DNA of 64,000 bases from positions 72,249 through 136,248 of the forward strand of contig JAQBPO010000064.1 of NCBI GenBank assembly GCA_028287465.1, in the 5' to 3' direction. Below are positions 1 to 64,000 of the stretch, piece after piece. Numbering within the stretch: position 1 is the stretch's first letter; the number at the start of each line of letters is the position of its first letter. A program made the translations under genes and the position numbers. Origin of the DNA: Fibrobacterota bacterium (lineage in GTDB: Bacteria; Fibrobacterota; Fibrobacteria; UBA11236). The notes below the pieces were generated by a model. It did not search any database, was not told the DNA's origin, and worked only from the letters and a program-made list of their open reading frames with translations.

Positions 1-2
1 AC

Positions 3-1433
3 CCGGACCACTCGCAAAAGGCGAAAGAGGTCCTGCGGGTCGAGGCCCTGTCCGAAACCACCCTTGCCCAGATCCTGAGGCTGACTTCGCGCCAGGAGGA
101 GCTGTTCCGGGATTGGGTCTTCGTGCTGCAGCGGGATTTCCGGACGCAGAAATGGTCCTACCTGGCCAAGCTTGCGCCCGTCCAGGAGATGACCCTCGGA
201 GAGGGCGATGAGGCCAGGCAGGTCAAGTTGGATTACCGCCGCATCCTCAATCGCCAAGGCGGCATCGGCAAGATCATGGTACTGGCCCAGGACGTCACCG
301 AGGCCCGGCGGACGACCCATCGGCAGCAGGAGGAAAAGGTCCGGAGCGAAGACCGGGTGAAAATCATTCTAGGCGTGGCCAGCTATCCCCAGGAAACCAT
401 CCACGAATTCCTAAGGGATACCGCCGCCAGGATCCATGCCCTGCAAAAACGCATCGAGGAGATCCCCAGGGACGATTATGAGGCCGTCCAAGGGATGAAT
501 CCCTCGGGGGACGGATTCGCCTGGGTCGCGCCCGTATTCCGGAATTGCCATACCATCAAGGGCAATGCCGGCGCATTCGGATTCGACGCCCTGGCCGCCG
601 TGGCCGAAAAACTGGAGAACCGCCTTCAGAGCCTCAAGGTCGAGAAATCAAGGCGCGCCTTCCGGCCCGCGGAAATGCGGGGCCTGCTGAGCGCTATGAT
701 GGAGGAGCTCCAGAAGGTGAACGAAGTCTACCTTACGATTTCGGGTAATGTGGACGAGGTTTTCCTGCGCCTGCCAGAAAAGAACGTCGCCAGGATCGTG
801 GAGACGGCGGCCCTCCTGAACCGCCAGGCGCAGTCGCCGGAGATGGCCCGCTTCCTGGAATCCTGCAAGCAGATGTCCTTCCAGAGCCTGGAATCCCTGG
901 CCAGGAAATACCGGGATCTGACCGCGCGCATCGGCAACAAGGTTGGAAAGGACGTGATCTTCGAAACGGTTCCCAAGCATCAGGAAATCGATCCCACCGT
1001 GCTCTACCGGATCGACGAGGCCCTGGTCCATCTCATCCGCAATGCCATGGCCCATGGCATGGAATCCAAAGGGGAAAAACGGGATCCGGCAAAAGGGCCG
1101 GGCCGGATAGAATTGTCCTATGGACGCGCCGCAGGGTCCCACGTTTTCAAGGTAAGCGACAACGGTAAGGGCGTGGATCGCGAGGCCTTGGTGAACAAGG
1201 CCGTTTTCATGGGAATCCTGACCAAGGAAGCCTCGCAATCCTTGGATCAGGAGGAGATGCTTGATCTTATCTTCCAACCCGGCCTGAGCACCAACTCCAC
1301 CATCGATACGATTTCCGGACGCGGGCTGGGGCTCGCCATCGTCGCCGAAAACGTGAAAGCGGGAGGCGGAACCTTGTCGGTGGAAAGCCGCCCGGGACTC
1401 GGGACGAGCGTCACGATTTCCTTACCGGTATAG
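3..1433 (+). CDS. CheA-like histidine kinase (HPt P1 + dimerisation + HATPase_c), no CheW-like P5 domain; 5' end runs off the window
   Basis: The reading frame is open from nt 3 to the GTG at 123 with no stop, so the gene starts upstream of the window. FRNCHTIKGNAGAFGF matches the CheA P1 phospho-His motif. The N-box is IRNAMAHGME, the G1 box is DNGKGVD and the G2 box is GRGLGLAIV. The ORF stops right after the HATPase. Confidence 0.7.
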   Translation, partial: PDHSQKAKEVLRVEALSETTLAQILRLTSRQEELFRDWVFVLQRDFRTQKWSYLAKLAPVQEMTLGEGDEARQVKLDYRRILNRQGGIGKIMVLAQDVTEARRTTHRQQEEKVRSEDRVKIILGVASYPQETIHEFLRDTAARIHALQKRIEEIPRDDYEAVQGMNPSGDGFAWVAPVFRNCHTIKGNAGAFGFDALAAVAEKLENRLQSLKVEKSRRAFRPAEMRGLLSAMMEELQKVNEVYLTISGNVDEVFLRLPEKNVARIVETAALLNRQAQSPEMARFLESCKQMSFQSLESLARKYRDLTARIGNKVGKDVIFETVPKHQEIDPTVLYRIDEALVHLIRNAMAHGMESKGEKRDPAKGPGRIELSYGRAAGSHVFKVSDNGKGVDREALVNKAVFMGILTKEASQSLDQEEMLDLIFQPGLSTNSTIDTISGRGLGLAIVAENVKAGGGTLSVESRPGLGTSVTISLPV

Positions 1434-1456
1434 CGGCAAAGCGGTGATGCGCGCCA

Positions 1457-3490
1457 TCAGGCGAAATCGGCGAAGCTTCTGTCGGCCGCATGGACGGCGC
1501 CTGAATTGCCCTTGAAGCGCCACCGCTTGCCTTGGGCCGAAGCCTTCAGGATCAAGTTGCGATCCTGGAAGCGGAGGATGGTTCCCGGAAAGGCCTCGCC
1601 CTTGACCCAGATGAAGCAATCCCCGGGATTGTACAACCGGGCCTCAAGCGCGCGCACCTCGGCGGCCAGGGATTCCCGCATCGGCTTGAGGATTTGCGTC
1701 ACCCCGCGCGAACGCTGTTCCAGCAACCGGATGTCGCCTTTCACGTCCGTGCCCCATCGGATCAACCCCTGCAACTTGGCCGCCATGATTTCCAGGAACG
1801 CCAAGTCGGTCTCGACCTCCTTGAAGGCGGCTTTCTTCCGGTTCAATTCCAATTCCACTTCGAAATCCTTGCCGACCTCAAGGATGGTCTTGACCCCCGT
1901 CCTGCTGCCGGCATTGTAGATCTCGATCCCGGTATAGGCCAGCAGGTGGCCTCCCACCACGGAATTGCCCAGGGTTTTCATGGTGATGGATTTCATGGCG
2001 CACAATTGCGCGTTCACCACTTCATTGTAGACGATGATGTCGGAATGCGACTCGATGCGCTGGTTCCGGATGAAGCCGATGCTCACCGAACTCAACTTCG
2101 ACTTGATCACGCCCTTTCCCGAACCCGTGAAACCGCCCTTGACCACGATGGCGCCCTCGGAAACGATGGATCCGTTCTCCACGACCCCGGAGATCTCCAC
2201 GTCGCCCTTGGCCTTGATTTCGAGGTTGTCGCGGACGTCCCCGAATATCTCCACCGAACCCGGAAATGCGATATTCCCCGTCTTCAAGGAAACGTCTTCG
2301 TTGATTTGCAGGACTTGCACGACCTCCGGCACCCCATTCGAAAGCACCAACCTGCCGTCCCGGGCGGCGATGACGAAGGCCGGATCGGATAGTTGAAGCT
2401 CGGTATTGCCGCCCAAGGCATGGCTGTAGGCGGCCACCGGTTTCGGCGGAATGGCCTGGCCGAACACATCAATGCCCACCGTTCCCGGGATCGGCGCGAT
2501 CACCTTGGATAGGGGCGTGCCTTTCTTGACGGTGCGGAAAAAGGAAAAGGACTTGAAGTCGACCCTGCCGGCTTTATCGGGCTCGGGCAGGAGGGGCTCC
2601 GGATTGATGAGCAATTCCAGGCGGCCGTTCTTCCCGGGGGTGCTGGCTTTACCCGAAAGGATCAACCCCTCCTGGTTTTTCCCGGTGGCGGCGAAAGCGT
2701 CGAAGGCCGACGCCACCTTGTTCATGTCCGGAGCGAACGCGAAATTCCGTTCCAGGATCATTTTCTCCAGGTACTTCATCGTCGGCTTGAAATCGTCGTC
2801 ATCCTCCTTCCGCAACAAGATGCGTACCGACATCCTGTCGTGCGAAACCCGGATGCAATCGCGGTCGGCGGTCCGGGGCCCCAGGATTTTGAAAGTGTTG
2901 TCCTCGACAACCAGGATCCCGCGCTTGAGGGCCACCCATCTGAACTCCTCCTCCAATATGGCATTCCCGGGCCTGGGAAGCGGGCTGTTCTCCGGACCGG
3001 TCGGAATGGCCGCACCGAAAACCCCGATGCCCGGAACGCCTTTCTTGATCCCGGTGAAACTCAGGATCAAGTCGCCGACTTCCACCAAGGTCGCGGCATC
3101 TACGGATTTTTCCGTGACGTCGAACGGTTCGTTCCCCAATCGGCACTTGACGCGGGTAAGCTCATCCTCTTCCATCAGATAGGACTTGGCGATCCGCAAA
3201 CCCAGGACTTCATCATCGGTGGGCGCCACGCCGCTGGCCACGATGATGGAGTGGATCTCCTCCAGGGTTTCCGCGAATTGCCCGTCCTCCGGTTTGCCCA
3301 GCAGGTTATGGGCCAATTGCAGGCTGGGCTTGTCTATGAATTCCGGGGCGATGCCGGCCTGGGCGAGCACCTGTTGCATCGATTCGACGTTCCCGTACTT
3401 CGACCTGGATTCTTCGGGCGTGAACCCATGGATGAGGAGCTGGGCCCCTAACCCCCCATTGCAGGGATTCACATCAATATGCATGCTCAA
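1457..3490 (-). CDS. FapA / DUF342 family protein (flagellar-assembly-protein-A-like; C-terminal beta-helical GxVxxGxI repeats)
   Basis: 677 aa. It has repeated segments of the type GNIAFPGSVEIFGDVRDNLEIKAKGDVEISGVVENGSIVSEGAIVVKGG, as in DUF342. It is convergent with the CheA-like gene. Confidence 0.55.
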   Translation of the reverse strand: MSMHIDVNPCNGGLGAQLLIHGFTPEESRSKYGNVESMQQVLAQAGIAPEFIDKPSLQLAHNLLGKPEDGQFAETLEEIHSIIVASGVAPTDDEVLGLRIAKSYLMEEDELTRVKCRLGNEPFDVTEKSVDAATLVEVGDLILSFTGIKKGVPGIGVFGAAIPTGPENSPLPRPGNAILEEEFRWVALKRGILVVEDNTFKILGPRTADRDCIRVSHDRMSVRILLRKEDDDDFKPTMKYLEKMILERNFAFAPDMNKVASAFDAFAATGKNQEGLILSGKASTPGKNGRLELLINPEPLLPEPDKAGRVDFKSFSFFRTVKKGTPLSKVIAPIPGTVGIDVFGQAIPPKPVAAYSHALGGNTELQLSDPAFVIAARDGRLVLSNGVPEVVQVLQINEDVSLKTGNIAFPGSVEIFGDVRDNLEIKAKGDVEISGVVENGSIVSEGAIVVKGGFTGSGKGVIKSKLSSVSIGFIRNQRIESHSDIIVYNEVVNAQLCAMKSITMKTLGNSVVGGHLLAYTGIEIYNAGSRTGVKTILEVGKDFEVELELNRKKAAFKEVETDLAFLEIMAAKLQGLIRWGTDVKGDIRLLEQRSRGVTQILKPMRESLAAEVRALEARLYNPGDCFIWVKGEAFPGTILRFQDRNLILKASAQGKRWRFKGNSGAVHAADRSFADFA

Positions 3491-3941
3491 TCTCGCCTTC
3501 CCATTTCCGCAAGACGGCGATCAGCTTTTCCTTTTCCTGCGGATCCAAATCCGCGGGCTTATGCGTCGCATCCAGGTATTTCGCGAACTGCTGGATATCC
3601 AACGGTTTGGACAGGAATCCCAAGACATTGGGGAATTTCCCCAGTTCCGATTTTTCCTTGAACTGGAATTCCGCCATGATGAGAACGGGAGCGGTCACCT
3701 TGGCCCGCAAAAGCCCTTTGAGAAAGCGGGGCGGATCGAGTCCCCGGGTGGGCAGGCCCAGAATGATGAGATGGTATTTCCGGGCCATTGCGTAGTGCAA
3801 GCCCACGGTTGCCGACTCGAAGGAATCCAGGGAATACTTCCTGGTCTGGCAGAACCTCTCGACCAATCTCAAAATCGCGGGCGGGGAGTTGATGTGGAGA
3901 AGCCGGCGCGTAGCCGGGGACGTCTCCTTGCGGGATTCCAT
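3474..3941 (-). CDS. CheY-like pseudo-receiver domain protein (the phospho-acceptor Asp and the acidic pocket are missing)
   Basis: 155 aa with REC-like topology. It has LIILG where LILD is expected, NSPP in place of the DD pair, and the conserved K is kept in FLSKP. It overlaps the FapA gene by 17 nt, so they form an operon. Confidence 0.45.
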   Translation of the reverse strand: MESRKETSPATRRLLHINSPPAILRLVERFCQTRKYSLDSFESATVGLHYAMARKYHLIILGLPTRGLDPPRFLKGLLRAKVTAPVLIMAEFQFKEKSELGKFPNVLGFLSKPLDIQQFAKYLDATHKPADLDPQEKEKLIAVLRKWEGEIEHAY

Positions 3942-4137
3942 TGTGTAGTAAGTAACGCACTACACTCGGGATCGAGTCAATTCTATTAGCAGAGGATATC
4001 CTTACAAGGCGTGCGCAATCCCTGGCATTTTACTTAAGTCGGTTTTCAAGGGGGTGCTTTTCCGTACTGTCGAATTTGCCGCCGGACCCCTAAAAGGGGT
4101 CCCCGCGCTTACGCGCTTTATCCGATGACCGAAAAAA

Positions 4138-4214
4138 TGGGGTGGACGACGGGACTTGAACCCGCGACCAGTGGAACCACAATCCACTGCTCTACCAACT
4201 GAGCTACGACCACC
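4138..4214 (-). tRNA. tRNA-His: tRNA-His (anticodon GTG) with genome-encoded G-1 and 3' CCA
   Basis: The reverse complement reads GGTGGTCGTAGCTCAGTTGGTAGAGCAGTGGATTGTGGTTCCACTGGTCGCGGGTTCAAGTCCCGTCGTCCACCCCA. The anticodon loop is TTGTGGT, and an extra 5' G sits opposite discriminator C, which is a His hallmark. It is very similar to E. coli tRNA-His. There is one U-U mismatch in the acceptor stem at positions 5-68. Confidence 0.85.
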
Positions 4215-4349
4215 GCGATGCCCGTTAATTTATAAACGACGCCGACTTATGCCAAGGTGAAAGCGGCCCGGGCGGGGCGTAATAGCGCTCGGAAGCGCCG
4301 GGAAGGACGGAGGGAAGCCCGAATGAGGGCGGAAAAGCGGGAGAGCGGC

Positions 4350-4592
4350 TCAGGCCTGTCTGGAAAGGACCCGGACCGGGCTCTCTTCCAGGGTGAATTC
4401 GGGGGAAACGTTCAGGTAGGTCTTGGCGTGGCCTTCCACTACCGTGGAGGCCTTGCGGGGCGGCGGAGGCAGGAGCTTTACGGTAAATTGATTGTCCCCG
4501 AACTTCCGGTTCTCATGATACATGAACACCGAAAACCCCAGCAGAAAGAGGGCGAAACCGGTGAAGAAAGTAGTGATCGCGTAGGTGAGCAC
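4350..4592 (-). CDS. small hypothetical membrane protein (one TM helix)
   Basis: 80-aa ORF with a hydrophobic N-terminal helix, AITTFFTGFALFLLGFSVFMY. The competing + strand ORF is Arg-rich and of GC-artefact type. Confidence 0.25.
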   Translation of the reverse strand: MLTYAITTFFTGFALFLLGFSVFMYHENRKFGDNQFTVKLLPPPPRKASTVVEGHAKTYLNVSPEFTLEESPVRVLSRQA

Positions 4593-4835
4593 ATGAGGAT
4601 TATAGCACCCGGCTTTTTTATTTGTCCATGCGCGGGGACGGTTTATTTGTCCGCTGGCATTGGTCCGGCATCAAAAACCCATAAGCGCATGAACCCGAAT
4701 AATGTTTAGAATCCAGGGTTTTTTTGGGAGGGTAGGGAGTATCTTTTCTTGCATTCCTGCGCCTGGGGGGCCGTTCGCGGGTTCGGGGGGTTGTGCCGTG
4801 GTTTCCACCATGCGTACCAAGAGGGGAAAAGGGTA

Positions 4836-6851
4836 ATGATGGCTCGAATCGGAGCTTTGCGTCCTGGCTTTACCGCGCTGACCGCCGCCGCGGCCGCCGG
4901 TTTCATCTCCGCGGCCGCGTTATGGCTGTCGGCTTGCAACGTTTTCGCGCCCTTGGCCGCGGACGGCGACAAGGATCTCACCTATCGGGGCCTTATCCTC
5001 AAAGGCAACGCCGCCATCAACGAGGAGGAATACGCGGATGCGGAAACCTACTTCGCCCGCGCCAAGGCCCTGAATCCCAAGGGTTCCGAAGCCTACCTCT
5101 ACCATTCCAAGGCCCTGGTAAGCCTTTACAAGATCGATTACAACTCCCTGAACGACGAGTTCAACGCCCGACGTAACAAGGACGGCACCGGCAAGAAGGG
5201 GATCCCGTTCGTCGATTCCGGCACCACCCTCGCCAAGATCGACAGCACCTATTATCCGGTGGCGCAGTCGGTGGAGAACCTGGAACACATCCTCCGCCAT
5301 TCCCGGGATACGGTCCTGATCCCCGGAGGCTATAAGCTCCTTCCGGACGGGGACACGGCCGGCGACGGGAAGGTATCGGAAGGCGTGGCCCGGCTCGACC
5401 TGGGCATCCTGCAGACCATCAAAGGCATGCTCGGGCCCCTCGACCTGGACGGCAACAACCATATCGACGACGCCTGCGGCCTCAACCTCTGCCCCGACAA
5501 AGGCCCCTGCCTCCAGAGCGCCGCCTACCTGAAGAAATGCAAGGAGGGCCTTGCCAGCGAGATCAACGGCTTCGAACGCTTCAAGCAACTGACGCGCAGC
5601 CTCGACATCAACGACCTCGACACCAAGGACCTCCGGGCCCGCAACGTCTCCAGCAACCCCAACGACATCAACGATTTCCTGGACAAGATGCAAGGGCCGA
5701 TCGCATCCTCGAGCTTCAACCTGGATTCCGTGACCGGAGCCATGAACAGCCACGGCGAGGCCGCCCTGAGCGGCCAGTTGTCCGAGATCGTCTCGAACGT
5801 CTCGGATCTGAGCAACTTCCTCTCCTACATGCGCTTCAACGACAACCTGGACAACGATTACGACGACCAGGACAGCTCGGGCAAGGGAACGCGCATGGTC
5901 TGGCATGACTACGACAAGGACGGAGGCATCCACTACGACTACGACGACGATGCGGTGACCCTGGCGGGATATACCGGGACCCCCCGCAATAACGAAGCCC
6001 ACAATATCGGGCACCCCCTGCATCGCATGCTCCACCCGGAGCTATACGTCAGATTCACGGACAGCTCCTGGGCCAAACGCCCCATCAGCAAGGACGCCAG
6101 CAAGAACGCCCGCGGCGCGACCATGATCAAGCATTGCCAGGATGCGGCCAAGACCCTGAACGTGGACGGCAAGGTGACGGACATCGTCATCGCCAACCTC
6201 GTCGCCAAGACCTGCTCGACCTACACCTCCATCCTCAAGTCCACGGTCCGGCCCCCGGCCCGGAGCGACTGGCAGTCCGGCACCTTCGGCGTCGACGAGG
6301 AGATGATCGACGAACGCGACAACGATTACGACGGCATCAAGGACGAGGACGCGCGCAACGCCCCGGGTATGGACGATGACGACGACGCCCTGCTTTCGGT
6401 CTCCATGATAGGGACCTCGCCGGCCCCCATGGTCTGGGCCGACGTTCCCGGGCACGCCAACAAATGCCCTGAGATCGACACCACCAAGGCCATGCTCCCC
6501 CCGCCCTTCGCCAAGCAGTTCTGCATCGGCTCCCTGGAGCATCGCATCTACCTGGCCCAGCACGGCGGCCGGGATACCCTGGCCGTCTACTACTCGCGGT
6601 TCCTGGGGGAGGGACCCAGCAAGAATTGCCTCGAGGACTTCGACAAGCTCGACCCCGCCTTCAAGGCCGCGGTGGGCCTGAAAACCTCTACCGATGACGC
6701 CGTGCTCGACGCCTGCCAATTCAAGCATATCTGGAAGGCCCCCAGGCCCGTCCATTCCGAATGGACCTCGGGCGTGTTCGGCATCGATGAGGAACTTCCG
6801 GACGGGGTCGATAACGACGGCGACGGCTGGATTGACGAGGACCTGAAATGA
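4836..6851 (+). CDS. secreted lipoprotein: TPR-like N-region, Cys-rich middle, duplicated Asp-rich calcium-binding-like (thrombospondin type-3-like) repeats
   Basis: Signal peptide with lipobox ...ALWLSAC. Start chosen at the MMARIG ATG (4836), which lies inside the longer ORF. Internal repeat W.SG.FG.DEE..D..DND.DG..DED occurs twice. There are many Cys residues. Confidence 0.5.
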   Translation: MMARIGALRPGFTALTAAAAAGFISAAALWLSACNVFAPLAADGDKDLTYRGLILKGNAAINEEEYADAETYFARAKALNPKGSEAYLYHSKALVSLYKIDYNSLNDEFNARRNKDGTGKKGIPFVDSGTTLAKIDSTYYPVAQSVENLEHILRHSRDTVLIPGGYKLLPDGDTAGDGKVSEGVARLDLGILQTIKGMLGPLDLDGNNHIDDACGLNLCPDKGPCLQSAAYLKKCKEGLASEINGFERFKQLTRSLDINDLDTKDLRARNVSSNPNDINDFLDKMQGPIASSSFNLDSVTGAMNSHGEAALSGQLSEIVSNVSDLSNFLSYMRFNDNLDNDYDDQDSSGKGTRMVWHDYDKDGGIHYDYDDDAVTLAGYTGTPRNNEAHNIGHPLHRMLHPELYVRFTDSSWAKRPISKDASKNARGATMIKHCQDAAKTLNVDGKVTDIVIANLVAKTCSTYTSILKSTVRPPARSDWQSGTFGVDEEMIDERDNDYDGIKDEDARNAPGMDDDDDALLSVSMIGTSPAPMVWADVPGHANKCPEIDTTKAMLPPPFAKQFCIGSLEHRIYLAQHGGRDTLAVYYSRFLGEGPSKNCLEDFDKLDPAFKAAVGLKTSTDDAVLDACQFKHIWKAPRPVHSEWTSGVFGIDEELPDGVDNDGDGWIDEDLK

Positions 6852-7975
6852 CGCGCAATACCGTTCTTTTCGCCGCCACCCTGGCCTTGGCCGCCGCGGG
6901 CCCCGCGAGCGTTTCCGCCGAGGCCGGCCCCCAGTTCCGCGACACCAAGTCGCAATCCCTGGGGCGCACCGGAGTCGCTTCTTCCCACGGCGGTACGGCC
7001 CTGTTCCTGAATCCCGCGGCCCTGGCGCGCTCGCAAGGCGGAGAGCTGGGCATGTCCATGGACCTGGGGGTGAATTCGGTCCTGGTGGACTATGCGTCCT
7101 GGGCCGCCGACAACTACAAGTACCTCAACAATATGGACTCCCTGCTGACCAAGATCGGCCCGGTGGACAACAAGTGGGCCCCCTTCTCCCAGTCGCTCAT
7201 GCTCTACGGCAATTGGGAAGGCGTCGGGTTCAGCGTCCTGTCGGATACGCGCTACAACCTCACCTTGGGCAAGGCTGTGGTGACGCCGGTGCCCGGCATC
7301 GGCGCCCTATCGGACCTGGTCCTGACGGCCGGCCGCGGGTTCAACGCCGAAGACGGCTACCGGTTCGGCTTCGCCCTCAAGTACATCTACCGGCTGCGCT
7401 TCGAGGATCGCCTGGTGGGCACCACGGACGAGGAGTTCTACAAGGTGAAGGAGTCCTGGGAAAAGCCGGACGCGGGATGGTCGGACAAGCTGGCCAAGAT
7501 CCAGGTGGCCGGCGATATCGCCGAAACCAAGCAGGGCGTGGGCGCCAATCTCGGCGCGGAAAAGGACATCAACGCGGATTGGACCGCCGGCCTCTCCCTC
7601 CTGGACTTCCCCACCGTCATGAACCAGCGGTTCACCCGGCCCGAAATCAATCTCGGCCTGGCGTTCCATCGCGACGTGGACTGGGTCCCGGACCTGGACA
7701 ACAAGTTGCTCGTGAACCTCGATTGGCAGCGCTTCCTGATCCCGGGCACGCCCTGGTTCAAGCAGCTTAAGGCCGGCGTGGCCATGGAAGGCTGGATGAA
7801 GAAGCGTCCGGTCAGCTATATCGGTGTCGGCCTGAACGACGGCTATCCCACCTTCGGCGTCCGCTTCGGCTATATCGTCTACCTGAGCTACGTCTACGTG
7901 GCGGAGGAAATCGGCACCTACCCCGGCCAGGAGAAGCTGAGCTTCCACAAGCTCGTCCTGCAAGCCGAAATTTAA
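6848..7975 (+). CDS. putative outer-membrane beta-barrel protein (signal peptide, alternating amphipathic strands, C-terminal aromatic-X pattern)
   Basis: N-terminus MTRNTVLFAATLALAAAGPASVSA. The start overlaps the upstream lipoprotein stop (ATGA), so the two are translationally coupled. The composition is Gly/Tyr/Asn-rich and beta-strand-like. Confidence 0.4.
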   Translation: MTRNTVLFAATLALAAAGPASVSAEAGPQFRDTKSQSLGRTGVASSHGGTALFLNPAALARSQGGELGMSMDLGVNSVLVDYASWAADNYKYLNNMDSLLTKIGPVDNKWAPFSQSLMLYGNWEGVGFSVLSDTRYNLTLGKAVVTPVPGIGALSDLVLTAGRGFNAEDGYRFGFALKYIYRLRFEDRLVGTTDEEFYKVKESWEKPDAGWSDKLAKIQVAGDIAETKQGVGANLGAEKDINADWTAGLSLLDFPTVMNQRFTRPEINLGLAFHRDVDWVPDLDNKLLVNLDWQRFLIPGTPWFKQLKAGVAMEGWMKKRPVSYIGVGLNDGYPTFGVRFGYIVYLSYVYVAEEIGTYPGQEKLSFHKLVLQAEI

Positions 7976-8016
7976 GGGGAACGACGGGACGAGGGGAAGG
8001 ACCCTCGGCGGCGGGC

Positions 8017-8862
8017 CTATCCGCGGTTCAGCTTTTCCAGCAGGGCGGAATGGGTAACGCCGTTGGAACCGATCAGGCCCTTGGTAAGGACGGGGTTGGG
8101 CGAACGGAAGTCGAGCCGCTTGCCTTCCAGATCCGTCAGCCTGCCGCCGGCCTCTTCCAGGATCAGCTGGGTGGCGCCCAGATCCCATAGGCACATCGGG
8201 TTTTGCGGAGGGGACACGAAGGCCGTATAGGCCCCGCGCGCGACCTCGTTGATCTTGAGGGAACCGTTCATGCGATGGAAGGGCGGATTGCCCAGCTTGC
8301 GCAGCAGATCGGTCAGCCCCGGGGATTGGCGGCCATGGGACGTGATCAGGCTGGGCCGCGTTTCCTGGGATACCTTCACGGGAATCACCTGCACCATTTC
8401 CGGTTCTTCGGCCACGAAGGCGCGATAGGCCCCTTCGCCCTTCACGGCGAAATACACTTCGCCCAATTCCGGCTTGTAGGTCATTCCCACCTCCGGCCGC
8501 CCTTCGAAGGCGAGCGCCAGGATGCAGCCGTAATGCTGGCCGTTGCGGATGAAGCTCGAGGTGGAGTCCAGGGGATCGAGGATCCAGCAGCGCGTGGCCT
8601 CATGCCACGGGGCCGCTTCCGGATTCAAATGCCAGGTTTCCTCGTTGAGGATGGCGTCCCCGGGGAACTGGCGTCCTATCTCGCCGTCCAGGTAGGCGGC
8701 CACCTGATGATCGATCTGGGTCACGATGGATCGGTCCGGCTTGTAGGAGACCTCGGTGCCGGCGAGCCGTCCGGCCAGGAGTTGCTTCCCGGCCTCCAGG
8801 ATGAGGCGGTACATGAACTCGAGTTCGGAGGCGTAACGGGAAGCGGCGAAAACCTTCTGCAT
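8017..8862 (-). CDS. inositol-monophosphatase family protein (CysQ-like 3'(2'),5'-bisphosphate nucleotidase)
   Basis: The WILDPLDST metal-binding motif and a C-terminal WD...A..I..EAGG motif. Confidence 0.6.
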   Translation of the reverse strand: MQKVFAASRYASELEFMYRLILEAGKQLLAGRLAGTEVSYKPDRSIVTQIDHQVAAYLDGEIGRQFPGDAILNEETWHLNPEAAPWHEATRCWILDPLDSTSSFIRNGQHYGCILALAFEGRPEVGMTYKPELGEVYFAVKGEGAYRAFVAEEPEMVQVIPVKVSQETRPSLITSHGRQSPGLTDLLRKLGNPPFHRMNGSLKINEVARGAYTAFVSPPQNPMCLWDLGATQLILEEAGGRLTDLEGKRLDFRSPNPVLTKGLIGSNGVTHSALLEKLNRG

Positions 8863-8897
8863 CGATTCCTAAGATAGCATTTGCGGAAGTGCGGCGC

Positions 8898-10004
8898 TTA
8901 TTCCGGAGAGGCGGCCGCGCCTGCGGGCGCAGACGATATCGACCCCGCCTGCGCGGAAACCGCGGGCTTGGGGACGAAGGGCGACCTTGCGGGACCCCTG
9001 CGGAGCCGGCCGAGCAAATCGAACGGGTCCTCCCAGATCAAAGCCCTGCCCGCGCCATCGGGGATCCCTGACCCCTTCGGTCCGCGGATGCCCAGGGAAG
9101 CGGTCAGGAAGCCCCGCTCTTTCATCCAGGCCGCGCAGAGGCCGGGCCACGTGGCCAGTTCGGGGAGATCGGGCGCGCCCGCCGCGCCGTTCGCCAGGCC
9201 GAAACCGTGGGGCCCATGATCGTACAGCTTCATCTGCGCGGGGACGCCCGCCTTCACCAGGGAATCGTAATAGATGATGGAATTGTCGACGAGCACCGTC
9301 CCATCGTCCTTGGCGTGCACCAGGAATGCTGGCGGGGTGGAGACATCCACGTGTTTCTCATTGGACAGGAAGCGCATGTCTTCCACCGAAGGATTGTCCC
9401 CCAGAAGGCTCTTGCGGGATCCGATGTGGGCGAACGGCCCCTCCATGGTGATCACGGGATAGCCCAGGATCTGGAACCAGGGCTTGCAGGATTGGCGATC
9501 GACCGAGTCCGCGGCCAGGGGATTGCCCGCGTCGTAATGCGTGGCCACCGTGGAAGCCAGGTGCCCGCCCGCGGAGAAGCCTACTATGCCTATCCGGTCC
9601 GGTTGGATCTTGTAGCGCTTGGCATTGGCCCGCGCCCAGCGCATGGCCCTCTTGGCGTCGTTCATCTCGATGGGGTGGTGATAAGGCGTGACGCGGTACT
9701 TGAGCACGAAGGCGGAGACGCCCAGGCCGTTCAGCCACTTGGCGACCTGGATGCCTTCCTTGTCCGTGGCCAGATGGTCGTACCCGCCGCCGGGGCAGAT
9801 GACCGCGGAGGTGCCGGTGGAGGGATTGACGCTCGTCGGGTAGAAGGTAAGGGAGGGTTTGGAGGCGGCCGTGGTGTCCGTGGCGCCCGGAGCGCCCTTC
9901 GGCCAAAGCGGTTCCGCGGTCTGACCCGACGCCGTTCCGGTCATAGTGGCCAGGAAAGCGGAAAGCAAGAACGCGCCAAAGGCTTTCGGCCGGTAAGCTG
10001 ACAC
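8898..10004 (-). CDS. secreted alpha/beta-hydrolase esterase (acetyl-esterase / carbohydrate-esterase-like), paralog 1
   Basis: Signal peptide. Oxyanion motif PGGGY, nucleophile elbow GFSAGGHLAS, then HAKDD and HGFGL acid/His motifs. Confidence 0.65.
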   Translation of the reverse strand: MSAYRPKAFGAFLLSAFLATMTGTASGQTAEPLWPKGAPGATDTTAASKPSLTFYPTSVNPSTGTSAVICPGGGYDHLATDKEGIQVAKWLNGLGVSAFVLKYRVTPYHHPIEMNDAKRAMRWARANAKRYKIQPDRIGIVGFSAGGHLASTVATHYDAGNPLAADSVDRQSCKPWFQILGYPVITMEGPFAHIGSRKSLLGDNPSVEDMRFLSNEKHVDVSTPPAFLVHAKDDGTVLVDNSIIYYDSLVKAGVPAQMKLYDHGPHGFGLANGAAGAPDLPELATWPGLCAAWMKERGFLTASLGIRGPKGSGIPDGAGRALIWEDPFDLLGRLRRGPARSPFVPKPAVSAQAGSISSAPAGAAASPE

Positions 10005-10090
10005 CCTGGTATTTCCCTTCCCCGGCCTAAAGATATACCGGAATCCGGCCCCGCGTGAGCGGCATTTCCGGGGAAAAGCGAGTTCCGGGG

Positions 10091-11131
10091 TCAGCGCTGG
10101 CGCCCTGCGGCATCAATGAAGCCCCATTCCCCCGTCTCCGCGCGGAATCCGAAACCCCTGACCGCGTCCTGGTCCCGGCGGGCCTCAAGGGAGGCCATGG
10201 GCCGGCGCAGGGAGGTGGCCGTCTTGAAGAAGCCTTGCTTGTCCATCCAGGCGGCGGCCAGGGCCGGCCAGGTGGCCAGGATGGGATCGTTGGGAGCCCC
10301 GCCCACGCCGTCCGCCAGGCCGAAACCATGCCCGCCCTTTTCGTACAGCTTGAGCTCGGCGGCCACGCCGCGCCGCTTGAGGGAATCGTAATAGGCCTGG
10401 GAGTTCCGCACCGGGACAGCATTGTCGTCCTTGGCGTGCAGGAGGAATGCCGGGGGTGTCTTGGACGTTACCTGTTTCTCGTTGGACAGGGAGTCGATCA
10501 GGATCTGGGACGGCGCGTCCCCCAGGAGGGCCAGGCGCGATCCGCCGTGGGTGAAGGCCGCGTCCATGGTGATGACCGGATAGCCCAGCAGGGACCAATC
10601 GGGCCGGCATCCTTGGCGATCGATGCTGTCGGCGGCCGCGGCGTTCCCGGAATCGTAATGCGTGGATACCGTGGACGCGAGGTGGCCCCCGGCGGAGAAA
10701 CCCAGCACCCCCACGCGCTTGGGATCGATGCCATACTGCCGTGCATGGGACCTGACCCAGCGCACCGCGCGCTGCCCGTCCCACATCTCGATGGGATGGC
10801 GGTATCCGGCGGAGCCCAGGCGGTACTTGACCACGAAGGCGGAGACGCCCAGGGTGTTGAGCCATTTGGCGGGTTGCAGGCCTTCATGATCCATGGCGAG
10901 GCCCGTATAGCCTCCGCCGGGGAAAACGACCACGGCGGCCCCGTTCCCCTTCCCCGCCGCTACGGGATATGGGGTGATGGTGGGCTTGTCCACGGCGGCC
11001 GTGCCTTTGGCGCCGGGCGCCCCTCCGGGCCAGAGCAGGGCTTCCACCTGGGCCGTCGCCGCCAAAGGCAGGATCAGGAAGGTGGAAATACAGAAACGGA
11101 TCAGACCGGTACGGACGCGTGCTGGCAACAT
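10091..11131 (-). CDS. secreted alpha/beta-hydrolase esterase, paralog 2
   Basis: About 55-60% identical to paralog 1 with the same motifs (GFSAGGHLAS, HAKDD, HGFGL). Start placed at the internal M before signal peptide MLPARVRTGLIRFCISTFLILPLAATAQ. The longer ORF N-terminus is Arg/Pro-rich. Confidence 0.6.
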   Translation of the reverse strand: MLPARVRTGLIRFCISTFLILPLAATAQVEALLWPGGAPGAKGTAAVDKPTITPYPVAAGKGNGAAVVVFPGGGYTGLAMDHEGLQPAKWLNTLGVSAFVVKYRLGSAGYRHPIEMWDGQRAVRWVRSHARQYGIDPKRVGVLGFSAGGHLASTVSTHYDSGNAAAADSIDRQGCRPDWSLLGYPVITMDAAFTHGGSRLALLGDAPSQILIDSLSNEKQVTSKTPPAFLLHAKDDNAVPVRNSQAYYDSLKRRGVAAELKLYEKGGHGFGLADGVGGAPNDPILATWPALAAAWMDKQGFFKTATSLRRPMASLEARRDQDAVRGFGFRAETGEWGFIDAAGRQR

Positions 11132-11381
11132 TTCCCCCCCATTTCGGCCGGCCGGAACCCTCCGGGGCCATGACCGGAAACCACGCATCGGTGGTTTCGC
11201 GGGCCCCGGGTCACGGCTTTGCCGGCCATGCCTGTCTTGAAAAGGTAAGCAAGGTTGGGGAAAATCACCGCTAACCATTCAGTAAAAACGGCAAAACCGC
11301 CTACCCGGAGTTAAATTAGGTCTTTTCTCCTTGAACCGGGGCTATGGTAAACATGGTATTGGACATCTCCCGTAGAGGATA

Positions 11382-11897
11382 ATGGGTCTGGGAACCATCA
11401 AGGCGGACATGGGAATAGCGGCTCAAAAGGGATTCACCTTTCTCGAGGTCATGGTCGTCGTGATCGTGATGGGCCTGCTCGCGCTCCTGGCCTTCAATCC
11501 CATGCGGAACTATCTGCATCGGATGGAATTCAAGAACTGCAGCCAGAACGTCAAGCATCTGATCCAGACCGCGCAGTCCAAGGCCATGGGCAATCCCAAT
11601 GTCCATATCGGGGTCTTTTTCGACCGGTCGACCACCCCGCATAAGGCATTCCTGTTCCAGGACAAACTCAACCCGGCCTCTTACCGCTATGACGGCTCCG
11701 GGGATCCCGCCTACCTGCAGCCGGAGAAACTCAAGGCGGGAATGTCCTTCAAGACCATACCGGGGTATCCGCCCGAAATCGTCTTCCGGGGGGACGGCTC
11801 GGCCTGGAAGAGCATGAAGATCATCCTCACCGACGGTACCCTGCAGGATACCCTGGACATCCTTGCCAGCACGGGCCGGGTACGGGTGGGCAAATGA
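11382..11897 (+). CDS. type IV pilin-like pseudopilin (GspH/FimT-like) with prepilin cleavage/methylation N-terminus
   Basis: Leader ...AQKG|FTFLEVMVVVIVMGLLA with Glu at +5. An AGAGGA Shine-Dalgarno lies 5 nt upstream of the ATG at 11382. Its stop overlaps the next start (ATGA). Confidence 0.6.
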   Translation: MGLGTIKADMGIAAQKGFTFLEVMVVVIVMGLLALLAFNPMRNYLHRMEFKNCSQNVKHLIQTAQSKAMGNPNVHIGVFFDRSTTPHKAFLFQDKLNPASYRYDGSGDPAYLQPEKLKAGMSFKTIPGYPPEIVFRGDGSAWKSMKIILTDGTLQDTLDILASTGRVRVGK

Positions 11898-12313
11898 TCG
11901 CCGGGCCCGTCCCATCCGGCCGCGGCGGCGGGCAGTCCGGACTCACCCTGATGGAGATCATGATCGCCATCGTGGTCATCGCCATAGGCGTGGGCGTATT
12001 CGTCACCATGCAGAAGAACTCGGGCAGCAACCTGGCCGGGAACAGCAAGATGATGCGGGCGGGGCAGCTGGTGGAAAAGCACGTAGAGGCCATGCGGATC
12101 GGCATCGCGCGGGACACGGCGGGCAATTGGCCGCCCAACGACACCTCCTACACCGAAGCCGGGCTCAAGGTGGAGCGGAGGATCTCGCAGGCGGTATCGC
12201 CCAAGACCCTGACGGTCCTCTCCAATGTCCGCAAGGTGGATATCATCGTTTCCTGGGGCAAGTCGCACCAGGACAGCCTGGACGTAACGACCTATGTATC
12301 GCGCAGATTCTGA
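11894..12313 (+). CDS. pseudopilin (GspI/PilV-like), prepilin-type N-terminus
   Basis: GQSG|LTLMEIMIAIVVIAIGV with Glu at +5. It is translationally coupled to both neighbours. Confidence 0.55.
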   Translation: MIAGPVPSGRGGGQSGLTLMEIMIAIVVIAIGVGVFVTMQKNSGSNLAGNSKMMRAGQLVEKHVEAMRIGIARDTAGNWPPNDTSYTEAGLKVERRISQAVSPKTLTVLSNVRKVDIIVSWGKSHQDSLDVTTYVSRRF

Positions 12314-13097
12314 ACCGCAAAGGGGATTCACCCTCGTGGAAATCACGGTGGCCCTGGTGGCCTCCGGGATCCTCATCGCCGGGCTCGCGCGCTTTTTCCG
12401 GGACTTCAACCATTCCTACAACAGCCAGGAACAGGTGAGCGATCGCGACCTCAACGCCCACTACGCGGTGCGCCGCCTGAGCGAGACCCTGATGTCGGCC
12501 GGAGCCAACCTGCCCAGCGAGGATTGGAGCATCCTCAACCTCCCGGAAGGCAGCCCGGGGCACCGGTTGCGCCTTTCGGTCAATCCGCGCGGGGGCGTGC
12601 AATACATGGCGGCTCCCCTGGCGGGAGTTCTCGAGGTCACGGTCGATGACGCCAAGGGTTTCGCCGAGGCCACGGCCATCCTCGCGGATCCCCAGGCCGA
12701 TGGCGTACCGACCTTCAAGGTTGAAATCGATCAGGCCTACAACAGCGACGGGTTCGTCAACGGTTTCAAGGTCACGGGCGCCAGCGCCGTCCTGCGGCTC
12801 TCGTCCACCCTTACCCTCGAGGCGGGCGACGCCGTCTATGCCTACGCCGTCGAGGATTACCGGCTCCTGGACGGCAACCTGATGCTGAACGACATGGTGC
12901 TCGCGGAGAACATCCAGAACCTCACCTTCACCGCCTATACGACCGGCCAATCGACGACCACCCAATGGTCCGCCATGCGCTCGGCCAAGATCCAGATCAC
13001 CGCCCGCACCCGCAACCGGGATCCGGCCCTGACCGACAATGACGGCTACCGTCTCATCGATCTTTCGATGGACGTGCTCCTGAGGAACCGCCTATGA
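12294..13097 (+). CDS. pseudopilin (PilW/GspJ-like), prepilin-type N-terminus
   Basis: QRG|FTLVEITVALVASGILIAG. Size and position fit the third minor pilin. Confidence 0.55.
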   Translation: MYRADSEPQRGFTLVEITVALVASGILIAGLARFFRDFNHSYNSQEQVSDRDLNAHYAVRRLSETLMSAGANLPSEDWSILNLPEGSPGHRLRLSVNPRGGVQYMAAPLAGVLEVTVDDAKGFAEATAILADPQADGVPTFKVEIDQAYNSDGFVNGFKVTGASAVLRLSSTLTLEAGDAVYAYAVEDYRLLDGNLMLNDMVLAENIQNLTFTAYTTGQSTTTQWSAMRSAKIQITARTRNRDPALTDNDGYRLIDLSMDVLLRNRL

Positions 13098-14851
13098 TGG
13101 ATCCGCGACCGTCTCCGCAACCTTCCGGGAACCTGCCCGCGGCCCTTCCCGGCCGCGGCCAGTCCGGGTTCATCCTCATCTTCTCCATCCTTATGATGCT
13201 CGGGGTATCCACCCTCGCCATCGGCATGGTCTACAACGCCCATCATGGCCAGGTTACGGCGCAGAACTACAAGAACCGCCTGCGCGCCTTCTACGCGGCG
13301 GACGGCATGCGCGCCCTGTTGGCGCAGGAGGTCATGGACGGCAACGTCAAGCGTTACATCGACACCTCCCTATCGGGCGAGATCGAAGGCGAAGTCTGGG
13401 ACGGGGCCGGAGGGGGGATCGCGGCCTTGAAATCGGCCATGAGCGTCCGCGGCCCGGATCGCAAGGTGACTTCGCCCTACCTTGGATCCAACTACAAGAA
13501 CGTCACCAACTACGGGATACGCTGGCGCGGTTACCTCATCCCTCCGGCCACCGGGTCATACACCTTCTTCGTCCGCGCGGATGATGAGGGGGAATTCTAC
13601 CTGAGCAGCGACGAGAGTCCCGCCAACCTTTCCGGGGCACCCATCGCCAGAATCGGATCCTGGGTCTTCCAATGGCCTACCTCCGGATCCGGGGTTTCCC
13701 CATCCGTATCCCTCAAGATCGGTGTGCGGTACTATTTCGAATTCCTCCACTCCCAGGGCATCGGAGCGGGGTTCGGCCAGGTCGGCTGGCGCGGCCCCAA
13801 GTACATGACCGAGCGCCCCGTCCCGGGAAAGCGCTTGGCCGCCTTCGGATCGAAAAAGGAGAAGTGGGACACCGTCAAGGTCGGCATGGGCAAGGTCAAA
13901 TACGCTCTCTCCGAGGCGGGGCCCCTGGTCTACACCCTGAACACGGAAGCCATCATGGGAGGCAAGGGCGATACCACCTTCCGCTCCCCGCTGACCCAGA
14001 CCCTCAGCATGCGCGGGGACAATCCCGCGCCGCCGGAAACCCTATGGCAGCGCGTGATCTTCTACGACTTCCATTCGGACCGGAGCAATCCGGATTTCGA
14101 TCGCGGCGGCCCGGATTTCTTCGAGAACAAGGTCAGCCCGGGCATGGTGAAGACCAAAGGTCTCCGCTACACCACGGAGAATGCATCGTTCTTCGGCCTG
14201 GACTCCATCGGCAAGCCGATGCTGGGCCCCTCGCCCGATTTCAATTGCGGCATCGACCGCTGGTTCACCGAATGGAAGCCGGGCTGGTTCGGCACCTACG
14301 CATACGCGGGCGGAGGGGGCGACTGCACCGAGTCCAATCCCGGCCATGACCAGACTTACAGGAACGTCGTGATACGGGACTCGCTCCCCTTCATCCAACG
14401 CAAGGACCTGGGCGCCAACGCCTACCAGTTCAAGCGGTTCGGCACCGATGAGGAGGCCGCTTTCACGCCCCTGGACGGGCGCGGCCTGGGTAACGAGGGC
14501 GCTACGGACAAGCTCGGGACGCCGCGCAACTATTCCTTCTGCATGGAGCTCCACTCCCAGTTCGAGCACACTTCGGGCATGAATTTCGAATTCAACGGGG
14601 ACGATGACGTCTGGCTCTACATCAACGATTCCCTCGTGATGGATCTCGGCTTCGTGCACAAATCCACCTACGGAATCGTGGCCCTGGACGATCTGCCCCT
14701 GACCTTCGGCGAAACCTATCCCCTGGATTTCTTCTATTGCGAAAGGCAGCGGTTCGGCTCGAGCATCGATCTGATCACCAACCTGCCCGTGCTCCTGAAA
14801 GCGGGCAAGCCGACTTCCAGCTGGAAGCGGGACTATGGCAACCTGGAATAG
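13094..14851 (+). CDS. GspK/PilX-like minor pilin fused to PA14 and fibro-slime domains (candidate pilus-tip carbohydrate adhesin)
   Basis: N-terminus GQSG|FILIFSILMMLGVSTLAIG with no Glu at +5, which is typical of GspK/PilX. PA14 segment YGIRWRGYLIPPATGSYTFFVRADDEGEFYLS. C-terminal fibro-slime signature GDDDVWLYINDSLVMDLGFVH...YPLDFFYCERQ. Confidence 0.6.
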   Translation: MMDPRPSPQPSGNLPAALPGRGQSGFILIFSILMMLGVSTLAIGMVYNAHHGQVTAQNYKNRLRAFYAADGMRALLAQEVMDGNVKRYIDTSLSGEIEGEVWDGAGGGIAALKSAMSVRGPDRKVTSPYLGSNYKNVTNYGIRWRGYLIPPATGSYTFFVRADDEGEFYLSSDESPANLSGAPIARIGSWVFQWPTSGSGVSPSVSLKIGVRYYFEFLHSQGIGAGFGQVGWRGPKYMTERPVPGKRLAAFGSKKEKWDTVKVGMGKVKYALSEAGPLVYTLNTEAIMGGKGDTTFRSPLTQTLSMRGDNPAPPETLWQRVIFYDFHSDRSNPDFDRGGPDFFENKVSPGMVKTKGLRYTTENASFFGLDSIGKPMLGPSPDFNCGIDRWFTEWKPGWFGTYAYAGGGGDCTESNPGHDQTYRNVVIRDSLPFIQRKDLGANAYQFKRFGTDEEAAFTPLDGRGLGNEGATDKLGTPRNYSFCMELHSQFEHTSGMNFEFNGDDDVWLYINDSLVMDLGFVHKSTYGIVALDDLPLTFGETYPLDFFYCERQRFGSSIDLITNLPVLLKAGKPTSSWKRDYGNLE

Positions 14852-14925
14852 ACCGTGTCCCGCCCGGGACTATGGCAACCTGGAATAGACCTCGTCCCGC
14901 CCGGGACCATGGGAATCTTGGGTAG
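14815..14925 (+). repeat. about 37-bp direct tandem repeat x3; copy 1 is the last 37 nt of the pilin-adhesin gene including its TAG
   Basis: ...gggactatggcaacctggaatag / accgtgtcccgcccgggactatggcaacctggaatag / acctcgtcccgcccgggaccatgggaatcttgggtag. Each copy ends in TAG. Confidence 0.8.
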
Positions 14926-14931
14926 CGGAAC

Positions 14932-15954
14932 TCACTTCGCATTTTGACTTCTCCCGCCGAAGGCCGGAGAATCGGGACTGACGGCGGGCCTTCCCAGGAT
15001 CCCCCGGGCTTCCATCCATTTCGCGCATTGCGACGGCCAGGTGGACAGCTGCTCCATGCCCGGTTCCCCGTTCCGCTCCGCCGCCAGGCCGAAAGCATGG
15101 CCCCCCTGCACGAAGGCCAGGAACTCCACGGGTACCTTGGCCCGCCGCAACGCTTCCGCATAGGCCTGGCTGTTGGCGATGGCCACGACGGGATCGGCCT
15201 CGGCATGCACCAGGAAGGCCGGCGGCGCGCCCCCTTCGACCTGGGTTTCAAGGGACAAATAGGACAGGGTGGCGGCATCGGGCGAGCGCCCCAGCAGATT
15301 GATGCGCGAGGCGCGGTGGGTGAAGGGCGCCTCCATGGAGATGACCGGGTAGATCAGGATCTGGAAATCCGGACGGCAGGAAACGCGCTCGACCGGATCC
15401 GCCGCTGCCGGATCGCCTCCGTCATTGTGGGTCGCCACGGTCGCCGTCAGATGGCCGCCCGCGGAAAACCCCAGCATGCCTATCCGGCGGGGATCGAGAT
15501 GGAAGCGCGCGGCATTGGCCCGCACCCAGCGCACCGCCCTTTGCCCATCCTCCATCTGCGCGGGATGGTGGAACGCCGGTCCCAAGCGGTATTCGAGCAG
15601 GAAGGCATGGATCCCCAGGGACCGCAGCCACAGGGAGGGCTCCACCCCCTCCTTCTTGCGGGCGAGCATGCCATAGGCGCCGCCGGGGCATACCACCATG
15701 GCGGCTCCGTTGGCGGAGTCCCTGACGGGAGCGTATAGGGTGAGGAATGGCGCGGATCGGGCAGAATCCTTCCCGATGAAGGCCACCTGCGGCTCCTTGG
15801 ACGCGGCCGGATCGATGCGGATGCTCCGGGGCCGGGTGGCCCCGGCGCCGTGGGCCGAAAGGACGATGGCCAGGATTCCGGCGATGCCGGAAAGCGGCGG
15901 CCGGCGCAACGCCGGGATTCCGGCCCGCGCGGGGTAACGTCGGGGGGACGGCAC
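14932..15954 (-). CDS. secreted alpha/beta-hydrolase esterase, paralog 3
   Basis: Motifs PGGAY, GFSAGGHLTAT, HAEAD and HAFGL. It is convergent with the pilin operon. Confidence 0.6.
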   Translation of the reverse strand: MPSPRRYPARAGIPALRRPPLSGIAGILAIVLSAHGAGATRPRSIRIDPAASKEPQVAFIGKDSARSAPFLTLYAPVRDSANGAAMVVCPGGAYGMLARKKEGVEPSLWLRSLGIHAFLLEYRLGPAFHHPAQMEDGQRAVRWVRANAARFHLDPRRIGMLGFSAGGHLTATVATHNDGGDPAAADPVERVSCRPDFQILIYPVISMEAPFTHRASRINLLGRSPDAATLSYLSLETQVEGGAPPAFLVHAEADPVVAIANSQAYAEALRRAKVPVEFLAFVQGGHAFGLAAERNGEPGMEQLSTWPSQCAKWMEARGILGRPAVSPDSPAFGGRSQNAK

Positions 15955-15967
15955 CTTCTTCAGGGTT

Positions 15968-16411
15968 TCAGCGGGTGAACTTCCAGGCCAGGCCCAGGAT
16001 CGCGCCCACGACGATCAGGAGGAGGAGGATCTTGACGGCCATGGGCATGCCGCCCTTGGTTTCCTCGTTGAGCCAATCGGGAGCGGTGGCTGGAGCGTCG
16101 GAGGCCGGGGCCTCCCCTTCGCCCGGCGCGCCTTCGGCTCCGGAGGCGGCTTGGCCTTCGGCGGCCGCCGGCGCATCGGCGCCCGCATAACCCGCCATCT
16201 CCTGGGGATAGGCCGTGGTCTCGGATCCCGGAGCGCGATCGAACGCGCCTTCCGCGGGCGCGTCCAAGCCGTCCATGCCGCGGCGCTTTCCTTCGTTCAG
16301 GATCAGCTTGACGGCCACTTCGGGACCGGTGGCGCGGCTCGACGAGAGCATTTGCATCAGCTTCGCGTCGGAAACCGTGGAGAGGCGTTTTTCGAATTCA
16401 TCCAGTTTCAT
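15968..16411 (-). CDS. hypothetical tail-anchored membrane protein with an Ala/Pro/Glu-rich low-complexity linker
   Basis: C-terminal TM AVKILLLLIVVGAILGLAW, with no N-terminal signal peptide. Confidence 0.4.
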   Translation of the reverse strand: MKLDEFEKRLSTVSDAKLMQMLSSSRATGPEVAVKLILNEGKRRGMDGLDAPAEGAFDRAPGSETTAYPQEMAGYAGADAPAAAEGQAASGAEGAPGEGEAPASDAPATAPDWLNEETKGGMPMAVKILLLLIVVGAILGLAWKFTR

Positions 16412-16573
16412 CGACCAGGCCTTTCAATGGCGTTCCCGCCGCGGCCGCCCATTCCTGGGAGTCGCGCCGGAAACAAGGCCGCCGGTTCAAAGGGGGCTCC
16501 TTGGAGCCCTCGCCGGATCGGCCATTGGCCTAGATTGTAGCAAACAAATTATGCCCGCTGCAAAGGGGTCTTT

Positions 16574-18361
16574 TTATCGTAAACCCAGGCCCCGTATCTC
16601 GTTGCCGCGGAGGAAGCCGAACTTGGCCACCTTGAGCCGCTTTCCCCGCTCCACGTTGTCGCGCGGATCCTGCCCGTAGGAGAATTCCGCCCGCATGATA
16701 TAGACCCCGGTGGAAATGAGATTTCCGTCATGGGAGACGGGAAACCAGGCGAACCGAAGCAGAAACGCGCGGGTTTCCGGATCCCGCGCGAGCTTGCCCG
16801 ATAGCAGGTCCTCGCGGGTGACGGTGAGTTCGGTCCGGTTCACGAACTGGCCCAGGTTGTCGAAGACGGCCAGCTTCAGGGTCGCCGGATGGGAGAGCTT
16901 GAAGCCGAAAACGGCAACCCCGGGATTCCCTTCCGCCCCGGTATTGCCCCGGATCCAATCCCCCGCGGATTCGGGATGCAGGGGGACATAGGTCTTGGCC
17001 TCCCCTTGCGCATCCTTGCTCGTCAGGAGCACGAAGGGATCCTTGACCTGGGCGGGCTTCACGGGCGTGCCCGAGGTTACCCCCTTCTCCGCGACCAGTT
17101 CCCCGATGACGATATCCGGCAACCGCGTTTCCACCGGGCGCCATGGATTGGCGGGATCGGCGGGTTTGCCCTGGGCGTCTTTCACCTGGGAAACCCCGGC
17201 GATGGCCACCTTGTAGCCGTCCCCGGGGACATCGGGGGATCCGGGCGCGATGGTGAAGGTCCACTGCCGGGAGAACCCGTTGACGGCGGAATCGGCGCGG
17301 ACGGCGGACATATCCACCCTCACCTCATTGCCGGAGGGATCGAGGAACTTGAGCACGGAAGGCGCGTCCACCTTCACCGGTCCGGAGAATAGCACCACCA
17401 GCTGGACCCCCGGGATCTCGTTCAGGTTCGTATCCGCCACCACCTTCCAGGCCCGGGAAATCTCCGGCCCCACGACCGCCGGCGGATCAAGCGGCTTGTC
17501 GGTGTTCTTGAGTTCAAGCGAGGTCGTGATGGTCAGGCGGGAAGCCTCGACGCGGCGCTCGGCGAAAAAGAAATCGAGATAATAGGGCTTCCCGTCCGCC
17601 AGTCCCAGGGTGTCCAGATTGACCTCGGCGAATTCCGCCGCATGCAGGCCCCCCAGATCGATCACGAGTTTATCGTTTATGAATACCCACACGTCATCAT
17701 CCCCGCGGAAGGCGAATTGCTGGCCGGACCCCTGCTTGTACGTGAACCGGGAGTGGAACTCGAAGGTGAACCCGAAATTGTGCTTGCCGAGATCGACTCC
17801 CTCGGAAATACCGGTCTGCCGGTGGCCGAAGGTCGTCGTCACGGATGGGACCTGGGGCTTCAGGGAAGGGACCTTGTCGTCATCAAGGGGGAAGAATTCC
17901 TGGTTGTCGTACTTGTAGACGTTGCCGTCCTTGGTGAAGTTGACATCCAGGAAAAAGGCCCGGTTGATGTCCGGGGAACGGGTGGTGTACCACTCGTTGA
18001 ACCGGCTGCGGAAGCAATTGGGAGGGGTATCGTACCCGGGCTTGAGAGCGGGCCCGGCCTCGTCGCGGTCGTAGGGGATCAGTCCCGCGAGCCTGTCCGG
18101 ATTGGCGTCCGCTGAGGAAAGCGCGGTCTGCACGGCCCCCTTGGCCGCGGAAGGCCTGTCGAAACAGCCCCAGCCTTCCCAGCCGCCGGGATTCCATGTT
18201 TGATTGAAATCCGGATGCCCGCCGGTCGTCGTCTTGGGCAGCAATTCCTGGAAATCCCGGGCGATGCCCGTCAGATTCAATTGGGCCTGCGCCGCCAGCG
18301 CGGCCCCCAGCAGAAATACCCCGGCTTTTCCAATCCACGCAAACCATATGCTTCCCCGCAT
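16574..18361 (-). CDS. secreted fibro-slime domain protein with a C-terminal sorting-type domain
   Basis: Signal peptide. Fibro-slime core FRGDDDVWVFINDKLVIDLGGLHAAEF...YYLDFFFAERR. C-terminus LKLAVFDNLGQFVN...ISTGVYIMRAEF resembles T9SS CTDs. Confidence 0.6.
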   Translation of the reverse strand: MRGSIWFAWIGKAGVFLLGAALAAQAQLNLTGIARDFQELLPKTTTGGHPDFNQTWNPGGWEGWGCFDRPSAAKGAVQTALSSADANPDRLAGLIPYDRDEAGPALKPGYDTPPNCFRSRFNEWYTTRSPDINRAFFLDVNFTKDGNVYKYDNQEFFPLDDDKVPSLKPQVPSVTTTFGHRQTGISEGVDLGKHNFGFTFEFHSRFTYKQGSGQQFAFRGDDDVWVFINDKLVIDLGGLHAAEFAEVNLDTLGLADGKPYYLDFFFAERRVEASRLTITTSLELKNTDKPLDPPAVVGPEISRAWKVVADTNLNEIPGVQLVVLFSGPVKVDAPSVLKFLDPSGNEVRVDMSAVRADSAVNGFSRQWTFTIAPGSPDVPGDGYKVAIAGVSQVKDAQGKPADPANPWRPVETRLPDIVIGELVAEKGVTSGTPVKPAQVKDPFVLLTSKDAQGEAKTYVPLHPESAGDWIRGNTGAEGNPGVAVFGFKLSHPATLKLAVFDNLGQFVNRTELTVTREDLLSGKLARDPETRAFLLRFAWFPVSHDGNLISTGVYIMRAEFSYGQDPRDNVERGKRLKVAKFGFLRGNEIRGLGLR

Positions 18362-18510
18362 ACGCCCCCCTTATTGATAGTCCATTCCGAATCCGCGTCG
18401 AGCCGATCCGCGGGGACTTGCCTGCCCCCGCCATCGCGCTTACCGTCCACAATTGCTAATTTACGGGCCTGTCGATGCACATCTCTCGTTTACAACCAAA
18501 GGAGCGTCCC

Positions 18511-19662
<1,152 letters not shown>

Positions 19663-19667
19663 TCCTC

Positions 19668-19702
19668 GGGAGCCCCGGTACGGGGCTCCTCCACCTTTCT
19701 CC
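19668..19702 (+). terminator. candidate intrinsic terminator after the PPIase gene
   Basis: Perfect hairpin gggagccccg-gta-cggggctcc (9-10 bp stem) followed by a T-biased tccacctttctcc. Confidence 0.4.
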
Positions 19703-19714
19703 GGGACAATACGC

Positions 19715-21202
19715 GTGAACATCCGAACCGGCCTTTCCACCCTGCTAATCTTCCTTGCCGTTTCCGCCCATGCGGACAAGCTCAAGGATCACCTTTCCGT
19801 ATTCTTCGATATGGAGCCGCAGGATTCCGTGGTCGCCCTGGAACAGAAGTCCCCCACCCTGCTCTGGGTCACCGTGGCCGATCCCGCCTCCGGCAAGACC
19901 CGGGTTCTCAAAGAGGAAGTGGGCGCCAAGCCCATGGAAAAGCTCCTCATGGAGTCCAATGACCTTGGCCTCAAGACCCTGCACCTCTCCTCCACCGACG
20001 ATGCCGCCCCGGCGGCGGGCGCCGACAGGAACGGGTCCAGCCGCCCTTCCGAAAGCGCGGCCCCCAAGGTAACCGGAACGGTACCCTCCGAGGCCGGCGC
20101 CGGCCGCCCCCCGATCAACGGCAAGACGCCCCACAGCCTCAGCAGCCAGACCAAGAACCGCATGTACTACATGACCACCCAGACCATCGCGTCCACCTAC
20201 GTCTACGGCATCGCCCTGCCTTCCGCCTACGATAACGTTTCCACCAAGGCCCGCATCGCCACGCCCATGATCGTCGCGCCCTTCGCTTTCGGCGCGAACT
20301 TCTACTTCGCCAAGAACCGGCCCTTCGAGGACTCTCACCTGAAAGGCACGAGCTACCTCAGCATGGCCGCCCTGTACGCCTCCCACGCCCTCCCCTTCAC
20401 CATCCTCGACTGGGACAACAACCCCTACCGCGTCGCCAGCTTCCTCTCCATGGCCGCGTATCCCGCGGGCATCTATGCGGGATACAAGCTGGGGGACAAA
20501 TACGTGGACCTGCCGGGCCGCATCGACATCCAGAGCAAGTTCGCCCTCGGCTTCGGCCTGCTCGGCTTCTTCACCCCCTTCCTGTATTTCCAGCATATCG
20601 AAGATCATGACGAGGCCGTCATCAAACTCGGCCTGGGGCAATCCCTGGTGCTGGCGACCGGCGGCCATTTCCTAGCGGATCATTACCGCACCGGCGAGAA
20701 CATCCCGGACGGCGTGAATACGGGCATCATGGACCATACGGCCCTGGGAGCCCTGGCCGGATTGGAGATCGCGGCCTTGAGCGACGCTTCCACGGTACGT
20801 CCCTGGCTGGGCACCGCCTTGCTGGGCGGAACGGTCGGCTTCATGGAAGGCTTGTGGTATTACCAGAAGAGCTACGACAGCAAGGAGCGGGGCCTTTACA
20901 ATTCCCTCGGCGCCCTGGCCGGGACCCTGATGGGAGGCGGCATCGCCTTCCTGGCCATCGACGACAAGGACTCGGACTACAAGATAAAGGCCATGCTGAC
21001 CTCCCTATTGGTGGGGGGGACCTGGTTCGGCTACTGCGCCACCAACCTGCTTACCGACGGCATGGAGGATCGCACCGCGTCCCGCAAAGAGACCTGGATC
21101 GATCATTTGGCCTTCAATCCCATCCCCATGCCCGAACCCACCACCCGGGATCGGGAGGTGTACATGCGTTACCGCGTCCAAGGCGTTACCTACCGATTCT
21201 GA
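19715..21202 (+). CDS. hypothetical polytopic membrane protein (signal peptide, Ser/Ala/Pro-rich linker, Gly-rich multi-TM C-terminal domain)
   Basis: N-terminus MNIRTGLSTLLIFLAVSAHA. The C-terminal half has many hydrophobic Gly-rich helices. I recognise no known motif. Confidence 0.45.
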   Translation: MNIRTGLSTLLIFLAVSAHADKLKDHLSVFFDMEPQDSVVALEQKSPTLLWVTVADPASGKTRVLKEEVGAKPMEKLLMESNDLGLKTLHLSSTDDAAPAAGADRNGSSRPSESAAPKVTGTVPSEAGAGRPPINGKTPHSLSSQTKNRMYYMTTQTIASTYVYGIALPSAYDNVSTKARIATPMIVAPFAFGANFYFAKNRPFEDSHLKGTSYLSMAALYASHALPFTILDWDNNPYRVASFLSMAAYPAGIYAGYKLGDKYVDLPGRIDIQSKFALGFGLLGFFTPFLYFQHIEDHDEAVIKLGLGQSLVLATGGHFLADHYRTGENIPDGVNTGIMDHTALGALAGLEIAALSDASTVRPWLGTALLGGTVGFMEGLWYYQKSYDSKERGLYNSLGALAGTLMGGGIAFLAIDDKDSDYKIKAMLTSLLVGGTWFGYCATNLLTDGMEDRTASRKETWIDHLAFNPIPMPEPTTRDREVYMRYRVQGVTYRF

Positions 21203-21204
21203 AC

Positions 21205-21254
21205 GGATTGGGGCGCCCGCCCCTCTTCGGGATTGGGGCGGCCCGCCCCGCTTC
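21205..21254 (+). repeat. imperfect 24-26-nt direct repeat x2, each with a GC hairpin, 3 nt after the stop codon
   Basis: ggattggggcgcccgcccctcttc / gggattggggcggcccgccccgcttc. The ggggcg..cgcccc cores are self-complementary. Confidence 0.6.
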
Positions 21255-21395
21255 GTGAAGCCAAGCACTTGCCGATTGTGACGTTGTTCCCGAAGGTTCC
21301 GAAACCCGCCGACAAACCATGCGTGGCGCCCGGGAAAACATTCTATTATATGGAATTAGCTAGGTAGTGGTGGGGGAAGCTTAGCGCGGAAATTC

Positions 21396-22757
21396 GTGGT
21401 TTGGGATCTCAAGAATAGGGATGATGAACGTATGAAGCTGGTTGAGGTGATCCAGCCCACCCCGGACGTCATCCGACTGTTCCTTGAGCCGCGGTTACAG
21501 GCCGGCAATTTCGTACTCTCCCTGCTGCATTCCCTCGGCCAGGAAAAGGCCAACAACTTCACCAACGTCAACTCCTATCTCGAATCCTCCCTCGGGGACT
21601 CGTTCCAGACCCTCGAGGAAATGGGCGACTTCCAGTTGCAACTGGAACAGACCAAGCCCAAGGGGCCCGTGCCTCCGGGATTCGACAAGCGCCTGGAGGC
21701 CGATTACGCCGACCTCAAGAGCAAGGCGCAAAGCAGCCTGGTGGAATTGCACCGCGCCAAGATCAGGCTGAACGATCTCAAGATCGCCCTGTGCAGGTTC
21801 ATCATCCTCTACGAGTCCCCGAGCAAGACCATCCAGAGGCAATACCATTCGGTCGAGGAATGGATGGACGCGGCCGCCTTGGCGGAGATGCGCCTGACGC
21901 GCGCCATGTCCCCGACGGTCGATCGCAACCTGCAGAAGCTGCTGGCGCTTTTCATGACCTTCCGCTCCATCGTCTGCTCCTACGACGGCCCGTCCGTCTA
22001 CATCCGCCAGATCGAGAACTCCCTCGCTTCCCTGGACGCCATCTACGAGAAGATCCGCCTGGAAATGGAAGTGCTCAAGGCGACGCGCAACCTGGTGGAA
22101 ACCCGCCGGGAGCTTTCCACCGCCAAGATCAACCTGTCCAGCCTGCAGCACCAGTTGCAGGAAAAAGCGGCGAAGGACGAGCAGCTGGTCAAGCTGATGG
22201 CCCTGCAGGAGAAGTCCTCCTTCCCGCAGATCTTCATCATCGGCGTCTGCCTGGTGGCGCTTTCCGGCATGATCGGCTATTTCCTCATGAACAACGCCCA
22301 GGGCGGCAAGCGCGGCGGCGGGGAAGTGCTGTCGCAAGGCTCCTGCCGCGAGATCGAGCGCCAACTGGAGCGCTCGCCGCGGTACAAGACCCAGGTGCTG
22401 ATCTTCCGCAAGTTCGGCCGCGAGGTATTCTTCAGGGCCAACTCCATGACCTGCGAAAAGCTCTACCGCCTGGACTCCCTGCAGATCCAGTCCCTGGGCG
22501 ACGTGCTCAAGGCGGATTACGAGGCCGGCAACCAGGCCGAGGCATCCTACAACGGCAACCGCGTGCTGCAGGTGAAGGACGTGGGCATCAACAAGCTGGT
22601 GATCAAGCTATCCAACCGCACCTCGGACAATATGCCTTACAAGGTGAAGGTGCTTGAACGCGCGACCCAGATGCGCGCCATCCTCGAGCCTGACAAGAAC
22701 GGGTTGGAGGAGGATCTTCTGATCGTGGACTTGTCGCTCAAGCGCGCGACGGAGTAG
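21396..22757 (+). CDS. hypothetical coiled-coil protein with one central TM helix
   Basis: The N-terminal 270 aa are heptad-like and rich in Q/L/E/K. The TM is IFIIGVCLVALSGMIGYFLM. It has a C-terminal domain of about 150 aa. The start may instead be the internal MKLVEV at 21432. Confidence 0.45.
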   Translation: MVWDLKNRDDERMKLVEVIQPTPDVIRLFLEPRLQAGNFVLSLLHSLGQEKANNFTNVNSYLESSLGDSFQTLEEMGDFQLQLEQTKPKGPVPPGFDKRLEADYADLKSKAQSSLVELHRAKIRLNDLKIALCRFIILYESPSKTIQRQYHSVEEWMDAAALAEMRLTRAMSPTVDRNLQKLLALFMTFRSIVCSYDGPSVYIRQIENSLASLDAIYEKIRLEMEVLKATRNLVETRRELSTAKINLSSLQHQLQEKAAKDEQLVKLMALQEKSSFPQIFIIGVCLVALSGMIGYFLMNNAQGGKRGGGEVLSQGSCREIERQLERSPRYKTQVLIFRKFGREVFFRANSMTCEKLYRLDSLQIQSLGDVLKADYEAGNQAEASYNGNRVLQVKDVGINKLVIKLSNRTSDNMPYKVKVLERATQMRAILEPDKNGLEEDLLIVDLSLKRATE

Positions 22758-22809
22758 GAAGCGGATCGCGACGGGCTCCCGGCCCGCGAAGCACCGGCCC
22801 GTAGAAGCC

Positions 22810-23208
22810 TCAGGCCTTCTCTTGCGGCGTCCCCAGCACGTGCTCGATGGTTTCCCTGAGGGTTTTCAATTCGTAGGGCTTGCCGATGACGGCGGTGAAG
22901 CCGGCCGAGGTTTTCGAGGCGTCCTGATCCTGCTCGGAAAATCCGCTGGATAGGATGCCTTTCGCCTCGGGATCGATCAAGCGCAATTGCTCCATGGTCT
23001 TGAAACCATCCATGCCGTCCGGGACCAGCCAGTCGAGGATGGCCGCGTCGAAAGGATGGCCGGAATCCTTATGGGCCTTGAAGATTTCCAGGGCCTGCTC
23101 CCCGTTGCGGGCCAGGACCGCTTCGTATCCAAGGAATTCCAGCATTTTGCCGGCCACGGTCCGGACCAGATCCTCGTCGTCCATGACCAGTATTTTTCCC
23201 TTAGGCAA
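22810..23208 (-). CDS. single-domain response regulator (CheY-like receiver)
   Basis: ILVMDDEDLVR, phospho-Asp context AAILDWLVPDGMDG and K in VIGKPYEL. Confidence 0.75.
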   Translation of the reverse strand: MPKGKILVMDDEDLVRTVAGKMLEFLGYEAVLARNGEQALEIFKAHKDSGHPFDAAILDWLVPDGMDGFKTMEQLRLIDPEAKGILSSGFSEQDQDASKTSAGFTAVIGKPYELKTLRETIEHVLGTPQEKA

Positions 23209-23369
23209 AATCGAGGCTCCTTGCTTGTATTTATCTCAATATAAGTTTCTCGCGTCGGGAATCCCTAAATTGATTCCAAAACCCGGGCTGTTGTCTGGTA
23301 AATCGGCCATTTCCAAACTTTCCCCTTGTCAATTCCCCGCCTGCCGCCTATTCTTGCGTCAGGCCCGCC

Positions 23370-24218
23370 ATGGAATCCATCTTCTCGTATACCGACTATC
23401 GGCGCTACCTTGCCGACTTTTTTGAGGAACGTAAGCGCCTCAATAAGCATTTCTCCCTGCGCATGCTCGCCGAGCGTTCGGGATTCAAGGCCCGCGATTA
23501 CCTGATGAGGGTCATGCGGGGCGACCGCAACCTATCCCTGGAAGGGGCCGGTAAGTTGTCCCTATTCTTCCGTTTTTCGGAAAAACAGACCGAGTATTTC
23601 CGCACTTTGGTGCAGTTCAACCAGGCTCCGACGACCTCGGAAAAAGAGCGATGCTTCCTGCGCCTTTCCGAAATCCAGAAGTACGGCGCCCATCAGAAAT
23701 TGCGCCAGAATCAATTCGAATACCTCACCGCCTGGTATCACAGCGCCTTGCGCTCCCTGCTTCCCGTCATCGACCTGAAATCCCTGCCTGAAGGCAAGGA
23801 TGGTTGGGAAAAGGTGGCCAGGCTGCTGGATCCTCCCATCACGCCCAAGCAGGCGAGGGATTCCGTGGAGCTGCTGATGCGGCTCGGCTTGTTGTCCCGG
23901 GACGCCAAGGGCAAGTATGCCGTGGCCGAATCGGCCCTCACCACCGGGGATGAAGTGGCCTCCCTGGGCGTGGCCGCCTTCCACCGCGCGACCATGGAAT
24001 TGGCCAAGCGCTCCATCGACCGGCACCCGCCCACGGCCCGCGACATCAGCGGGCTCACCATGAGCGTTTCCCAGGACGGCTTCCGCCGCATCAAATCGGA
24101 GATCCGCGCCTTCCGCAAGAAAATCCAGGCCATCGCCACGACGGACGTCGGCGAGGACATGGTCTACCAACTCAACCTGCATCTCATCCCGATGACCCGG
24201 AACCAGGGAGCCCCATGA
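23370..24218 (+). CDS. DUF4423 / TIGR02147-like protein (Fibrobacter succinogenes paralogous family), N-terminal HTH-like region
   Basis: The N-terminal pattern YTDYRRYLADFFEERKRLNKHFSLRMLAERSGFKARDYLMRVMRGDRNLSLEG is as I recall for the TIGR02147 family. Its stop overlaps the next gene start (ATGATGA). Confidence 0.45.
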   Translation: MESIFSYTDYRRYLADFFEERKRLNKHFSLRMLAERSGFKARDYLMRVMRGDRNLSLEGAGKLSLFFRFSEKQTEYFRTLVQFNQAPTTSEKERCFLRLSEIQKYGAHQKLRQNQFEYLTAWYHSALRSLLPVIDLKSLPEGKDGWEKVARLLDPPITPKQARDSVELLMRLGLLSRDAKGKYAVAESALTTGDEVASLGVAAFHRATMELAKRSIDRHPPTARDISGLTMSVSQDGFRRIKSEIRAFRKKIQAIATTDVGEDMVYQLNLHLIPMTRNQGAP

Positions 24219-26161
24219 TGAATGCGTCCTTTTCCGGATCGGGCATCCTGCGGGCTCTCCTTTGCGTCCTCTTCGCGGCGGCCTCCTTCCATGGGCTTTC
24301 CGGCTGCATGCACGATGACGGACCGTCGACGGAAACCGGCAACCCCAATATCTCCGGCACGTTGCGGGACGCCTCCGGGGAACCGGCCGCGGGGACGGTT
24401 AAGCTGTTCCGCCTTCCGGCGCCTGCCCCGGCCGGGTCCATCGATTCCACCGCGCTCATAGCGCCCGTGCTGTTGAAGATCCTTTCCATCAAGGCGGACG
24501 GCCGCTACCGGTTCGACTCCCTGCCCCCCGGCGGCTTCGCCCTCGAAGGCATTGATGCCGCAGGAACCCGGTTCGCCCTGGCACGGGACCTGGCCCTGGC
24601 CGGACCCAAGGAGCGGGTGCGGCGCGATCTGGCCGTCAAGAGTCCCGGAAGGGTGCGCGGAAGGGTGACCCGCGGCAACGATGCGCGGCCGCCGGGGATC
24701 GCCGGGGACGAAGGCATCCTGGTGCGCCTGTCCGGGGCCGACCGCTCCGCCACCACGGACGCATCGGGCGGCTATACCCTGGATAACGTGCCCGAAGGCG
24801 CCTACCGGGTGGCCTTCGCCGCCGCGGACGGCCATTACCTCCCGCGTTTTTTCGATTCGGCCTTCGTCGTATCCGGGGAGGATCTGGAATTGCATCAGGT
24901 GAACCTGGAATGGAGCCCCTTCATCGCTCCCCCTCCCCCGCTCGGCGTCAAGGCCGCGGCCGATTCCGCGGCCGCTTCCGCGGCCGGCACGGTGCGCGTG
25001 GAATGGCGCGCGGTGCGCATCGCCGGGGACGGGCTGGATCATTACGTTGTGGTGCGCGCGGACTCCGGGAACGCGGGCGATACCCGGGAATTCCTCACCC
25101 AGGATACCGCGTTCATCGACACGATCAAGGCGCTCCCTCCGGGACGGAGCTTGCGCTATACCGTTCGGGCGGTGAACTCCCTCGGGCAGGCCGGTCCTGC
25201 CGCCGGGACGAACGGCCCGATCGTGGTTCCCGTCCCGAAGGACACGATCGTGACGGGAGCGGGGTCCTTGCAGGCGCTGGTCCTGCTGGCGGGTTCGCCC
25301 GCGCCGGGCGCGAGGGTCCTGCTGTACGGCGCGCCGGGTTCGCCCGGTCTCCCGGGAACCCCGCCCAAGGCGGTCAAGCTCCTGGATAGCGCCGTGGGCG
25401 ACGCCCAGGGGCTCGTCCTGCTCCGGGAACTGCCCGCCGGGAGATATACCCTGTACGCCAGGACCGCGGCCGGATTGGGGGCGATATCGGCTGGGGTAAC
25501 GCCCATGCTTCCCGCCGGTCCGCTTCGGACCGACACCCTGGCGCTGGCGCTGCCCGGAAGCGTGGAAGGGTACGCGACCCGCAGCGGGTTCTGGGTCTCC
25601 ACCCCGCTCAAGGGAGACGAGAACATCCGGGCGAGCCTGGCGGATGCGCCCTTCGCGACCCTGACCGATTACGGCAGCCCGCCGCAAGGCGCCCGCTTCC
25701 GGCTGACCGATGTCCCTCCGGGCGCGTACCGCCTGGTGGTCTCCGCCCCGCCGGATTCCTACTTCGTGGCGGACACCCTGGAGATCGCGGTCCGGGCGGG
25801 GGCGGTCACGACCCTGGCCGCTCCGGTCGAATGCGCGTACAATCCCGATGCCCCGCCTCCCAAGGCCTCCAACCTGCGCATCACGGCGTCCGCCCGCAAT
25901 AAGGTCTCCCTGGCCTGGGATTTCGCCGCCAGATACCCCGCCCTCAAGGGCTTCCGGGTGCTGCGCCTGGACAGTAACCTGCGTGCTACTGACTCTTCGG
26001 CCGTGTCAGGGGCGGCGTCCTACGAGGACGATATTTCCGGGATCCCGGCGGGGACCTTGATCCGGTATGTGGTGAGGGTGGCGGCCCTTTCGGGCCGGGA
26101 AGGCGCGCAGACCGGGGACGCGGGCGGAAACGCGGTCCCTTTCACGGTACCCGGGCCCTAG
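24215..26161 (+). CDS. large lipoprotein with carboxypeptidase-regulatory-like (CarboxypepD_reg) and fibronectin-III-like beta-sandwich domains
   Basis: Lipobox FHGLSGC. CarboxypepD_reg-like segments ISGTLRDASGEPAAGTVKLF and TDASGGYTLDNVPEGAYRV. FN3-like segments ...VEWRAV...LRYTVRAVNSLGQAG and KVSLAWD...IRYVVRVAALSG. Confidence 0.5.
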   Translation: MMNASFSGSGILRALLCVLFAAASFHGLSGCMHDDGPSTETGNPNISGTLRDASGEPAAGTVKLFRLPAPAPAGSIDSTALIAPVLLKILSIKADGRYRFDSLPPGGFALEGIDAAGTRFALARDLALAGPKERVRRDLAVKSPGRVRGRVTRGNDARPPGIAGDEGILVRLSGADRSATTDASGGYTLDNVPEGAYRVAFAAADGHYLPRFFDSAFVVSGEDLELHQVNLEWSPFIAPPPPLGVKAAADSAAASAAGTVRVEWRAVRIAGDGLDHYVVVRADSGNAGDTREFLTQDTAFIDTIKALPPGRSLRYTVRAVNSLGQAGPAAGTNGPIVVPVPKDTIVTGAGSLQALVLLAGSPAPGARVLLYGAPGSPGLPGTPPKAVKLLDSAVGDAQGLVLLRELPAGRYTLYARTAAGLGAISAGVTPMLPAGPLRTDTLALALPGSVEGYATRSGFWVSTPLKGDENIRASLADAPFATLTDYGSPPQGARFRLTDVPPGAYRLVVSAPPDSYFVADTLEIAVRAGAVTTLAAPVECAYNPDAPPPKASNLRITASARNKVSLAWDFAARYPALKGFRVLRLDSNLRATDSSAVSGAASYEDDISGIPAGTLIRYVVRVAALSGREGAQTGDAGGNAVPFTVPGP

Positions 26162-26170
26162 AATCCCCTC

Positions 26171-26743
26171 TCAGGGACGCGGCATCACCGCCGCCTGGGC
26201 GAAGGCGGAGGCCAAAATCAGGATCAAGACGAATCCGGGCACGCGCACGAAGGCCCAGGCCCATTTGCTCCAATTGGCGGCGGCATAGATGGTGAACAGG
26301 GAATGCAGGACCAGCCACCAGGGCAGCTGGAAGCTGAGGACGCGGAAGGTCTCGGAGACCGTCTCCTTGTCCAGTTGAGGGTTCATGGCCACCAGCTTGT
26401 CCAGGCCGATGTACTTGTTGGCCACGTCCAGCAGCATGGCGCGGTGGAAGACGTAGAATGCGATCAGCATGGCCGCGGCCAGGACCACGTTGATTACCGC
26501 CCCATGGATCTTGAAGAAGAAGTCGTCCTGGGTGCGCAGGGATGCGGTCACGAAGACGGCCAGGACCAGGAATCCGACCACGCTCATGTAATCGAGCGCG
26601 CCGAAGGCCGCTACCGTATAGCCCACCTCCACCGCGCCCAGGATGAGGGCGCCCCAAAGGGCCTTGCGTTTACCGCCGAAGCTGTCCATCACCAGGTAGG
26701 CGATGACGGGGAGGAATCCGAACCAGACGAGGGATGAGTTCAT
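26171..26743 (-). CDS. YciB/IspZ-like inner-membrane protein (intracellular septation protein A family), 5 TM
   Basis: 190 aa with hydrophobic topology and size matching YciB. The N-terminus is FLPVIAYLVMDSFGG. Confidence 0.4.
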   Translation of the reverse strand: MNSSLVWFGFLPVIAYLVMDSFGGKRKALWGALILGAVEVGYTVAAFGALDYMSVVGFLVLAVFVTASLRTQDDFFFKIHGAVINVVLAAAMLIAFYVFHRAMLLDVANKYIGLDKLVAMNPQLDKETVSETFRVLSFQLPWWLVLHSLFTIYAAANWSKWAWAFVRVPGFVLILILASAFAQAAVMPRP

Positions 26744-26840
26744 AAGCGTTTCATTCCGGGGAAGGGCACCAATATAGCAGTTAACCTACCATATCGGTAA
26801 CCGTCCCGACAGGTAACCATGCCCCAATAACCCAACACGG

Positions 26841-26899
26841 CCCTGACCGGCCGGTCCCGAGGCCGGCCGGTCAGGGGGGAAAAGTTGTTATTTTAAACC
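26841..26899 (+). promoter_or_regulatory. perfect 14-bp inverted repeat (8-nt spacer) plus an AT-rich TGTTAT-containing patch upstream of folE2; possible operator
   Basis: ccctgaccggccgg-tcccgagg-ccggccggtcaggg at 26841-26876. aaaagttgttattttaaacc at 26880-26899, about 60 nt upstream of the folE2 start. Confidence 0.35.
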
Positions 26900-26960
26900 A
26901 CTGACGCCAATCCCCACCAGGCCCATAGAACGGGCCCTGCGGGCCTCCCGGAGATCCAAC

Positions 26961-27812
26961 ATGGTCAAGCCTTCCAAGTCGACGACGAAACAACCCTCGG
27001 TCCTGCCGGACCCGATCGCTTCCATCGCGGACGTGCAGAACCTGGAAGACACCAGGCGCATCGCCATCGACAAGGTGGGCATCAAGTCGATCCGCCATCC
27101 GGTCCGGGTGAAGGATCGCTCGAGAGGCGAACAGCACACCATCGCCAATTTCAACATGTACGTCTATCTGCCGCACAATTTCAAGGGCACGCACATGTCC
27201 CGCTTCGTGGAGATCCTCAACGCGCGCGAAACCGAGATCACCGTGGAGTCCTTCAAGGGCATGCTCCCTGAGATGATCGAGAAGCTCAACTCCGAGGCCG
27301 GCAACATCGAAATGACCTTCCCCTACTTCGTGAACAAGGCCGCCCCCGTTTCCGGGGTCAAGAGCCTGATGGACTACGAGGTGACCTTCATAGGCGAGAT
27401 CAACAAGACCGGCGCTTGCATGACCTTGAAGGTGGTCGTGCCCGTGACGAGCCTCTGCCCCTGCTCCAAGAAGATCTCCGACTACGGGGCCCACAACCAG
27501 CGGTCCCACGTAACCGTGTCCGCCCGCATCGCCAAGGGCCCGCACTTCCTGTGGATCGAGGACATCATCGACCTGGTCGAGTCGGTCGCCTCCTGCCAGT
27601 TGTACGGCCTGCTCAAGCGTCCGGACGAGAAATACGTGACCGAACGCGCCTACGACAATCCCAAATTCGTCGAGGACATGGTGCGCGACACCGCTCACCT
27701 CCTGGACCAGGACAAGCGCATCTCCCATTACGTTGTGGAATCGGAGAATTTCGAATCCATCCACAACCACTCGGCCTATGCCATGATCGAGAGGGACAAG
27801 ACCCGGAAGTGA
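26961..27812 (+). CDS. folE2: GTP cyclohydrolase FolE2 / MptA (type-2 GTP cyclohydrolase I, DUF198)
   Basis: Conserved [19 protein letters not shown] and [10 protein letters not shown] metal-site motifs. 283 aa. GGAG Shine-Dalgarno 8 nt upstream. Confidence 0.8.
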
Positions 27813-27824
27813 TCCGGAGCGGGA

Positions 27825-30800
27825 TCACCCTCCCGCGATCGGGTCCTTTTCCCCGGCCGTTTCCCCGGCCGTTTCACCGGCCGTTTCACCGGCCAGGCCG
27901 ACCGCCTTGCCCGCATTGCCCGCGGGCTTTTCCTTATCCTTCCCGCCCGTGCCGTCCAGCACTTCCCGCACCTTGGCCGATAGGGCCGCCGGGCTGAAGG
28001 GCTTTCCGATGAAGGAGGCCTGCGCGGTATATACGCCGTGGCGGATGATGGCATCCTCGGTGTATCCCGACATGAACAATACCTTCACTTCGGGCCGGGT
28101 CGCCTTGAGCCGCTCCGCCAGCTCGCGTCCGCTCATCCCGCCCATCACCACGTCGGTCAGCAGCAAGTGGATGCCGGTGTCCCGGATCTTGGTCTCCAAC
28201 AGCTCCAGCGCCTGCTCACCGCCCGGGGCCTCGAAAACGGTATATCCTCCCACCTCGAGCACGTCGCGGACCAGACGCCGGACCGCATCCTCGTCTTCCA
28301 CCAGGAGGATGGTCTCGGTTCCGCCGGCGGAGCGCAGGGCGCGTTCCCGCATGCGCGATTTCTCCGGCTTCTCCTGCTTGGTCCCGGCCGGGAGGAAGAT
28401 CGAAAAGGTGGTGCCCTTCCCCGGCTCGGTCTCTACGCTGATGGATCCGTTCGACTGCTTGACCGCGCCGTAGACGGTCGACAGGCCGAGGCCCGTGCCC
28501 TTGTCCTTGGACTTGGTGGTGAAAAAGGGTTCGAACAGGCGCGAACGGGTCTCCGCATCCATGCCCGTCCCGTTGTCCGAAACGGTCAGCTGCGCGTACT
28601 CCCCGGGAGTCAATTCGAGGGTTGCCGGGGTGCGGGCCTCGTTCTTGAGATGGATGTTTTCGGTGGAAACCATGAGGTCGCCGCCGTTGGGAAGGGCGTC
28701 CCGCGCATTGAGGACCAGGTTGAGGATGACCTGTTCCATCTGGCTGGGGTCCGCGATCACCTTGGTCAGCTTGGGATCCAGGCGGGTCTGGAAGATGATG
28801 TTCTCGCCGATGAGGCGGCGCAGCATGGTTTCCATGCTCAGCACCACGGCGTTGAGATCGAGGACCCGGGGGGCCAGCACCTGCTTACGGCTGAAGGAGA
28901 GCAGCTGGCTCGTGAGGTCCGCCGCGCGCGCGCCGGCCTTGCGGATCTCCTCGATATGCGCGCGCTTGGGATCCTCCTTGGGCACGGTCATCAGGAGCAG
29001 ATCGCTGAAGCCGTTGATGGCGGTCAGCAGGTTGTTGAAATCATGGGCCACGCCCCCGGCGAGCCGCCCCACGGCCTCCATCTTCTGGGATTGGCGGAGC
29101 TTATCCTCGCTGGCCTTGAGCGCGTCCTCGGCCCGCTTCCGATCGTTGATATTCCGGACGATGCCCTCGAAATAGGCTACGCTCCCTCCCAGGCGCCGGA
29201 TGGGCTGGGCGTTCACTTCCACCCAAACCGGGACGGCCCTCTCGCGCTCCAGTTCCACCGAGAAGGTTTCGCCCTTGTCCGAGAAGGCGAGGGAATCCCC
29301 GCCCGCCGGCAGGAGGCGCGGCCGCACGGTTCCCACCAGTTGGCTGCGGTCCGAGTAACCCATCATGGCCACCAGGGCCGGATTGGCGTCCAGGACGGTC
29401 CCGTCCGGCGCGCAGCGGTAGATGCCGTCCAGGGAACGTTCGAACAGGGTGCGGTATTTCTCCTCGGAACGGCGCAGGTCCCGGTAAAGCAGCATGGCCC
29501 CGAGGGCCGTGGAGATGCGGGTGGAGATGTCCTTGAACATCGGGAATTCCTCGGCCCGCCAAGGCGCGGCGACCGGCCCGCGCAGGAGGCATAGGATCCA
29601 CGGACGGCCCACCTGGGGGCGCACCGAGATGGCTTTGATGGTACCGACGCGAAGGGAATCCCTCCAATACGGTTCGCCGGGGAGCGGCTGAACCCCTCCG
29701 AAGACCACGGGTTCGTCGCTGGCTTTGCAGGCCAACACGATTTCCTGGAAGCCGGCTTCCGCGGGCAGGGTCTCGATATCCGAGACGGCGAAAACCGGCT
29801 CGGCTTTGGCGGATCCCTTGCGCGGGCGCTCCGCCGAGAACTGGATGTGGAATCCCGTGGTTTCATCATCCGCGAGGTGGATGAGCCAGGCACGGTCGCA
29901 TGCGAATACGTCGAGCATCCTCGCCATGGCCGCAGGCAGGGCGCGCTCCACGTCCTGGGTACGTTCGATGGCGCCGGAAACCTGGTTCACGCCTTCCAGG
30001 TAACGCACGTGCTCGGCCGCGGAAACCTCCGCCCGCCGGACTTCCGAGATATCCTGCAGGACCGTGACCGCCAGATGGACCTTGCCTTGGCCGTCCAGGA
30101 TCGGCCTGGCGTTGACCACGACCCATCGCTCCATCCCCGTCTCCCGCGATCGGTAGCAAATCACCTCACCCTGTACGGTTTCGCCGAGCAGGGCGCGTCT
30201 CCCGGGAAGCCGTTCCTTGGGGTAGGGCTTCATGGATTCATCGAAGGTTTCATAGGGATGGAGAATCTTTTCGAAAGGCCGGTTGATGAGCTCTTCCGGG
30301 CGCGCGCAATCCAGCATCCGCGCGGCCGCGTCATTGGCGAAAACGGTAATGCCGGCCGTGTCGAAGGCGAATACGGGCGAATCCACCGTCTTGATGATGA
30401 TATCGAGCTCCAGGCGGGAAGGCAGGCCCGCCTCTTCCGTCGAGGGAACCGGTTCCGCGGATCCGCCGCGGGATCGACTTTCCTGGACAAGGTCGGCCAA
30501 GCTTCCAGCGAGGCTTTGGACCAATTCCCGCTCAGGCCCGGTCCAGTCCCTGGGTTCCGTGTCCCAGACCGCGAGAACCCCGAGGCATGACCCTTGCCCA
30601 TTCTTGACGGGAGCGCCGAGAAAGGCGCGCAGGCCTTCGGCGGGGAAACCGGAACCCGCTTGGTGCTTAGGCTTGGTCCCGCCTCCGTCCAGGGATTTCG
30701 ACAGGGGTCCCCCGAAAGCGGCATCCACCAGGAAGTCCCATTCCAGGGGCCATTCGGGCCGATCCATGAGTCCGGCCGGAAGGCCATGGAAACCCCTGGG

Positions 30801-30977
30801 AAGCAGGGATCTTTCCCCGAGCAGCAGGAACGCGGAGCTCGTGGCCCTTAGGCTCAGGGAAACCGTGCGGAGGAACCGATTGAGGGCTGGGGGAGGGTCG
30901 GATTCCGCCAAACCCGTCGCCGCCACGGCTCGCAATCGGGCTTCATCCGCCAGTCTGATCGGGTAATCCGGATGCAT
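27825..30977 (-). CDS. hybrid sensor histidine kinase / response regulator (GAF and PAS sensors, HisKA, HATPase_c, C-terminal receiver) with an (ETAG)n tail
   Basis: H-box QKMEAVGRLAGGVAHDFNNLLTAINGFSDLL. HATPase GTGMD...GTGLGLSTVYG. REC ILLVEDEDAVR...LLLTDVVMGGMSG...KVLFMSGY. Confidence 0.8.
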   Translation of the reverse strand: MHPDYPIRLADEARLRAVAATGLAESDPPPALNRFLRTVSLSLRATSSAFLLLGERSLLPRGFHGLPAGLMDRPEWPLEWDFLVDAAFGGPLSKSLDGGGTKPKHQAGSGFPAEGLRAFLGAPVKNGQGSCLGVLAVWDTEPRDWTGPERELVQSLAGSLADLVQESRSRGGSAEPVPSTEEAGLPSRLELDIIIKTVDSPVFAFDTAGITVFANDAAARMLDCARPEELINRPFEKILHPYETFDESMKPYPKERLPGRRALLGETVQGEVICYRSRETGMERWVVVNARPILDGQGKVHLAVTVLQDISEVRRAEVSAAEHVRYLEGVNQVSGAIERTQDVERALPAAMARMLDVFACDRAWLIHLADDETTGFHIQFSAERPRKGSAKAEPVFAVSDIETLPAEAGFQEIVLACKASDEPVVFGGVQPLPGEPYWRDSLRVGTIKAISVRPQVGRPWILCLLRGPVAAPWRAEEFPMFKDISTRISTALGAMLLYRDLRRSEEKYRTLFERSLDGIYRCAPDGTVLDANPALVAMMGYSDRSQLVGTVRPRLLPAGGDSLAFSDKGETFSVELERERAVPVWVEVNAQPIRRLGGSVAYFEGIVRNINDRKRAEDALKASEDKLRQSQKMEAVGRLAGGVAHDFNNLLTAINGFSDLLLMTVPKEDPKRAHIEEIRKAGARAADLTSQLLSFSRKQVLAPRVLDLNAVVLSMETMLRRLIGENIIFQTRLDPKLTKVIADPSQMEQVILNLVLNARDALPNGGDLMVSTENIHLKNEARTPATLELTPGEYAQLTVSDNGTGMDAETRSRLFEPFFTTKSKDKGTGLGLSTVYGAVKQSNGSISVETEPGKGTTFSIFLPAGTKQEKPEKSRMRERALRSAGGTETILLVEDEDAVRRLVRDVLEVGGYTVFEAPGGEQALELLETKIRDTGIHLLLTDVVMGGMSGRELAERLKATRPEVKVLFMSGYTEDAIIRHGVYTAQASFIGKPFSPAALSAKVREVLDGTGGKDKEKPAGNAGKAVGLAGETAGETAGETAGEKDPIAGG
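27851..27898 (+). repeat. 12-bp tandem repeat (ccggccgtttcc) x4 inside the 3' end of the kinase gene, in frame, encoding ETAG repeats
   Basis: ccccggccgttt ccccggccgttt caccggccgttt caccggcc. The protein tail is GETAGETAGETAGEKDPIAGG. Confidence 0.8.
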
Positions 30978-31254
30978 GTGTCCTTAGCGTTTGGTACGCG
31001 TCGCCCAGAAAGCTTCAATATATGAATTCCCCCTACCCGCATGGAAAAAAATGGCGAAGCTAACGATTCTGAAGGCCCCGCGATGGTGTGAAGGCTCCCC
31101 GGGAGCCTATAGACAAAGGGGTGCCCGCTTAATATCTTCTCGACCGCCTTGCAGGAAGCGCTCCGGGAAGAAACCGGAGATATGGAGAAACCGCCCATCG
31201 GGTGGATTCCCCTAAATGACCCGCCCGGCGGTTCATCGCATAACGAGGAATTCC

Positions 31255-31460
31255 GTGAGAATCGGAAGCGAGCTCGTCGCTGTAAGCGGTACGAAACTTC
31301 CAGGCGGAGCCCTTTCAATGGGCCGCCGACCACTGGTTCACCTCTACTTCGACCCCCGGGTCGGGAAGCGGACCGGGAAGGGGAAGGAGTAGGCAGGCAG
31401 TCGCGCCACAAGCGCGGCTTCCGGAATCCGCGAGCCAGAAGACTCACCTGCCAGGGATCT
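31255..31460 (+). promoter_or_regulatory. candidate cobalamin (AdoCbl) riboswitch in the 630-bp leader of the BtuB-like receptor gene
   Basis: Segments resembling btuB-leader elements, in the correct order. GGTACGAAACTTCC at 31288-31301 is like GGTGCGAAnTCC. GACCACTGG at 31328-31336 is B12-box-like. GGGAAGCGG and GGGAAGG follow. AGCCAGAAGAC-tca-CCTGCC at 31433-31452 compares with AGCCAGGAGACCTGCC. The matches are imperfect. Confidence 0.35.
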
Positions 31461-31608
31461 GATTGGCCTTCGAAGCCGAGGTCGACGGAATGCAGCCGGA
31501 ATCCCAAGGATCCCGATCCGCCTCCGTTGCCCCCCGTTCCGATAGTCCGGTCCCATACTGCGTCCCGTCCGGCCCAGATCCCGGACGCCGCGAGGAGTTT
31601 CGGGCATC

Positions 31609-33657
31609 ATGGCTTTACGGCCCGCCTATTTGGGGATCTACGCGATCCTGGTTTTCGCGCCGTGGGCCTTCCCCGCCGGGGCGGAACCGCGCGTAGACAC
31701 CTTGGAGCTCCCGGACCGGGAGGGGCGCCCGCTCCCGCCGCCGCCGGCCGCCGCCAAATCCGTGCTCATACCATCCGATGAGGATCGCCAGCTGAGGGAT
31801 CTGGGCGATGTCCTTGAACGCATGTCCGGCCTCCATGTGATGCGGACCGGGCAGTTGGGCGATTACCTGGGGGTTTCCATCCGCGGCTCCTCGGAAGGCC
31901 AGGTCAATGTCTATGTCAACGGAGTGCTCAAGAATCCCGGCGGGGACCCGTCCCTGTTCCTGGGGGATTACGATCTCTCGCGGGTGGAGCGCATCGAGGT
32001 CTATAAGGGGCTCGCTCCCGACGACCTTCCCGGATCCCCCATGGGCGGTGCCATCAATATCATAACGCGCCAGACCGCAAGCGGCCAAGGGGTGCGGGCG
32101 GCACTGACCGCCGGATCCTTCGGATCCCTCCGCGCCAATGGAAGCGTGGACGCGAGCCGGGACGGCCTGAAGCTTCACGCCCAGGCGGGCAGGGACCAGA
32201 GCGAGGGCGACTTCACCTACTACGATGACGCCGGCACGGAGTTCAAGCCCGGTCGGCATCCGGAAGGGGCGCCCAGGCTCGGTGAAGGCGATCTGGTCCG
32301 CAAGACCCGCAGGAACAACGCCCATGGCTTCAGCGAGTTCGACGCGGCCATCGCCTATGCCCCCGCCCCCAGTGCGGAGTTGGGGCTTCAGGCGGATTAT
32401 TCGAGCTTGCGCAAACACATCCCGTCTCCTTATGCGAGCGTCGACTCCTCCGTTTCGGTCGCGGCCTTCCGCGAATCCGATCGCCTCTCGGCCCGCGCCT
32501 ACGGCCGCTGGTCCCTTCCGGGGCTCGAATTGGGCGCGGACGTCTCGGGCGGCTTCCAGGGCGACCTTTTCGTGGACACCTCCATGGCCGGCGGCGCCGT
32601 AGGATTGGGATACGACGATGACGGCAACGACTATTCGGATGCCGCGGTCACCCTCACGGCGCGCGCGGGGATTAGGGAAGGGTTGACCCTTTCCGCCCTG
32701 GCCTCGTACGGGTTAACGGGCTATCGCTACACCAATCGCTTCACGGGAATCGGCCATCCCACCCTGCTCCGCTATACAGGCGACGGGAAGATCACGCCTA
32801 CCTGGGTCTTCCGCCGCCACACCCTGCAGGCCGTCCTCGGCGCCACCCTTCATCTGGAGGAGGAGAGCGCGGGGCCCGCAACGGCCTACGGAGCGGCGGA
32901 AGGATCGGACGGCGATCGTGGCGGGCACTATTCCGCGCGCCTGGGCTACCAGTACCGCCCGTTCGACGGCTTCTGGCTTTTCCTCCAGGGCGGCAATGCC
33001 TATCGGATCCCCACCTTCTTCGAGCGTTTCGGGGATCGCGGCACCCTGCTCGCCAACCCGGATCTGCGTTCCGAGGCGGGCCTGAACGCCTCGATCGGGG
33101 CTCATGCCCAATCGCGCTCGATCTCGCTTGACGTGCAGGGATTCGTCTCGGACGGTAAGCGCATCATCACCATGGTGACGAACTCCCAGTTCGTGATGAT
33201 ATACCGTAACTCCGGGGATACCCGTACCTATGGGCTGGAGGCGGGCCTGTCCCTGGCGCCGAGGACCTGGACCCGCACCGATCTGGATCTCACCCTGCAA
33301 AAGGCCGAGAACCTGTCCGGCGGGACCAAGGTGGACGACTACAAGCTCATCCCCTACCGCCCCCTGACCCAGGCCTCCCTGCGCCAGACCTTCAAGCGCG
33401 GACCCTGGTCGCTCGCGGCCTTGGGATACTACCAGGGCCTCACCTATCCCAACGCCTCGAACCGGCCCAGCCTGTTCGACGGATACAGCCACAATACCGA
33501 ATGGAAGTCCCATTGCGATCTCACGCTTTCCCGGCGGGGCCGGCACGTCCTGGCCGCCGCCTCGGTGCGCAACCTTTTCGACTCCCGCGATTTCGATTTC
33601 TTCAACTACCCCTTGCCGGGCCGGAGCTACGCCGCCACCCTGCAGACCGATTTCTAA
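31609..33657 (+). CDS. TonB-dependent outer-membrane receptor (BtuB-like by context)
   Basis: Signal peptide. Plug-domain motifs GVSIRGSSEGQVNVYVNGV and RIEVYKG. It is 682 aa and ends with a C-terminal Phe (...LQTDF). Confidence 0.75.
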   Translation: MALRPAYLGIYAILVFAPWAFPAGAEPRVDTLELPDREGRPLPPPPAAAKSVLIPSDEDRQLRDLGDVLERMSGLHVMRTGQLGDYLGVSIRGSSEGQVNVYVNGVLKNPGGDPSLFLGDYDLSRVERIEVYKGLAPDDLPGSPMGGAINIITRQTASGQGVRAALTAGSFGSLRANGSVDASRDGLKLHAQAGRDQSEGDFTYYDDAGTEFKPGRHPEGAPRLGEGDLVRKTRRNNAHGFSEFDAAIAYAPAPSAELGLQADYSSLRKHIPSPYASVDSSVSVAAFRESDRLSARAYGRWSLPGLELGADVSGGFQGDLFVDTSMAGGAVGLGYDDDGNDYSDAAVTLTARAGIREGLTLSALASYGLTGYRYTNRFTGIGHPTLLRYTGDGKITPTWVFRRHTLQAVLGATLHLEEESAGPATAYGAAEGSDGDRGGHYSARLGYQYRPFDGFWLFLQGGNAYRIPTFFERFGDRGTLLANPDLRSEAGLNASIGAHAQSRSISLDVQGFVSDGKRIITMVTNSQFVMIYRNSGDTRTYGLEAGLSLAPRTWTRTDLDLTLQKAENLSGGTKVDDYKLIPYRPLTQASLRQTFKRGPWSLAALGYYQGLTYPNASNRPSLFDGYSHNTEWKSHCDLTLSRRGRHVLAAASVRNLFDSRDFDFFNYPLPGRSYAATLQTDF

Positions 33658-33676
33658 CCCAAGCAAAAGGATCCTC

Positions 33677-34795
33677 ATGCCATTCAACACTCCTAGCCGC
33701 GCCCGCGCCGGCATCGCCATCCTCGGTCTCCTGTCCGTGGCGGGACTCGATTCCTGCTTGAACCAGGAAAAGGCGGACGATCCGGTCAGTACCGAAAAGG
33801 CCTTCGTATTCACCGTGAATTCGGACTACAAGACCGGCAGCTATTCCGCTACCGGCATCGACAGCGCATTCGTCAGCCGCGACATCGACGCCATCCACTC
33901 CGATGCGGGCGTACGCTACCTGGGCGGCAACGACATTTTCGTGCTCAACCGGTTCGGGCGGGACAATCTGCAGGTCGTGGATCGCCATAACCTCAAGACG
34001 GTCCTCCAGGTCGCCTTTCCGGCGTTATCCAACCCGCACGATATCGCGGTCAAGGACAGCCTGCTCTACGTCGGTTTTTACGGCGCCTATTCCAAGATCG
34101 GCATCTACAAGCAGTCGGACGGGACCAAGGCCGGGGAAATCGATCTGGCCGCTTACGCGGATACCGCCGATCATTTCCCCGAAGTGACCGAGCTCCTGTT
34201 CATCGGCAAGGATCTCTACGCCCTGATCGCCAACATGGACAACAAGACCTACGGATTCCTGCAGGGCCGCCTCGCGAAAATCGATGTCGCGACCAAGGAG
34301 GTCAAGGTCCTGGACCTTCCCATCAGCAATCCCGTTTCCATGTCCTACGACAAGGCCGCGAACAAATTGTACATCCCCTGCCGCGGGGCCTTCTTCAAGC
34401 CGGGCTCCTTTACCGACCTGGAACTGGACGGCGGCATCGTGGGCGTGAAGCTCTCCGCATTCTCCATCGCGGACACCCTCGCCACGGAAGCCGCCCTGGG
34501 CGGCAGCCTGGGCAAGGCCTATCTGGACGACGGGCGCCTGATCATGGACCTCACCGCAACGGCGGGAGAAAAGCTGGTCGCCATCTCCCTGAAGGACGGC
34601 AAGGCGGAGGAGTGGGCGTCGCTGAAGCCGTATAGCCTGGGCGGCACCGACATCGACGCGAAGAACGGCACCTTGTACATCGGCGATCGCGAAAATGGGT
34701 TGCGCTTTTTCGACCTCGCGACCGGTAAGGAAAAGGACGGGTCCCCGATCAGGATGAGCGATCTGCCCATCAGCGATCTGGCCGTGATCCGGTGA
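33677..34795 (+). CDS. surface lipoprotein with beta-propeller-like repeats (BtuG/YncE-like by context)
   Basis: Lipobox AGLDSC. Repeated blade-end motifs ...LYVGFYG, ...LYALIAN, ...LYIPCRG and ...LYIGDRE. It sits immediately downstream of the TonB receptor. Confidence 0.45.
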   Translation: MPFNTPSRARAGIAILGLLSVAGLDSCLNQEKADDPVSTEKAFVFTVNSDYKTGSYSATGIDSAFVSRDIDAIHSDAGVRYLGGNDIFVLNRFGRDNLQVVDRHNLKTVLQVAFPALSNPHDIAVKDSLLYVGFYGAYSKIGIYKQSDGTKAGEIDLAAYADTADHFPEVTELLFIGKDLYALIANMDNKTYGFLQGRLAKIDVATKEVKVLDLPISNPVSMSYDKAANKLYIPCRGAFFKPGSFTDLELDGGIVGVKLSAFSIADTLATEAALGGSLGKAYLDDGRLIMDLTATAGEKLVAISLKDGKAEEWASLKPYSLGGTDIDAKNGTLYIGDRENGLRFFDLATGKEKDGSPIRMSDLPISDLAVIR

Positions 34796-35001
34796 TTCCG
34801 AGGGAGACGGTCCTGAGCGCGGTCGTTTCGCCCTGCACCCGCCTCTGCAGGCTCGATGGGGATCGGCATCACTGCCTCGGCTGCGGCCGCACCCTGCCGG
34901 AATTGGCGGAATGGGCCTCAGCCCCCGATACGCGCAAAAACGGGATCCTGGAAAGGCTCGCGGCTTCCGGTTTCACGCCGCGCCCTCCTGACCTGATTTG
35001 A
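34792..35001 (+). CDS. DUF1289-type small Cys-rich (putative Fe-S / zinc) protein
   Basis: SPCTRLCRLDGDRHHCLGCGRTLPELAEW pattern. ATGA overlap with the upstream gene. Confidence 0.5.
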   Translation: MIPRETVLSAVVSPCTRLCRLDGDRHHCLGCGRTLPELAEWASAPDTRKNGILERLAASGFTPRPPDLI

Positions 35002-35038
35002 CCTTCCCACCGGGGACGCCGCGCGCTACAATGGTCCC

Positions 35039-36922
35039 ATGCTCCGCTTTTCCTGGGAATGGGATCTGCTGGCTTCCCCGGAAGCCCTTTGGCCCCTGGT
35101 TTCGGATTCCGATCGCTTCAACCGCGATTCCGGGATCCCCAACCTCGTGATGAGGGGGGAAGGACCCGAAAGGGTGATCGCCTTCAAGAAATTCGGCTAC
35201 CTGGTGCGTTGGCGCGAAGAACCGTTCGAATGGTCCCGTCCGCGCCGCTTCGCGGCCGCGCGCCATTACCTGAGCGGACCGTTCCGGGAAATGAAGGTCG
35301 CGGTCCACCTGGATCCTTTGCCCTCGGGAGGCACGCGCCTGCGGTACGAAACCACCGTGGAACCGCGTCATCCCTGGTCCGGTCCCGCCCTGTCCCTGGG
35401 ATTCCGTCTGATCCTGAAGCGCCGCTTCACCGCGATCTTCCGCGCCTATGATCGGGCCGCTATACGATCCGCATCGGACCCGCAATCCCAGGCGGATCCG
35501 GCTTCCGGAGGCGCGCCGGGCATGCTGCGCGCTCCCGCCGCCGCGCCGCTCACCGCTCCGGAACGTACCTTCGCCCCCTCCGGCAAGGCCCGCCTGTCCG
35601 CGCGCTTCCAGGACCTGCTTGCCGCAGGGGCCGACCCGCGCCTGGCCGCACGCCTGCGCCTGTTGCTGGAGGACGGTGACGATTCGGAACTGACCCGCAT
35701 CCGTCCCTATGCCATGGCCGCCGTCTGGGGAGCCGATCGCAGGGCCACCCTGGAAACCTGCATGCTCGCGGCCCGGACCGGTCTCCTGGATTTCCGCTGG
35801 GATCTGCTGTGCCCGTCCTGCCGCGGGGCCAAATTCACCGCCGCCCGCCTCAAGGACATCCGCGGGCCCGTGCATTGCGATTCCTGCAACATCGATTTCC
35901 GCGCCGCCTTCGATCGTTCCGTAGAGGTCACCTTCGCGGCCAACCGCTCCATCCGCGCTCCTTCGTCGGGGGAGTACTGCGTAGGCAGCCCCCAACGCAC
36001 TCCCCATGTGCACCTGCGCCATACCCTGGAGCCGCGCACGGCCATGACCGTGGATCTGGTCCTCGATCCGGGAAGGTACCGCCTGCGTTCCCCTTCCTTC
36101 GAAGGCGCCTGTCACCTGCGCGCCGGGAAGGACGGGAACGTCCACGCGCATGCCGAACCCGGTCCCGGAGGCTGGCCCCACGGCGAGACGGTCTGGAATA
36201 CCCATACGCGCCTATCCCTGGCCAATCCCACGGACCGCCCACTCGTATTCATCCTGGAGCGCAATGCCTGGGCCGACGACGCGGCCACGGCCGCCGAGGT
36301 CACCGCCCTGCAAAGCTTCCGCGATTTGTTCGCCGACGAGGCGCTGCGCCCGGGCGAGGAGATATCGGTGGGCAGCCTGGCCTTCCTCTTCACCGATCTG
36401 CGCGGTTCCACCCGCCTCTACCGCGATGCCGGCGACGCCAAGGCCTTCGGCCTGGTCATGGAGCATTTCGACATCCTCAAGGCCGTCATAGCCGAAGAGG
36501 GCGGCGCGGTGGTCAAGACCATCGGCGACGCCGTGATGGCCGTATTCCCCAGGCCCCATTCCGCCGTGCGCGCGGCCCTGGAAGCGCACCGCCGCCTCCG
36601 GGAATCGCAGCCTTCCCTGGTGCTCAAGGCCGGGGTCCATTGCGGCCCCTGCATCGCCGTGAGCCAGAACGATCGCCTGGATTATTTCGGTTCCACCCTC
36701 AACCTGTCCGCGCGGCTGCTGGGGTTCTCCCAAGGGGGTGACCTGGTGGTTACCCAGGAGACCGGGCGGGATCCGGAAACCGCCTCCTGGCTGGCGGCCA
36801 ATGCCGGCACCTGCAAGATCGAGAAAATCAGCACCCCGATCCGGGGTTTCGAACAGGACGCCTTCGCCCTCCTGCGTATTTCCCCCGATGCGGCCGTATC
36901 CGCCCCCGCCGTGACGAAATAA
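35039..36922 (+). CDS. class III adenylate/guanylate cyclase domain protein with an N-terminal ligand-binding-like domain and a Cys4 zinc-ribbon-like segment
   Basis: Cyclase domain FLFTDLRGSTRLY...VVKTIGDAVMAVFP...GVHCGPCIAV...GSTLNLSARL. CPSCRG...CDSC in the middle. Confidence 0.65.
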   Translation: MLRFSWEWDLLASPEALWPLVSDSDRFNRDSGIPNLVMRGEGPERVIAFKKFGYLVRWREEPFEWSRPRRFAAARHYLSGPFREMKVAVHLDPLPSGGTRLRYETTVEPRHPWSGPALSLGFRLILKRRFTAIFRAYDRAAIRSASDPQSQADPASGGAPGMLRAPAAAPLTAPERTFAPSGKARLSARFQDLLAAGADPRLAARLRLLLEDGDDSELTRIRPYAMAAVWGADRRATLETCMLAARTGLLDFRWDLLCPSCRGAKFTAARLKDIRGPVHCDSCNIDFRAAFDRSVEVTFAANRSIRAPSSGEYCVGSPQRTPHVHLRHTLEPRTAMTVDLVLDPGRYRLRSPSFEGACHLRAGKDGNVHAHAEPGPGGWPHGETVWNTHTRLSLANPTDRPLVFILERNAWADDAATAAEVTALQSFRDLFADEALRPGEEISVGSLAFLFTDLRGSTRLYRDAGDAKAFGLVMEHFDILKAVIAEEGGAVVKTIGDAVMAVFPRPHSAVRAALEAHRRLRESQPSLVLKAGVHCGPCIAVSQNDRLDYFGSTLNLSARLLGFSQGGDLVVTQETGRDPETASWLAANAGTCKIEKISTPIRGFEQDAFALLRISPDAAVSAPAVTK

Positions 36923-37035
36923 ACCGCAACCTTTCCCAAAAAACCAAAGCTTTTAGTCAGATCTTTGTCATATCATAAGGGTGATTGGGGGATTGGCGTC
37001 CCCTGGCCCGCCGCCCGGGTACGCCAGACAATCTT

Positions 37036-38862
37036 ATGGTGATCAGCCCTTCGCGAACCGTCCTTCGGCCCGTCCTTCTCACCGCCTTCTACCTGTTTTG
37101 CCCAAATCTCTTTTGCGCTAAACCCGCCGCGGCTGCCGAGGACTACGCCGCATGGCCCAACGCCACCGACGTCATCCTGAACACCTCCGCGACCGGCGCC
37201 GGCGTGGCCGGCACCGTCGCCAATTTCCCGGTGCTGGTACGGCTCACCTCCGCCAACTTCCCCTTTTCCCAGGCCGGCGGGAAAGGCCGGGACATCCGTT
37301 TCTCGAAACAGGATCGCACCCCGCTCGATTACGAGATCGAACGCTGGGACTCGACCCGCGCCCAGGCCGAGATCTGGGTCAGGCTGGACGAGGTGCGCGG
37401 GAACGCCGCGGGACAGATCGTGCGGATGTACTGGGGAAACCCGTCGGCCGCGGACAGTTCCGACGCGGCGGCCGTCTTCCGGGGGGCTGACGGCTATGTG
37501 GCCGCCTGGCACTTGGGGGTTCCCGGGACCGCGGCGCGCCCGAACGCGGTGGCGGGAGGCAATCCGGCGGCGCCCAACTCGTACGATGGGGACGAGAATT
37601 CCGCCGGCCTCATCGCCGGCGCGGACAGCCTGGACGGAACCGCTACCGGGGATTTCCTGGACATCGGCGACGGTTATACGGAGTTCACCGCCGGATTCAC
37701 CTATTCGGCCTGGGTCTATCCCACCGCCATGAAACGATGGTCGCACGTCCTCGACCTGGGGAACGGCACCGGCAACGACAACATCATCGTGAACCGGGTG
37801 GACACCACCGCGGCCATGGGATTCCACAATTGGACCGGGACCAACTCCTACGCCAAGGAGGTGCCCAACCAATGGGCGCTCAATCAATGGCAGTTCATCA
37901 CGGTCACCATGACGGGGAAGAACGTGCGCATGTACAAGAACGGCGCGCAAATCCTGGCGGACACCCTTCCCGGCGCCATGACCGGCGTGAACCGCACGAC
38001 CAACTACCTGGGCAAATCCAACTGGGCCGCGGACGATTTCTTCCAGGGCAAGCTGGACGAACCCGTTCTGGCCAAGACCGTGCGCAGCGCCGACTGGATC
38101 AAGCTGAGCTACCAGAACCAGCGCGCCGCCCAGACCCTGGTGACGGTGGTGAAGCCGGTGCAGTGCGCGGCCAGGATAAGCGTCCCCCCCGATACCACGG
38201 TGCCGGAAGGCGGTTCACTTACCCTGAACGCCGGCGTCGAATGCGCGGCGGGCTTCTCCTGGTCCGTGATCTCCGGGCCGGCGCCGCGCATCCTGGATCC
38301 GGAAACCAAATCCCTGGCCGTAGCGATCCCCCGCGTGGCCGCCGACACCGTCATCGTGTACCGCCTGACCGCGGAATTCTCCGACTCCACCAGGACCCGG
38401 GACGTGCGCGTGCGCATCAAGGAATCCATCCCGGATCCGATCTTCACCCTTCCCGCCATCCCATCCTGGAGCGGCAAGGAAGCGATTGCCTACCGGCCCG
38501 CCATCTCCAACCTGGCCGCCATCAAGGCCAGCCGGGATTCGGCGCTGCATTGGACGTGGAGTTTCGCCGGACCGGCCGTGGATACGTCCTGGCTGGAGGA
38601 CGGCATGACCTTGAAAAGCGCGGAGGGCGCGGGCGCATTGCAGATCGGGTTGTGCCTGGACAACGGCGGGCCGATCGTTTGCAGGAACGCCGCTTTGACC
38701 ATCACCGGTTCCGCGGCCTCCATGCTCCAGGCCCAATCGACTCCCCAAGGCCAAATAACCAAAACGGACCCCGGCCGTGACGCCCTCGGAAGGGCGGCGG
38801 ACGGGCCGATTACGCCTCGCAAGGCCGGCCGGCCGGGAATTGCGCGTTACCCCCGAAAATAA
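37036..38862 (+). CDS. secreted DUF2341 + LamG (concanavalin-A-like) protein, MshQ-like, with a shared C-terminal module; paralog A
   Basis: DUF2341-like FPVLVRLTSANFPFSQAGGKGRDIRFS...YEIERWD...AEIWVRL. LamG-like FTYSAWVYPTA...NQWQFITVTMTGKNVRMYKNGAQI...FQGKLDEP. Start placed at MVISPSRTVLRPVLLTAFYLFCP (signal peptide). Confidence 0.55.
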   Translation: MVISPSRTVLRPVLLTAFYLFCPNLFCAKPAAAAEDYAAWPNATDVILNTSATGAGVAGTVANFPVLVRLTSANFPFSQAGGKGRDIRFSKQDRTPLDYEIERWDSTRAQAEIWVRLDEVRGNAAGQIVRMYWGNPSAADSSDAAAVFRGADGYVAAWHLGVPGTAARPNAVAGGNPAAPNSYDGDENSAGLIAGADSLDGTATGDFLDIGDGYTEFTAGFTYSAWVYPTAMKRWSHVLDLGNGTGNDNIIVNRVDTTAAMGFHNWTGTNSYAKEVPNQWALNQWQFITVTMTGKNVRMYKNGAQILADTLPGAMTGVNRTTNYLGKSNWAADDFFQGKLDEPVLAKTVRSADWIKLSYQNQRAAQTLVTVVKPVQCAARISVPPDTTVPEGGSLTLNAGVECAAGFSWSVISGPAPRILDPETKSLAVAIPRVAADTVIVYRLTAEFSDSTRTRDVRVRIKESIPDPIFTLPAIPSWSGKEAIAYRPAISNLAAIKASRDSALHWTWSFAGPAVDTSWLEDGMTLKSAEGAGALQIGLCLDNGGPIVCRNAALTITGSAASMLQAQSTPQGQITKTDPGRDALGRAADGPITPRKAGRPGIARYPRK

Positions 38863-39006
38863 ATCCAGCCTCCGCCCAAGATCCTAAAACGATTTCCCGC
38901 CTCCGGGACGTATCGTATTGGCGGGGGGATGACGTTCCGGCTACCGCCGGGGCGGCGTCATCAAGATCACGTGGCAAACAACCTGGCTCGCGATTTCCGT
39001 CGTACC

Positions 39007-40833
39007 ATGCTCAACATCGGCTCCAAGGCCTTCCTTACGGCTTCGGCCCTGGGCGCCGTGGCCATGATGGCCGCCGCGGAAGCGGCGGAAAACTATTCCA
39101 CCTGGGGACGCGCCTCGGACCTCATCCTGGATACCTCGCCCGCGGGCGCGGACGTTCCCGGCCCCCTGAGCGACTTCCCCCTGCTGGTCCGGCTCAACGC
39201 GTCCAACTTCACCTTCGCCGAAGCGCGCGGCCGGGGCCAGGACATCCGCTTCTCCGATGCGGCCGGGTCGCCGCTCGACTACCAGATCGAGCGCTGGGAT
39301 TCCGCGCGGGCCCTCGCGGAGATCTGGGTCAGGATCCCCCTTGTCTCGGGCAATGCCGCCGGGCAGACCTACCATATGCATTGGGGCAAATCGACGGCCG
39401 CCGACAGTTCGGACGGGCGGGCGGTGTTTTCGAACCACCAGGTGGCGGTGTGGCACATGGGCGGGACCGGAGCCAACGCCCGCGCAAACTCCGCCCCAGG
39501 CGGCCAGGCGGCCCAACCGTACAATTACGAATCCGACAAATCCCGCGATGGCATCATCGCCAAGGCGGACACCCTGGACGGCCAGGATCCCGGCGATTAC
39601 CTGGACATCGGGGACGGATACCAGGACTTCTCCGGCGGCTTCAGCTTTTCCATCTGGGCCTACCCGACCGCCGTGAAGAACTACGCCCGCTTCTTCGAAT
39701 TGGGCAACGGCGAAAGCGCGGACAATATCATGCTCACGCGCGACGGGACATCCGACGACCTGCGATTCGACAATTACAATCCCGGGGCCACGGTAAGCAC
39801 GGTCAAAAGCGGCGCGGCCATCTCCCTGAACCAATGGCAGCAATTCGGCGTCAACGTCTCCACGTCCGGGCTCGCGAAGATCTACAAGAACGGCGCGGTC
39901 ATCGCGCAAGGACAGCTCACCAATACCGTAGCCAACGTCTGGCGCGCTTCCAACTTCCTGGGGAAATCGAATTGGACCTGGGACGCCTATTTCCAGGGCA
40001 TGCTGGACGAACCGGCGCTGAGCAATATCAGCCACAGCGACAACTGGTACAAGCTCTGCTACCAGAACCAGAGGCAGGCCCAGACCCTGGTCACGGTCAA
40101 GCGCCCCGCCCTCTGCCAATCCCGGTTCAAGGGGCAGGCCGACACGGCGGTGAATGAAGGAGCCACGGTGAATCTGACGGGCACGGCAGACTGCGCTACC
40201 GGGGTATCCTGGAGCGTCCTTTCCGGGCCCGCCCCGCGCATCCTCGATCCGGAAATGAAGGTCCTCACGGTCGCGATGCCCCGCGTTTCCGGGGAGACCG
40301 TCATCGTCTACCGGTTCGCCGCCGCCTACGCGGATTCCTCGCCCTACAAGGATGTCCGGGTGACCATACGGGAGACCGTCCCCGATCCCGATTTCACCAT
40401 GCCTCCGCTCACCGCATGGGACGGCAAGATCGCCGTGGCCTACCGGCCCGCCATCGCGAACCTTTCCGCCATCAAGGCTTCGGCGTCTCCCGTCATCCAT
40501 TGGGCCTGGACCTTGTCCGGCGTGGCCGCGGATACCGCCTGGCTCGCGGACGGACTCAACCTCAAGACCGCCGCGGCGGAAGGGCCCTTGCAGATAGGAT
40601 TGTGCCTGGACAATTCCGGTGCCCGCGTTTGCAAATCAGCCTCGATCACGGTCTCCCGCACCGCCGGCAGCACCTCGTCCTTGATCGATCGGACCGCCGC
40701 CTCGGCCAAGCGCCCGGGGGATCCCAGGGCGGACCGTGAATGGCGCGACGCATCCGGCCGTCTCCGGACCGGCGCCTACGGCGGCATCAACCCGGGCGGC
40801 CGCTTCGCAGGCAAATCCAGGCCAGCCCCATGA
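39007..40833 (+). CDS. secreted DUF2341 + LamG protein; paralog B of the upstream gene
   Basis: Same architecture and about 60% identity to paralog A (FPLLVRLNASNFTFAEARGRGQDIRFS...). Signal peptide MLNIGSKAFLTASALGAVAMMAAA. Confidence 0.55.
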   Translation: MLNIGSKAFLTASALGAVAMMAAAEAAENYSTWGRASDLILDTSPAGADVPGPLSDFPLLVRLNASNFTFAEARGRGQDIRFSDAAGSPLDYQIERWDSARALAEIWVRIPLVSGNAAGQTYHMHWGKSTAADSSDGRAVFSNHQVAVWHMGGTGANARANSAPGGQAAQPYNYESDKSRDGIIAKADTLDGQDPGDYLDIGDGYQDFSGGFSFSIWAYPTAVKNYARFFELGNGESADNIMLTRDGTSDDLRFDNYNPGATVSTVKSGAAISLNQWQQFGVNVSTSGLAKIYKNGAVIAQGQLTNTVANVWRASNFLGKSNWTWDAYFQGMLDEPALSNISHSDNWYKLCYQNQRQAQTLVTVKRPALCQSRFKGQADTAVNEGATVNLTGTADCATGVSWSVLSGPAPRILDPEMKVLTVAMPRVSGETVIVYRFAAAYADSSPYKDVRVTIRETVPDPDFTMPPLTAWDGKIAVAYRPAIANLSAIKASASPVIHWAWTLSGVAADTAWLADGLNLKTAAAEGPLQIGLCLDNSGARVCKSASITVSRTAGSTSSLIDRTAASAKRPGDPRADREWRDASGRLRTGAYGGINPGGRFAGKSRPAP

Positions 40834-41836
40834 ACAGCGCCGTGGCCCCGTAGGCCAGGGTTATCATGCGGGTTACGTCCCGGGGCGCCCCCCCTTCCGG
40901 AGCGTCACCGGGCCCGATCCATATTTCATTGACCAGGATCCCGTGTTTGCGGATGGGGCCCGCCAGGCGGATATCCAACGCCCCGGCCGCGGCGGTCTCG
41001 CTCCAACCCTTGTTGGGGCCCGGCAAAAGGGCATGCTGGCCGATCGCGACGGTCCAGGCCTTGCGCCCGGAGTATCCCGGAACGAGGCAAGCGAAGAGGG
41101 CAATGAGGCCCAGGCAGAGGCGCGCCGGGATCCAATTCATCACGTCGTCCAGGCGCGCGCCGAACCAGCCGAAGCGGAGATAACGTTCGTCCTTGTATCC
41201 CACCATGGAATCCATGGTGCTCGCCACCTTGAACAGGATAAGGCCCGGCAGGCCCAGCAAGGCGAACCAGAACAAAGGCGCGATCACGCCGTCGCATAGG
41301 CTTTCAGCCAGGCTTTCCACCGCGGCCCGGTTGCACGCCGCGAAGTCCATGCTGTCGACGTCCCGGCCCACCAGCATGGCCGTGGCCGCACGGGACGCGG
41401 CCAAATCCCCGCGCCGGGTGGCCACCGCAATCCGTTTGCCGTGGCGGATGAGATCGCCGAGGGCCAACAGGCTGTATCCCAGATAGGCCCTCCAGATCCA
41501 ATCCATCGCCCAGCCATAGGCGGGCGCGCCCGCGGCCTCCCCGGCCTTCCTCAGGGCGAAGGACACGGCCCAACCGGCGCCGTCGAAACCGGCCGCGAGG
41601 GACAGGAAGAGGAGGAATCCGCCGAACCGCCCGTCCAGACCGAACCAGCGCAGTCGGGATTCGGCCGACGCCAACGCCTTGCCCATCACCCGGATGGGGT
41701 GCAACCGGTACTGCGGATCGCCCAGGACGATGTCGAGCGCGAGGCAGATGGCGATGAAGGGGAAAGGGCCCCGGAGCGGGCCGTCCGGTCCGAACAGGCC
41801 GATGATGCCCACCCTTACTTCCATTTCTCGCGCCAC
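40787..41836 (-). CDS. cobD: cobalamin biosynthesis protein CobD/CbiB (adenosylcobinamide-phosphate synthase)
   Basis: Polytopic membrane protein with LGDPQYRLHPIRVMG and RD...SPNKGWSETAAAGALDIRLAGP motifs, about 330 aa. Confidence 0.7.
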   Translation of the reverse strand: MAREMEVRVGIIGLFGPDGPLRGPFPFIAICLALDIVLGDPQYRLHPIRVMGKALASAESRLRWFGLDGRFGGFLLFLSLAAGFDGAGWAVSFALRKAGEAAGAPAYGWAMDWIWRAYLGYSLLALGDLIRHGKRIAVATRRGDLAASRAATAMLVGRDVDSMDFAACNRAAVESLAESLCDGVIAPLFWFALLGLPGLILFKVASTMDSMVGYKDERYLRFGWFGARLDDVMNWIPARLCLGLIALFACLVPGYSGRKAWTVAIGQHALLPGPNKGWSETAAAGALDIRLAGPIRKHGILVNEIWIGPGDAPEGGAPRDVTRMITLAYGATALFMGLAWICLRSGRPG

Positions 41837-43011
41837 CCCAGGGCCAAGGCCTGCGCGGCCAGCGCGGGAATATCGGAGGATTGCGCCGCCAGGGCCGAGC
41901 GGAAGTACGGGAATGCTTCCGTCTTCGCCGCCAGCCCCGCCGCCATCATGGCCGCCTGGTTGGCCAGGAGTTCCCGGCCCGAGGCTTCAGGTAGGGTTCC
42001 GTATGCGATGCGATCGCGCACCGCGGCCAAGGCGTAAGCCGCTCCGGCCACGAGGGGTTCATGGACCACGGCCTGGAAGTTCGCCTGCAGCAGGGCCCGG
42101 TCCTTCTCCTCGAGATGCGCGCATGCGGCCTCGAGCAGCTTCGCCTCTTCCACCCCGAACCTCCCCAGGGCGTGGATGAGATTGCGGGTGCGCGAAGGTT
42201 CCAGCCCGTTCTGCCAGCGCAGGGCTTCCTTGGTCGCTTCCGTCACGGCGCGGGCGAGGATCTCACCCAGCTTGGAATGCTTACCGGTCCAGGTCTTGGG
42301 GCCGCGGGCGGGATCGATGGGCGCGGCAAGGCAGAACTGGTCCGTGCCGGTTCCGGTGGCCAGGTTCGGGGAAAAGCGGCTGGACACGGCCAGCTCCAGG
42401 AGCGCCGCCGTCTTCGCTTCGGTCATGGTGGCTACGGCGCGGCTCAAGGCGGCGGGCAGCAAAGGCCAATTGAAGATCACCATGGTATTGATGGTTCCCG
42501 GGACGGCATGAACGGGTTTCCAGGCGGTCGCGGCGTTCCCCGTCCCGGCCGCTCCGCCCTCCATGCCGCTCTCATGCTTTTCATGCCAGGTGGCGGGATC
42601 CCCCGCCCTGCCCGCATTGCCCTGCACGCCGGCGGTCACGACCGACCATACCGTGATCTCCTCGAAGGACTCCTCCCGGACCGATGCGTACTGCATGTTC
42701 GCGGCCGTGCCCATCAAGGCGGTTTCCTCCGCCGGGACCCCGGCCTCTTCGCAGGCCAGGCCATGGTAGGCCTCCTGTCCCTGTCCGATCAAGATGTCAT
42801 GGCGGGCGATATGCCCCTTCCCTTCCGTGCTCTGATGGTTCAGGAGGAAGCGCATCCGTTCGGACTGGCCTCCGTTCACGTGGGAGGTGGAGAGGACCAG
42901 ATGGGGTTTTTTTAGATCGGCGGACAGGAAACGGCCTCGCCTGCGCAGGGTGAACCCGTCCGTCTCCAGCAAGGTGATCGCGTCGGCGGCGGGATCGTTG
43001 GCGTTCTTCAT
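41815..43011 (-). CDS. CbiZ-like adenosylcobinamide amidohydrolase family protein with a C-terminal extension of about 150 aa
   Basis: Start placed at MKNANDPAADAITLLETDGF. The longer ORF N-terminus is GC-artefact-like. It contains LVLSTSHVNGG and GTGTDQF segments and overlaps cobD by 22 nt. The family assignment is from memory. Confidence 0.35.
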   Translation of the reverse strand: MKNANDPAADAITLLETDGFTLRRRGRFLSADLKKPHLVLSTSHVNGGQSERMRFLLNHQSTEGKGHIARHDILIGQGQEAYHGLACEEAGVPAEETALMGTAANMQYASVREESFEEITVWSVVTAGVQGNAGRAGDPATWHEKHESGMEGGAAGTGNAATAWKPVHAVPGTINTMVIFNWPLLPAALSRAVATMTEAKTAALLELAVSSRFSPNLATGTGTDQFCLAAPIDPARGPKTWTGKHSKLGEILARAVTEATKEALRWQNGLEPSRTRNLIHALGRFGVEEAKLLEAACAHLEEKDRALLQANFQAVVHEPLVAGAAYALAAVRDRIAYGTLPEASGRELLANQAAMMAAGLAAKTEAFPYFRSALAAQSSDIPALAAQALALGWREKWK

Positions 43012-43056
43012 CGCCGAAAAGTAGCACCAAAGCGGGACAGGCGGTAGAATCGGGGT

Positions 43057-43830
43057 ATGAGGTCCCTGGCCGCGGCCGCCGCCGCCTGCATGTTCCTGTC
43101 CTGCCTTGCCCCGTGGCAATCCGGCGAGCGCTCCTGCGCGGATTCGGCGCGCCTGGATTTCCCCGTGGATCTGGCGGCCTATGCGGCCAACGGCAGCCTG
43201 TGGCCCTTCGGCGTCCACGGAGGCACCAATCCGGAAGGCCATCCCGGCATCGACCTGTTCCTGGATACCGCCGACGCGGAGGGGGATATCGCCGTCCGGG
43301 CCTCTTTCTCCTCCGAGATCATCTCCATAACGCCGGAAACGGAATTCCCCGGCAGCTCCTGCATCGTCATGGATTCCGCCTGCGTGGAAGTGAACCTCTG
43401 CCATGTGCGCTTGGATCCGTCCCTCAAGGAAGGCGGCAAGGTGAAGCGCGGGCAGGTGCTCGGGACCGTAGGCCTGGCCGGGAGCGAGGGCCGCTTGGCC
43501 CTGCATTTCGGGACGTACAGCGGCCGGGACGCCGACCTGGCGTGCCCGGCGGATTTCCTGGATCCGGATACCGTGCTATGCCGCCTGGGGCTTTCCGCGG
43601 GGGGGAAGGCGCCTTCCCGGTGTGGTTACGCGCCGGGTACGGTAACCTTGATGGGACGATCGGAATACGGGGAGCGCTTTCCCCGGGAGCTTGCCGTCAA
43701 GTGCGCGGACGGGTCCACCCAGGTATTCGACCTCGCCGCCGAGAACGCCCTCTGCAGCCCCCGTTATTCCCCAGCGGACCGCTCCCGGATGCTGACCTGC
43801 CTGGGCAATGCCTGCGCCGGGGTCTGGTAG
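43057..43830 (+). CDS. lipoprotein, possibly an M23/LytM-like metallopeptidase domain
   Basis: Lipobox MFLSCLAP. HPGIDLF and RLALHFGTY resemble the M23 HxxxD and HxH motifs. Rich in Cys. Confidence 0.3.
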   Translation: MRSLAAAAAACMFLSCLAPWQSGERSCADSARLDFPVDLAAYAANGSLWPFGVHGGTNPEGHPGIDLFLDTADAEGDIAVRASFSSEIISITPETEFPGSSCIVMDSACVEVNLCHVRLDPSLKEGGKVKRGQVLGTVGLAGSEGRLALHFGTYSGRDADLACPADFLDPDTVLCRLGLSAGGKAPSRCGYAPGTVTLMGRSEYGERFPRELAVKCADGSTQVFDLAAENALCSPRYSPADRSRMLTCLGNACAGVW

Positions 43831-44021
43831 CGGCCCTCCATTCCGGCCTTCCCCGGGATTGGGCCGGACCCGCTCCCATGCCGACCGCATCTGCTCCGAT
43901 CGCCTGCGTCCCTCCCATGGAACGAGGAACATATGGATTGAGTGTTTTTGGAGCTTTTGGAGTTTTGAAACCCTCAAAATAAGCGCCTTTCGAGCCCTGG
44001 ATAGGTGAAATTCCCAAGGTT

Positions 44022-44051
44022 TTAAACTTCGGGCCCGCATTATCTTATAAT
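44022..44051 (+). promoter_or_regulatory. sigma-70-like promoter candidate (TTAAAC, 18-nt spacer, TATAAT) in an AT-rich island
   Basis: ttaaac-ttcgggcccgcattatct-tataat, about 50 nt upstream of the ATG at 44103. Confidence 0.3.
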
Positions 44052-44102
44052 CCGAGGGGAACGCGGGCTCCTAGCCGCGACCATGGGGAAAGCGAAATAA
44101 CA

Positions 44103-44600
44103 ATGAATCCCAGCCTGGTCTTGGGTATGGTGATGGTCGCAACGACCGTAGGTCTTGCTCCGGCCCAGAATCTGGGATTGGGGACGGGATCGCGCTCGAA
44201 TCCGGCCGAAGATTCCTCCGCAGCCATCGAAGGGCGCCAGGAGCGCCAGGACGAGGCCCCCAACCCGCGCAAGACCCAATTCAACCGCCGCCTGGGTCTG
44301 GCCGCCAGGAAGGCCAGGGTCTTCGATCCCAAGGAATTCGAAGCGCGCGGCCGCGAATTGCAGGGGCAGTACTACGAAATCGGCACGCCGGCGAACCCCA
44401 AGCAGCAAACCGGCCCGAACGCCACCGTAGGCACCATGGCCCTGAATCCTAAATCCGGATCGAAGCAATGGGTATTCTGGGTCGGCGTGGCGGGTGCCGC
44501 GGGTGTTTCCGCGGGAACGGTGGGATACCTCCTGATGAACAAGGCGCATCCGGCCTCGGCGCCGCCCCCCAAACACCTGGTCCTGACGGACGAACCCTGA
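44103..44600 (+). CDS. hypothetical secreted/membrane protein
   Basis: N-terminal hydrophobic MNPSLVLGMVMVATTVGLAPAQ and a C-terminal TM WVFWVGVAGAAGVSAGTVGYLLM. Confidence 0.4.
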   Translation: MNPSLVLGMVMVATTVGLAPAQNLGLGTGSRSNPAEDSSAAIEGRQERQDEAPNPRKTQFNRRLGLAARKARVFDPKEFEARGRELQGQYYEIGTPANPKQQTGPNATVGTMALNPKSGSKQWVFWVGVAGAAGVSAGTVGYLLMNKAHPASAPPPKHLVLTDEP

Positions 44601-44605
44601 ACCGT

Positions 44606-45598
44606 ATGTCCGCCCGCCCCGCATTCCTTGCCTGCCTGGCGATTCCCGCGCTCGCGCTGGGCCTTATGATGGCGGGCTGCCAGACCGCCGAGGTCCCCGA
44701 AGCGGAAACGGTGCTGGACGTCAAGCTGAACGATTCCCTCAGCCGCTACGACCGGGTGGTCGTGCAGATCGTGGATCGGGCGGATACCAACAAGGTGCTC
44801 GCGACCTTGTTCGACGGTCAGCTCCGCTTGCCGGGCAAGGGGATCGACCCGTATCCGCTGGGATCCCTGGCGAAGCAATCCTTCATCGTCAAGGTGACCG
44901 CCTATAAGGCCCTGGGGCAACTGGCCCTGAACACCCTGATTTTCTACGAGGGCGGAACGGCCAAGCCGAGCGTGCTCCATAAGGAAGTGCCTCCCTTGAT
45001 CCCGCACGATTGGCTGACCAAGATCACCCCGTCCCAAGGCGCCTTGTCCCCGGCCTTCGACAAGGACTCCCTCAACTACACCATCAACGTGGCCTCCGGG
45101 GCCGCCCTTACTTTTTCCATGACGCCCTTCTACAACGGGGCCTCGATCGCGTTCGACGGACAATCGCTCGCCGCCGGGACGGCGAGCAAGGCCATCACGG
45201 TCGAAACCGAGCCGGATACCGTCTCCGTTCTGGTCACGGACCTTTCCACCGGCGTCGCCTCCACGCGCACCTACAGCATCATCGTCAAGCCCATAGAGGC
45301 GCCTGGCATCTACCTGGGAAGCCTGGTGCCCAGCGCCGGTACCCTCAATCCTCCCTTCAAGGCCATCACCCAGATCTATTCCCTCAAGCTCCCTCCCGGC
45401 GTGGACACGGTGGCGTTCGTCATCACCCCCGCGGACGCGAGAACCATGACCATGACCGTCAACGACAAGGCGGTCCTCCCGGGCCAGCGTTCCCAGACCT
45501 TCAAAATCCTACCGGGAATTTCCTTCCCGATTCCCATCCAGGTCTACCGCGACGGCAATTCCCGATTCTACCAGGTGACCGTTGACTTGGCGAATTAG
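44606..45598 (+). CDS. lipoprotein with two cadherin-like beta-sandwich domains
   Basis: Lipobox GLMMAGC. ITPSQGALSPAFDKDSLNYTINV and LVPSAGTLNPPFKAITQIYSLKL match the G.LSP.F......Y...V cadherin-like pattern. Confidence 0.5.
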   Translation: MSARPAFLACLAIPALALGLMMAGCQTAEVPEAETVLDVKLNDSLSRYDRVVVQIVDRADTNKVLATLFDGQLRLPGKGIDPYPLGSLAKQSFIVKVTAYKALGQLALNTLIFYEGGTAKPSVLHKEVPPLIPHDWLTKITPSQGALSPAFDKDSLNYTINVASGAALTFSMTPFYNGASIAFDGQSLAAGTASKAITVETEPDTVSVLVTDLSTGVASTRTYSIIVKPIEAPGIYLGSLVPSAGTLNPPFKAITQIYSLKLPPGVDTVAFVITPADARTMTMTVNDKAVLPGQRSQTFKILPGISFPIPIQVYRDGNSRFYQVTVDLAN

Positions 45599-45714
45599 CC
45601 CGGATTAAGGCAACCGGCGCTCTCCATTAGTGCCTGGTAACGTTCCCGACACCCCTACTTTTCCACCCCTGTCGATAAGTCTTAATTCAGATTATCACCC
45701 AATCAGGAGGTCCC

Positions 45715-46440
45715 ATGCTTCACAGCATGCGCAAATTCGGATGTCTCTCTCTCGTTGTCGTCGCTACCCTCGGTGGCCGGTCCTGGGGCCAAAGCCAAAC
45801 CAATATCACCGTGCAGGGCGATGGGCAGACCCAAGCGGCGCCTGCCGCCAAGGATACCGTGAAGATGGTCCCGGAAGGTTCCGTGGTAGTGCCTACCCCG
45901 AGCGGAACGGCCGTGATCGACGATCAGGCCTATACCCCGCCGGATACCGCCAGCGAAGTGGGAGCCATTCCGCCTTCCCAGGTCAAGGTGCTGCAGAACC
46001 GCAGGGAATCCAAGCAGTTCACCGGCGCGGGTTTCGGCCCGGCGGGGTTCGGCAATATCGATGAGAAGATGCCCGCGTATGATGTGTATGCCGGGCACTT
46101 CTGGGAAGTGAACAAGCATGCGGCCATCAAGGCCCTGGGCGAGGTCGCTTCCGACTTCGATCGCGCCACCCTGGCCAACCTGCAGCTGGGCGCCAACCTG
46201 TACGCCATGCCCACCGACATCTCCCCTTACGTGGGTGCCGGCTTGGGCCTCGGTTACGGGACCGTTCCCGGGGACCGTTCCTTCGGATTCAACGTAGGGG
46301 CCTCCATCGGGGCCTTGCTCTTCCGCACCTCGAACGCCCAGATGAACCTCGAAGGCAGCGCGCAGACCATGCTGTCCGAATTGGGCGAAGATAAGAGCAT
46401 GCCCACCGTCTACGCGGCCCGCCTCGGCGTGCTGTTCTAG
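45715..46440 (+). CDS. outer-membrane beta-barrel protein (OmpA-barrel / OmpW-like), C-terminal Phe
   Basis: Signal peptide. Gly-rich amphipathic strands (VGAGLGLGYGTV, FGFNVGASIGALLF) and a terminal ...RLGVLF. AGGAGG Shine-Dalgarno 4 nt upstream. Confidence 0.55.
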   Translation: MLHSMRKFGCLSLVVVATLGGRSWGQSQTNITVQGDGQTQAAPAAKDTVKMVPEGSVVVPTPSGTAVIDDQAYTPPDTASEVGAIPPSQVKVLQNRRESKQFTGAGFGPAGFGNIDEKMPAYDVYAGHFWEVNKHAAIKALGEVASDFDRATLANLQLGANLYAMPTDISPYVGAGLGLGYGTVPGDRSFGFNVGASIGALLFRTSNAQMNLEGSAQTMLSELGEDKSMPTVYAARLGVLF

Positions 46441-46634
46441 ACGGCGTATCGCCTAAGCCCGTCAAGGCGCCGGTGGGAAGAAGGCGACGGACGGGTAAAG
46501 CGCGGGACGAGATCCCCGGCCGGGAGCCGACTCCCCCGGGGAACCCCCGCGCACTGAAGGGCCTCCATGCGAATGGAGGCCCTTCCCATTCCAGGTCCTC
46601 GGGAAGCGATGATCGGAAGGGCCGGGATGCCGGC

Positions 46635-47840
46635 TCAGGCCGCGTCGAACACGGCGACGCATTCCACGTGGCGCGTATGCGGGAACATGTCAACGGGCGA
46701 CACCGAGACCAGGCGCATGGATCCCTCCAGGGCGCGCGCGTCCCGGGCCAAGGTGGCGGGATTACAGGATACGTATACCAGGCGGGCCGGACGCATGCGG
46801 CCCAAAGCGTCCCGCACGGGCACCTCAAGGCCTTTGCGCGGCGGGTCCACGATGACGGCGTCGGCGGAGGAGATGGCGTCCCCGGGGAGACCGGCCGCTG
46901 AAAGGACGCGTCCGGGATTCTCAAGGGCCTCCGCCACGTCGGCGGTCAGAAAGCGGACGTTACCGGCGCCGTTTCCGGTGGCCGCGTCCTTGGCCGCCTG
47001 TACGGAGGCCGCGTTTTCCTCGATGCCGAGGACGGAGCCCGCGCGGCGCGAGGCCCATAAGGCGATGGAGCCGATCCCGGAAAAGAGGTCCAGGGCCTTG
47101 GCCCCTTCGGGCACCGCTCCGGCCGCAAGGTCGTAAAGGCGGGGGGTCTGGAACGGATTGACCTGGAAGAAGGTGGACATGCCCACCTGGAACAGGAAGG
47201 GACCGAGCTGCTCGCGGAGATGGGGACGGCCCCACCACAAGCGTTCCTCGCCGCCCAGCACCACGTTGGTGCGCTCGGCGTTGATGCTCTGCACGATGCC
47301 GACCAGTTCGCCGCCTTCAGGAATGGATGCGAGCGCCTCGCGGCACCGGCGCAGCAGATCGGGGATCAGATCGCGCGGTCCCGCGCCAGGGCCGTTGGTC
47401 ACGAGTCCCAGCAGGATTTCGCCCGTGCCGGCGCCTTTGCGCAGCAGCAGGTGGCGGAGCCATCCTATCCGGACACCCTCCTGATAGACCGGGACATTGT
47501 TCTCCATGGCCCAGTCCCTGACCGCCCAGGCCACGCGGGACAATCCGGGCTCCTGCACCAGGCATTCGCTTTGATCGACGACCATGTGGGACCCAGCGGC
47601 GAAGCAGCCGACCGTGACCGCCAGGGAGTATCCCCGGTTTTCCAGGCCGAAAGGCAATTGCACCTTGTGGCGATACCCTTCCGTTCGCGGACTGGGGAGA
47701 ATGGGATCGATGCGCAGGCCCGGCCAGGCGGAAAAATGGCGCCGCAACTCCTCTTCCTTGAGGATCAGTTGCGACGGGTAATCCTGATCCAGGATCTGGC
47801 AGCCGCCGCAGACGGGGAAATGGGAGCAGGGCGAATCCAT
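46635..47840 (-). CDS. rlmD: 23S rRNA (uracil-C5)-methyltransferase RlmD/RumA family
   Basis: Fe-S Cys cluster CSHFPVCGGCQ. SAM motifs DLFSGIGSIAL and VDPPRKG. C-terminal YVSCNPATLARD and PVDMFPHTRHVECV. Confidence 0.7.
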   Translation of the reverse strand: MDSPCSHFPVCGGCQILDQDYPSQLILKEEELRRHFSAWPGLRIDPILPSPRTEGYRHKVQLPFGLENRGYSLAVTVGCFAAGSHMVVDQSECLVQEPGLSRVAWAVRDWAMENNVPVYQEGVRIGWLRHLLLRKGAGTGEILLGLVTNGPGAGPRDLIPDLLRRCREALASIPEGGELVGIVQSINAERTNVVLGGEERLWWGRPHLREQLGPFLFQVGMSTFFQVNPFQTPRLYDLAAGAVPEGAKALDLFSGIGSIALWASRRAGSVLGIEENAASVQAAKDAATGNGAGNVRFLTADVAEALENPGRVLSAAGLPGDAISSADAVIVDPPRKGLEVPVRDALGRMRPARLVYVSCNPATLARDARALEGSMRLVSVSPVDMFPHTRHVECVAVFDAA

Positions 47841-47935
47841 GGGGTTTGCTATGAAGATGCAAAACCTGCGCCGCAACGGCAATGCGCGCCCGTAGGGGGG
47901 CGCGCATGAGGAACCGGATTACGGGGAATGGGGGA

Positions 47936-49006
47936 TTAGCGGACTACGACCAGGCCGGAAGCGGAGGGGCCCTGGGAAGCCGTGCGCCAGTAGTAGACTC
48001 CGGGGGCCGCCGCATGGCCGGCCGCATCCAGGCGATCCCATTCCGCCGCGGCGGAGTTGCCGGCGCCCAAGGTCCTGACCAGGCGGCCGGAGCGATCGAA
48101 GATGGCGACGGGCGAAGCCTTGACGGCCGAGTTCAGGGCGACCCGGGGCTTGAGGCCCGCGGTAACCGGCGTCCCGATGGTCAGGTTGGTGGTGATGGTG
48201 CAGCTGGAGGAGGCGGTATGGCGTTCCGCGAAGAAGAAGTCGAAGGGATAGCTCTTGCCGCTTTCAAGCCCAAGGGCCCCCTTGAGGGAATCCAGGTTGA
48301 CGGTGGCGGTCTGCAGGGCATGCACGCCGCCCAGGTCGGCCACGCGCTTCCCGTTCAGGAACAGCCAGATATCGTCGTCGCCGGAAATGGTGACCAACTG
48401 GCCCTGTCCTTCCGTATAGGTGAAGTTGGTGTGCAACTCCATGGTGAACCCGTAATCGTGCTGGGACAGGTCGACGCCGTCCACGGTTCCGGTCTGGAGA
48501 TGCCCGAACGTTCCTTCCGCCGGATTCACCTTGGTGAAGGTGTTGCCGTTATCGATGGGGAAGAAGGTCTTGTCGCCGAAGGTATAGGCGCCCTTGGCTT
48601 CGTCCCAGTCGAAGCGCATGTCGACGAGGAAAGCGCGATTGATCCCCGGCTTGTCGGAGAACCAATCGGAGAAGCGATCGACGGGGGAATAGCACTTGGC
48701 CAAACTCGAGGGCAGGGAGTCCACGAGCTTGGGGTTCCGGTTGTCGCCGACGAAGGCGCCTCCGTCCGCGGGCCCGTTCACGTCCAGATCGGGCTGCACG
48801 GTATTGACGCCGAGCTCCTGGGCGCTGCAGCCGTTCCCGTTGTTGAAATGGGGATGCGCCCCGGCGGTATCGCTCGGGCTGATCTCCTTGAAGTCGCGGA
48901 CCTTGGCCGTGACCGAGACGGCATTATGGGTTTGCGCCGAGACGGCGGCAACGCAGCAGAACAGGGCGCAGAAGGTCGGTACCATTGAAGGCATGTTTGT
49001 TTTCAT
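47936..49006 (-). CDS. secreted fibro-slime domain protein with a T9SS-type C-terminal sorting domain
   Basis: Signal peptide. ISGDDDIWLFLNGKRVADLGGVH...YPFDFFFAERH. CTD VAIFDRSGRLVRTL...WDRLDAAGHAAAPGVYYWRTAS. Confidence 0.65.
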   Translation of the reverse strand: MKTNMPSMVPTFCALFCCVAAVSAQTHNAVSVTAKVRDFKEISPSDTAGAHPHFNNGNGCSAQELGVNTVQPDLDVNGPADGGAFVGDNRNPKLVDSLPSSLAKCYSPVDRFSDWFSDKPGINRAFLVDMRFDWDEAKGAYTFGDKTFFPIDNGNTFTKVNPAEGTFGHLQTGTVDGVDLSQHDYGFTMELHTNFTYTEGQGQLVTISGDDDIWLFLNGKRVADLGGVHALQTATVNLDSLKGALGLESGKSYPFDFFFAERHTASSSCTITTNLTIGTPVTAGLKPRVALNSAVKASPVAIFDRSGRLVRTLGAGNSAAAEWDRLDAAGHAAAPGVYYWRTASQGPSASGLVVVR

Positions 49007-49322
49007 TTGAATTCACTCCGTTTGCGGGAGGTCCTTCAGGGCCTCACCAGATTGTTTGGCGCGGGACGGTGGGCGCCGAAATTCCCCGCCTCCCGTACCG
49101 AAAATAAACTCCGCAACCCGGGCAAGGGAATTATTTGTAGGGAAAATCCGACATGTCCCGAGGACGGATTCGGGCATTTTGCGGTCGCTTTTTCCGCATT
49201 TACGGGACATGGCAAGAGATTCGGCTTGCCCGGCAACGCCCGGTTACATATGGGGAAAATGTGTCCCTACGCAGGAGGACGGGGCCCGGTTCGGGGCGAC
49301 ACGCGGCGGTTACCCCTTGGGA

Positions 49323-51257
49323 TCAGGAGGCTTCGCGGGCCGCGTCGAGGACGGCCCTGACCTTGGCGGCCAGCTGCGCAGGGGAGAACGGCTTCTCCAG
49401 GAACGCATCGGCCGGAACGACGATGCCGCGGTCGGCCAGGCTTTCCAGGGAATGCCCGGAAATGAAAACGGCGCGCAGCCCCGGCTTCAGGGCCTGGAGC
49501 GCTTCCGCCAATTCGTCCCCGCCTTCGCCGCGCAGCATGATGTCCGTGACGACCAGATCCACCTCGTCCGGTCGCTGGGTAACGAGGTCCATGGCTTCCG
49601 CCGAGGATGCGGCCTCGAGCAAGCCGAATCCGTAACGCTCGAGGATGGTCACCAGCATCTCGCGAAGGCTCGGTTCGTCTTCCACGACCAGGATGGTTTC
49701 GCGGTTCGGCCGCGCTCTCCAGGCCGTTTCTCCGGATGAGGGCTCCTCCGGCGCCGTCTGCACGGTCGCGAGCGCCAGCAGAATCCGGAACCGGCTTCCC
49801 CGGCCCGGCCCGCTTTCCACGGAGATCCCGCCGCGGGCCTGGCTGACTATGCCGTAAACGGTGGCCAAGCCCAATCCCGTGCCGCGTCCGCCGCGCTTGG
49901 TGGTGAAGAACGGTTCGAACAGGCATTCCAGGGTTTCCCTGTCCATCCCCGTCCCCGTGTCCTCGATGGTGATCGAGACATGCTCGCCCGTACCGGAAGC
50001 GAGATGGGTGAAGGCCTCGGATCCATCCACATCCGCCAATCGGGTGCTCAGGGTCAGGATGCCGCCCTCGGGCATGGCATCGCGGGCGTTGACGGTGAGG
50101 TTGAGGATCAATTGTTCCAGTTGCCCCGGCTCCAGGCGGACCGCCGATTCACCCGCGTCCAACCGCAGGCGGAACTCGACCCGATCCCCGATCAAGCGTT
50201 GGAGCACGGGAGCCATTTCCGTGATGGCCGCGTCAACGCCCACGGTCCGGGCCTCATCGCCCTCGGAACGGCTGAAGGACATCAGGCTGCGCGTCATGGC
50301 GGCAGCGGTATCCCCCGCCCTGCGGATGGCCTTGAGGCCAGAGGCGATGGGGCCTTCCACGCCGGAAAGGCTCAGCAGATGCTCGCTATAACCGTTGATG
50401 GCGGTGAGCAGGTTGTTGAAATCATGCGCCACGCCCCCGGCCAGGCGGCCCAACGCTTCCATCTTGAGGGATTGCCTGACAGGCTCGGACCGGGAAGGAT
50501 CGCCTTCGACGCCGGATTCCTGCCCGCCTTCGTTATGTTCCATGGAGGCGAGGTACAGGGCCACCGCGGGGGCATCATTGAGCATCGCGCCCTTGACGAA
50601 CACCCGGCACCGCGTGGCCGGTCCATCCGGCCGTTCCAGGCGCGCGGTGAAACGGGATTCCGGGATCTCCCCGGCCGCGGCGTCCAGGGCCTTTTCCAGG
50701 GCGGGCCTGGCGTCTTCCGGGAAGAGCTCGAGGATGGAGGCCTCGGCCAATCCGGCCTCCCCGCGGCCGAGGATTTCCAGGCTCACGGGATTGGCCATGA
50801 TGACGCGGCGGCCGGCCGCCAAAATGATCCCGATGGGCGCCGAATCGAACAGGGCGCGGAAACGCCGAGCCTCCGCCCGGGAACGCAGGACGGCCTGGCG
50901 CAGGGCCTGGGCCAAGGCTCCCCCATCCAATCCGTCCTTGTCCAGGCAGGCTTGGGCCCCTTCGATGATGAGGGTTTCGGCCAGGGCCGGATCGCCTCCG
51001 TTAGTCAAGGCCACCATGGGGGCGCCCGGGAGGATGGCGGCGGCGCGCCGGAATCCTTCGGGACCCTTGGCATCGGGAAGCGAGAGGTCGAAGAGGACCG
51101 CGTGGATGCCTCCTGAGGCGCGCGCTTGCGCGGCCAGGGCGGAGGCTTTGGAAAGCTTGTCCGCATGCACCACGGTAAAACCGGGTTGGGCGGAGAGCAA
51201 TGCCCTGGCGATCCCGCCCCTGCCTTCAATCAACAGAACGCTCAGGTTTTCCGGCAT
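49323..51257 (-). CDS. hybrid histidine kinase with receivers at both ends (REC-PAS-HisKA-HATPase-REC)
   Basis: H-box LKMEALGRLAGGVAHDFNNLLTAINGYSEHLL, nearly identical to the kinase at 27.8-31 kb. C-terminal REC ILVVEDEPSLREM...LVVTDIMLRGEGG. Start placed at MPENLSVLLIEG. Confidence 0.75.
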   Translation of the reverse strand: MPENLSVLLIEGRGGIARALLSAQPGFTVVHADKLSKASALAAQARASGGIHAVLFDLSLPDAKGPEGFRRAAAILPGAPMVALTNGGDPALAETLIIEGAQACLDKDGLDGGALAQALRQAVLRSRAEARRFRALFDSAPIGIILAAGRRVIMANPVSLEILGRGEAGLAEASILELFPEDARPALEKALDAAAGEIPESRFTARLERPDGPATRCRVFVKGAMLNDAPAVALYLASMEHNEGGQESGVEGDPSRSEPVRQSLKMEALGRLAGGVAHDFNNLLTAINGYSEHLLSLSGVEGPIASGLKAIRRAGDTAAAMTRSLMSFSRSEGDEARTVGVDAAITEMAPVLQRLIGDRVEFRLRLDAGESAVRLEPGQLEQLILNLTVNARDAMPEGGILTLSTRLADVDGSEAFTHLASGTGEHVSITIEDTGTGMDRETLECLFEPFFTTKRGGRGTGLGLATVYGIVSQARGGISVESGPGRGSRFRILLALATVQTAPEEPSSGETAWRARPNRETILVVEDEPSLREMLVTILERYGFGLLEAASSAEAMDLVTQRPDEVDLVVTDIMLRGEGGDELAEALQALKPGLRAVFISGHSLESLADRGIVVPADAFLEKPFSPAQLAAKVRAVLDAAREAS

Positions 51258-51465
51258 CGGCCTTCCGCTCCTTGGCAGGCCCGTCCGGCCGACCTTGGGA
51301 TATACGCTTGCAAACCTTACCATAGGCGGAACGGGCGCTTCAACGGGATTGCGGGGTCATCGGGCGCGGAATCGGGTCCGGGAACGCCCGAAAATGGCGT
51401 AACGAGGGCTTGCGGGGACCTCGGGAAAAAGCGATGCGGAGGAGCGGACGGGGCGGGACCCGGTC

Positions 51466-54117
51466 TCAGGGCCAGGGGTGTTTCGGATAGCGGCGCTTAA
51501 GCTCCTTTTTGACCTCGGGATAAGTGTTGATCCAGAAGCTCGACAGGTCCGAGGTCTTCTGGACCGTTCGATAGTTGGGAGCCAGGATATCGTATACGAT
51601 CTCCACCTTGCCCTCGAGGATGGAGGTCCGGCCTTGCATGCCGACGAAATCCCCCAGCCGGGCGGAAAGCTCCGGTGGCGCGTTCTCGAAATAGGTGAGC
51701 TTGCCCATCCGGCCCCCCGCAAGCTTCAGGGAGACCGGCGCGGCCTTGTCCACGAAGGAGGCCAGGGAATCCCCGAGGTACTCCCGTAACGCGCGCGATA
51801 CGGAGGCCGATTCCAGATCCCGCACCGAGGATCGGCCTTCGCAGATCTCATGGTAGATGAGGCGCCAATCCTCCTCGTCCAGCTTGGGCAGGCCGTATTC
51901 CGGGAAATGCTTCGCGGCGAGGCGGATGCGCTGGACCCATTGCTTCGCCTCGTCGTCGAAATTGGGGAGCTCGATTTCGCCGGATACGAGCCGGTCCACC
52001 AGCAGGCGCTCGGACTCTTCCGGGCTGAGCACTCCGTCCTTGAGGGTCTTGCGCTCTAGCGCCAGCCCCCGGAAGAGCAGGTGCTCCTCCTGTGTCACGC
52101 GCCCGCGCGCCTCGTCCCATCCGCCCACCTTGGCCCAGCGGCACTCTCCCGGAAAGGCATCCTCCACCCAGGCGGGCTCGCAGGGAAGCAGCATGGGGAT
52201 GCCCACCTGCCGGTTCTGGTTGGCGCCGCCGGTCTCGTGCAGCTCCAGCGCCAGGATCACGCTTATGTTGGCGGGCACCTGCCCGGATTCGACCACGCCC
52301 TTGCGCCCGTCCGCCAGCAGGAAACTCAGGGACTTGTCCGCGCGCACGGCGATGCGATCCTGGAATGGGACGATCCAGCACCGGGTGGCCGCGGCGCGCA
52401 GCCGATCCTCCTCCTGTTGCGGAGTCAGGCGGTGCGTGGACGGAACGCCGCCCTTGCCCGCCGGAACCGTCCCGGCCCGATCTCCCTGCGGGAGCCCTCC
52501 CACCGCGGGGGCCTTGTCGAGAAGGCGCAACAACTGCTTGTAGGATTCCCGGGTCTCCCGATCGAACCGGCGCGCCTCCACGTCCGTGGCCAGATCGATG
52601 CCCAAGGCGAACAGATCCGCCGGGGCCCCCTTGGCCCTTCGCGTCTGGGATTCCAGGACGGCCGCCATGGCCGCGGCCTGGGGACCCACGCCCGCGCGTT
52701 TCGCGTCGAGCAGGACCCGCGCCAGCACCGGATGGGCCGGGAACCGGACCAGGGTGCGCCCGATGTCCGTGATCCGGCTGCCGCCCGCGGCGGGAACGCC
52801 GTCCGCGGCGGCGACGCCGGCGCCCCCCGTAACGGACGCGCCTCCCCCCTCGGTACCGGGGGCGGTACCCCCTGAGGGCAGGATGGCGCCGATGCGCTCC
52901 AGGGACTTCTCGGCCTTGTCCCACAAGGGCCGGGCGGGAGGCGTGAGCCAGGGGATCAGCATGTCCCCTTCCGTCCCGGAAGCCTTATTGATGCGGCCGA
53001 AGCGATCGGCCAGGGAATGGAGGGAGAGCACCATGTCCGTGGGCTCCACGCGCAGGATTTCCGGATCGAGCGCGGCGGGCATGGCGCGCTCGCGGTCCGC
53101 GCTCCATAGGCGGATGCAGGTTCCCGGCGCCGTGCGGCCGGCGCGGCCCGCCCTCTGGCGGGCGTTCTGCAGGCTGATGGAACCGAGGTAAAGCGTATTC
53201 ATGTCCCTTTGGGTGCTGTACGCGGCGATGCGCGCCTGCCCGGAGTCGATCACCACCGTGATCCCGGGGATGGTCAAAGAGGTCTCCGCCACGTTCGTGG
53301 ACACGATTACGCAGGTCCCGGATTGCGGCGCGCGCAGGGCGCGCTGCTGGGCTTCCATGTCCATGGAGCCGTGCAGTTCGAAAAGGCCGATGCCGTGCTG
53401 GCGGCAAAGCGGATCGAATGCCTCCAGGGTTCGGCGGATCTCGCCTTGGCCGGGCATGAAGATCAGTACGGATCCGGAGAGGCCCTGGGACAGGAGCCGT
53501 TTGAATGCGCGCAGGGCCTGCAGGTTCATGGGCTCCTGGGTCATGGGGGGCTGATGGGATATTTCGACCGGGAAGGTCTCCGCGGCCACCTCGATGAGGG
53601 GGGCGGGCGCCAGGTAAGCCTTGAGGCCTTCCAGTTCCAGGGTCGCGGACATCACCACCATGGCCAGATCCGGCCGCGCGTGGGCACGCAGCCGCTTCAG
53701 CCAGGCCAAGGTGGCGTCCGCCTCCAGGGTGCGTTCGTGGAATTCGTCCAGCAGGACGGTGCCGATGCCTTCCAGGAGAGGGTCGCCCAGCAATTGCTGG
53801 AAGAACACGCCGTAGGTCTGGTAGAGGATGCGCGTATCCTCCTTGGATTTCCCTTCGAAGCGGACCTGGTATCCGACCGTGCCGCCCACCGCCTCGCCCA
53901 TCTCCTCGGCCACGCGCAAGGCCAGGTTGCGGGCCGCGATGCGCCGGGGCTGGAGCACCAGGATCTTCCCGGGCCTGTCCAGCAGGTAACGCGGGACCTG
54001 GGTGGACTTGCCCGTTCCCGGCGGCGCGCACAGGATGAGGACCCGGTCACGGGCGACCGCATCGACGATGGCCTGCCGGTGGGCGAGGATGGGGAGGACG
54101 GGAAGGTTCATGGACAT
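51466..54117 (-). CDS. hrpB: ATP-dependent DEAH-box helicase HrpB with a Gly/Ala-rich insertion
   Basis: Motif I CAPPGTGKSTQVP, motif II LLDEFHER and an HrpB-type C-terminal region. The insertion is GGTAPGTEGGGASVTGGAGVAAADGVPAAGGS. The start is ambiguous between MSMNL at 54117 and MNL at 54111. Confidence 0.75.
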   Translation of the reverse strand: MSMNLPVLPILAHRQAIVDAVARDRVLILCAPPGTGKSTQVPRYLLDRPGKILVLQPRRIAARNLALRVAEEMGEAVGGTVGYQVRFEGKSKEDTRILYQTYGVFFQQLLGDPLLEGIGTVLLDEFHERTLEADATLAWLKRLRAHARPDLAMVVMSATLELEGLKAYLAPAPLIEVAAETFPVEISHQPPMTQEPMNLQALRAFKRLLSQGLSGSVLIFMPGQGEIRRTLEAFDPLCRQHGIGLFELHGSMDMEAQQRALRAPQSGTCVIVSTNVAETSLTIPGITVVIDSGQARIAAYSTQRDMNTLYLGSISLQNARQRAGRAGRTAPGTCIRLWSADRERAMPAALDPEILRVEPTDMVLSLHSLADRFGRINKASGTEGDMLIPWLTPPARPLWDKAEKSLERIGAILPSGGTAPGTEGGGASVTGGAGVAAADGVPAAGGSRITDIGRTLVRFPAHPVLARVLLDAKRAGVGPQAAAMAAVLESQTRRAKGAPADLFALGIDLATDVEARRFDRETRESYKQLLRLLDKAPAVGGLPQGDRAGTVPAGKGGVPSTHRLTPQQEEDRLRAAATRCWIVPFQDRIAVRADKSLSFLLADGRKGVVESGQVPANISVILALELHETGGANQNRQVGIPMLLPCEPAWVEDAFPGECRWAKVGGWDEARGRVTQEEHLLFRGLALERKTLKDGVLSPEESERLLVDRLVSGEIELPNFDDEAKQWVQRIRLAAKHFPEYGLPKLDEEDWRLIYHEICEGRSSVRDLESASVSRALREYLGDSLASFVDKAAPVSLKLAGGRMGKLTYFENAPPELSARLGDFVGMQGRTSILEGKVEIVYDILAPNYRTVQKTSDLSSFWINTYPEVKKELKRRYPKHPWP

Positions 54118-54326
54118 GCAGTCTAAGGTCTTAAAAGTGGGGAGGCATGCCAAGGTTGAAGGACCGCTCGGGGTTTTACTTCAACTTTACCCGCATACCG
54201 CGCGTTCCCGGGCCGCAAGAGGGCGCCGGACAAGGCCTTACCTACCGTCGTATGGTTGTATTCGGGCCCGCCATATTGCGATAATGAAGCCGAAGCAAAG
54301 CACCCGCGCCAACCTGGAAAGAAATC

Positions 54327-55103
54327 GTGGATATAACAACAATCATGGGCCCGGTCGTCGCCATCGGCATGATCCTGCTCGGGATGATCCTGGAAGGCGG
54401 GCATGTCCAGTCCCTGATCCAGCTGACGGCCTTCATGATCGTGGGAGGCGGCACGGCCGGAGCCATCCTCGCCAGCTTCCCCCTGGACCATACCGTCCAG
54501 GCCTTGAAGGCGCTCAAGATCTGCATCATCCCCCCCAAGTCGGATCACGAAAAGGTCATCGCCGAGCTGACCGAACTCTGCCAGTTCGCGCGCAAGAACG
54601 GCATCATGGCCCTCGAAGGCAAGGCCAAGGCGCACCCGGACGCGTTCACGCGCAAGGGATTGTCGCTCGTGGTGGACGGCATCGATCCCGCCATGCTCCT
54701 GAGCATCATGGAAACCGAGCTGGAGACTTTCGAAGAGCACGCCAAGATCCCCATCCCCGTCATGGAAGGCGGCGGCGCCTACGCGCCCACCGTCGGCATC
54801 ATCGGCGCCGTGCTCGGCCTTATCCACGTGATGTCCAATCTGGACGATCCTTCCAAGCTGGGAGGCGGCATCGCCACCGCCTTCGTGGCCACGATCTACG
54901 GCTTGACCATCGCGAACGTCATCGCCCTGCCCCTCGCCTCCAAATACAAGATCCGCGTGGCCCAGATGGTCCACGAGAAGAACATGATCCTGCAGGGCCT
55001 GGTGGCCCTCCAGAACGGCGAGAACCCCCATTTCCTGAGCCAACGCCTCCGGGCCTTCCTCCCCGGCGGCGGGCATGGGGCCAAAGAGGGCGCGGCGCAC
55101 TGA
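54327..55103 (+). CDS. motA: flagellar-motor-type stator protein MotA/PomA (MotA/TolQ/ExbB proton-channel family)
   Basis: 258 aa with 4 TM. N-terminus MDITTIMGPVVAIGMILLGMILEGG. C-terminal TM pair GAYAPTVGIIGAVLGLIHVM...ATAFVATIYGLTIANVIALPLA. Confidence 0.7.
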   Translation: MDITTIMGPVVAIGMILLGMILEGGHVQSLIQLTAFMIVGGGTAGAILASFPLDHTVQALKALKICIIPPKSDHEKVIAELTELCQFARKNGIMALEGKAKAHPDAFTRKGLSLVVDGIDPAMLLSIMETELETFEEHAKIPIPVMEGGGAYAPTVGIIGAVLGLIHVMSNLDDPSKLGGGIATAFVATIYGLTIANVIALPLASKYKIRVAQMVHEKNMILQGLVALQNGENPHFLSQRLRAFLPGGGHGAKEGAAH

Positions 55104-55130
55104 GCGCGCCCGTCCCGAACATTCAAGCAC

Positions 55131-55931
55131 ATGGCCAGGAAGCACAAACACCCGGAACACGTCAACCACGAACGTTGGCTCGTCTCCTACGCGGATTTCA
55201 TCACCCTTCTCTTCGCCACCTTCACGGCGCTCTACGCGCTCAGCAAGGCGGACGCGAACAAGGCCAAGGTCGTGGCCGATGGCCTGCGCGAGGCCTTCGG
55301 CGTCAGCGGCGCCAAGATGGTCAATATGGAGGCCCTGGACGTCAACGGCATCCCATCGGACAAATCCCGCCTTCCCAAAGGCGAAGGCAACGAGAACAAG
55401 ACCGAGCCTTCCACCAAGGAGGCCGGCAAGCAGGAGTTCGAGGAAATCAAGAAGGCGGTCGAGGAGTTCCTCATGACCAAGGGCATGCTCAACAAGGTCT
55501 CAATCGATCAGCAGGAACGTGGCCTGGTGGTCAGCCTGAAGGAAGCGGGATTCTTCGAATCGGGGAACGCGGACGTGAAGGACGGTGCCCTGCCCATTCT
55601 GGCGGAGCTGGCCGAGAAGATCAAGCAGTACCGGAATCCCGTCCGCATCGAGGGCCATACCGACAATGTCCCCATGAGCTCGCGGACCTATCCCACCAAT
55701 TGGGAGCTGTCCTCCGCGCGCGCGACCAACATGGCCCGGGTGCTTACGGACCGGTTCAAGGTGCCGCCGGGCAAGATGTCCGCCACCGGCTACGGGGAGT
55801 TCCGGCCCAAGACCTCCAACGACACCCCCGCGGGCCGCGCCCGCAACCGCCGCGTCGATATCGTGATCCTGTCCGGCAAGGCCGAGGAATCCGAGCCCGA
55901 GACAATCATGGACGATAATGGGGGTGTCTGA
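55131..55931 (+). CDS. motB: MotB-like stator protein with an OmpA-like peptidoglycan-binding domain
   Basis: N-terminal WLVSYADFITLLFATF TM. OmpA-like RIEGHTDNVP...ELSSARATNMARVL...RNRRVDIVIL. Confidence 0.7.
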   Translation: MARKHKHPEHVNHERWLVSYADFITLLFATFTALYALSKADANKAKVVADGLREAFGVSGAKMVNMEALDVNGIPSDKSRLPKGEGNENKTEPSTKEAGKQEFEEIKKAVEEFLMTKGMLNKVSIDQQERGLVVSLKEAGFFESGNADVKDGALPILAELAEKIKQYRNPVRIEGHTDNVPMSSRTYPTNWELSSARATNMARVLTDRFKVPPGKMSATGYGEFRPKTSNDTPAGRARNRRVDIVILSGKAEESEPETIMDDNGGV

Positions 55932-57432
55932 CGGGCAACGCTTTCCCCGGGACCCCCAGCGCGCGTAGCTTCTGCGCCGCCGCGATCTGACCGCGCAGGA
56001 TTTCCAGGGAGACGGGTTTGGTGGTGTAGGCGTCCATGCCGCAGGCGAGGCATTTCTCCTTCGTCCCGGGCATGGCGTTGGCGGTCATGGCCGCGATCCA
56101 GGCCCTGCCTCCCGCTTTCGCCTCCAGCTCGCGGATGGCCGCGGTCGCCGAAAAGCCGTCCAGCAACGGCATCTGGCAGTCCATCAGGATGAGATCGAAG
56201 TTGTTGCGTTCGCACGCTTCGACGCCCTCCCTGCCGTTGACGGCCACCGCCGCCTCGAGGCCGAGGCTTTCGAGGTAGCCCTTCACCACCATCCGATTGA
56301 TCGCATTGTCCTCCACCACCAGGATCCGCAGGGAGGCAGGATCCCCTTTTCCGTCGTTACGGGCCGTAGCGCCGTCCACGACGGTGCGCGAGTCCGCGCC
56401 CTCCCCTTCCGCGGAAGCCTCCTCCGCTCCCGGCAATAAAGCCTGGAGGTCGGCCTGGAACGTCTCCGCACGCGCATGCAGGTCGGCCAGCCTTCGCACC
56501 GAGGAACCCATCATGGCGATATACCTGCGCTGGGTGTCGTCCAGGACGGTCCTGCCCAGCAATCCCGCCATGCGCGTGAGCCCGTGCAAGGGAATGCGCA
56601 TCTTCCGGTACAATCCCGTCAGGCGGAGCCGTTGCCCTTCGATCTCGACGGCGGCCCGTTCCAGCCGCTTCCGATCCGTTACGTCCCGGCCGAACATGGC
56701 CATGCCCGTGACGGCTTTTCCGGAAGTGATCGGATGGAAAGCGATTTCCAGGGTTCCGCGTCCACCCGCCCACTCCAAATCGTGCTCCTGGACGAACCGA
56801 TCGCGGTTGCGGATGCGGCGGGCGGCGTCTTCCCATTGGCTTTGCATTCCCGGGGACAGCCTTTCCAGCAGGCAGGAACCTTCCACCATGGGCTGGCCGG
56901 TCATTTTCATGCACAGCAGGCTCGCGGCCGAATTGAAGACCAGGATGTTGAATCCCAGATCCATGGACCAGATGGCATCCGTCGTGTTTTCGATCAGACC
57001 GTGCAGGTTGGCCTGATCCCGGCGGATGCGCGCCTCGGCCGCCCGCAAGGCCGCGGTCTCGCGGAAGGCATTGAGGGTGCGCATCACCATGGGGATGAAC
57101 CTGGACATGTTGGACTTGAGCACGTAATCCGCGGCGCCGTTCTTGAGCGATTCGATGGCGAGTTCCTCGCCGAGCATGCCCGAGAGGAAGATGAAGGGGA
57201 CGTTAGGGCATTCGCGCCTGCAGTGGGAAAGGGCCTTGAGGCCGTCGCCGCCGGGAACGTTGTGATCGGAAAGGATGAGGTCGAAGGGCTGGTCGTGGAG
57301 GGCGCTTTCGAAAGCGTCCCAGTCCGCCGCGCGGGTGAGGCGGAACCTCATGCCCTGGGCTTTGAGCAATTCCTCCACCATGTCGGCGAAGAAGGGATCG
57401 TCTTCCAGATGTAGGATGCGCAATTCTTGCAT
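55906..57432 (-). CDS. multidomain response-regulator-type phosphorelay protein (REC-PAS-HPt-like-REC)
   Basis: Start placed at MQELRILHLEDDPFF, which is in frame within the artefactually long ORF 55906..58731. REC1 is ...DLILSDHNVPGGDG. A PAS block follows. HPt-like IPLHGLTRMAGLLG. REC2 is ILVVEDNAINR...LILMDCQMPLLDG...TTKP. Confidence 0.55.
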   Translation of the reverse strand: MQELRILHLEDDPFFADMVEELLKAQGMRFRLTRAADWDAFESALHDQPFDLILSDHNVPGGDGLKALSHCRRECPNVPFIFLSGMLGEELAIESLKNGAADYVLKSNMSRFIPMVMRTLNAFRETAALRAAEARIRRDQANLHGLIENTTDAIWSMDLGFNILVFNSAASLLCMKMTGQPMVEGSCLLERLSPGMQSQWEDAARRIRNRDRFVQEHDLEWAGGRGTLEIAFHPITSGKAVTGMAMFGRDVTDRKRLERAAVEIEGQRLRLTGLYRKMRIPLHGLTRMAGLLGRTVLDDTQRRYIAMMGSSVRRLADLHARAETFQADLQALLPGAEEASAEGEGADSRTVVDGATARNDGKGDPASLRILVVEDNAINRMVVKGYLESLGLEAAVAVNGREGVEACERNNFDLILMDCQMPLLDGFSATAAIRELEAKAGGRAWIAAMTANAMPGTKEKCLACGMDAYTTKPVSLEILRGQIAAAQKLRALGVPGKALPVRHPHYRP

Positions 57433-57638
57433 GACGCCGGGCCGTTCGTTTGCAAAGTATAAGCACAGGGACGGACCGCGAACGGGCGGATCCACCCCTG
57501 CATTACGCACAAAATGTACGCGCGTTCCGGAGGCCCGGCAGGACGGGAAATCGGGGTCTTCGGGTAAAATTCCGGGAAAGTTTCCGGGTGCCGGCGGGAT
57601 TCCGGAACGGACGGCCCCGTGCCGGACTCCCGGGCCGC

Positions 57639-60600
57639 CTAAGGCAGTATTTCCAGGCGCGCGTTTTGATTCGCGAGGGCGCGCAGGGCGGGACCGGGGA
57701 GCTCCGAGGATTCCCCCGCATGCCCCCGGCCTTCCCATAGGAGCCTTCCCTGCCAGGTCCAGACGCGGGCCCTGCCGGGCCGGTTCCACAACAGGCGTCC
57801 CCCGTTCATGGCGATCGCGCCCATGGACCCGCCGCGGCCGGCCAGCCGCGCGGACAACCGGGAAATCGCCACCTGGGTGGCCGCGCAGGAAACGGCGCCG
57901 CCATTGTCCAGGCACAGGGTGACTTCCAGGATGCCGTCCTGCGCGGGACGGCTCAATACGAGGGAGTCGGAGGATTGGGCCGTATCGGCGATGTTTACGG
58001 ACAGGAACCATTGGTAGCGGAAGGCCGGCGAGTAGGGTGAGGCCTTGAGCTCGATCGCATTGGTCAGCTCCGGCCTGAGAGCGAGAGGCGCGTCCCCGTT
58101 CCATTTGGGTTTGGCGGGCAAAATGAACTTCGGATCCGGAATCGAGTTGCGGACGCGGACCGTCACGTCCTTGGATTCCTCGTTCGTTCCGTAGACCGCG
58201 GTGAACCGGTAGACCATCACCGTATCCCTGGACACGCGCGGCGCGGTGATGATGAGGGATTCCACTTCCGGATCCAGGATTTTCGGCGCGGGGCCGGAGA
58301 CGACGGACCAGGAGAAGCCTTGCGAGCAGGCGGCCTTGCCTTTCAGGAGGGCGGGCTGGCCCTCGTCCACCGTCAGGGTTTCCGGCAAGGCCTGGAAAAC
58401 GCTGTCGCAGACGGTCACGGTGAGCTTGGCATCGCGGCTGGTATCGGCCCCATACGCATTGCTGACGATGACGGTGAAGATCGCGCCGTCGTCGGAGAGC
58501 TTGGCCGTGTCCAGGGCGAAGGTGGAGTCGGTGGAGAGGATGGTCGCGCTCCCCCTGCGCCGCCATTTGAAGGCCACGGGTTGGGCGCCGATGGCCCCCA
58601 CGGTGAATACGGCTTTCTTCCCCTTGCCCACGAAGATGTCCGCGGGTTCCCGGGTGATAAGGGCCCCTTGCACCACGGTGAGCTTGGCTTCCCGGGTGGC
58701 CGCCTGGCCGTAGGCGTTGATCACGGTGCATGAATAGAGGGACGCGTTATCGCCCATAACGGTAGCTCCCAGGGCGAGGGTGGAATCCCGGGAGACCACG
58801 GTGGTATCCCCTTTCCTGCGCCATTGATACTCAAGGGCGCCGCTACCGGCGGCCCCGACGCTGAAGGAAGCCTTCTGTCCGGCCACGACGGCCGTGTCCC
58901 TGGGTTCGCGGGTCACTACGGCCGGCCGGTTCACTTTCAGGGCCGCATTGAAGGAGGTATCGCTGCCATAGGAATTGGCGACGATGCAGAAGTACGACGC
59001 GCCGCTGTCCGCCGGGGCGACTGAGGCCAAGGCCAGCACGGAATCCCCCGCGAGGAACCCGGGCGTCCCCGCCTTTTGCCACTGGTATCCCAAGGGACCG
59101 GAGCCGATCGCGCGCACCCTGAACGCGGCGGGTTTACCGGCGAGCACGGAAGTATCCTGCGGCTCCAGGGTGATGACCGGGATGACGCCTACGGTAAGCT
59201 TGGCCTCGCGCGTCAATGCCTGCCCGTAATCGTTGATCACGGTGCATTGGAAAAGGGCTCCGCTATCGCTCAACGCGGGCAAGGCCAGGACGTATTCGGC
59301 GGCCGTGGAAATCACCGCCGCATCCCCTTTGCGGCGCCATTCGTACTTGAGGGTGCCGCTTCCCGCGGCCGTAACCGTGAAGCGCGCCTCGCGGCCCGTC
59401 GCCACCTTAACGTCCAGGGGCTGCACGGTTATGGTCGGGATGGTGTTGACCGTCAGGACGGCTTCGGGCGAGGTGTCCGTGCCGTAAGGATTGGAAACGA
59501 TGCAATACCACGAGGTGCCGTTCTGGGAGGCCAGGACCGGATTGAAGGTCAAGGTCGATCCGGAAGCGACGGTGGCGGTATCGCCTTTCCTCTTCCATTT
59601 ATAGGCGAGGGGAGCGCTTCCCTTGGCCGAAACGGTGAAGGTGGCCACGGAGCCGGCCAAGAAGGATGCGCTTACGGGCCCCGCGGTGATCTTGGCGGGA
59701 TCGTTCACGTTGAGCTTCGCGTCTCCGGATTCGGTGGCGCCGTTCGCATTGGTGACGGCGCAATAGTAGAGCGCCCCGCTGTCGGAAGCCGCGGCCGAAG
59801 CGATGGTGAAGACGGCGTCGGTTGAAAGGACCGTCGCGTCCGGGCGTTTACGCCAGGCAAAGGCCAAGGTGGGCGCGCCCGTTGCGGCCACGGTGAACTC
59901 CGCCTTCGCCCCGGTCGAAACCGTAACGTCCTTGGGTTGGACGGTGATGGAAGGAGGGGCGAAAACCCAGCGGGAGTTGCCGGAACCGTTTGTGCAGTTG
60001 GACGCGGCCTTCCCGTCCTGGGCGCCGGTTACCGCGCTCTTGGCGATGGCCGCGAAATCCGCGTCCAGGGTCCCGCCGGCATGGATGGTCCAGGCCGAGC
60101 CGGGATTGAGGTTGAGCAGGTTGCCGGACTGCCCCGTCAGGGCGATGTTGCCGTCCGCGCCCAGGTCCCGGCCGCCCAGGTTCGCGAAGGTGGACGCGTT
60201 TCCGTTCGTAACCGTGAGGTTACCGGAGACGTTCACGTTGTTGCCGGCCAGGTTCAGGGTTCCCGCCGATTGGGCCAGGGATTTCCCGACCAGGGGCGCC
60301 CCCAGGCTGAGGGTTCCGGTTCCGGGATGCCGTACGTTGCCGATGGACCCGCCGGTGACGCTCAAGGTCTGGCTCGCCGGGGAGGCCGCGGCCATATCCA
60401 GGTTGGAATTGTCCGCGGAGCCGGAATTCTGGAGGGACAGGGTCACGTTCCCCTTGGCCGTCCAGGTACCGTTCCCCATCAGCAATTGCTGGGTGGGCGT
60501 TCCCGCCGATCCGTTGGCCGCCCGGAGGATGTCCCCGTCCGCGGCGACATTGGTGTTGTTGGCCCGGAAATCCAGGATACCCTGCAATCCCGAGGATCCC

Positions 60601-62072
60601 AGTTCATCCCGCAGGATGAGGGCGCCCTTGACCTGGAGGGTTCCGGGCGCCGTGGTGATCCGGGCCGGGAAGGTGGACCCGATCGCCCAAAGGTACAGGT
60701 TGGGAAAGGCCGCGTTCCCGGGCGTGAAGACCAGATTCTTGCCGGCGCCGGCGGTGCTTTGGCTCCGGATCTGGACATTGCCCGTCGCGGGCATGGCGGT
60801 GACGCCGGAGAAATTCGCATCGCCCTTTACGATCAGGGTATCCCCGGTGCCCAATGCCCGGAAAGCGCCGCCGCTGGCGGAGAGTCCGGCGAACTCATTG
60901 GTCCGGCTGCCCAGGTCGAACATACCGCCGGTCATGGTCAGGACCCCGGCCACCAAGGGCCGGTTGGTAATCTGGACCGTACCGTTCCCGGATTTGGATA
61001 TCGCCGGATGGATCGCGCCCGGCAGCGGGGAGAACAATTGCGTCGCCGAGGCCGAATTGAAGGCCAGGGTGCCGGTACCGGCATTGAGGGTGGCGGTCGT
61101 CCCGAAGTCGGCGTTTCCGGAAAGGGTCAGGGTGGAGGTCCCGAAGGAGAAGGCGCCGGTGTAGCCGTTCATGTCCAGGCTTTGCGCCGAAAGGTTGGCC
61201 GTCAGCAGGGCATTGGATTGGGCCGTGCTTGTGATGCCGCTGAAGGACATGTCCATATTGGCTGCGGTGATGTTCCCGTTCGCCTGGAAGTCGTCGAAGA
61301 CGACCGTGGTCGAAACCCCAAGATTATGGGAGGTTGCGAAAAGGCCGATCTGGGAATTGGCCGCCGCGCTCTGGGGCGAGCCGAATCCCAGAAGGGTCCA
61401 GGGAGCGTTCTGGGATGTCTTATAATACCCGTAGAAGACTCCGCCCTTCCTCGCGGCCCGGAGCCAGACGGGAAAGACCGGGACCAACGGAGCGACGCCT
61501 GGCCCGCCCGGGCTTTCGAACTCGCCTTGGGTACCGGTGGAATCGAACTGGATCTTGATGCCGTTCTGCGGGGTTACGACCACGGCGAAGCATCCACCGG
61601 CCGTCGGGTTGCCGAATTCGTCGTATATCAGGATGCCGGCCTTGGCCCATTCGTAGGAATTGCTCTGGGAGACCACCTGCACGGAAACGTCGAAGTTACC
61701 CGTGATGTCATCGCGCCAGACGGCCGTATACTGGTTGTCGGCGAACCAGATATCGTTACCCCTGCCGGTCAGGGTGAGCTTGTCGGCGGCGGCGGTCAGG
61801 CTGAAGGAACCGGTGGTCCCGTCATTGTCATTGTCGCGGAACTTCCAATTGGCATTGAGCGCATCGCTGGTGAAGTCGTCGTCAAAGCCGGACTTGGGCC
61901 AGGCGCCCCCGCCGTTACTGTATTGGGACCAGTTCCCGCTTTTTTGGACCTCGCCACCGCCGTTCAGCAGGTGCACGGAGGGATTCCAGAAGAAATTCTC
62001 GGCCCGCGCCGCGCCGCCCAGGACGAGGGCGAACAGGATCAGGCGCGAAAGGACGCGGCCCTTGGATCCCAT
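57639..62072 (-). CDS. giant secreted adhesin: concanavalin-like N-terminal domain, beta-helical passenger-type repeats, 6 tandem Ig (I-set-like) domains, and the shared C-terminal module plus tail
   Basis: Signal peptide MGSKGRVLSRLILFALVLGGAARA. Beta-helix repeats are of the GTGTLAFNSASA / GTLNLAGNNVNVSGNLTV type. Six 86-aa repeats with F.V.A.G..PL.Y.W.(R/K)KG...............SD.G.Y.C.V.N.G...S..A.L.V. The C-terminus matches the DUF2341-LamG proteins. Confidence 0.65.
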   Translation of the reverse strand: MGSKGRVLSRLILFALVLGGAARAENFFWNPSVHLLNGGGEVQKSGNWSQYSNGGGAWPKSGFDDDFTSDALNANWKFRDNDNDGTTGSFSLTAAADKLTLTGRGNDIWFADNQYTAVWRDDITGNFDVSVQVVSQSNSYEWAKAGILIYDEFGNPTAGGCFAVVVTPQNGIKIQFDSTGTQGEFESPGGPGVAPLVPVFPVWLRAARKGGVFYGYYKTSQNAPWTLLGFGSPQSAAANSQIGLFATSHNLGVSTTVVFDDFQANGNITAANMDMSFSGITSTAQSNALLTANLSAQSLDMNGYTGAFSFGTSTLTLSGNADFGTTATLNAGTGTLAFNSASATQLFSPLPGAIHPAISKSGNGTVQITNRPLVAGVLTMTGGMFDLGSRTNEFAGLSASGGAFRALGTGDTLIVKGDANFSGVTAMPATGNVQIRSQSTAGAGKNLVFTPGNAAFPNLYLWAIGSTFPARITTAPGTLQVKGALILRDELGSSGLQGILDFRANNTNVAADGDILRAANGSAGTPTQQLLMGNGTWTAKGNVTLSLQNSGSADNSNLDMAAASPASQTLSVTGGSIGNVRHPGTGTLSLGAPLVGKSLAQSAGTLNLAGNNVNVSGNLTVTNGNASTFANLGGRDLGADGNIALTGQSGNLLNLNPGSAWTIHAGGTLDADFAAIAKSAVTGAQDGKAASNCTNGSGNSRWVFAPPSITVQPKDVTVSTGAKAEFTVAATGAPTLAFAWRKRPDATVLSTDAVFTIASAAASDSGALYYCAVTNANGATESGDAKLNVNDPAKITAGPVSASFLAGSVATFTVSAKGSAPLAYKWKRKGDTATVASGSTLTFNPVLASQNGTSWYCIVSNPYGTDTSPEAVLTVNTIPTITVQPLDVKVATGREARFTVTAAGSGTLKYEWRRKGDAAVISTAAEYVLALPALSDSGALFQCTVINDYGQALTREAKLTVGVIPVITLEPQDTSVLAGKPAAFRVRAIGSGPLGYQWQKAGTPGFLAGDSVLALASVAPADSGASYFCIVANSYGSDTSFNAALKVNRPAVVTREPRDTAVVAGQKASFSVGAAGSGALEYQWRRKGDTTVVSRDSTLALGATVMGDNASLYSCTVINAYGQAATREAKLTVVQGALITREPADIFVGKGKKAVFTVGAIGAQPVAFKWRRRGSATILSTDSTFALDTAKLSDDGAIFTVIVSNAYGADTSRDAKLTVTVCDSVFQALPETLTVDEGQPALLKGKAACSQGFSWSVVSGPAPKILDPEVESLIITAPRVSRDTVMVYRFTAVYGTNEESKDVTVRVRNSIPDPKFILPAKPKWNGDAPLALRPELTNAIELKASPYSPAFRYQWFLSVNIADTAQSSDSLVLSRPAQDGILEVTLCLDNGGAVSCAATQVAISRLSARLAGRGGSMGAIAMNGGRLLWNRPGRARVWTWQGRLLWEGRGHAGESSELPGPALRALANQNARLEILP
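58517..60062 (-). repeat. six diverged tandem coding repeats of about 258 bp (Ig-like domains) inside the giant adhesin gene
   Basis: Periodic protein repeat seen in the translation. Boundaries are approximate (about +-30 nt). Confidence 0.6.
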
Positions 62073-62390
62073 GATATGATTATGGACAAACCGGAAAACC
62101 ACATGAACGAACATGCCACCACTCCAAATCCCCCTCGCTCAAGTCTTCTCCGCTGGGCGGGCCTAGTCCGAAGGCGCTTTGGATCCGCTCAGGCCCGAGA
62201 ACCGCGTCTCCCATTCCCGGGGAGGCCGCAATCCACGCATCCGCACCCCGTGTCCCCCAACCACTAACCGCGGGATCCGGAGCGAATGCGCCGCCAAATA
62301 ATAGTTATGGTATGGTTGGAGCGTATCGATCAGGCTGGATGAAAATTTGCCCCCGGATGGAACGAAAACCTAAAATCCTATATTAGCGGA

Positions 62391-63353
62391 GTGCCCGTTT
62401 TGCCGAAATTACCGTCCGTCATGTTGTTTCTCGCCGCCTGTTTCTGGGGAGTCTGCATCCCCATCATGAAGGCCTTGGGCACGGAACAGGCCATCCTGGC
62501 CCCCGAGGCGGGGTCCCTGGGCGGTTCCGCGGCCTCCTTATGCGCCCGCTTCGGCATCGCAGCCCTGTTCGTCCTGGCCTGGTCGCGCCGATCCCCGATG
62601 GGAATCAAGCCTGCGGAATGGGGGCACGGGGCCATTCTCGGAGGGTTCACCGCCGTCAGCATGTTCCTCCAGGTGGACGGCCTTAACTATACCAATGCCT
62701 CCACGGCCGGGTTCCTCATCGCCCTTTATTCCGTGCTCATACCCACCTTCACCTGGCTCGCGGGCAAACGCCGGATGACGCCGGTCCTGTTCCTGTGTTG
62801 CATGCTGGTGCTGGCGGGCATGGCGACCCTCACCGGCTTCGACCCGCGCTCCTTCCGCCTGGGGCGCGGGGAATGGGAGAACCTGGGCGCGGCCTGCCTG
62901 TTCGCGGGGCAGATCCTATGGGTGGACCGGGTGCCTTATGGCCGTGTCGATTCCGGCCGCCTCACCTTCGTCCTCTGCGCGTCGGTTTCCCTCGCCTGCC
63001 TGGCCGCCCTGGCCTTCCTGCCCGGCGGCGTTCCGGCCCTGATCCACGCGCATGCCTCAACCCGGGCCCTGGGGCTCACCCTGTTCCTGGCCCTCCTGGG
63101 AACGGCCGCGCCGTTCCTGCTCATGAACGGGTTCCAATCCAAGGTGGGACCGGTCGCGGCCGGGTTCATCTATTGCGTCGAACCGCTCACGGCGGCCCTG
63201 GGCGCGTTCTTCCTGCCGGAACTCCTGGTCCGCAGCCCGGATCTCTATGCGAACGAAGCCGTGACGGTGAAATTGGCCCTGGGCGGGCTGATGATCCTCG
63301 CGGCCAACCTGCTGCTGCTCCGCGATCGCTCCGGCACCACGCTCCCGGCGTAA
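62391..63353 (+). CDS. DMT-superfamily (EamA-like) transporter, 10 TM
   Basis: Two EamA-like halves, hydrophobic throughout, 320 aa. Confidence 0.55.
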   Translation: MPVLPKLPSVMLFLAACFWGVCIPIMKALGTEQAILAPEAGSLGGSAASLCARFGIAALFVLAWSRRSPMGIKPAEWGHGAILGGFTAVSMFLQVDGLNYTNASTAGFLIALYSVLIPTFTWLAGKRRMTPVLFLCCMLVLAGMATLTGFDPRSFRLGRGEWENLGAACLFAGQILWVDRVPYGRVDSGRLTFVLCASVSLACLAALAFLPGGVPALIHAHASTRALGLTLFLALLGTAAPFLLMNGFQSKVGPVAAGFIYCVEPLTAALGAFFLPELLVRSPDLYANEAVTVKLALGGLMILAANLLLLRDRSGTTLPA

Positions 63354-63421
63354 CCTTCCGATTACCTTGGCCCTGATCGGGTCGACGGGCGCCATGGGGC
63401 GTCCACCAACCCCGGAAGGGC

Positions 63422-64000
63422 CTAGCGGCCCGTTTTGACCGCGAGGAAATCCAGGCGCGCAGCCCCCATGCGCAGGGAGCGCTCCGCGCCCGCGGGCAAT
63501 TGCGCCGATGAACCGGGAGCGCCCCAGGTCTGCCACAGGATCCTGCCGCGCCAGTCCATGACCCGCGCCAGCCCGGGCCTGTTCCATCCGAGCCGGTTCC
63601 CGTCAAGCCAGACCGGACCCGAATGCGTCCTGCCCAGGAGCAGGGACAGGGAAATGCGCTTGACCTCCACCACGGCCTTGGAGCAGGACGGCGCGCCGCC
63701 ATTGTCCACGCACAGGGAGATCTCGATGTTGCCGTCCTCCTGCGCCTCATGCAGCACCAGGGAATCCCCCGCTACGCTGGAATCCGCGATGTAGGGATTG
63801 ACCGCCCACAGGTAACGCAGGGGATACTTGGGGAACTTCGCGAGCTCGGCCGCGTTCGCGATCTTGGGGCGGATGACCTTCTTGCCTTCGCCGTTCCAGG
63901 ACGGCAGGACGGGCAAGGCGACCGAAGGATCGGGAATGGTGTCCTTCACCTTGACGGTCACGTTCTTGGACTCCCAGTTGCCGCCGAACAGGGCCGAGAA
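63422..64000 (-). CDS. 3' part of a secreted surface protein carrying the same C-terminal module and sorting-type tail as the giant adhesin; 5' end lies beyond the window
   Basis: The frame stays open to nt 64000. ...VTVKVKDTIPDPSVALPVLPSWNGEGK...NIEISLCVDNGGAPSCSKAV...LGWNRPGLARVMDWRGRILW is parallel to the C-terminus of 57639..62072. Confidence 0.6.
   Translation of the reverse strand, partial: FSALFGGNWESKNVTVKVKDTIPDPSVALPVLPSWNGEGKKVIRPKIANAAELAKFPKYPLRYLWAVNPYIADSSVAGDSLVLHEAQEDGNIEISLCVDNGGAPSCSKAVVEVKRISLSLLLGRTHSGPVWLDGNRLGWNRPGLARVMDWRGRILWQTWGAPGSSAQLPAGAERSLRMGAARLDFLAVKTGR

Follow-up and report, generated by a model that had tools for sequence, protein, structure and literature searches.

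Fibrobacterota are a phylum known for fibre degradation. The described enzymes closest to those considered here belong to a known group of esterases that includes BD-FAE, BTAxe1, PaeX, AxeA1 and CLH10. CLH10 (PDB 6a6o) is an acetyl-ester/xyloside bifunctional hydrolase of Caldicellulosiruptor, PaeX is a pectin acetylesterase of Dickeya, AxeA1 is an acetylxylan esterase, and BD-FAE (PF20434; 6xyc/6tkx) and BTAxe1 (7dwc) are xylan-active esterases of Bacteroidota. BD-FAE is an unclassified carbohydrate esterase, and enzymes of its type occur in xylan utilisation loci (PMC8165983). Fibrobacter succinogenes attaches to plant fibre and breaks it down, a process in which fibro-slime proteins, type IV pilins and surface hydrolases have all been implicated (PMC6851124; PMC4704652). 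The glycanases of that species can carry a basic terminal domain (BTD/Fpm-1), defined as a C-terminal segment with a pI above 9 on exported enzymes (PMC6851124).

The three esterase genes and their catalytic domain

The window, i.e. the whole 64-kb stretch of DNA, from a soil or groundwater Fibrobacterota genome, that was analysed, contains three copies of such an esterase (E1, E2 and E3) and no others. Their surroundings are as follows.

8017..8862, minus strand: gene of the inositol-monophosphatase family lying 35 bp downstream of E1; conserved terminus of the array
8898..10004, minus strand: E1, esterase of 368 aa (open reading frame, profile, alignment; orthologue group with 100% bootstrap)
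10091..11131, minus strand: E2, esterase of 346 aa, named 'axeA 7' in the NCBI record (open reading frame, profile, AlphaFold2 model)
11132..11381: divergent intergenic region between E2 and the pilin gene pil171
11382..14851, plus strand: pilin-adhesin cassette, between E2 and E3
11382-11897, 11894-12313 and 12294-13097, plus strand: three prepilin-type genes
13094-14851, plus strand: 585-aa protein with a PA14 and a fibro-slime domain
14828..14912, plus strand: 37-bp tandem duplication at the cassette/E3 junction (2.3 copies, 93% matches)
14932..15954, minus strand: E3, esterase of 340 aa (open reading frame, profile, alignment; orthologue group with 100% bootstrap)
15968..16411, minus strand: h147, 147-aa protein with a hydrophobic C-terminal segment, 13 bp upstream of E3

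All three esterase reading frames were present where the first-pass annotation had placed them, and the genes are intact. The layout was likewise confirmed: E2 and E1 follow one another in tandem and point away from pil171, which begins at 11382, and E3 is convergent with the PA14/fibro-slime gene ending at 14851. For E2 (346 aa) and E3 (340 aa), the database annotation gives the same coordinates. The NCBI call for E1 is shorter by 20 aa; the GTG start at 10004 is supported by the hydrophobic N-termini of the orthologues. The paralogues had been given as 55-60% identical, which is right for E1/E2 (57%, or 56% with MAFFT) and too high for E1/E3 and E2/E3 (∼50%, or 46% with MAFFT). Three of the motifs listed as shared had been misquoted for E3, which reads GFSAGGHLTA, HAEAD and HAFGL. 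As annotated, each protein begins like a signal peptide when judged by eye, with basic residues and a hydrophobic stretch of ∼14 residues followed by ASG|Q, ATA|Q or AGA|T, and all three are probably exported through Sec.

The esterases scored 70.6, 74.5 and 85.3 bits against PF20434 (BD-FAE; cut-off 26.8) and 63.7-84.4 bits against PF07859 (Abhydrolase_3; cut-off 25). E2, the one copy modelled with AlphaFold2, has an alpha/beta-hydrolase fold, with residues 31-300 at a pLDDT above 94. The best Foldseek match to this model was 6a6o (TM 0.92, 42% identity, rmsd 2.1 Å), followed by Cest-2923, BTAxe1 and BD-FAE; the top matches were all esterases of that fold.

In an alignment of 143 sequences including E1–E3, every sequence keeps the serine of GFSAGGH, the aspartate of DxxV and the histidine of GxH(G/A)F. 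The two glycines and the tyrosine of PGG(G/A)Y are likewise invariant (143/143). From this conservation, and by analogy with published triads, the putative catalytic residues are:

E1, minus strand: Ser144 (9573-9575), Asp234 (9303-9305), His266 (9207-9209); oxyanion motif PGGGY
E2, minus strand: Ser146 (10694-10696), Asp236 (10424-10426), His268 (10328-10330)
E3, minus strand: Ser164 (15463-15465), Asp254 (15193-15195), His286 (15097-15099)

The first aspartate of HAKDD was considered as the catalytic acid, which would make E3 defective, and was rejected because it varies among the 143 sequences and the second aspartate (the D of D-x-x-V) is invariant in all of them. E3 of the window also lacks an N-terminal LWPxGAPGA motif. 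A frameshift was discarded as the cause, the other two frames not encoding the motif.

Nearest characterised enzymes and likely substrate

By sequence, the PDB entry closest to E2 is again 6a6o (E 1.4e-64); the next is BTAxe1, at 2e-25. CLH10 and the window esterases are alike in the core, the GFSAGGH nucleophile elbow, the DxxV acid and the HGxG histidine motif. The 283-aa 6a6o sequence extends beyond its E2-matched part by ∼40 residues at the start and 2 at the end, and therefore has neither a long N-terminal leader nor a C-terminal tail. The window esterases, by contrast, start with signal-peptide-like N-termini, and a basic tail follows the core in E1 and E2. BD-FAE and BTAxe1 have the fold and the Ser-Asp-His triad in common with E1–E3. 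BD-FAE itself is distant, with 18–19% identity over a partial sequence match (E 2e-9), and the window genes lie outside any SusC/SusD polysaccharide utilisation locus.

The best NCBIfam profiles were those of PaeX (NF041902) and AxeA1 (NF042968), with E values of 1e-45 to 1e-65 and matches that span most of the catalytic domain. The scores were far below the equivalog cut-offs: 191-221 bits against 550 for PaeX, and 152-200 bits against 700 for AxeA1, where profile positions 31-264 of 459 were matched. The window proteins are therefore relatives of these enzymes, not the same enzymes. On sequence evidence, E1–E3 would be new members of the known group, and the label 'carbohydrate-esterase-like' that they had been given is apt, the nearest characterised relatives being acetyl and feruloyl esterases that act on xylan, xylosides or pectin (PMC8165983). 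E1–E3 most likely deacetylate poly- or oligosaccharides or cleave similar short acyl groups from them.

Arylesterases and lipases (Cest-2923, Est2) have this fold too. E1–E3 might instead be general carboxyl- or arylesterases or lipases, or might target O-acetylated exopolysaccharide or peptidoglycan made by the cell itself. The structural neighbours do include Cest-2923, Thermogutta Est2 and the arylesterase lp_1002, the matches to CLH10, PaeX and AxeA1 are homology only, below the equivalog cut-offs of the profiles, soil Acidobacteriota and Planctomycetota commonly carry homologues, in a variety of gene contexts, and there was no glycoside hydrolase among the 31 window proteins scanned. We nevertheless regard a substrate unrelated to plant polysaccharide as unlikely. 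An acetyl-ester/xyloside hydrolase is the closest characterised relative by a wide margin, pectin and xylan acetylesterases give the best family profiles, and xylan utilisation loci contain enzymes of the BD-FAE type. Furthermore, the relative L152 has a member of the Fibrobacterota esterase clade that contains E1–E3 in the midst of GH2, SASA and GH78-like genes (the last on weak Pfam hits), adjacent to a TonB-receptor gene.

The pilin-adhesin cassette and the history of the array

The cassette that separates E2 from E3 resembles type IV minor-pilin operons (fimU/pilVWX-type) in having short prepilin genes followed by a large protein with a hydrophobic N-terminus. It is unlike them in that this large protein, a putative adhesin, bears PA14 and fibro-slime domains. 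Close upstream of pil171 there is a conserved box, TAGAGGATAAT; in the relative L153 a −10-like box related to it, CGTATAAT, lies upstream of the cassette at the different position that it occupies there. A separate conserved block, AAAATAAGCA, lies nearer E2 in the 11132..11381 intergenic region. Promoter and terminator scans gave counts not above those of shuffled sequence. At the other border, the 37-bp duplication copies the last codons and the stop codon of the adhesin gene. A search of the cassette borders for direct or inverted flanking repeats, which would point to a mobile element, found none; it yielded only segments shared by the prepilin N-termini and the 37-bp tandem duplication.

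The first-pass annotation had read this locus as a local expansion of esterase genes around an adhesin, forming an island for the binding and deacetylation of plant polysaccharide. As regards conservation it was borne out: the split arrangement recurs in five other genomes (L002, L003, L004, L150/L088 and L151). A metagenome-contig scan added two short close relatives, L088 and L089. The expansion 'around' the adhesin did not hold up. E1, E2 and E3 are three old orthologue groups in one Fibrobacterota clade, with bootstrap values of 100% for E1, 100% for E3 and 80% for E2, and the Fibrobacterota copies all fall into one cluster, to the exclusion of the sequences from other phyla (neighbour-joining, as for every tree here). 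The deepest nodes of the esterase tree with more than 80% support are these orthologue groups, except for a node joining four outgroup sequences. In L006 and the outgroup L153, which share the same conserved backbone, E3-E2-E1 is an unbroken tandem array, and only one derived clade has the cassette between E3 and E2. In L153 the cassette is one gene outside the array, and L006 lacks it.

A tree of five backbone proteins (1750 aa), rooted by distance on the most distant genome, L153, gave (L153,(L006,(L004,(window,(L002,(L151,L003)))))). The split-array clade has 100% support and the node joining L006 to it has 29.5%. A simple recent insertion of the cassette into the array was rejected, since the outgroup L153 already has the cassette adjoining the array; with the cassette one gene outside the array there, the idea was revised to a block swap plus one loss. 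In this scheme, two tandem duplications within Fibrobacterota, before the sampled species diverged, would have produced E1–E3. The ancestral layout would have been a co-oriented h147-E3-E2-E1-inositol phosphatase array with the pilin/PA14 cassette beside it, as in L153. The L006 lineage would then have lost the cassette, and in the window's clade a swap of two adjacent blocks would have placed it between E3 and E2, producing the 'bracketing' of the cassette by esterases. The proposed direction of the rearrangement depends on the rooting with the most distant genome. The genes flanking the array agree across genomes: an h147 homologue (h147 had no family match in a profile search) stands directly before E3 in all relatives whose DNA was examined. 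E1–E3 thus appear to be an old tandem triplication that was later split by the pilin-adhesin block.

The alternative is that the cassette and the esterases are a module kept together by selection, in which a PA14/fibro-slime adhesin at the pilus tip binds plant polysaccharide and the esterases deacetylate it. The enzymes are indeed carbohydrate-esterase-like and probably exported, and the cassette neighbours them in seven genomes (the window, L002, L003, L004, L150, L151 and, one gene removed, L153) spanning ∼25–35% protein divergence; the fibre attachment and breakdown of F. succinogenes described above offers a precedent. Against this, the linkage of the cassette is variable and the glycoside hydrolase scan was negative. 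Co-orientation fails, with the esterases on the minus strand, the cassette on the plus strand and separate conserved blocks upstream of each. Linkage wherever either partner occurs fails as well: L006 keeps the three esterases and the P0016 contig one, both without a cassette; no esterase lies near L154 or L155, two cassettes paralogous to that of the window; the position of the cassette in L153 differs from that in the window's clade; and the more distant Fibrobacterota esterase loci L009, L010, L034, L061 and L152 lack pilins. Among 140-odd esterase-anchored loci from many phyla, pilin genes were matched only in close relatives that share the backbone. E1 has also been lost twice. Moreover, the whole 20-kb neighbourhood is collinear throughout, housekeeping genes (PPIase, inositol phosphatase) included, so that conserved adjacency says little and is no stronger here than background synteny. 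A selected module is, in our judgement, improbable, and the bracketing is not evidence of a purpose-built plant-polysaccharide island. Taken jointly, exported serine esterases, an old array, a block swap and divergence of the C-terminal tails are the likely explanation of the locus.

Basic C-terminal tails and the D-[A/F]-x-G-R motif

E1 and E2, and not E3, end in a basic, predicted-disordered tail with the consensus D-[A/F]-x-G-R.

8901..9104, minus strand: E1 tail, 68 aa, pI 10.7; DLLGR at 9006-9020, then LRR
10094..10225, minus strand: E2 tail, 44 aa, pI 11.2, ending ...GFIDAAGRQR; DAAGR at 10100-10114

The tails had been described as 30–50 aa long in all three proteins. Measured past the last helix, this fits E2; the E1 tail is longer and that of E3 has only 20 aa, with no D-x-x-G-R motif. 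In the AlphaFold2 model the E2 tail has a pLDDT of 44–59 and almost no secondary structure.

Of the 108 esterases listed with a tail, ∼90 have the motif, and ∼90% of the Fibrobacterota-clade esterases share this kind of tail; no tail occurs in the listed homologues from other phyla, which branch outside that clade. The motif recurs outside the esterases, in 102 of 120 homologues of an unrelated DUF2341/LamG family, in a CBM4_9 protein and in further proteins. The background rate of the motif inside proteins is 0.001–0.004 per 60 aa. The median pI of the tails is 11.4, with 88% above 9 (n = 105 tails). This pattern suggests that the tail is probably a sorting tag.

Two known signals are comparable. 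The tails of E1 and E2 resemble the BTD/Fpm-1 of F. succinogenes glycanases in being C-terminal, strongly basic (pI ∼11, both tails lying above the defining pI of 9) present on exported enzymes of this phylum and common to unrelated families; the comparison is with the published definition (PMC6851124). Secondly, D-A-x-G-R followed by a basic residue, and often preceded by an aromatic one in the DUF2341/LamG family, resembles motif B of the T9SS C-terminal domain (CTD), in which there is an invariant glycine, a strongly conserved tyrosine and, in short CTDs, a basic residue (PMC11969387). Unlike a T9SS CTD, tails of the E1/E2 type are 30–65 aa long, are predicted to be disordered and lack the GxY motif D and the terminal motif E. 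E2 ends 2 residues after the motif-B-like D-A-x-G-R, with no folded beta-sheet or beta-sandwich.

None of nine tails matched any Pfam model at E values up to 10, the CTD models FlgD_ig, CHU_C and Por_Secre_tail (PF18962) included. In the same search a control tail, from the window protein at 47936-49006, matched FlgD_ig (2.4e-7) and CHU_C (0.013). No TIGR04183 match was listed for full-length E1–E3 in an NCBIfam scan at E values up to 0.01. The outer-membrane-like gene at 6848-7975 was considered as PorV and rejected, with an NCBIfam E value of 1e-3 and 18.5 bits against a cut-off of 90; it had no Pfam family and no meaningful PDB match.

By analogy with motif B, the tail may be an extreme reduction of the T9SS CTD to that motif. 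We put forward only tentatively that soil and groundwater Fibrobacterota use it as a minimal signal for sorting or anchoring that has not been described before. As E1 and E2 are tailed and E3 is not, the paralogues have probably diverged in localisation (surface or secreted versus periplasmic) and in substrate. If the tail is a sorting signal, the tail-less E3 would be a differently localised copy and the triplet a natural test case.

The gene cluster itself is ordinary and adds three more members to a known esterase group. Its suggestive bracketing, produced by a block swap in an array of tandem paralogues, is a caution for guilt-by-association annotation. The newer point is a conserved basic D-A-x-G-R tail across unrelated exported families of uncultured Fibrobacterota. 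If this tail is a sorting tag, it would help to predict the surface and secreted proteome of a fibre-degrading phylum, and would bear on how short a T9SS-type signal can become.

The three esterases and their family

The window comes from an uncultured Fibrobacterota MAG, on a contig of 159 kb. Three ORFs are present where the first-pass annotation had placed paralogous esterases, and the database gene calls agree for two of them:

8898-10004, minus strand: E1
10091-11131, minus strand: E2, coordinates as in the database gene call
14932-15954, minus strand: E3, coordinates as in the database gene call

An NCBI protein named 'axeA 7' is 100% identical to E2, and the 64 kb contain no further esterase copies. 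The identity of 55–60% first assigned to the trio holds for E1 and E2 (57%) but is slightly too high for E3, which shares about 50% with either. Likewise, the motifs quoted as common to all three do not fit E3, which reads GFSAGGHLTA, HAEAD and HAFGL. With these minor corrections the observation is real.

E1–E3 belong, as new members, to an esterase group that is already known. All three pass the Pfam cut-offs for BD-FAE (70–85 bits against 26.8) and Abhydrolase_3. Their top NCBIfam profiles are pectin acetylesterase PaeX and acetylxylan esterase AxeA1, with scores far below the equivalog cut-off of each. By sequence, the closest solved structure is 6a6o (E 1.4e-64), which is CLH10, a Caldicellulosiruptor acetyl-ester/xyloside bifunctional hydrolase acting on pNP-acetate and pNP-xyloside; the second is BTAxe1 (7dwc, 2e-25). 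An AlphaFold2 model of E2, built from an input alignment of 66 sequences, had pLDDT >94 across residues 31–300. Foldseek again placed 6a6o at the top (TM 0.92, rmsd 2.1 Å, 42% identity), followed by Cest-2923, BTAxe1, Thermogutta Est2 and BD-FAE. Ser in GFSAGGH, the second Asp in (D)DxxV and His in GxH(G/A)F are invariant across 143 aligned sequences, so the E3 triad is intact despite HAEAD. Both glycines and the tyrosine of PGG(G/A)Y are also invariant in this alignment.

Export of E1–E3 is likely, since their N-termini resemble signal peptides, in which basic residues are followed by a ~14-residue hydrophobic stretch and a small-x-small site (ASG-Q, ATA-Q, AGA-T), and since this segment lies outside the fold of the E2 model as a low-confidence helix. 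Directly after the signal peptide, E1, E2 and all four E3 orthologues inspected (L002, L003, L004 and L006) carry LWPxGAPGA, which is missing from the N-terminal region of the window E3 (15700-15830). A frameshift was rejected as the cause because translation in the other frames does not yield the motif; the difference therefore reflects divergence.

History of the array

In neighbour-joining trees, the Fibrobacterota copies all group together, separate from Acidobacteriota, Planctomycetota, Bacteroidota and other homologues. Inside this clade the orthologue groups have bootstrap values of 100% (E1), 100% (E3) and 80% (E2). The duplications are therefore old and precede the divergence of all relatives sampled. 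Eight related genomes have one backbone in common, along which the esterases are variously placed relative to the cassette, the plus-strand block (11382-14851) of three prepilin-type genes, the first being pil171, and a PA14/fibro-slime gene.

Backbone order and gene arrangement in the window and homologous loci
Backbone: g21396 - g19715 - PPIase - (PA14_595) - h147 - E3 ... E2 - (E1) - inositol phosphatase - OMP375 - g4749
Window, L004, L150 (=L088), L151: E3 - cassette (opposite strand) - E2 - E1
L002, L003: E3 - cassette - E2, without E1
L006: unbroken tandem E3 - E2 - E1, without cassette
L153: trio unbroken; cassette between OMP375 and inositol phosphatase, one gene outside the array
P0016 contig: single esterase, without cassette

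A neighbour-joining tree of five backbone proteins (1750 aligned positions, 200 bootstraps), with a root picked by distance, had the topology (L153,(L006,(L004,(window,(L002,(L151,L003)))))), and the split-array clade was supported at 100%. In the simplest history, the ancestor would have had a contiguous, co-oriented esterase trio with the cassette alongside. The cassette would then have been deleted in the L006 lineage, while two neighbouring blocks, inositol phosphatase-E1-E2 and the cassette, would have exchanged positions in the clade of the window, with E1 lost twice after the swap. On this reading, the bracketing of the cassette by esterases is derived and arose when an old tandem array was rearranged. 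In L153, the cassette directly follows a gene pair on the same strand, and this may be the older arrangement. The pair is conserved, flanks the esterase array and in the window lies at 6848-7975 (+; OMP375) and 4749-6851 (+; g4749). The 375-aa product of the former has PorV/BamG-like matches only, all very weak, and the 700-aa product of the latter carries repeated D-x-D-x-D-G acidic motifs.

The gene h147 (15968-16411, minus strand) encodes 147 aa with a hydrophobic C-terminal segment and no family match, and is separated from the start of E3 by 13 bp. All relatives examined at the DNA level, the outgroup L153 among them, have a homologue directly ahead of E3, and h147 is likely co-transcribed with E3 as a predicted partner. 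In L089, another homologous locus, the h147 homologue precedes an E2-like esterase. On the other side of E3, exactly where the cassette meets it, a 37-bp unit is tandemly duplicated at 14828-14912 (2.3 copies, 93% matches), copying the final seven codons and stop of the PA14/fibro-slime gene.

That gene (13094-14851, plus strand), which follows the three prepilin genes and whose product has a pilin-like hydrophobic N-terminus, is one of three encoding fibro-slime/PA14 proteins in the 64 kb. The second (16574-18361, minus strand; 595 aa) is restricted to the window, L004 and, in part, L089. The third (47936-49006, minus strand; 356 aa) has a FlgD_ig/CHU_C-type (T9SS-like) C-terminal domain; therefore, T9SS-type cargo exist in this genome. 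In L003 (4766-8219) the cassette's PA14/fibro-slime gene is duplicated, a full copy being followed by one split into two ORFs.

Esterase-cassette adjacency

The first-pass annotation read the esterases around the pilin-adhesin genes as suggesting a functional island for binding and deacetylating plant polysaccharide. The layout is real, and a joint role is made plausible, without being tested, by the published model of F. succinogenes, where surface hydrolases act on fibre together with fibro-slime proteins and pilins (PMC6851124, PMC4704652). However, the bracketing is derived, and the evidence that the adjacency reflects function is weak. Esterases and cassette are on opposite strands, and the E2/pil171 intergenic region contains two separately conserved blocks, one close to pil171 (the TAGAGGATAAT box) and the other nearer E2. 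In L153, where the cassette is placed differently, a related -10-like box, CGTATAAT, is found upstream of it. No esterase lies close to the paralogous cassettes in L154 (which shares its sample with the window) and L155. Among 140-odd esterase-anchored loci fetched across many phyla, matches to the pilin genes were confined to close relatives sharing the backbone. The entire neighbourhood is collinear, housekeeping genes included, and a scan of 31 window proteins detected no glycoside hydrolase. A functional island is possible but is not the favoured reading.

Gene context in L152 (GCA_043732185.1, 5201-18839) speaks for a carbohydrate-related function of the esterase clade as such; there, an esterase of the same Fibrobacterota clade lies inside a cluster that resembles a glycan-degradation locus. 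The cluster also encodes a GH2, two DUF2341/LamG proteins, one of them with SASA and a Por_Secre_tail, and a GH78-like protein (weak Pfam hits) that ends in a FlgD_ig tail; a TonB-dependent receptor gene lies just past it, at the locus end.

A conserved C-terminal tail

Beyond the last helix, E1, E2 and E3 extend for 68, 44 and 20 residues, respectively. One tail pattern consists of a variable Pro/Ala/Arg-rich linker and then D-[A/F]-[L/A]-G-R with basic residues, ending for example in ...GFIDAAGRQR or ...FDLLGRLRR. In the relatives examined (L002, L003, L004, L006, L150, L151, L153) the E1- and E2-type proteins have it, as do the L009 esterases and about 90 of the 108 listed esterases with tails. 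The motif is absent from the E3 group in all seven genomes having E3, and the listed homologues that fall outside the Fibrobacterota clade are entirely tail-less. Where present, tails are strongly basic, with a median pI of 11.4 (E1 10.7, E2 11.2), and that of E2 is predicted to be disordered (pLDDT 44–59 in the AlphaFold2 model).

The core motif also occurs near the C-terminus of unrelated proteins.

Proteins whose final 60 residues include a basic tail with D-A-x-G-R
36985-38862 and 38929-40833, plus strand: tandem paralogues, DUF2341 + Laminin_G_3 (DUF2341/LamG)
L002 16184-16900: CBM4_9 protein
L009 5667-7241 and L155 10112-12505: uncharacterised proteins

In the DUF2341/LamG family, which is unrelated to the esterases, 102 of 120 homologues carry the motif; the residue before it is most often Arg and in some cases aromatic (YDARGRRL). 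Inside proteins its rate is just 0.001–0.004 per 60 residues.

The esterase motif resembles motif B of the T9SS C-terminal domain (PMC11969387). However, it is matched by no domain model, the esterases lack motifs D and E, and E2 stops two residues past it; we therefore describe the tail as sorting-tag-like and not as a T9SS C-terminal domain. The esterase tails also fit the 'basic terminal domain', a feature of Fibrobacter glycanases that was recognised long ago and has been proposed as a T9SS signal (PMC6851124, PMC4704652). The conserved tail would work like a sorting tag, and its motif is the most interesting by-product of the esterase analysis.

Follow-up and report, generated by a model that had tools for sequence, protein, structure and literature searches.

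The closest described relatives of the locus analysed here are the GspK/PilX/PilK tip (pseudo)pilins, represented by E. coli GspK in the GspK-I-J complex (3ci0) and by PilX1-3 of M. xanthus (Pfam PilX_N). Grafting of adhesive domains onto pilins is well documented: more than 1,200 modular type IV pilins in 264 architectures have been catalogued, including 13 N_methyl+PA14 proteins (PMC8179133), and S. sanguinis possesses modular pilins bearing a vWA (PilB) or a ConA-like lectin (PilC) domain (PMC8179133; PMC9934059). In the Tad pili of C. crescentus, CpaL/TadG is a pilin-like protein of ~600 residues that is predicted to sit at the tip as first subunit (PMC11870444), whose extreme C-terminal beta-strand returns to the pilin sheet (PMC13533445). 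PilY1/PilC are large adhesins sitting on the minor-pilin complex, with a variable lectin-type N-terminal module on a constant carrier (76 PA14-PilY1 architectures; PMC8179133 Dataset S2) and a short conserved C-terminal tail, disordered in stand-alone models, which provides the anchorage through addition of a beta-strand (bioRxiv 10.64898/2026.09.18.752573). In Fibrobacter succinogenes, fibro-slime proteins (TIGR02148) are implicated in cellulose adhesion alongside type IV pili (PMC4668043; PMC4704652), this evidence for adhesion concerning large multidomain proteins (PMC4668043).

The DNA examined derives from an uncultured Fibrobacterota bacterium (UBA11236; GCA_028287465.1, contig JAQBPO010000064.1, 72,249-136,248, forward strand), and the whole stretch of 64,000 nt is referred to as the window. 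Its positions 11382-14851 (+ strand) hold four overlapping genes with verified reading frames, which encode three small prepilin-type proteins (g1 to g3) and a 585-aa protein (g4). With a probability of roughly 0.6, we read g1-g4 as a translationally coupled minor-pilin cassette for the initiation and tip of a type IV filament, most likely a IVa pilus, in which g4 is a modular polysaccharide adhesin. The four consecutive genes, N-termini and junctions listed in a preliminary description of this DNA were all recovered: the g2 start lies over the g1 stop in an ATGA at 11894-11897, g2 and g3 overlap by 20 nt (12294-12313), and a second ATGA at 13094-13097 places the g4 start over the g3 stop. Gene order, sizes and overlapping junctions are consistent with the conserved I-J-K synteny (PMC13533445). 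Upstream of g1, a weak sigma-70-like match (11237-11265, +; 9 of 12 consensus positions) is a candidate promoter only and not evidence of function, the region holding 3 such sites versus 1.1 expected. At the other end, a 37-nt tandem repeat of 2.3 copies (14828-14912, +; TRF score 149) spans the g4 stop codon, so that the final 22 nt of g4 occur twice; its exact second copy lies at 14867-14891, where chance would give 0, and no tandem repeat was found at the equivalent place in the related locus L005.

The N-termini of the cassette products score as class III (prepilin) and not as Sec signals, in agreement with the earlier proposal, and those of g1, g2 and g3 (25.8, 21.8 and 26.8 bits) exceed the Pfam N_methyl gathering score of 21.2 as well as the TIGR02532 cut-off. 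g1 (11382-11897, +; 171 aa; signal AAQKG/FTFLEV) takes the first, GspH/FimU position, g2 (11894-12313, +; 139 aa; GGQSG/LTLMEI) that of PilV/GspI and g3 (12294-13097, +; 267 aa; EPQRG/FTLVEI) that of PilW/GspJ. The GspH/I/J- or FimT/PilV/W-type set suggested previously was reproduced in order and size, which are what the H/I/J identity of these proteins is based on, whereas family models of GspH/I/J or PilV/W gave no match above cut-off to their globular parts, either in the window or in orthologues (GspH Pfam in 7 g1 orthologues; T2SSI or PilV Pfam in 9 g2 orthologues). Profiles of the three proteins, g1 included, match solved pilins in the alpha1 helices only, and g2 resembles PilV TIGR02523 weakly (E 8.6e-07, below cut-off). 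An FRGDGS / STGR core is invariant among the g1 orthologues; g3 belongs to a family of 53 proteins and was modelled by AF2 (pLDDT 88.1) as a helix at 14-68 followed by beta strands, for which Foldseek retrieved XcpW (3nje_B) at a weak E of 0.07. A weak match of g1 to protein D of the Verru_Chthon cassette (E 4.8e-04) also stayed below the model cut-off. That cassette, A-D (TIGR02596-02600), likewise comprises four prepilin-type genes, one of them very large, located away from the machinery. It occurs in different phyla and has no significant sequence relationship to g1-g4; to our knowledge its large member carries no PA14 or fibro-slime annotation.

The fourth gene, g4 (13094-14851, +, stop included), encodes a PilX/GspK-type modular minor pilin. 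Its leader (aa 1-25; 13094-13168, +) ends in Gly25, which is invariant and predicted as the site of prepilin-peptidase cleavage, and is followed by the alpha1 helix (aa 26-81; 13169-13336, +), supported by a 56-residue N-terminal helix in the AF2 model, by the PilX_N alignment and by motif counts. The helix has Phe at +1 and also at +5, where Glu is missing, and contains the conserved block NYKNR..AFYA.DGM..LLAQE. Among 34 homologues the leader is poorly conserved (7-36 aa), Gly-1 is present in 34/34, residue +1 is F/Y/V/M, as at a prepilin cleavage site, and +5 is F/V/L and never E, with an uncharged run of 21-22 residues following. The GspK/PilX-like character and the missing Glu+5 ascribed to this member are thus borne out, with PilX_N matching 17 of the 34 family members (best E 4.6e-06). 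This similarity holds at the family level, whereas g4 itself remains sub-threshold (E 0.1; 13.1 bits against a gathering score of 25.5), its alignment being in register with the cleavage site (residues 24-71 on model positions 1-48); neither T2SSK nor the GspK-specific NF037980 matched g4, in which no N_methyl signature was found. A small beta-sheet (aa 251-313; 13844-14032, +; strands 259-263, 266-276, 279-288 and 296-305) would complete, together with alpha1, the pilin core, for which, lectins aside, GspK is the structure that matches best, GspI, EpsI and XcpV being retrieved as well. As in GspK/PilX/PilK, g4 is the last gene of an H-I-J-K-ordered cassette, has Gly-1 but no Glu5, and carries an extra domain inserted into the pilin fold (PMC7541494; PMC8179133). 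Unlike GspK and PilX, it lacks the T2SSK alpha-domain and any GspK or PilX equivalog match; the insert is a PA14 lectin, some 250 residues of fibro-slime module follow the sheet, and no PilY1 gene lies nearby.

Both domains previously assigned to g4 were retrieved well above cut-off. The PA14 lectin-like domain (aa ~97-250; 13382-13843, +) lies between the helix and the small sheet (Pfam PA14 at residues 135-243, E 8.2e-18, 65 bits, cut-off 24), and the fibro-slime module (aa 314-565; 14033-14788, +) contains the TIGR02148 core at aa 478-564 (nt 14525-14785; E 1.6e-29, 102.2 bits, cut-off 45). This core is itself PA14-like, since Pfam PA14 and TIGR02148 hit overlapping parts of the protein encoded nearby at 16574-18361; in g4, G502-D505 and W507 are invariant, GDDDxW being conserved in 34/34. 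Structural searches matched sugar-binding PA14 domains (RsgI dyad, Flo5, Epa, Marinomonas adhesin), RsgI sensors scoring best for the lectin part, and the DD motif of g4 aligns with those of RsgI4 and a flocculin. In relatives, PA14 is replaced after the helix by CBM6/35 (P0048, and within the same cassette in L085), by a CBM4-like insert (P0203; 1gui, E 3.3e-07) or by CBM32 (P0258; 4zy9, E 1.1e-32), the last resembling chitosan- and alginate-binding modules, while the helix, fibro-slime module and C-terminal tail stay constant. This exchange strengthens the carbohydrate-binding role proposed for g4, in which binding is predicted from the modules. Like the catalogued modular pilins, g4 would display at the filament tip a lectin grafted onto a pilin module, and PA14 is already among the known grafts (PMC8179133). 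It differs in being a PilK-type apical subunit, in that its module interrupts the pilin fold, separating helix from sheet, rather than being attached only C-terminally, and in its conserved tail. No pilin-anchored fibro-slime domain was known to the preliminary description, and fibro-slime IPR011874 is absent from that catalogue, which is keyed on IPR012902 (N_methyl), a signature absent from g4, but PA14-pilin fusions had already been listed there (PMC8179133). With the F. succinogenes fibro-slime proteins g4 shares the PA14-like module and its GDDDxW; those proteins, however, have ordinary Sec signals directly followed by the module, are multidomain (600-2,300 aa) and are not encoded beside pilin genes. 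In tblastn searches, g4 residues from ~314 onwards align with ordinary Sec-type fibro-slime proteins from the point where the mature sequence of the latter starts.

The extreme C-terminus of g4 (aa 576-585, SWKRDYGNLE; 14819-14848, +) is a candidate cis beta-strand plug. This 10-residue tail, with the motif W-x-R-x-Y-G, is highly conserved in relatives: its region-average top-residue frequency of 0.78 is the highest, the fibro-slime core reaching 0.70 and the variable spacer of 10 residues in front of the tail 0.42. It is retained in variants with other inserts, and the motif was not found at the terminus of ordinary fibro-slime proteins. In the AF2 monomer model of g4 the tail has a pLDDT <50 and is not docked; the published PilC plug behaves likewise, and GspK and CpaL supply the strand in cis (PMC13533445; bioRxiv 10.64898/2026.09.18.752573). 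Thus, by analogy, the tail may be a plug of the kind reported in 2026 for GspK, CpaL and PilY1. CpaL resembles g4 further in lacking the canonical key residue and in its small N-terminal pilin module followed by a large adhesin insert, but it has vWA and is encoded together with CpaJ and CpaK in Tad (type IVc) loci, whereas g4 has PA14 and fibro-slime in an H-I-J-K-like cassette and its tail docking is a prediction. PilY1, in turn, is not a pilin and combines a Sec signal with an IPR008707 beta-propeller, whereas g4 starts like a pilin and lacks the propeller.

Neighbourhood comparison supported the cassette as a unit. About 47 full-length g4 homologues were collected, and in 11 of 12 independent contexts, all from uncultured Fibrobacterota or unlabelled metagenome contigs, the three prepilin genes lie directly upstream of the g4 homologue, an occurrence far beyond chance; in the exception (L087) the homologue stands alone. 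Around the remaining fibro-slime genes of Fibrobacterota, no prepilin genes were detected. L004, L001 and L006 carry duplicates of the whole cassette or of g4 by itself; in L004 the tandem paralogues have retained alpha1 (79%) and the tail (80%) but diverge in PA14 (36%) and in the N-terminal fibro-slime part (32%). A six-frame motif scan and Pfam scans of large ORFs revealed no other prepilin-motif gene, ATPase, platform or secretin in the window, as had been stated, and no major pilin, ATPase, platform or secretin was found within 6-10 kb in any of the 12 contexts. An orphan complex of this kind is nothing unusual, since minor-pilin operons are commonly located away from the machinery. In M. 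xanthus such clusters are reported to share one machine (PMC7541494), and all Fibrobacteres genomes surveyed carry pilB/C/D/M/N/O/Q/T (PMC4704652).

The foremost alternative, although unlikely in our judgement, takes the cassette as the GspH-I-J-K tip of a periplasmic type II secretion pseudopilus and not as an external adhesin, the PA14/fibro-slime part of g4 then engaging secreted glycoside hydrolases, periplasmic glycans or the secretin. The structural proximity of the g4 pilin fold to GspK, GspI, EpsI and XcpV fits this view, as do the label 'type II secretory pathway pseudopilin PulG' on some g3 homologues, a Planctomycetales fibro-slime gene within a T2SSE/T2SSF cluster and the reported expression of 'type II secretion' genes by F. 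succinogenes on cellulose (PMC4668043). However, no GspK-specific, GspH, GspI or GspJ model matched above cut-off, the sole type-specific match, a weak one, being to PilV, and both the swappable CBM4, CBM6/35 and CBM32 for insoluble polysaccharides and the duplicated, diverging cassettes suit an exposed adhesin better. Nor do gsp genes occur nearby in the 12 contexts, whereas those of type II secretion systems are usually grouped in one large operon. Finally, pilT and pilMNOPQ are present in Fibrobacteres genomes (PMC4704652).

That an exposed g4 recognizes glycans on prey, host or kin cells, or the own exopolysaccharide in aggregation or biofilm, instead of plant polysaccharide, seems improbable to us in spite of the cell-cell adhesion mediated by PA14/GLEYA domains in yeasts and by the Marinomonas adhesin, the kinship of the CBM32 insert with chitosan- and alginate-binding modules and the variable position of the cassette relative to esterases. 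The neighbourhood is rich in plant cell-wall genes, with three PaeX/AxeA1-like esterases flanking the operon and pectate lyases adjoining the cassette in L001, and the CBM4 and CBM6/35 inserts belong to CAZy families whose typical ligands are beta-glucans and xylan. The closest PA14 structures also bind pectin or xylan (PMC6852018). Likewise improbable in our view is a g4 outside any filament, with an uncleaved signal anchor, or a pilin-derived one, tethering its lectin ectodomain at the inner membrane or cell envelope beside unrelated g1-g3 co-transcribed by chance. The missing N_methyl signature, the sub-threshold PilX_N score, the solitary L087 homologue and the membrane-anchored nature of the polysaccharide-sensing RsgI proteins (PMC6852018) would accommodate it, but it leaves no role for the conserved tail, and the invariant Gly-1 with F/Y/V/M at +1, a GspK/GspI-like fold with sheet as well as helix, and overlapping start/stop codons in near-universal synteny with three bona fide prepilins all argue against it; a periplasmic lectin for insoluble polysaccharide would also make little sense in a diderm.

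In the preferred reading, a tip cassette for a type IV filament, g1-g4 would insert into the inner membrane via their class III signals and be cleaved by prepilin peptidase after the conserved Gly. Since g4 lacks Glu5, as in the GspK/PilX/PilK family, it would occupy the apical position with g2, g3 and g1 stacked beneath, and these three would serve as the template on which a major pilin, its gene lying elsewhere in the genome, polymerises. The small GspK/GspI-like core of g4 would bear the swappable carbohydrate-binding module and then the constant fibro-slime module; it is because g4 is a modular pilin with both that the extended filament would be expected to display Ca2+-type lectin modules binding plant or microbial polysaccharide. 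The W-x-R-x-Y-G tail probably folds back as a terminal beta-strand, completing the pilin sheet and fastening g4 to g3, so that g4 would combine roles split between PilK/PilX and PilY1 in classical type IVa pili. Lectin modules on pilins are a known design principle, and the combination of parts in g4 has not been described before. If our reading is true, the cassette most likely provides a sticky tip letting the type IV pilus grip plant polysaccharides.

The cassette consists of four plus-strand open reading frames, g1 (11382-11897; 171 aa), g2 (11894-12313; 139 aa), g3 (12294-13097; 267 aa) and g4 (13094-14851; 585 aa), whose junctions, an ATGA at g1/g2 and again at g3/g4 and a 20-nt overlap at g2/g3, are exactly those given in the preliminary description. 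The metagenome-assembled genome (MAG) of origin is labelled "Fibrobacteres bacterium", and g4 is identical to its NCBI protein JWP91_3140, annotated as hypothetical; the occurrence in the window of three fibro-slime genes and of a gene for DUF4423, a Fibrobacter paralogous family, is consistent with this origin. Esterase genes border the operon on both sides, the upstream one divergent and the downstream one convergent, the promoter- and terminator-like matches at these borders being weak and not commoner than in shuffled sequence. Motif and Pfam scans of the window detected no ATPase, platform, secretin, peptidase or major pilin, as had been noticed before for four of these components, and pilus or secretion machinery, major pilin included, was likewise absent within 6-10 kb in each of 11 further contexts; pilB/C/D/M/N/O/Q/T have been reported in all Fibrobacteres genomes examined (PMC4704652).

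A class III signal was understood here as a short hydrophilic leader ending in Gly, followed by a hydrophobic segment of about 20 residues with Glu at position +5. The Pfam N_methyl model (PF07963; cut-off 21.2 bits) recognized g1 (25.8 bits), g2 (21.8 bits) and g3 (26.8 bits), TIGR02532 was also passed, and all 28 g3 homologues in which the motif was found, out of 31 examined, carry Glu at +5. Judged by these signals, g1-g3 are bona fide prepilin-type proteins. Their identification as a GspH/I/J- or FimT/PilV/W-type set stood only in part: gene order and protein size fit, and are consistent with the near-universal I-J-K synteny (PMC13533445), but the globular domains matched no family model. 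Indeed, no known family scored above cut-off in these domains when the window proteins were searched with NCBIfam and Pfam, the NCBIfam matches to the GspH/FimU, GspI/PilV and GspJ/PilW models were sub-threshold and restricted to the N-terminus, and no GspH/I/J- or PilV/W-type Pfam family appeared in 7, 9 and 31 orthologues of g1, g2 and g3, respectively. Orthologue profiles compared with PDB sequences retrieved only the α1 helices of pilins, and the predicted structure of g3 (pLDDT 88.1) yielded in Foldseek only XcpW, weakly (E 0.07). Any H/I/J or FimU/PilV/PilW naming is therefore one by order and size, sequence alone permitting no H/I/J assignment.

The product of g4 gave no N_methyl match, in keeping with its lack of Glu5. 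Among 34 full-length homologues (identity 29-78%) an invariant Gly precedes the hydrophobic segment; F, Y, V or M stands at +1, and F (28 sequences), V (3) or L (3), never Glu, at +5, the residue in g4 itself being Phe, in line with the earlier remark that the fourth gene lacks Glu+5 as GspK and PilX do. The signal is followed in these homologues by a 21-22-residue uncharged run, and the hydrophobic core of Sec signals is much shorter. Taken together, Gly-1, the missing Glu5 and the long uncharged run are the sequence pattern of the Glu5-less GspK/PilX class. Profile searches place g4 less firmly within this class: PilX_N (PF14341; cut-off 25.5 bits) aligned over its full length, residues 24-71 of g4 in register with model positions 1-48, but at a sub-threshold 13.1 bits (E 0.1), and reached E ≤ 1 in 17 of the 34 homologues (best 4.6e-06), one of which has a precomputed match. 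The GspK-specific models T2SSK (Pfam) and NF037980 (NCBIfam) did not match g4 at E ≤ 0.1, for which reason we do not class it as a GspK orthologue. The AlphaFold2 (AF2) model of g4 (mean pLDDT 82.5) comprises a 56-residue α-helix (aa 26-81), a first β domain (aa ~97-250), four strands (aa 259-305) and a second β domain (aa 316-562); it displays the pilin 'lollipop' fold, with a long α1 helix packed on a β-sheet, and its pilin core is structurally similar to GspK. The position of g4 as the final gene of a series with overlapping junctions is also that of the last gene in I-J-K (V-W-X) operons.

Both grafted modules were confirmed by profile searches. PA14 (PF07691) scored 65 bits, above its gathering score, and the PA14 β-sandwich fold was recovered; the fibro-slime model TIGR02148 reached 102.2 bits at residues 478-564, against a cut-off of 45. 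The fibro-slime module exceeds this 90-residue TIGR02148 core; in tblastn searches g4 residues from ~314 onwards match the mature start of ordinary Sec-type fibro-slime proteins. In the PA14 part, the 'DD' of RsgI4 and Lg-Flo1 is matched in the alignment by D163 and D164, which 30 and 29 of the 34 sequences, respectively, retain; these residues would be the CBL1 calcium loop (DcisD motif, calcium-binding loop 1) of PA14 lectins. The GDDD of the fibro-slime core is found in all 34 g4-family sequences.

Comparison of the inserts revealed which parts of g4 are exchangeable. The homologue P0048, encoded in the same type of cassette (locus L085), carries a CBM6/CBM35 at the position of PA14 in g4, and a second tier of an exhaustive search retrieved proteins with the g4-like helix block, sheet, fibro-slime domain and tail but other inserts, namely a CBM4-like module in P0203 (1gui, E 3.3e-07), a CBM32 in P0258 (4zy9, E 1.1e-32), an insert of ~180 residues with no PDB sequence match in P0162, P0196 and P0208, and several modules in the 1,683-aa P0243. 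On this comparison, helix, sheet, fibro-slime domain and tail make up a constant scaffold and the carbohydrate-binding module is the variable part. The tandem paralogues of locus L004 are 79% identical in α1 and 80% in the tail, 36% in PA14 and 32% in the N-terminal fibro-slime part. This pattern is the strongest evidence obtained here for g4 as a polysaccharide adhesin, and suggests for the fibro-slime module a common role and not one that determines specificity.

The last 10 residues of g4 (aa 576-585, SWKRDYGNLE), in which W577 and R579 are invariant, are on average its most conserved segment, with a top-residue frequency of 0.78 vs 0.70 in the fibro-slime core, and are separated from the fibro-slime domain by a variable 10-residue spacer (0.42). 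Nine out of 10 g4 relatives with divergent inserts retain this tail. It could be thought of as part of the fibro-slime fold; we rejected this explanation because the tail is absent from ~70 other fibro-slime proteins, which have unrelated sequence at this site or stop at a different point. It could also be taken for a sorting signal, but it is only 10 residues long, ends in Asp or Glu (rarely Asn) rather than in an aromatic residue and is accompanied by no transmembrane segment, features which led us to discard this possibility by comparison with T9SS C-terminal domains, PEP-CTERM and the outer-membrane β-signal. According to two 2026 studies, PilK/GspK-type pilins require a final β-strand to complete the pilin sheet (PMC13533445; bioRxiv 10.64898/2026.09.18.752573). 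This strand can come from PilY1, whereas GspK provides it in cis, as does CpaL, a pilin-like protein of ~600 residues with a large adhesin insert (PMC13533445, PMC11870444). The g4 tail fits this description and, on the strength of that fit, we propose that it may act as a cis plug strand; in the AF2 monomer it is undocked and without structure (pLDDT <50 from residue 570).

At the DNA level, a 37-nt tandem repeat (14828-14912; 2.3 copies, 93% matches) runs across the g4 stop codon. A perfect copy of the gene's final 22 nt, which encode DYGNLE-stop, lies at 14867-14891, and the palindrome GTCCCGCCCGGGAC is present in every 37-nt unit. The corresponding site of the closest relative, L005, showed no tandem repeat, and the element could be a rearrangement scar or be terminator-like.

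The g4 family comprises ~47 full-length members and the g3 family 53, every one with a source label belonging to the Fibrobacteres/Fibrobacteria and the majority being unlabelled metagenome proteins. A full-length g4 homologue was found in only 4 of 185,579 species genomes, together with one N-terminally truncated Chitinispirillaceae copy, and none was returned by this search from the genus Fibrobacter. When 1.84 billion representatives were scanned exhaustively with HMMER, 9,924 PA14 or fibro-slime relatives emerged, of which only ~7 clusters at 50% identity match g4 end to end. Conservation of the neighbourhood, which the preliminary description had suggested comparing, is marked: three prepilin genes directly precede the g4 homologue in 11 of 12 distinct contexts, with the g1-g2-g3-g4 order kept. 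Locus L087 (3818-5680) encodes a solitary g4 homologue, the 620-aa P0045, with pilin N-terminus and tail and no g1-g3 upstream. The whole cassette occurs as a tandem duplicate in L004 and in two copies in L006, and L001 duplicates g4 alone. Near other Fibrobacterota fibro-slime genes no prepilin genes were detected by a motif scan and a lineage-specific HMM. The window itself encodes, on the minus strand, a 595-aa fibro-slime protein (16574-18361; ordinary Sec-type N-terminus by eye, domain at residues 193-283) and another of ~356 aa (47936-49006), neither with a pilin N-terminus or the W-x-R-x-Y-G tail.

Three paralogous minus-strand BD-FAE esterases (8898-10004, 10091-11278 and 14932-15954), similar to the pectin and xylan acetyl esterases PaeX and AxeA1, flank the operon. 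Their adjacency might be read as a functional link, but in the syntenic locus L088 the three form an uninterrupted series and the cassette occupies another place within the block; it has thus moved relative to the esterases, which weakens this argument. Two overlapping plus-strand genes without Pfam match (4749-6851 and 6848-7975; 700 and 375 aa) are conserved as a pair in L088 (707 and 375 aa), there directly upstream of the cassette. The DUF4423 gene and genes for DUF2341+Laminin_G_3 proteins (23370-24218, 36985-38862 and 38929-40833) have family counterparts no more than ~8-10 kb from the cassette in L003 (9639-12244) and L086 (16616-19230), which makes them possible recurrent neighbours. 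The window further contains a cobalamin riboswitch (31212-31463, plus strand; 53.3 bits) upstream of a TonB-dependent receptor gene (31609-33657) and a gene for a CbiZ-domain protein (41815-43506, minus strand).

Outside Fibrobacterota, association with pilins was followed at three loci by hand and with Pfam/NCBIfam, our pilin-N-terminus HMM being too lineage-specific for Planctomycetota. A Phycisphaera sp. RI_241 MAG (L082) encodes amid prepilin genes two paralogous ~860-aa proteins (1278-3848 and 3910-6522) that join a GspK/PilX-like N-terminus to DUF7305 and, at the C-terminus, to a fibro-slime domain, one of them matching NF037980 (E 0.0015). This fusion type has only six full-length homologues, and seems to have united pilin and fibro-slime parts independently, in a phylum other than Fibrobacterota; P0117 and P0118 are relatives without the fibro-slime part, and a C-terminal likeness between them and the fusions, sought by eye, was too weak to be used. 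In Planctomycetales bacterium ZRK34 (L030 53-6603; CP050848 2130870-2143454), the gene for a 261-aa secreted fibro-slime protein comes immediately after those for a fragment of a T2SSE ATPase, a T2SSF platform protein, a weak prepilin, a 760-aa protein (N-terminus PilX-like by eye only) and a second weak prepilin; the 261-aa protein thereby occupies the usual position of PilY1 in the cluster. About 20 small (~250-320 aa) fibro-slime proteins, mostly of Planctomycetota (L026, L028, L030, L031, L040, L042, L046-L048, L050, L060, L061, L063, L066, L068, L070-L072, L076 and L084), share the extreme terminus [ST]-x-[AL]-[FY]-D-stop ~28 residues past the domain, which could serve as a sorting signal or as a plug in trans. 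Such findings agree with a wider link between fibro-slime domains and type IV filaments, but are too few to establish it.

The original observation of a minor-pilin operon ending in a PA14/fibro-slime fusion is thus real and its interpretation holds. For g4 we consider it most likely, with a probability of roughly 0.6, that it serves as a modular polysaccharide adhesin displayed at the tip of a type IV filament; uncertainty mainly concerns whether this filament is a type IV pilus or belongs to a T2SS, whether g4 is indeed processed and placed at the tip, which ligand it binds and whether its tail docks. Among known tip adhesins, those of the PilY1/PilC type combine a Sec signal with a C-terminal β-propeller (IPR008707), whereas g4 has a pilin-like N-terminus instead, and Pfam scans of g4 and 34 homologues detected no propeller family; g4 would resemble PilY1 only as a putative tip adhesin. 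With its pilin core, PA14 and fibro-slime domain it does fit the modular pilins sensu Raynaud et al. 2021, although their signature IPR012902 is unmatched. The published tables, keyed on this signature, include N_methyl+PA14 (9 + 4 proteins) and PA14+PilY1 (76 proteins) and do not contain fibro-slime IPR011874 (PMC8179133), and in the literature searched no paper mentions 'fibro-slime' together with PilX, GspK or pseudopilin. On these grounds we rate g4 as a new form of the known modular pilins. Grafted PA14 was already known; what seems new is the predicted combination, in which a modular pilin of the apical PilX/GspK type bears PA14 (or a CBM) as its insert and, in addition, a fibro-slime module that stays constant and a terminal tail that is conserved. 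It is tempting to go further and regard g4 as a single-chain fusion of a PilK/PilX-type apical pilin with a PilY1-type adhesin, whose W-x-R-x-Y-G terminus would be the cis plug licensing assembly of the tip complex. On this view type IV filaments would possess, in the fibro-slime module, a constant scaffold dedicated to display at the tip; CBMs would be shuffled onto it, and Fibrobacterota and Planctomycetota would have recruited it independently of each other. This we offer as a speculative model that is rather unlikely to hold in full.

Fibrobacterota are specialist plant-fibre degraders. Their hold on insoluble substrate is credited to 'fibro-slime proteins and pili' without a molecular link connecting these (PMC4668043, PMC4704652), and in papers on Fibrobacter the two appear as separate adhesion factors. 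If the fusion and scaffold model were true, these two elements, separately invoked in models of Fibrobacter-cellulose adhesion, would be physically connected. Modular-pilin catalogues keyed on the N-methyl motif miss apical subunits without Glu5, and g4 is a candidate natural PilK-type pilin with its own adhesin and terminal plug, bearing on the 2026 β-strand-addition model of tip assembly. With 585 residues it would also be a compact subject for biochemical work on the fibro-slime domain, as yet uncharacterised. In a group of uncultured relatives the cassette incorporates the fibro-slime module into a pilin, beside exchangeable carbohydrate-binding modules, and thereby offers a specific and testable idea of the way in which a retractile filament could grip polysaccharide.

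Follow-up and report, generated by a model that had tools for sequence, protein, structure and literature searches.

The closest described counterparts of the system reported here are the BtuB1G1, BtuB2G2 and BtuB3G3 complexes of Bacteroides thetaiotaomicron (PDB 8blw, 8bmx, 8p97/8p98; Wexler 2018, Abellon-Ruiz 2023), whose B12-capturing component BtuG has been reported as exclusive to Bacteroidetes (PMC6143338; Wexler 2018). In BtuG2, residues in blades 1-4 hydrogen-bond corrin amides (PMC10404256). A TonB-dependent receptor with a seven-bladed propeller lipoprotein as its cap is also found in XusAB of Bacteroides (PDB 9gbc, 9hqk), and the E. coli receptor YncD is likewise accompanied by a seven-bladed propeller of the YncE type. 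The E. coli btuB riboswitch sits in the 5' leader of its outer-membrane receptor gene for corrinoids, the same placement as in the locus described below.

This locus was analysed within a stretch of 64,000 nucleotides from Fibrobacterota (the window), in which a cobalamin riboswitch precedes a TonB-dependent receptor gene and a gene encoding a propeller lipoprotein. The ATG of the latter lies 19 nt past the receptor stop, the spacing already given in a preliminary description of this DNA. The best reading, to which we assign a probability of about 0.75, is B12-repressed corrinoid uptake by a riboswitch-controlled two-gene operon, in which the lipoprotein would cap the receptor and expression would be lowered through occlusion of the Shine-Dalgarno sequence (SD). 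Compared with BtuBG of Bacteroidetes, the locus belongs to Fibrobacterota and is without BtuH, another accessory binder or btuFCD. The genes concerned are:

31609-33657, + strand: TonB-dependent receptor, 682 aa (Pfam Plug, AlphaFold model)
33677-34795, + strand: lipoprotein, 372 aa, lipobox Cys27, seven-bladed beta-propeller (structure model, profile)
34792-35001, + strand: DUF1289 Cys-rich protein, 69 aa (Pfam, E 6e-15)
40787-41836, - strand: cbiB/cobD (Pfam CobD_Cbib 2.8e-79; NCBIfam TIGR00380 above cut-off)
41815-43506, - strand: cbiZ, 563 aa, CbiZ domain with extra N- and C-terminal regions (Pfam CbiZ 1.3e-50)

The leader between the start of a divergent histidine-kinase gene (30977) and the receptor ATG (31609) measures 631 bp, in agreement with the long non-coding leader of 630 bp recorded earlier. 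The motifs quoted at that stage as signs of a cobalamin riboswitch were all found in place within the 31255-31460 region:

31289-31302, + strand: GGTACGAAACTTCC
31304-31327, + strand: hairpin ggcggagccc..gggccgcc
31328-31336, + strand: GACCACTGG
31372-31385, + strand: GGGAAG elements
31433-31452, + strand: AGCCAGAAGACTCACCTGCC

The Rfam comparison that had been called for bore out the proposal, as cmscan matched RF00174 (model positions 1-189) to 31212-31463 (+) with 53.3 bits against a gathering score of 31.5. With an E-value of 1.9e-10 for the whole 64-kb window, both strands and all 4227 Rfam families, this match is far beyond chance, and the leader element is a cobalamin riboswitch of the class with a P6 extension, most likely of the adenosylcobalamin type. 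Conserved core motifs of such riboswitches are GGAA before P4, GCCACUG and GGGAAG. The B12 box (AGYCMGGAGACC-type) is AGCCAGAAGAC at 31433-31443, and this element, together with the core motifs GCCACUGG (31329-31336) and CCGGGAAGG (31370-31378), aligned to the consensus at high posterior probability and is invariant across 11 relatives. Two details of the preliminary description had to be revised, namely that GCCACUGG, taken there for a B12-box-like element, is the conserved core motif, and that the supposed 4-nt insertion does not exist, the CUC at 31443-31445 being the 3' strand of P3 that pairs with GAG 31245-31247 in a gap-free cmscan alignment. E. coli btuB-type leaders and RF00174 have the same B12 box, GCCACUGG core, P3-P6 junction and P6 extension. 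Scores in related loci range from 46 to 98 bits, and the Rfam scan found no second riboswitch in the 64-kb window, including upstream of cbiZ. By itself the riboswitch is ordinary and a matter of routine annotation.

The aptamer extends beyond both the span first read (31255-31460) and the Rfam match, since its closing helix P1 pairs 31147-31155 with 31447-31455. Its parts are:

31147-31455, + strand: cobalamin riboswitch aptamer, 309 nt (RF00174, comparative folding)
31147-31155 paired with 31447-31455, + strand: P1 (covariation)
31158-31160 (GCG) paired with 31237-31239 (CGC), + strand: P2, short
31161-31179, + strand: hairpin H1
31184-31212, + strand: hairpin P0
31216-31236, + strand: hairpin P2'
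31245-31247 (GAG) paired with 31443-31445 (CUC), + strand: P3 (cmscan alignment)
31251-31267, + strand: P4/L4
31268-31280, + strand: P5/L5
31329-31336, + strand: GCCACUGG core
31433-31443, + strand: B12 box AGCCAGAAGAC

The covariation check proposed for the related leaders gave compensatory changes or covariation in P1, P2' and the P6 extension. In P1, 92.3% of cells pair, compared with 35-64% in slid controls, and compensatory changes occur at two of the nine pairs. The three additional hairpins between P1 and P3 (H1, P0 and P2') adopt identical folds in 14 relatives despite their differing sequences. The RF00174 model, in contrast, has room for only one hairpin in this interval; it therefore misplaces P1 and misses about 65 nt of the aptamer's 5' end. 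The P1 drawn by cmscan (31220-31232 with 31447-31459) was rejected for its many non-canonical pairs and because its 5' segment is itself a covarying hairpin. A P1 formed by GAUUCCCC (31205-31212) and GGGAUC was likewise discarded, as GAUUCCCC serves as the 3' arm of P0, itself a covarying hairpin. The true P1 was later located further out than this pairing.

Upstream of P1 lies a sigma-70-like promoter, both hexamers of which are kept, around a spacer of variable sequence, in 14/14 closely related loci; on the basis of this conserved promoter, the transcript is predicted to start at about 31145, directly before P1. The promoter and the elements downstream of the aptamer are:

31110-31138, + strand: sigma-70-like promoter, TAGACA-17 nt-TATCTT (consensus scan)
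31456-31608, + strand: expression platform, 153 nt (alignments, RNAalifold)
31463-31485, + strand: nearly invariant hairpin directly after P1, at the P13 position
31510-31575, + strand: C-rich, G-poor stretch (base composition)
31575-31584, + strand: CAGAUCCCGG, complementary to 31451-31461
31580-31585 (CCCGGA) paired with 31599-31604 (UUCGGG), + strand: SD-enclosing hairpin
31592-31597, + strand: Shine-Dalgarno GAGGAG, 11 nt before the ATG

No intrinsic terminator above shuffled expectation was detected in the leader or after the operon, and folding predictions leave the SD mostly paired in every relative; the absence of a terminator and the presence of an SD-proximal hairpin are features shared with translationally acting btuB-type switches. 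The platform differs from RF00174 riboswitches in its length (153 nt), its C-rich stretch and the lack of an identified L5-L13 kissing loop. L5 GCUCG (31272-31276), invariant in close relatives, had no convincing partner, and the hairpin at the P13 position offers at most three loop bases complementary to it. The segment GGGAUCUG (31454-31461) is complementary to CAGAUCCC (31575-31582), a complementarity kept in most close relatives, weakened in L007 and absent in L011. Pairing of the two might conceivably free the SD as an anti-sequestor; in silico blocking of the segment next to P1 left the predicted SD accessibility unchanged. A switching model for SD sequestration would at present be a weak one.

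We infer both the OFF direction of the switch and the sequestration of the SD, and under the favoured reading of B12-repressed uptake the locus could work as follows. Transcription would begin at about 31145, and its first 309 nt would fold as the aptamer. Ample intracellular cobalamin would bind the aptamer and lock P1, whereupon expression of the receptor and the co-transcribed lipoprotein would drop, most likely because the SD is kept enclosed in the conserved hairpin 31575-31605, with Rho-dependent termination within the C-rich leader as a possible further contribution. Under cobalamin shortage both genes would be expressed. The lipoprotein, tethered by its N-terminal lipid, would then use the conserved polar side of its propeller to capture corrinoids and pass them to the capped receptor for TonB-energised import, in the manner of the BtuBG complexes of Bacteroides. 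After import, the corrinoid or cobinamide could be remodelled by CbiZ and CbiB, the salvage enzymes encoded nearby.

The association of the three elements is invariable. Wherever a receptor-lipoprotein pair of this family came with upstream DNA (21 of 21 loci), an RF00174 match was found just upstream and on the same strand, with a receptor homologue between riboswitch and lipoprotein in every case. The hosts are Fibrobacterota, Ca. Eiseniibacteriota and unclassified bacteria, and the linkage extends to distant members of other lineages with 25-38% identity. A TonB gene and a BtuFCD-like ABC transporter are also present at some loci. An apparent receptor-lipoprotein fusion (P0061) was set aside as Rosetta-stone evidence, as it reflects the in-frame loss of the receptor stop codon; its lipoprotein part retains its own Met, signal peptide and lipobox. 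The N-terminal extension of the L010 homologue had no Pfam or PDB match.

The resemblance to BtuG suggested earlier for the lipoprotein is supported by its confident predicted structure, a seven-bladed propeller closest to solved BtuG structures, with BtuG proteins as top matches by two independent structure-comparison methods. Its signal peptide ends in ...GLDSC27; all of 27 close homologues share this Cys27, as do at least 90% of 68 diverse ones. Identity to BtuG in the structural alignments is only 14-16%, the window protein being about 15% identical to BtuG of B. thetaiotaomicron and outside the recognition of Pfam DUF5074, and the window lipoprotein alone gave no sequence match to BtuG or DUF5074 (Pfam, PDB, close-family profile). 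The broad 68-member family profile, in turn, matches 12 BtuG sequences at 1.2e-8 to 1e-6, and PF16819/DUF5074 is matched by six of the 68 members. This indicates, at the level of sequence profiles, a remote BtuG homologue and not a Pfam-level member. In the predicted model, the polar residues conserved in the family all lie in loops of blades 1-5 on a single face of the propeller, a placement that parallels the corrin-contacting blades 1-4 of BtuG2. In the segment aligned with BtuG3, however, the invariant Asn119, Asp122, Asp162 and Asp165 are without identical residues (profile alignment), so the binding chemistry of BtuG is not transferable to this family. The lipoprotein is presumed to be the corrinoid-capturing lid of the receptor, a role in which it would bind corrinoids at the cell surface.

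To our knowledge, surface exposure of lipoproteins is not established for Fibrobacterota. The lipoprotein could instead face the periplasm, anchored in the inner membrane or in the outer membrane's inner leaflet, and serve as a BtuF-like shuttle or corrinoid store behind the same riboswitch and receptor. This arrangement appears unlikely, since the best structural and profile matches are to surface-exposed BtuG and not to YncE, and the closest structural relatives of the receptor (XusA, BtuB1-3) carry propeller lids. Moreover, the distant loci L023 and L025 have a separate Peripla_BP_2 protein beside the lipoprotein, which therefore does not substitute for BtuF there. Very improbable is an enzymatic role, for example that of a Ca2+-dependent lactonase/hydrolase-type propeller modifying a corrinoid or other substrate outside the cytoplasm, as sequence matches to such enzymes were not significant, BtuG outscores them by every method, and the strict adjacency to a TonB-dependent receptor suits substrate delivery.

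The receptor comprises a signal peptide followed by a DTLEL TonB-box-like motif (DTLxL across the family), a plug and a barrel of 22 strands, and its AlphaFold model is a barrel with plug at a pLDDT of 82.3. PDB sequence matches link the plug to BtuB plugs at about 1e-9, and the NCBIfam BtuB match, limited to the plug region, falls below the equivalog cut-offs of TIGR01779 (60.4 vs 599.7 bits) and NF007926 (47.7 vs 836). In Foldseek, XusA ranks first (E 1.9e-34), followed by B. thetaiotaomicron BtuB3, BtuB2 and BtuB1 at ranks 2-5 and 7 (3e-31 to 2e-30), with many unrelated receptors next at about 2e-30; the highest TM scores, 0.81-0.84, are those of BtuB1-3. The receptor is presumed to be a corrinoid transporter, BtuB-like by its context. 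That the pair is instead a XusAB-like xenosiderophore/metallophore importer or a YncD/YncE-like system is the least probable reading of all: XusA is the single best match of the receptor, most of whose homologues JGI labels 'iron complex outer membrane receptor', and XusB and YncE, also seven-bladed, match the lipoprotein (YncE is a member of its superfamily at a profile E of 2.5e-4, and 'YncE' is the JGI label of some homologues), but in the similarity comparison XusB was not its most similar protein.

No paper linking BtuG to Fibrobacterota was found. The present results suggest that Fibrobacterota and other uncultured bacteria share the BtuG-type uptake design so far reported from Bacteroidetes alone, a BtuG-like family outside Bacteroidota being a modest extension of a known system. 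The family HMM recovered 4126 clusters (50% identity) from public genomes and metagenomes at E<=1e-3, of which 740 reach E<=1e-30. With somewhat better than even odds, these proteins form a large unannotated sister family of BtuG whose members, in uncultured soil and sediment bacteria including Fibrobacterota and Ca. Eiseniibacteriota, act as corrinoid-capturing lids on TonB-dependent transporters under riboswitch control. In that case, B12 piracy at very high affinity by lipoprotein-capped transporters would extend beyond gut Bacteroidetes and be a widespread strategy that shapes corrinoid competition in environmental communities. The value of the locus lies in the partner protein, a Pfam-invisible family with a BtuG fold that extends to other phyla and to thousands of metagenomic clusters. 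It offers a concrete candidate for corrinoid scavenging by uncultured soil and sediment bacteria, a sequence-divergent protein set for studying B12 binding by propellers, and an annotation rule (riboswitch, receptor, BtuG-like lipoprotein) for many 'hypothetical proteins'.

Among the neighbouring genes, the small DUF1289 Cys protein noted earlier was recovered by Pfam; its GTG start overlaps the lipoprotein stop, and it is probably co-transcribed with the operon. It was rejected as a member of the system, being restricted to the window and the closest relative, L001, and absent from 16 other loci checked. No further cobalamin genes or B12-dependent enzymes were found in the window besides CbiB and CbiZ. 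The downstream cobD and cbiZ-like genes of the preliminary description were correctly identified (Pfam, NCBIfam), but both lie on the opposite strand, convergent to the operon and outside the control of the riboswitch. In L002-L008, L013, L017 and L021, too, this salvage pair is found in synteny with the receptor and lipoprotein genes.

The whole 64-kb window was scanned against all 4227 Rfam families, and two matches exceeded the gathering score, one tRNA and the cobalamin riboswitch RF00174. The latter lies in the leader of the receptor gene, at 31212-31463 on the plus strand, and scored 53.3 bits against a gathering score of 31.5 (E = 1.9e-10, model positions 1-189). Sequence inspection located each of the riboswitch motifs listed in the preliminary description at its coordinates, and with this score and E-value the resemblance is therefore confirmed as real and not due to chance. 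Two details of that description were corrected. There is no 4-nt insertion in AGCCAGAAGACtcaCCTGCC: the bases CUC 31443-31445 form the 3' strand of P3, paired to GAG 31245-31247. GACCACTGG, read as a B12 box, is instead the conserved GCCACUG core motif. By score, core motifs and P1, the window RNA belongs to the cobalamin riboswitches, a well-known family of which it is an ordinary new instance. The overall interpretation as a riboswitch-led uptake locus is supported, as are the unusually long non-coding leader, the lipoprotein start 19 nt beyond the receptor and the small DUF1289 Cys protein behind it. The genes of the locus are as follows:

27825-30977, minus strand: hybrid histidine kinase, divergent from the receptor
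31609, plus strand: ATG start of the receptor, 631 bp of non-coding leader from the kinase
31609-33657, plus strand: TonB-dependent receptor, 682 aa, with signal peptide, DTLEL TonB-box-like motif, Plug domain and barrel
33677-34795, plus strand: lipoprotein, 372 aa, signal peptide ending GLDSC27
34792-35001: DUF1289 Cys-rich mini-protein, overlapping the lipoprotein stop codon (GTGA)
35039-40833: gene for an SRPBCC-DUF5939-adenylate/guanylate cyclase and a pair of DUF2341/LamG paralogues, separating the uptake genes from cbiB/cbiZ
41815-43506, minus strand: CbiZ protein, 563 aa, CbiZ domain at residues 198-425

The P1 helix proposed by cmscan was rejected, as it contains many non-canonical pairs and its 5' segment (31216-31236) is a covarying local hairpin in an alignment of 11-15 related leaders. 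Folding of the upstream regions revealed a three-hairpin architecture common to 14 relatives, and 5' of these hairpins lies an almost invariant CCUUGCAGG, the reverse complement of CCUGCAAGG, which is found at the 3' end, after P3. In an alignment of both strands, 92.3% of the P1 cells were paired, versus 35-64% when the partner was slid by 1-3 columns, and two of the nine pairs show compensatory double changes, with G-C replaced by A-U in four relatives and C-G by U-A in one. The true P1 thus joins 31147-31155 to 31447-31455, giving an aptamer of 309 nt. The promoter and the upstream helices are:

31110-31138, plus strand: sigma-70-like promoter TAGACA-17-TATCTT, immediately upstream of P1
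31147-31155 with 31447-31455, plus strand: P1, from the pairing count on the two-strand alignment
31158-31160 (GCG) with 31237-31239 (CGC), plus strand: P2, 3 bp, GCC:GGC in the related locus L011
31161-31179, plus strand: H1 hairpin, from folding of 14 relatives
31184-31212, plus strand: P0 hairpin, from folding of 14 relatives
31216-31236, plus strand: P2' hairpin, from folding of 14 relatives, covarying

Between P1 and P3, where the Rfam model has room for a single optional hairpin, three are present (31147-31239), and they are kept with different sequences in 14/14 close relatives. Because of these extra hairpins, cmscan misassigns P1 and its match starts 65 nt late; the insertion is a clade-specific elaboration. 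Both promoter hexamers are conserved in 14/14 close Fibrobacteria loci, with a variable spacer, which would place the predicted transcript start at ~31145, directly at P1. This promoter may yield a usable consensus for the uncultured Fibrobacteria clade.

Downstream of P1, the following elements were recognised:

31456-31608, plus strand: expression platform, between P1 and the receptor ATG
31463-31485, plus strand: nearly invariant hairpin, directly after P1
31510-31575, plus strand: C-rich, G-poor stretch (32 C and 14 G in 66 nt), following variable hairpins
31575-31584, plus strand: conserved element CAGAUCCCGG, 5' arm of the SD-enclosing hairpin
31580-31585 (CCCGGA) with 31599-31604 (UUCGGG), plus strand: hairpin enclosing the Shine-Dalgarno (SD) sequence
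31592-31597, plus strand: SD sequence GAGGAG, 11 nt ahead of the ATG

In characterised cobalamin riboswitches, P13 occupies the place right behind P1, and the hairpin 31463-31485 sits in this same position; no credible partner was found for an L5-L13 kissing loop, L5 being GCUCG 31272-31276. No intrinsic terminator was found in the riboswitch leader. CAGAUCCCGG is complementary to 31451-31461, the outer half of the P1 3' strand plus GAUCUG, which suggests a classical alternative in which a locked P1 would free CAGAUCCCGG for the SD sequestor and an open P1 would capture it. This alternative was not substantiated: with segment 31454-31461 blocked in partition-function folding, the SD stayed largely paired across all relatives, its probability of being unpaired lying at 0.01-0.38 in both states, and the complementarity is weakened in L007 and absent from L011, two of the related loci. 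Cobalamin riboswitches on uptake genes are established to switch off with ligand, and the same direction, taken from these systems, would apply here. Bound cobalamin would most plausibly lead to SD sequestration and hence to translational repression. The C-rich stretch, between aptamer and ribosome-binding site, resembles a Rho utilisation site, and Rho acting on it could possibly reinforce the repression.

The strongest functional evidence is the linkage of riboswitch, receptor and lipoprotein. The lipoprotein has homologues on 11 contigs from genomes and 6 from metagenomes, and exact look-ups provided more loci of other lineages. All 21 loci with a receptor-lipoprotein pair and upstream DNA have a co-oriented RF00174 match (46-98 bits) shortly before the receptor gene. 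These loci are not independent, since ~14 share the conserved Fibrobacteria leader. The most distant homologue (L024) is the sole one without a neighbouring receptor, and it has no riboswitch. Clearly separate lineages among the other loci include:

L009 and L010: receptor 31% and lipoprotein 36-38% identical, lipoprotein longer
L018: unclassified bacterium
L020 and L022: Ca. Eiseniibacteriota-type proteins, with a C-terminal FlgD-Ig domain
L023 and L025: multihaem cytochromes, a TonB gene and a convergent BtuFCD-like ABC transporter

In the last pair, which are unrelated metagenomic loci (L023 1-10268, L025 141-9939), two multihaem cytochrome genes precede the riboswitch-receptor-lipoprotein unit, followed by the TonB gene and the convergent FecCD/ABC/Peripla_BP_2 transporter. 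In L018 (1619-3983), two genes between riboswitch and receptor encode proteins of 475 aa (no Pfam match) and 310 aa (dockerin-like domain) that may be extra extracellular corrinoid-handling proteins. The L009 contig (CAZRWX010000081.1) bears the label 'uncultured Bifidobacteriales bacterium', probably a binning or taxonomy error given its TonB-dependent receptor and its riboswitch-receptor-lipoprotein order.

The window lipoprotein alone gave no Pfam, NCBIfam or PDB sequence match. It is 100% identical to JWP91_3154, a Fibrobacteres MAG protein, and its nearest relatives are ~50 'hypothetical proteins' of Fibrobacteria MAGs and metagenomes. Searched against 1.84 billion representative proteins, the family HMM matched 4126 clusters at E<=1e-3, 2234 at E<=1e-10 and 740 at E<=1e-30. 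The close-family profile alone did not reach BtuG; a profile of 68 diverse members matched 12 distinct PDB BtuG sequences at 1.2e-8 to 1e-6, with YncE behind (2.5e-4), and six of the 68 individually matched Pfam DUF5074. These results uphold the earlier comparison with BtuG and point to a remote homologue, on a branch outside current family libraries. The family conserves 12 polar residues (D50, D76, N91, R92, D96, N119, D162, D165, E169, N218, D251 and E271), all in odd-to-even strand loops of the predicted model, whose strand order would place them on one propeller face, in blades 1-5. In BtuG2, residues of blades 1-4 form 13 hydrogen bonds to corrin amide side chains (PMC10404256). The predicted one-face arrangement parallels these contacts. 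The conserved residues differ from their aligned BtuG3 counterparts.

Some family members end in a C-terminal FlgD-Ig domain and one in a Por secretion tail. The distant homologues of L009 (6398-8029) and L010 (6167-8023) carry an extra N-terminal 200-280 aa, without Pfam or PDB sequence match, that is reminiscent of the additional domain in BtuG1. A 1083-aa 'receptor-lipoprotein fusion' (P0061; L021 4220-7471) was rejected as a true fusion: the receptor stop is lost in frame (TAA to GAA) and the lipoprotein part still has a Met, signal peptide and lipobox of its own, which makes a sequencing error or pseudo-fusion probable.

The receptor's sequence marks it as a TonB-dependent receptor of generic type that scores far short of the NCBIfam BtuB equivalog cut-offs, and its PDB sequence matches were E. 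coli BtuB (plug only, ~1e-9) and, weakly, the barrel of B. theta BtuB1. The closest structure to its AlphaFold model (pLDDT 82.3) was XusA (E 1.9e-34), followed by B. theta BtuB3, BtuB2 and BtuB1 (3e-31 to 2e-30), which had the highest TM scores (0.81-0.84). These four best targets all bear a propeller lipoprotein lid, with a small margin, many other receptors trailing at ~2e-30. With this margin and the generic sequence, the label 'BtuB-like' therefore derives mainly from context.

The receptor-lipoprotein pair can be likened in mode of action to Bacteroides BtuBG, as a remote homologue; the lipoprotein is not a Pfam-level DUF5074 member and the receptor is not a BtuB equivalog. Taken from context, fold and remote homology, the predicted uptake function is well supported. 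Wexler et al. (2018; PMC6143338) reported, on the basis of BlastP, that BtuG is confined to Bacteroidetes. Full-text literature searches found no paper naming BtuG together with Fibrobacter and, for DUF5074, just two papers, both unrelated. A BtuG-like lipoprotein family outside Bacteroidota would be a modest but useful extension of the known system.

Synteny in the Fibrobacteria clade comprises the kinase, riboswitch, receptor, lipoprotein, SRPBCC-DUF5939-cyclase gene, one or two DUF2341/LamG proteins and convergent cbiB-cbiZ; distant loci keep the riboswitch-receptor-lipoprotein core alone. The cyclase and DUF2341/LamG genes hold the same position in most Fibrobacteria relatives. Outside the window, the DUF1289 gene is present in the closest relative (L001) alone, being absent from 16 other loci. 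The 64-kb window contains no cobalamin genes besides cbiB and cbiZ and no second riboswitch. Neither the N-terminal (~197 aa) nor the C-terminal (~138 aa) part of CbiZ has a Pfam match; the protein shows a weak NCBIfam match to bifunctional CbiS (hydrolase/alpha-ribazole phosphatase), and its gene overlaps cbiB by 22 nt.
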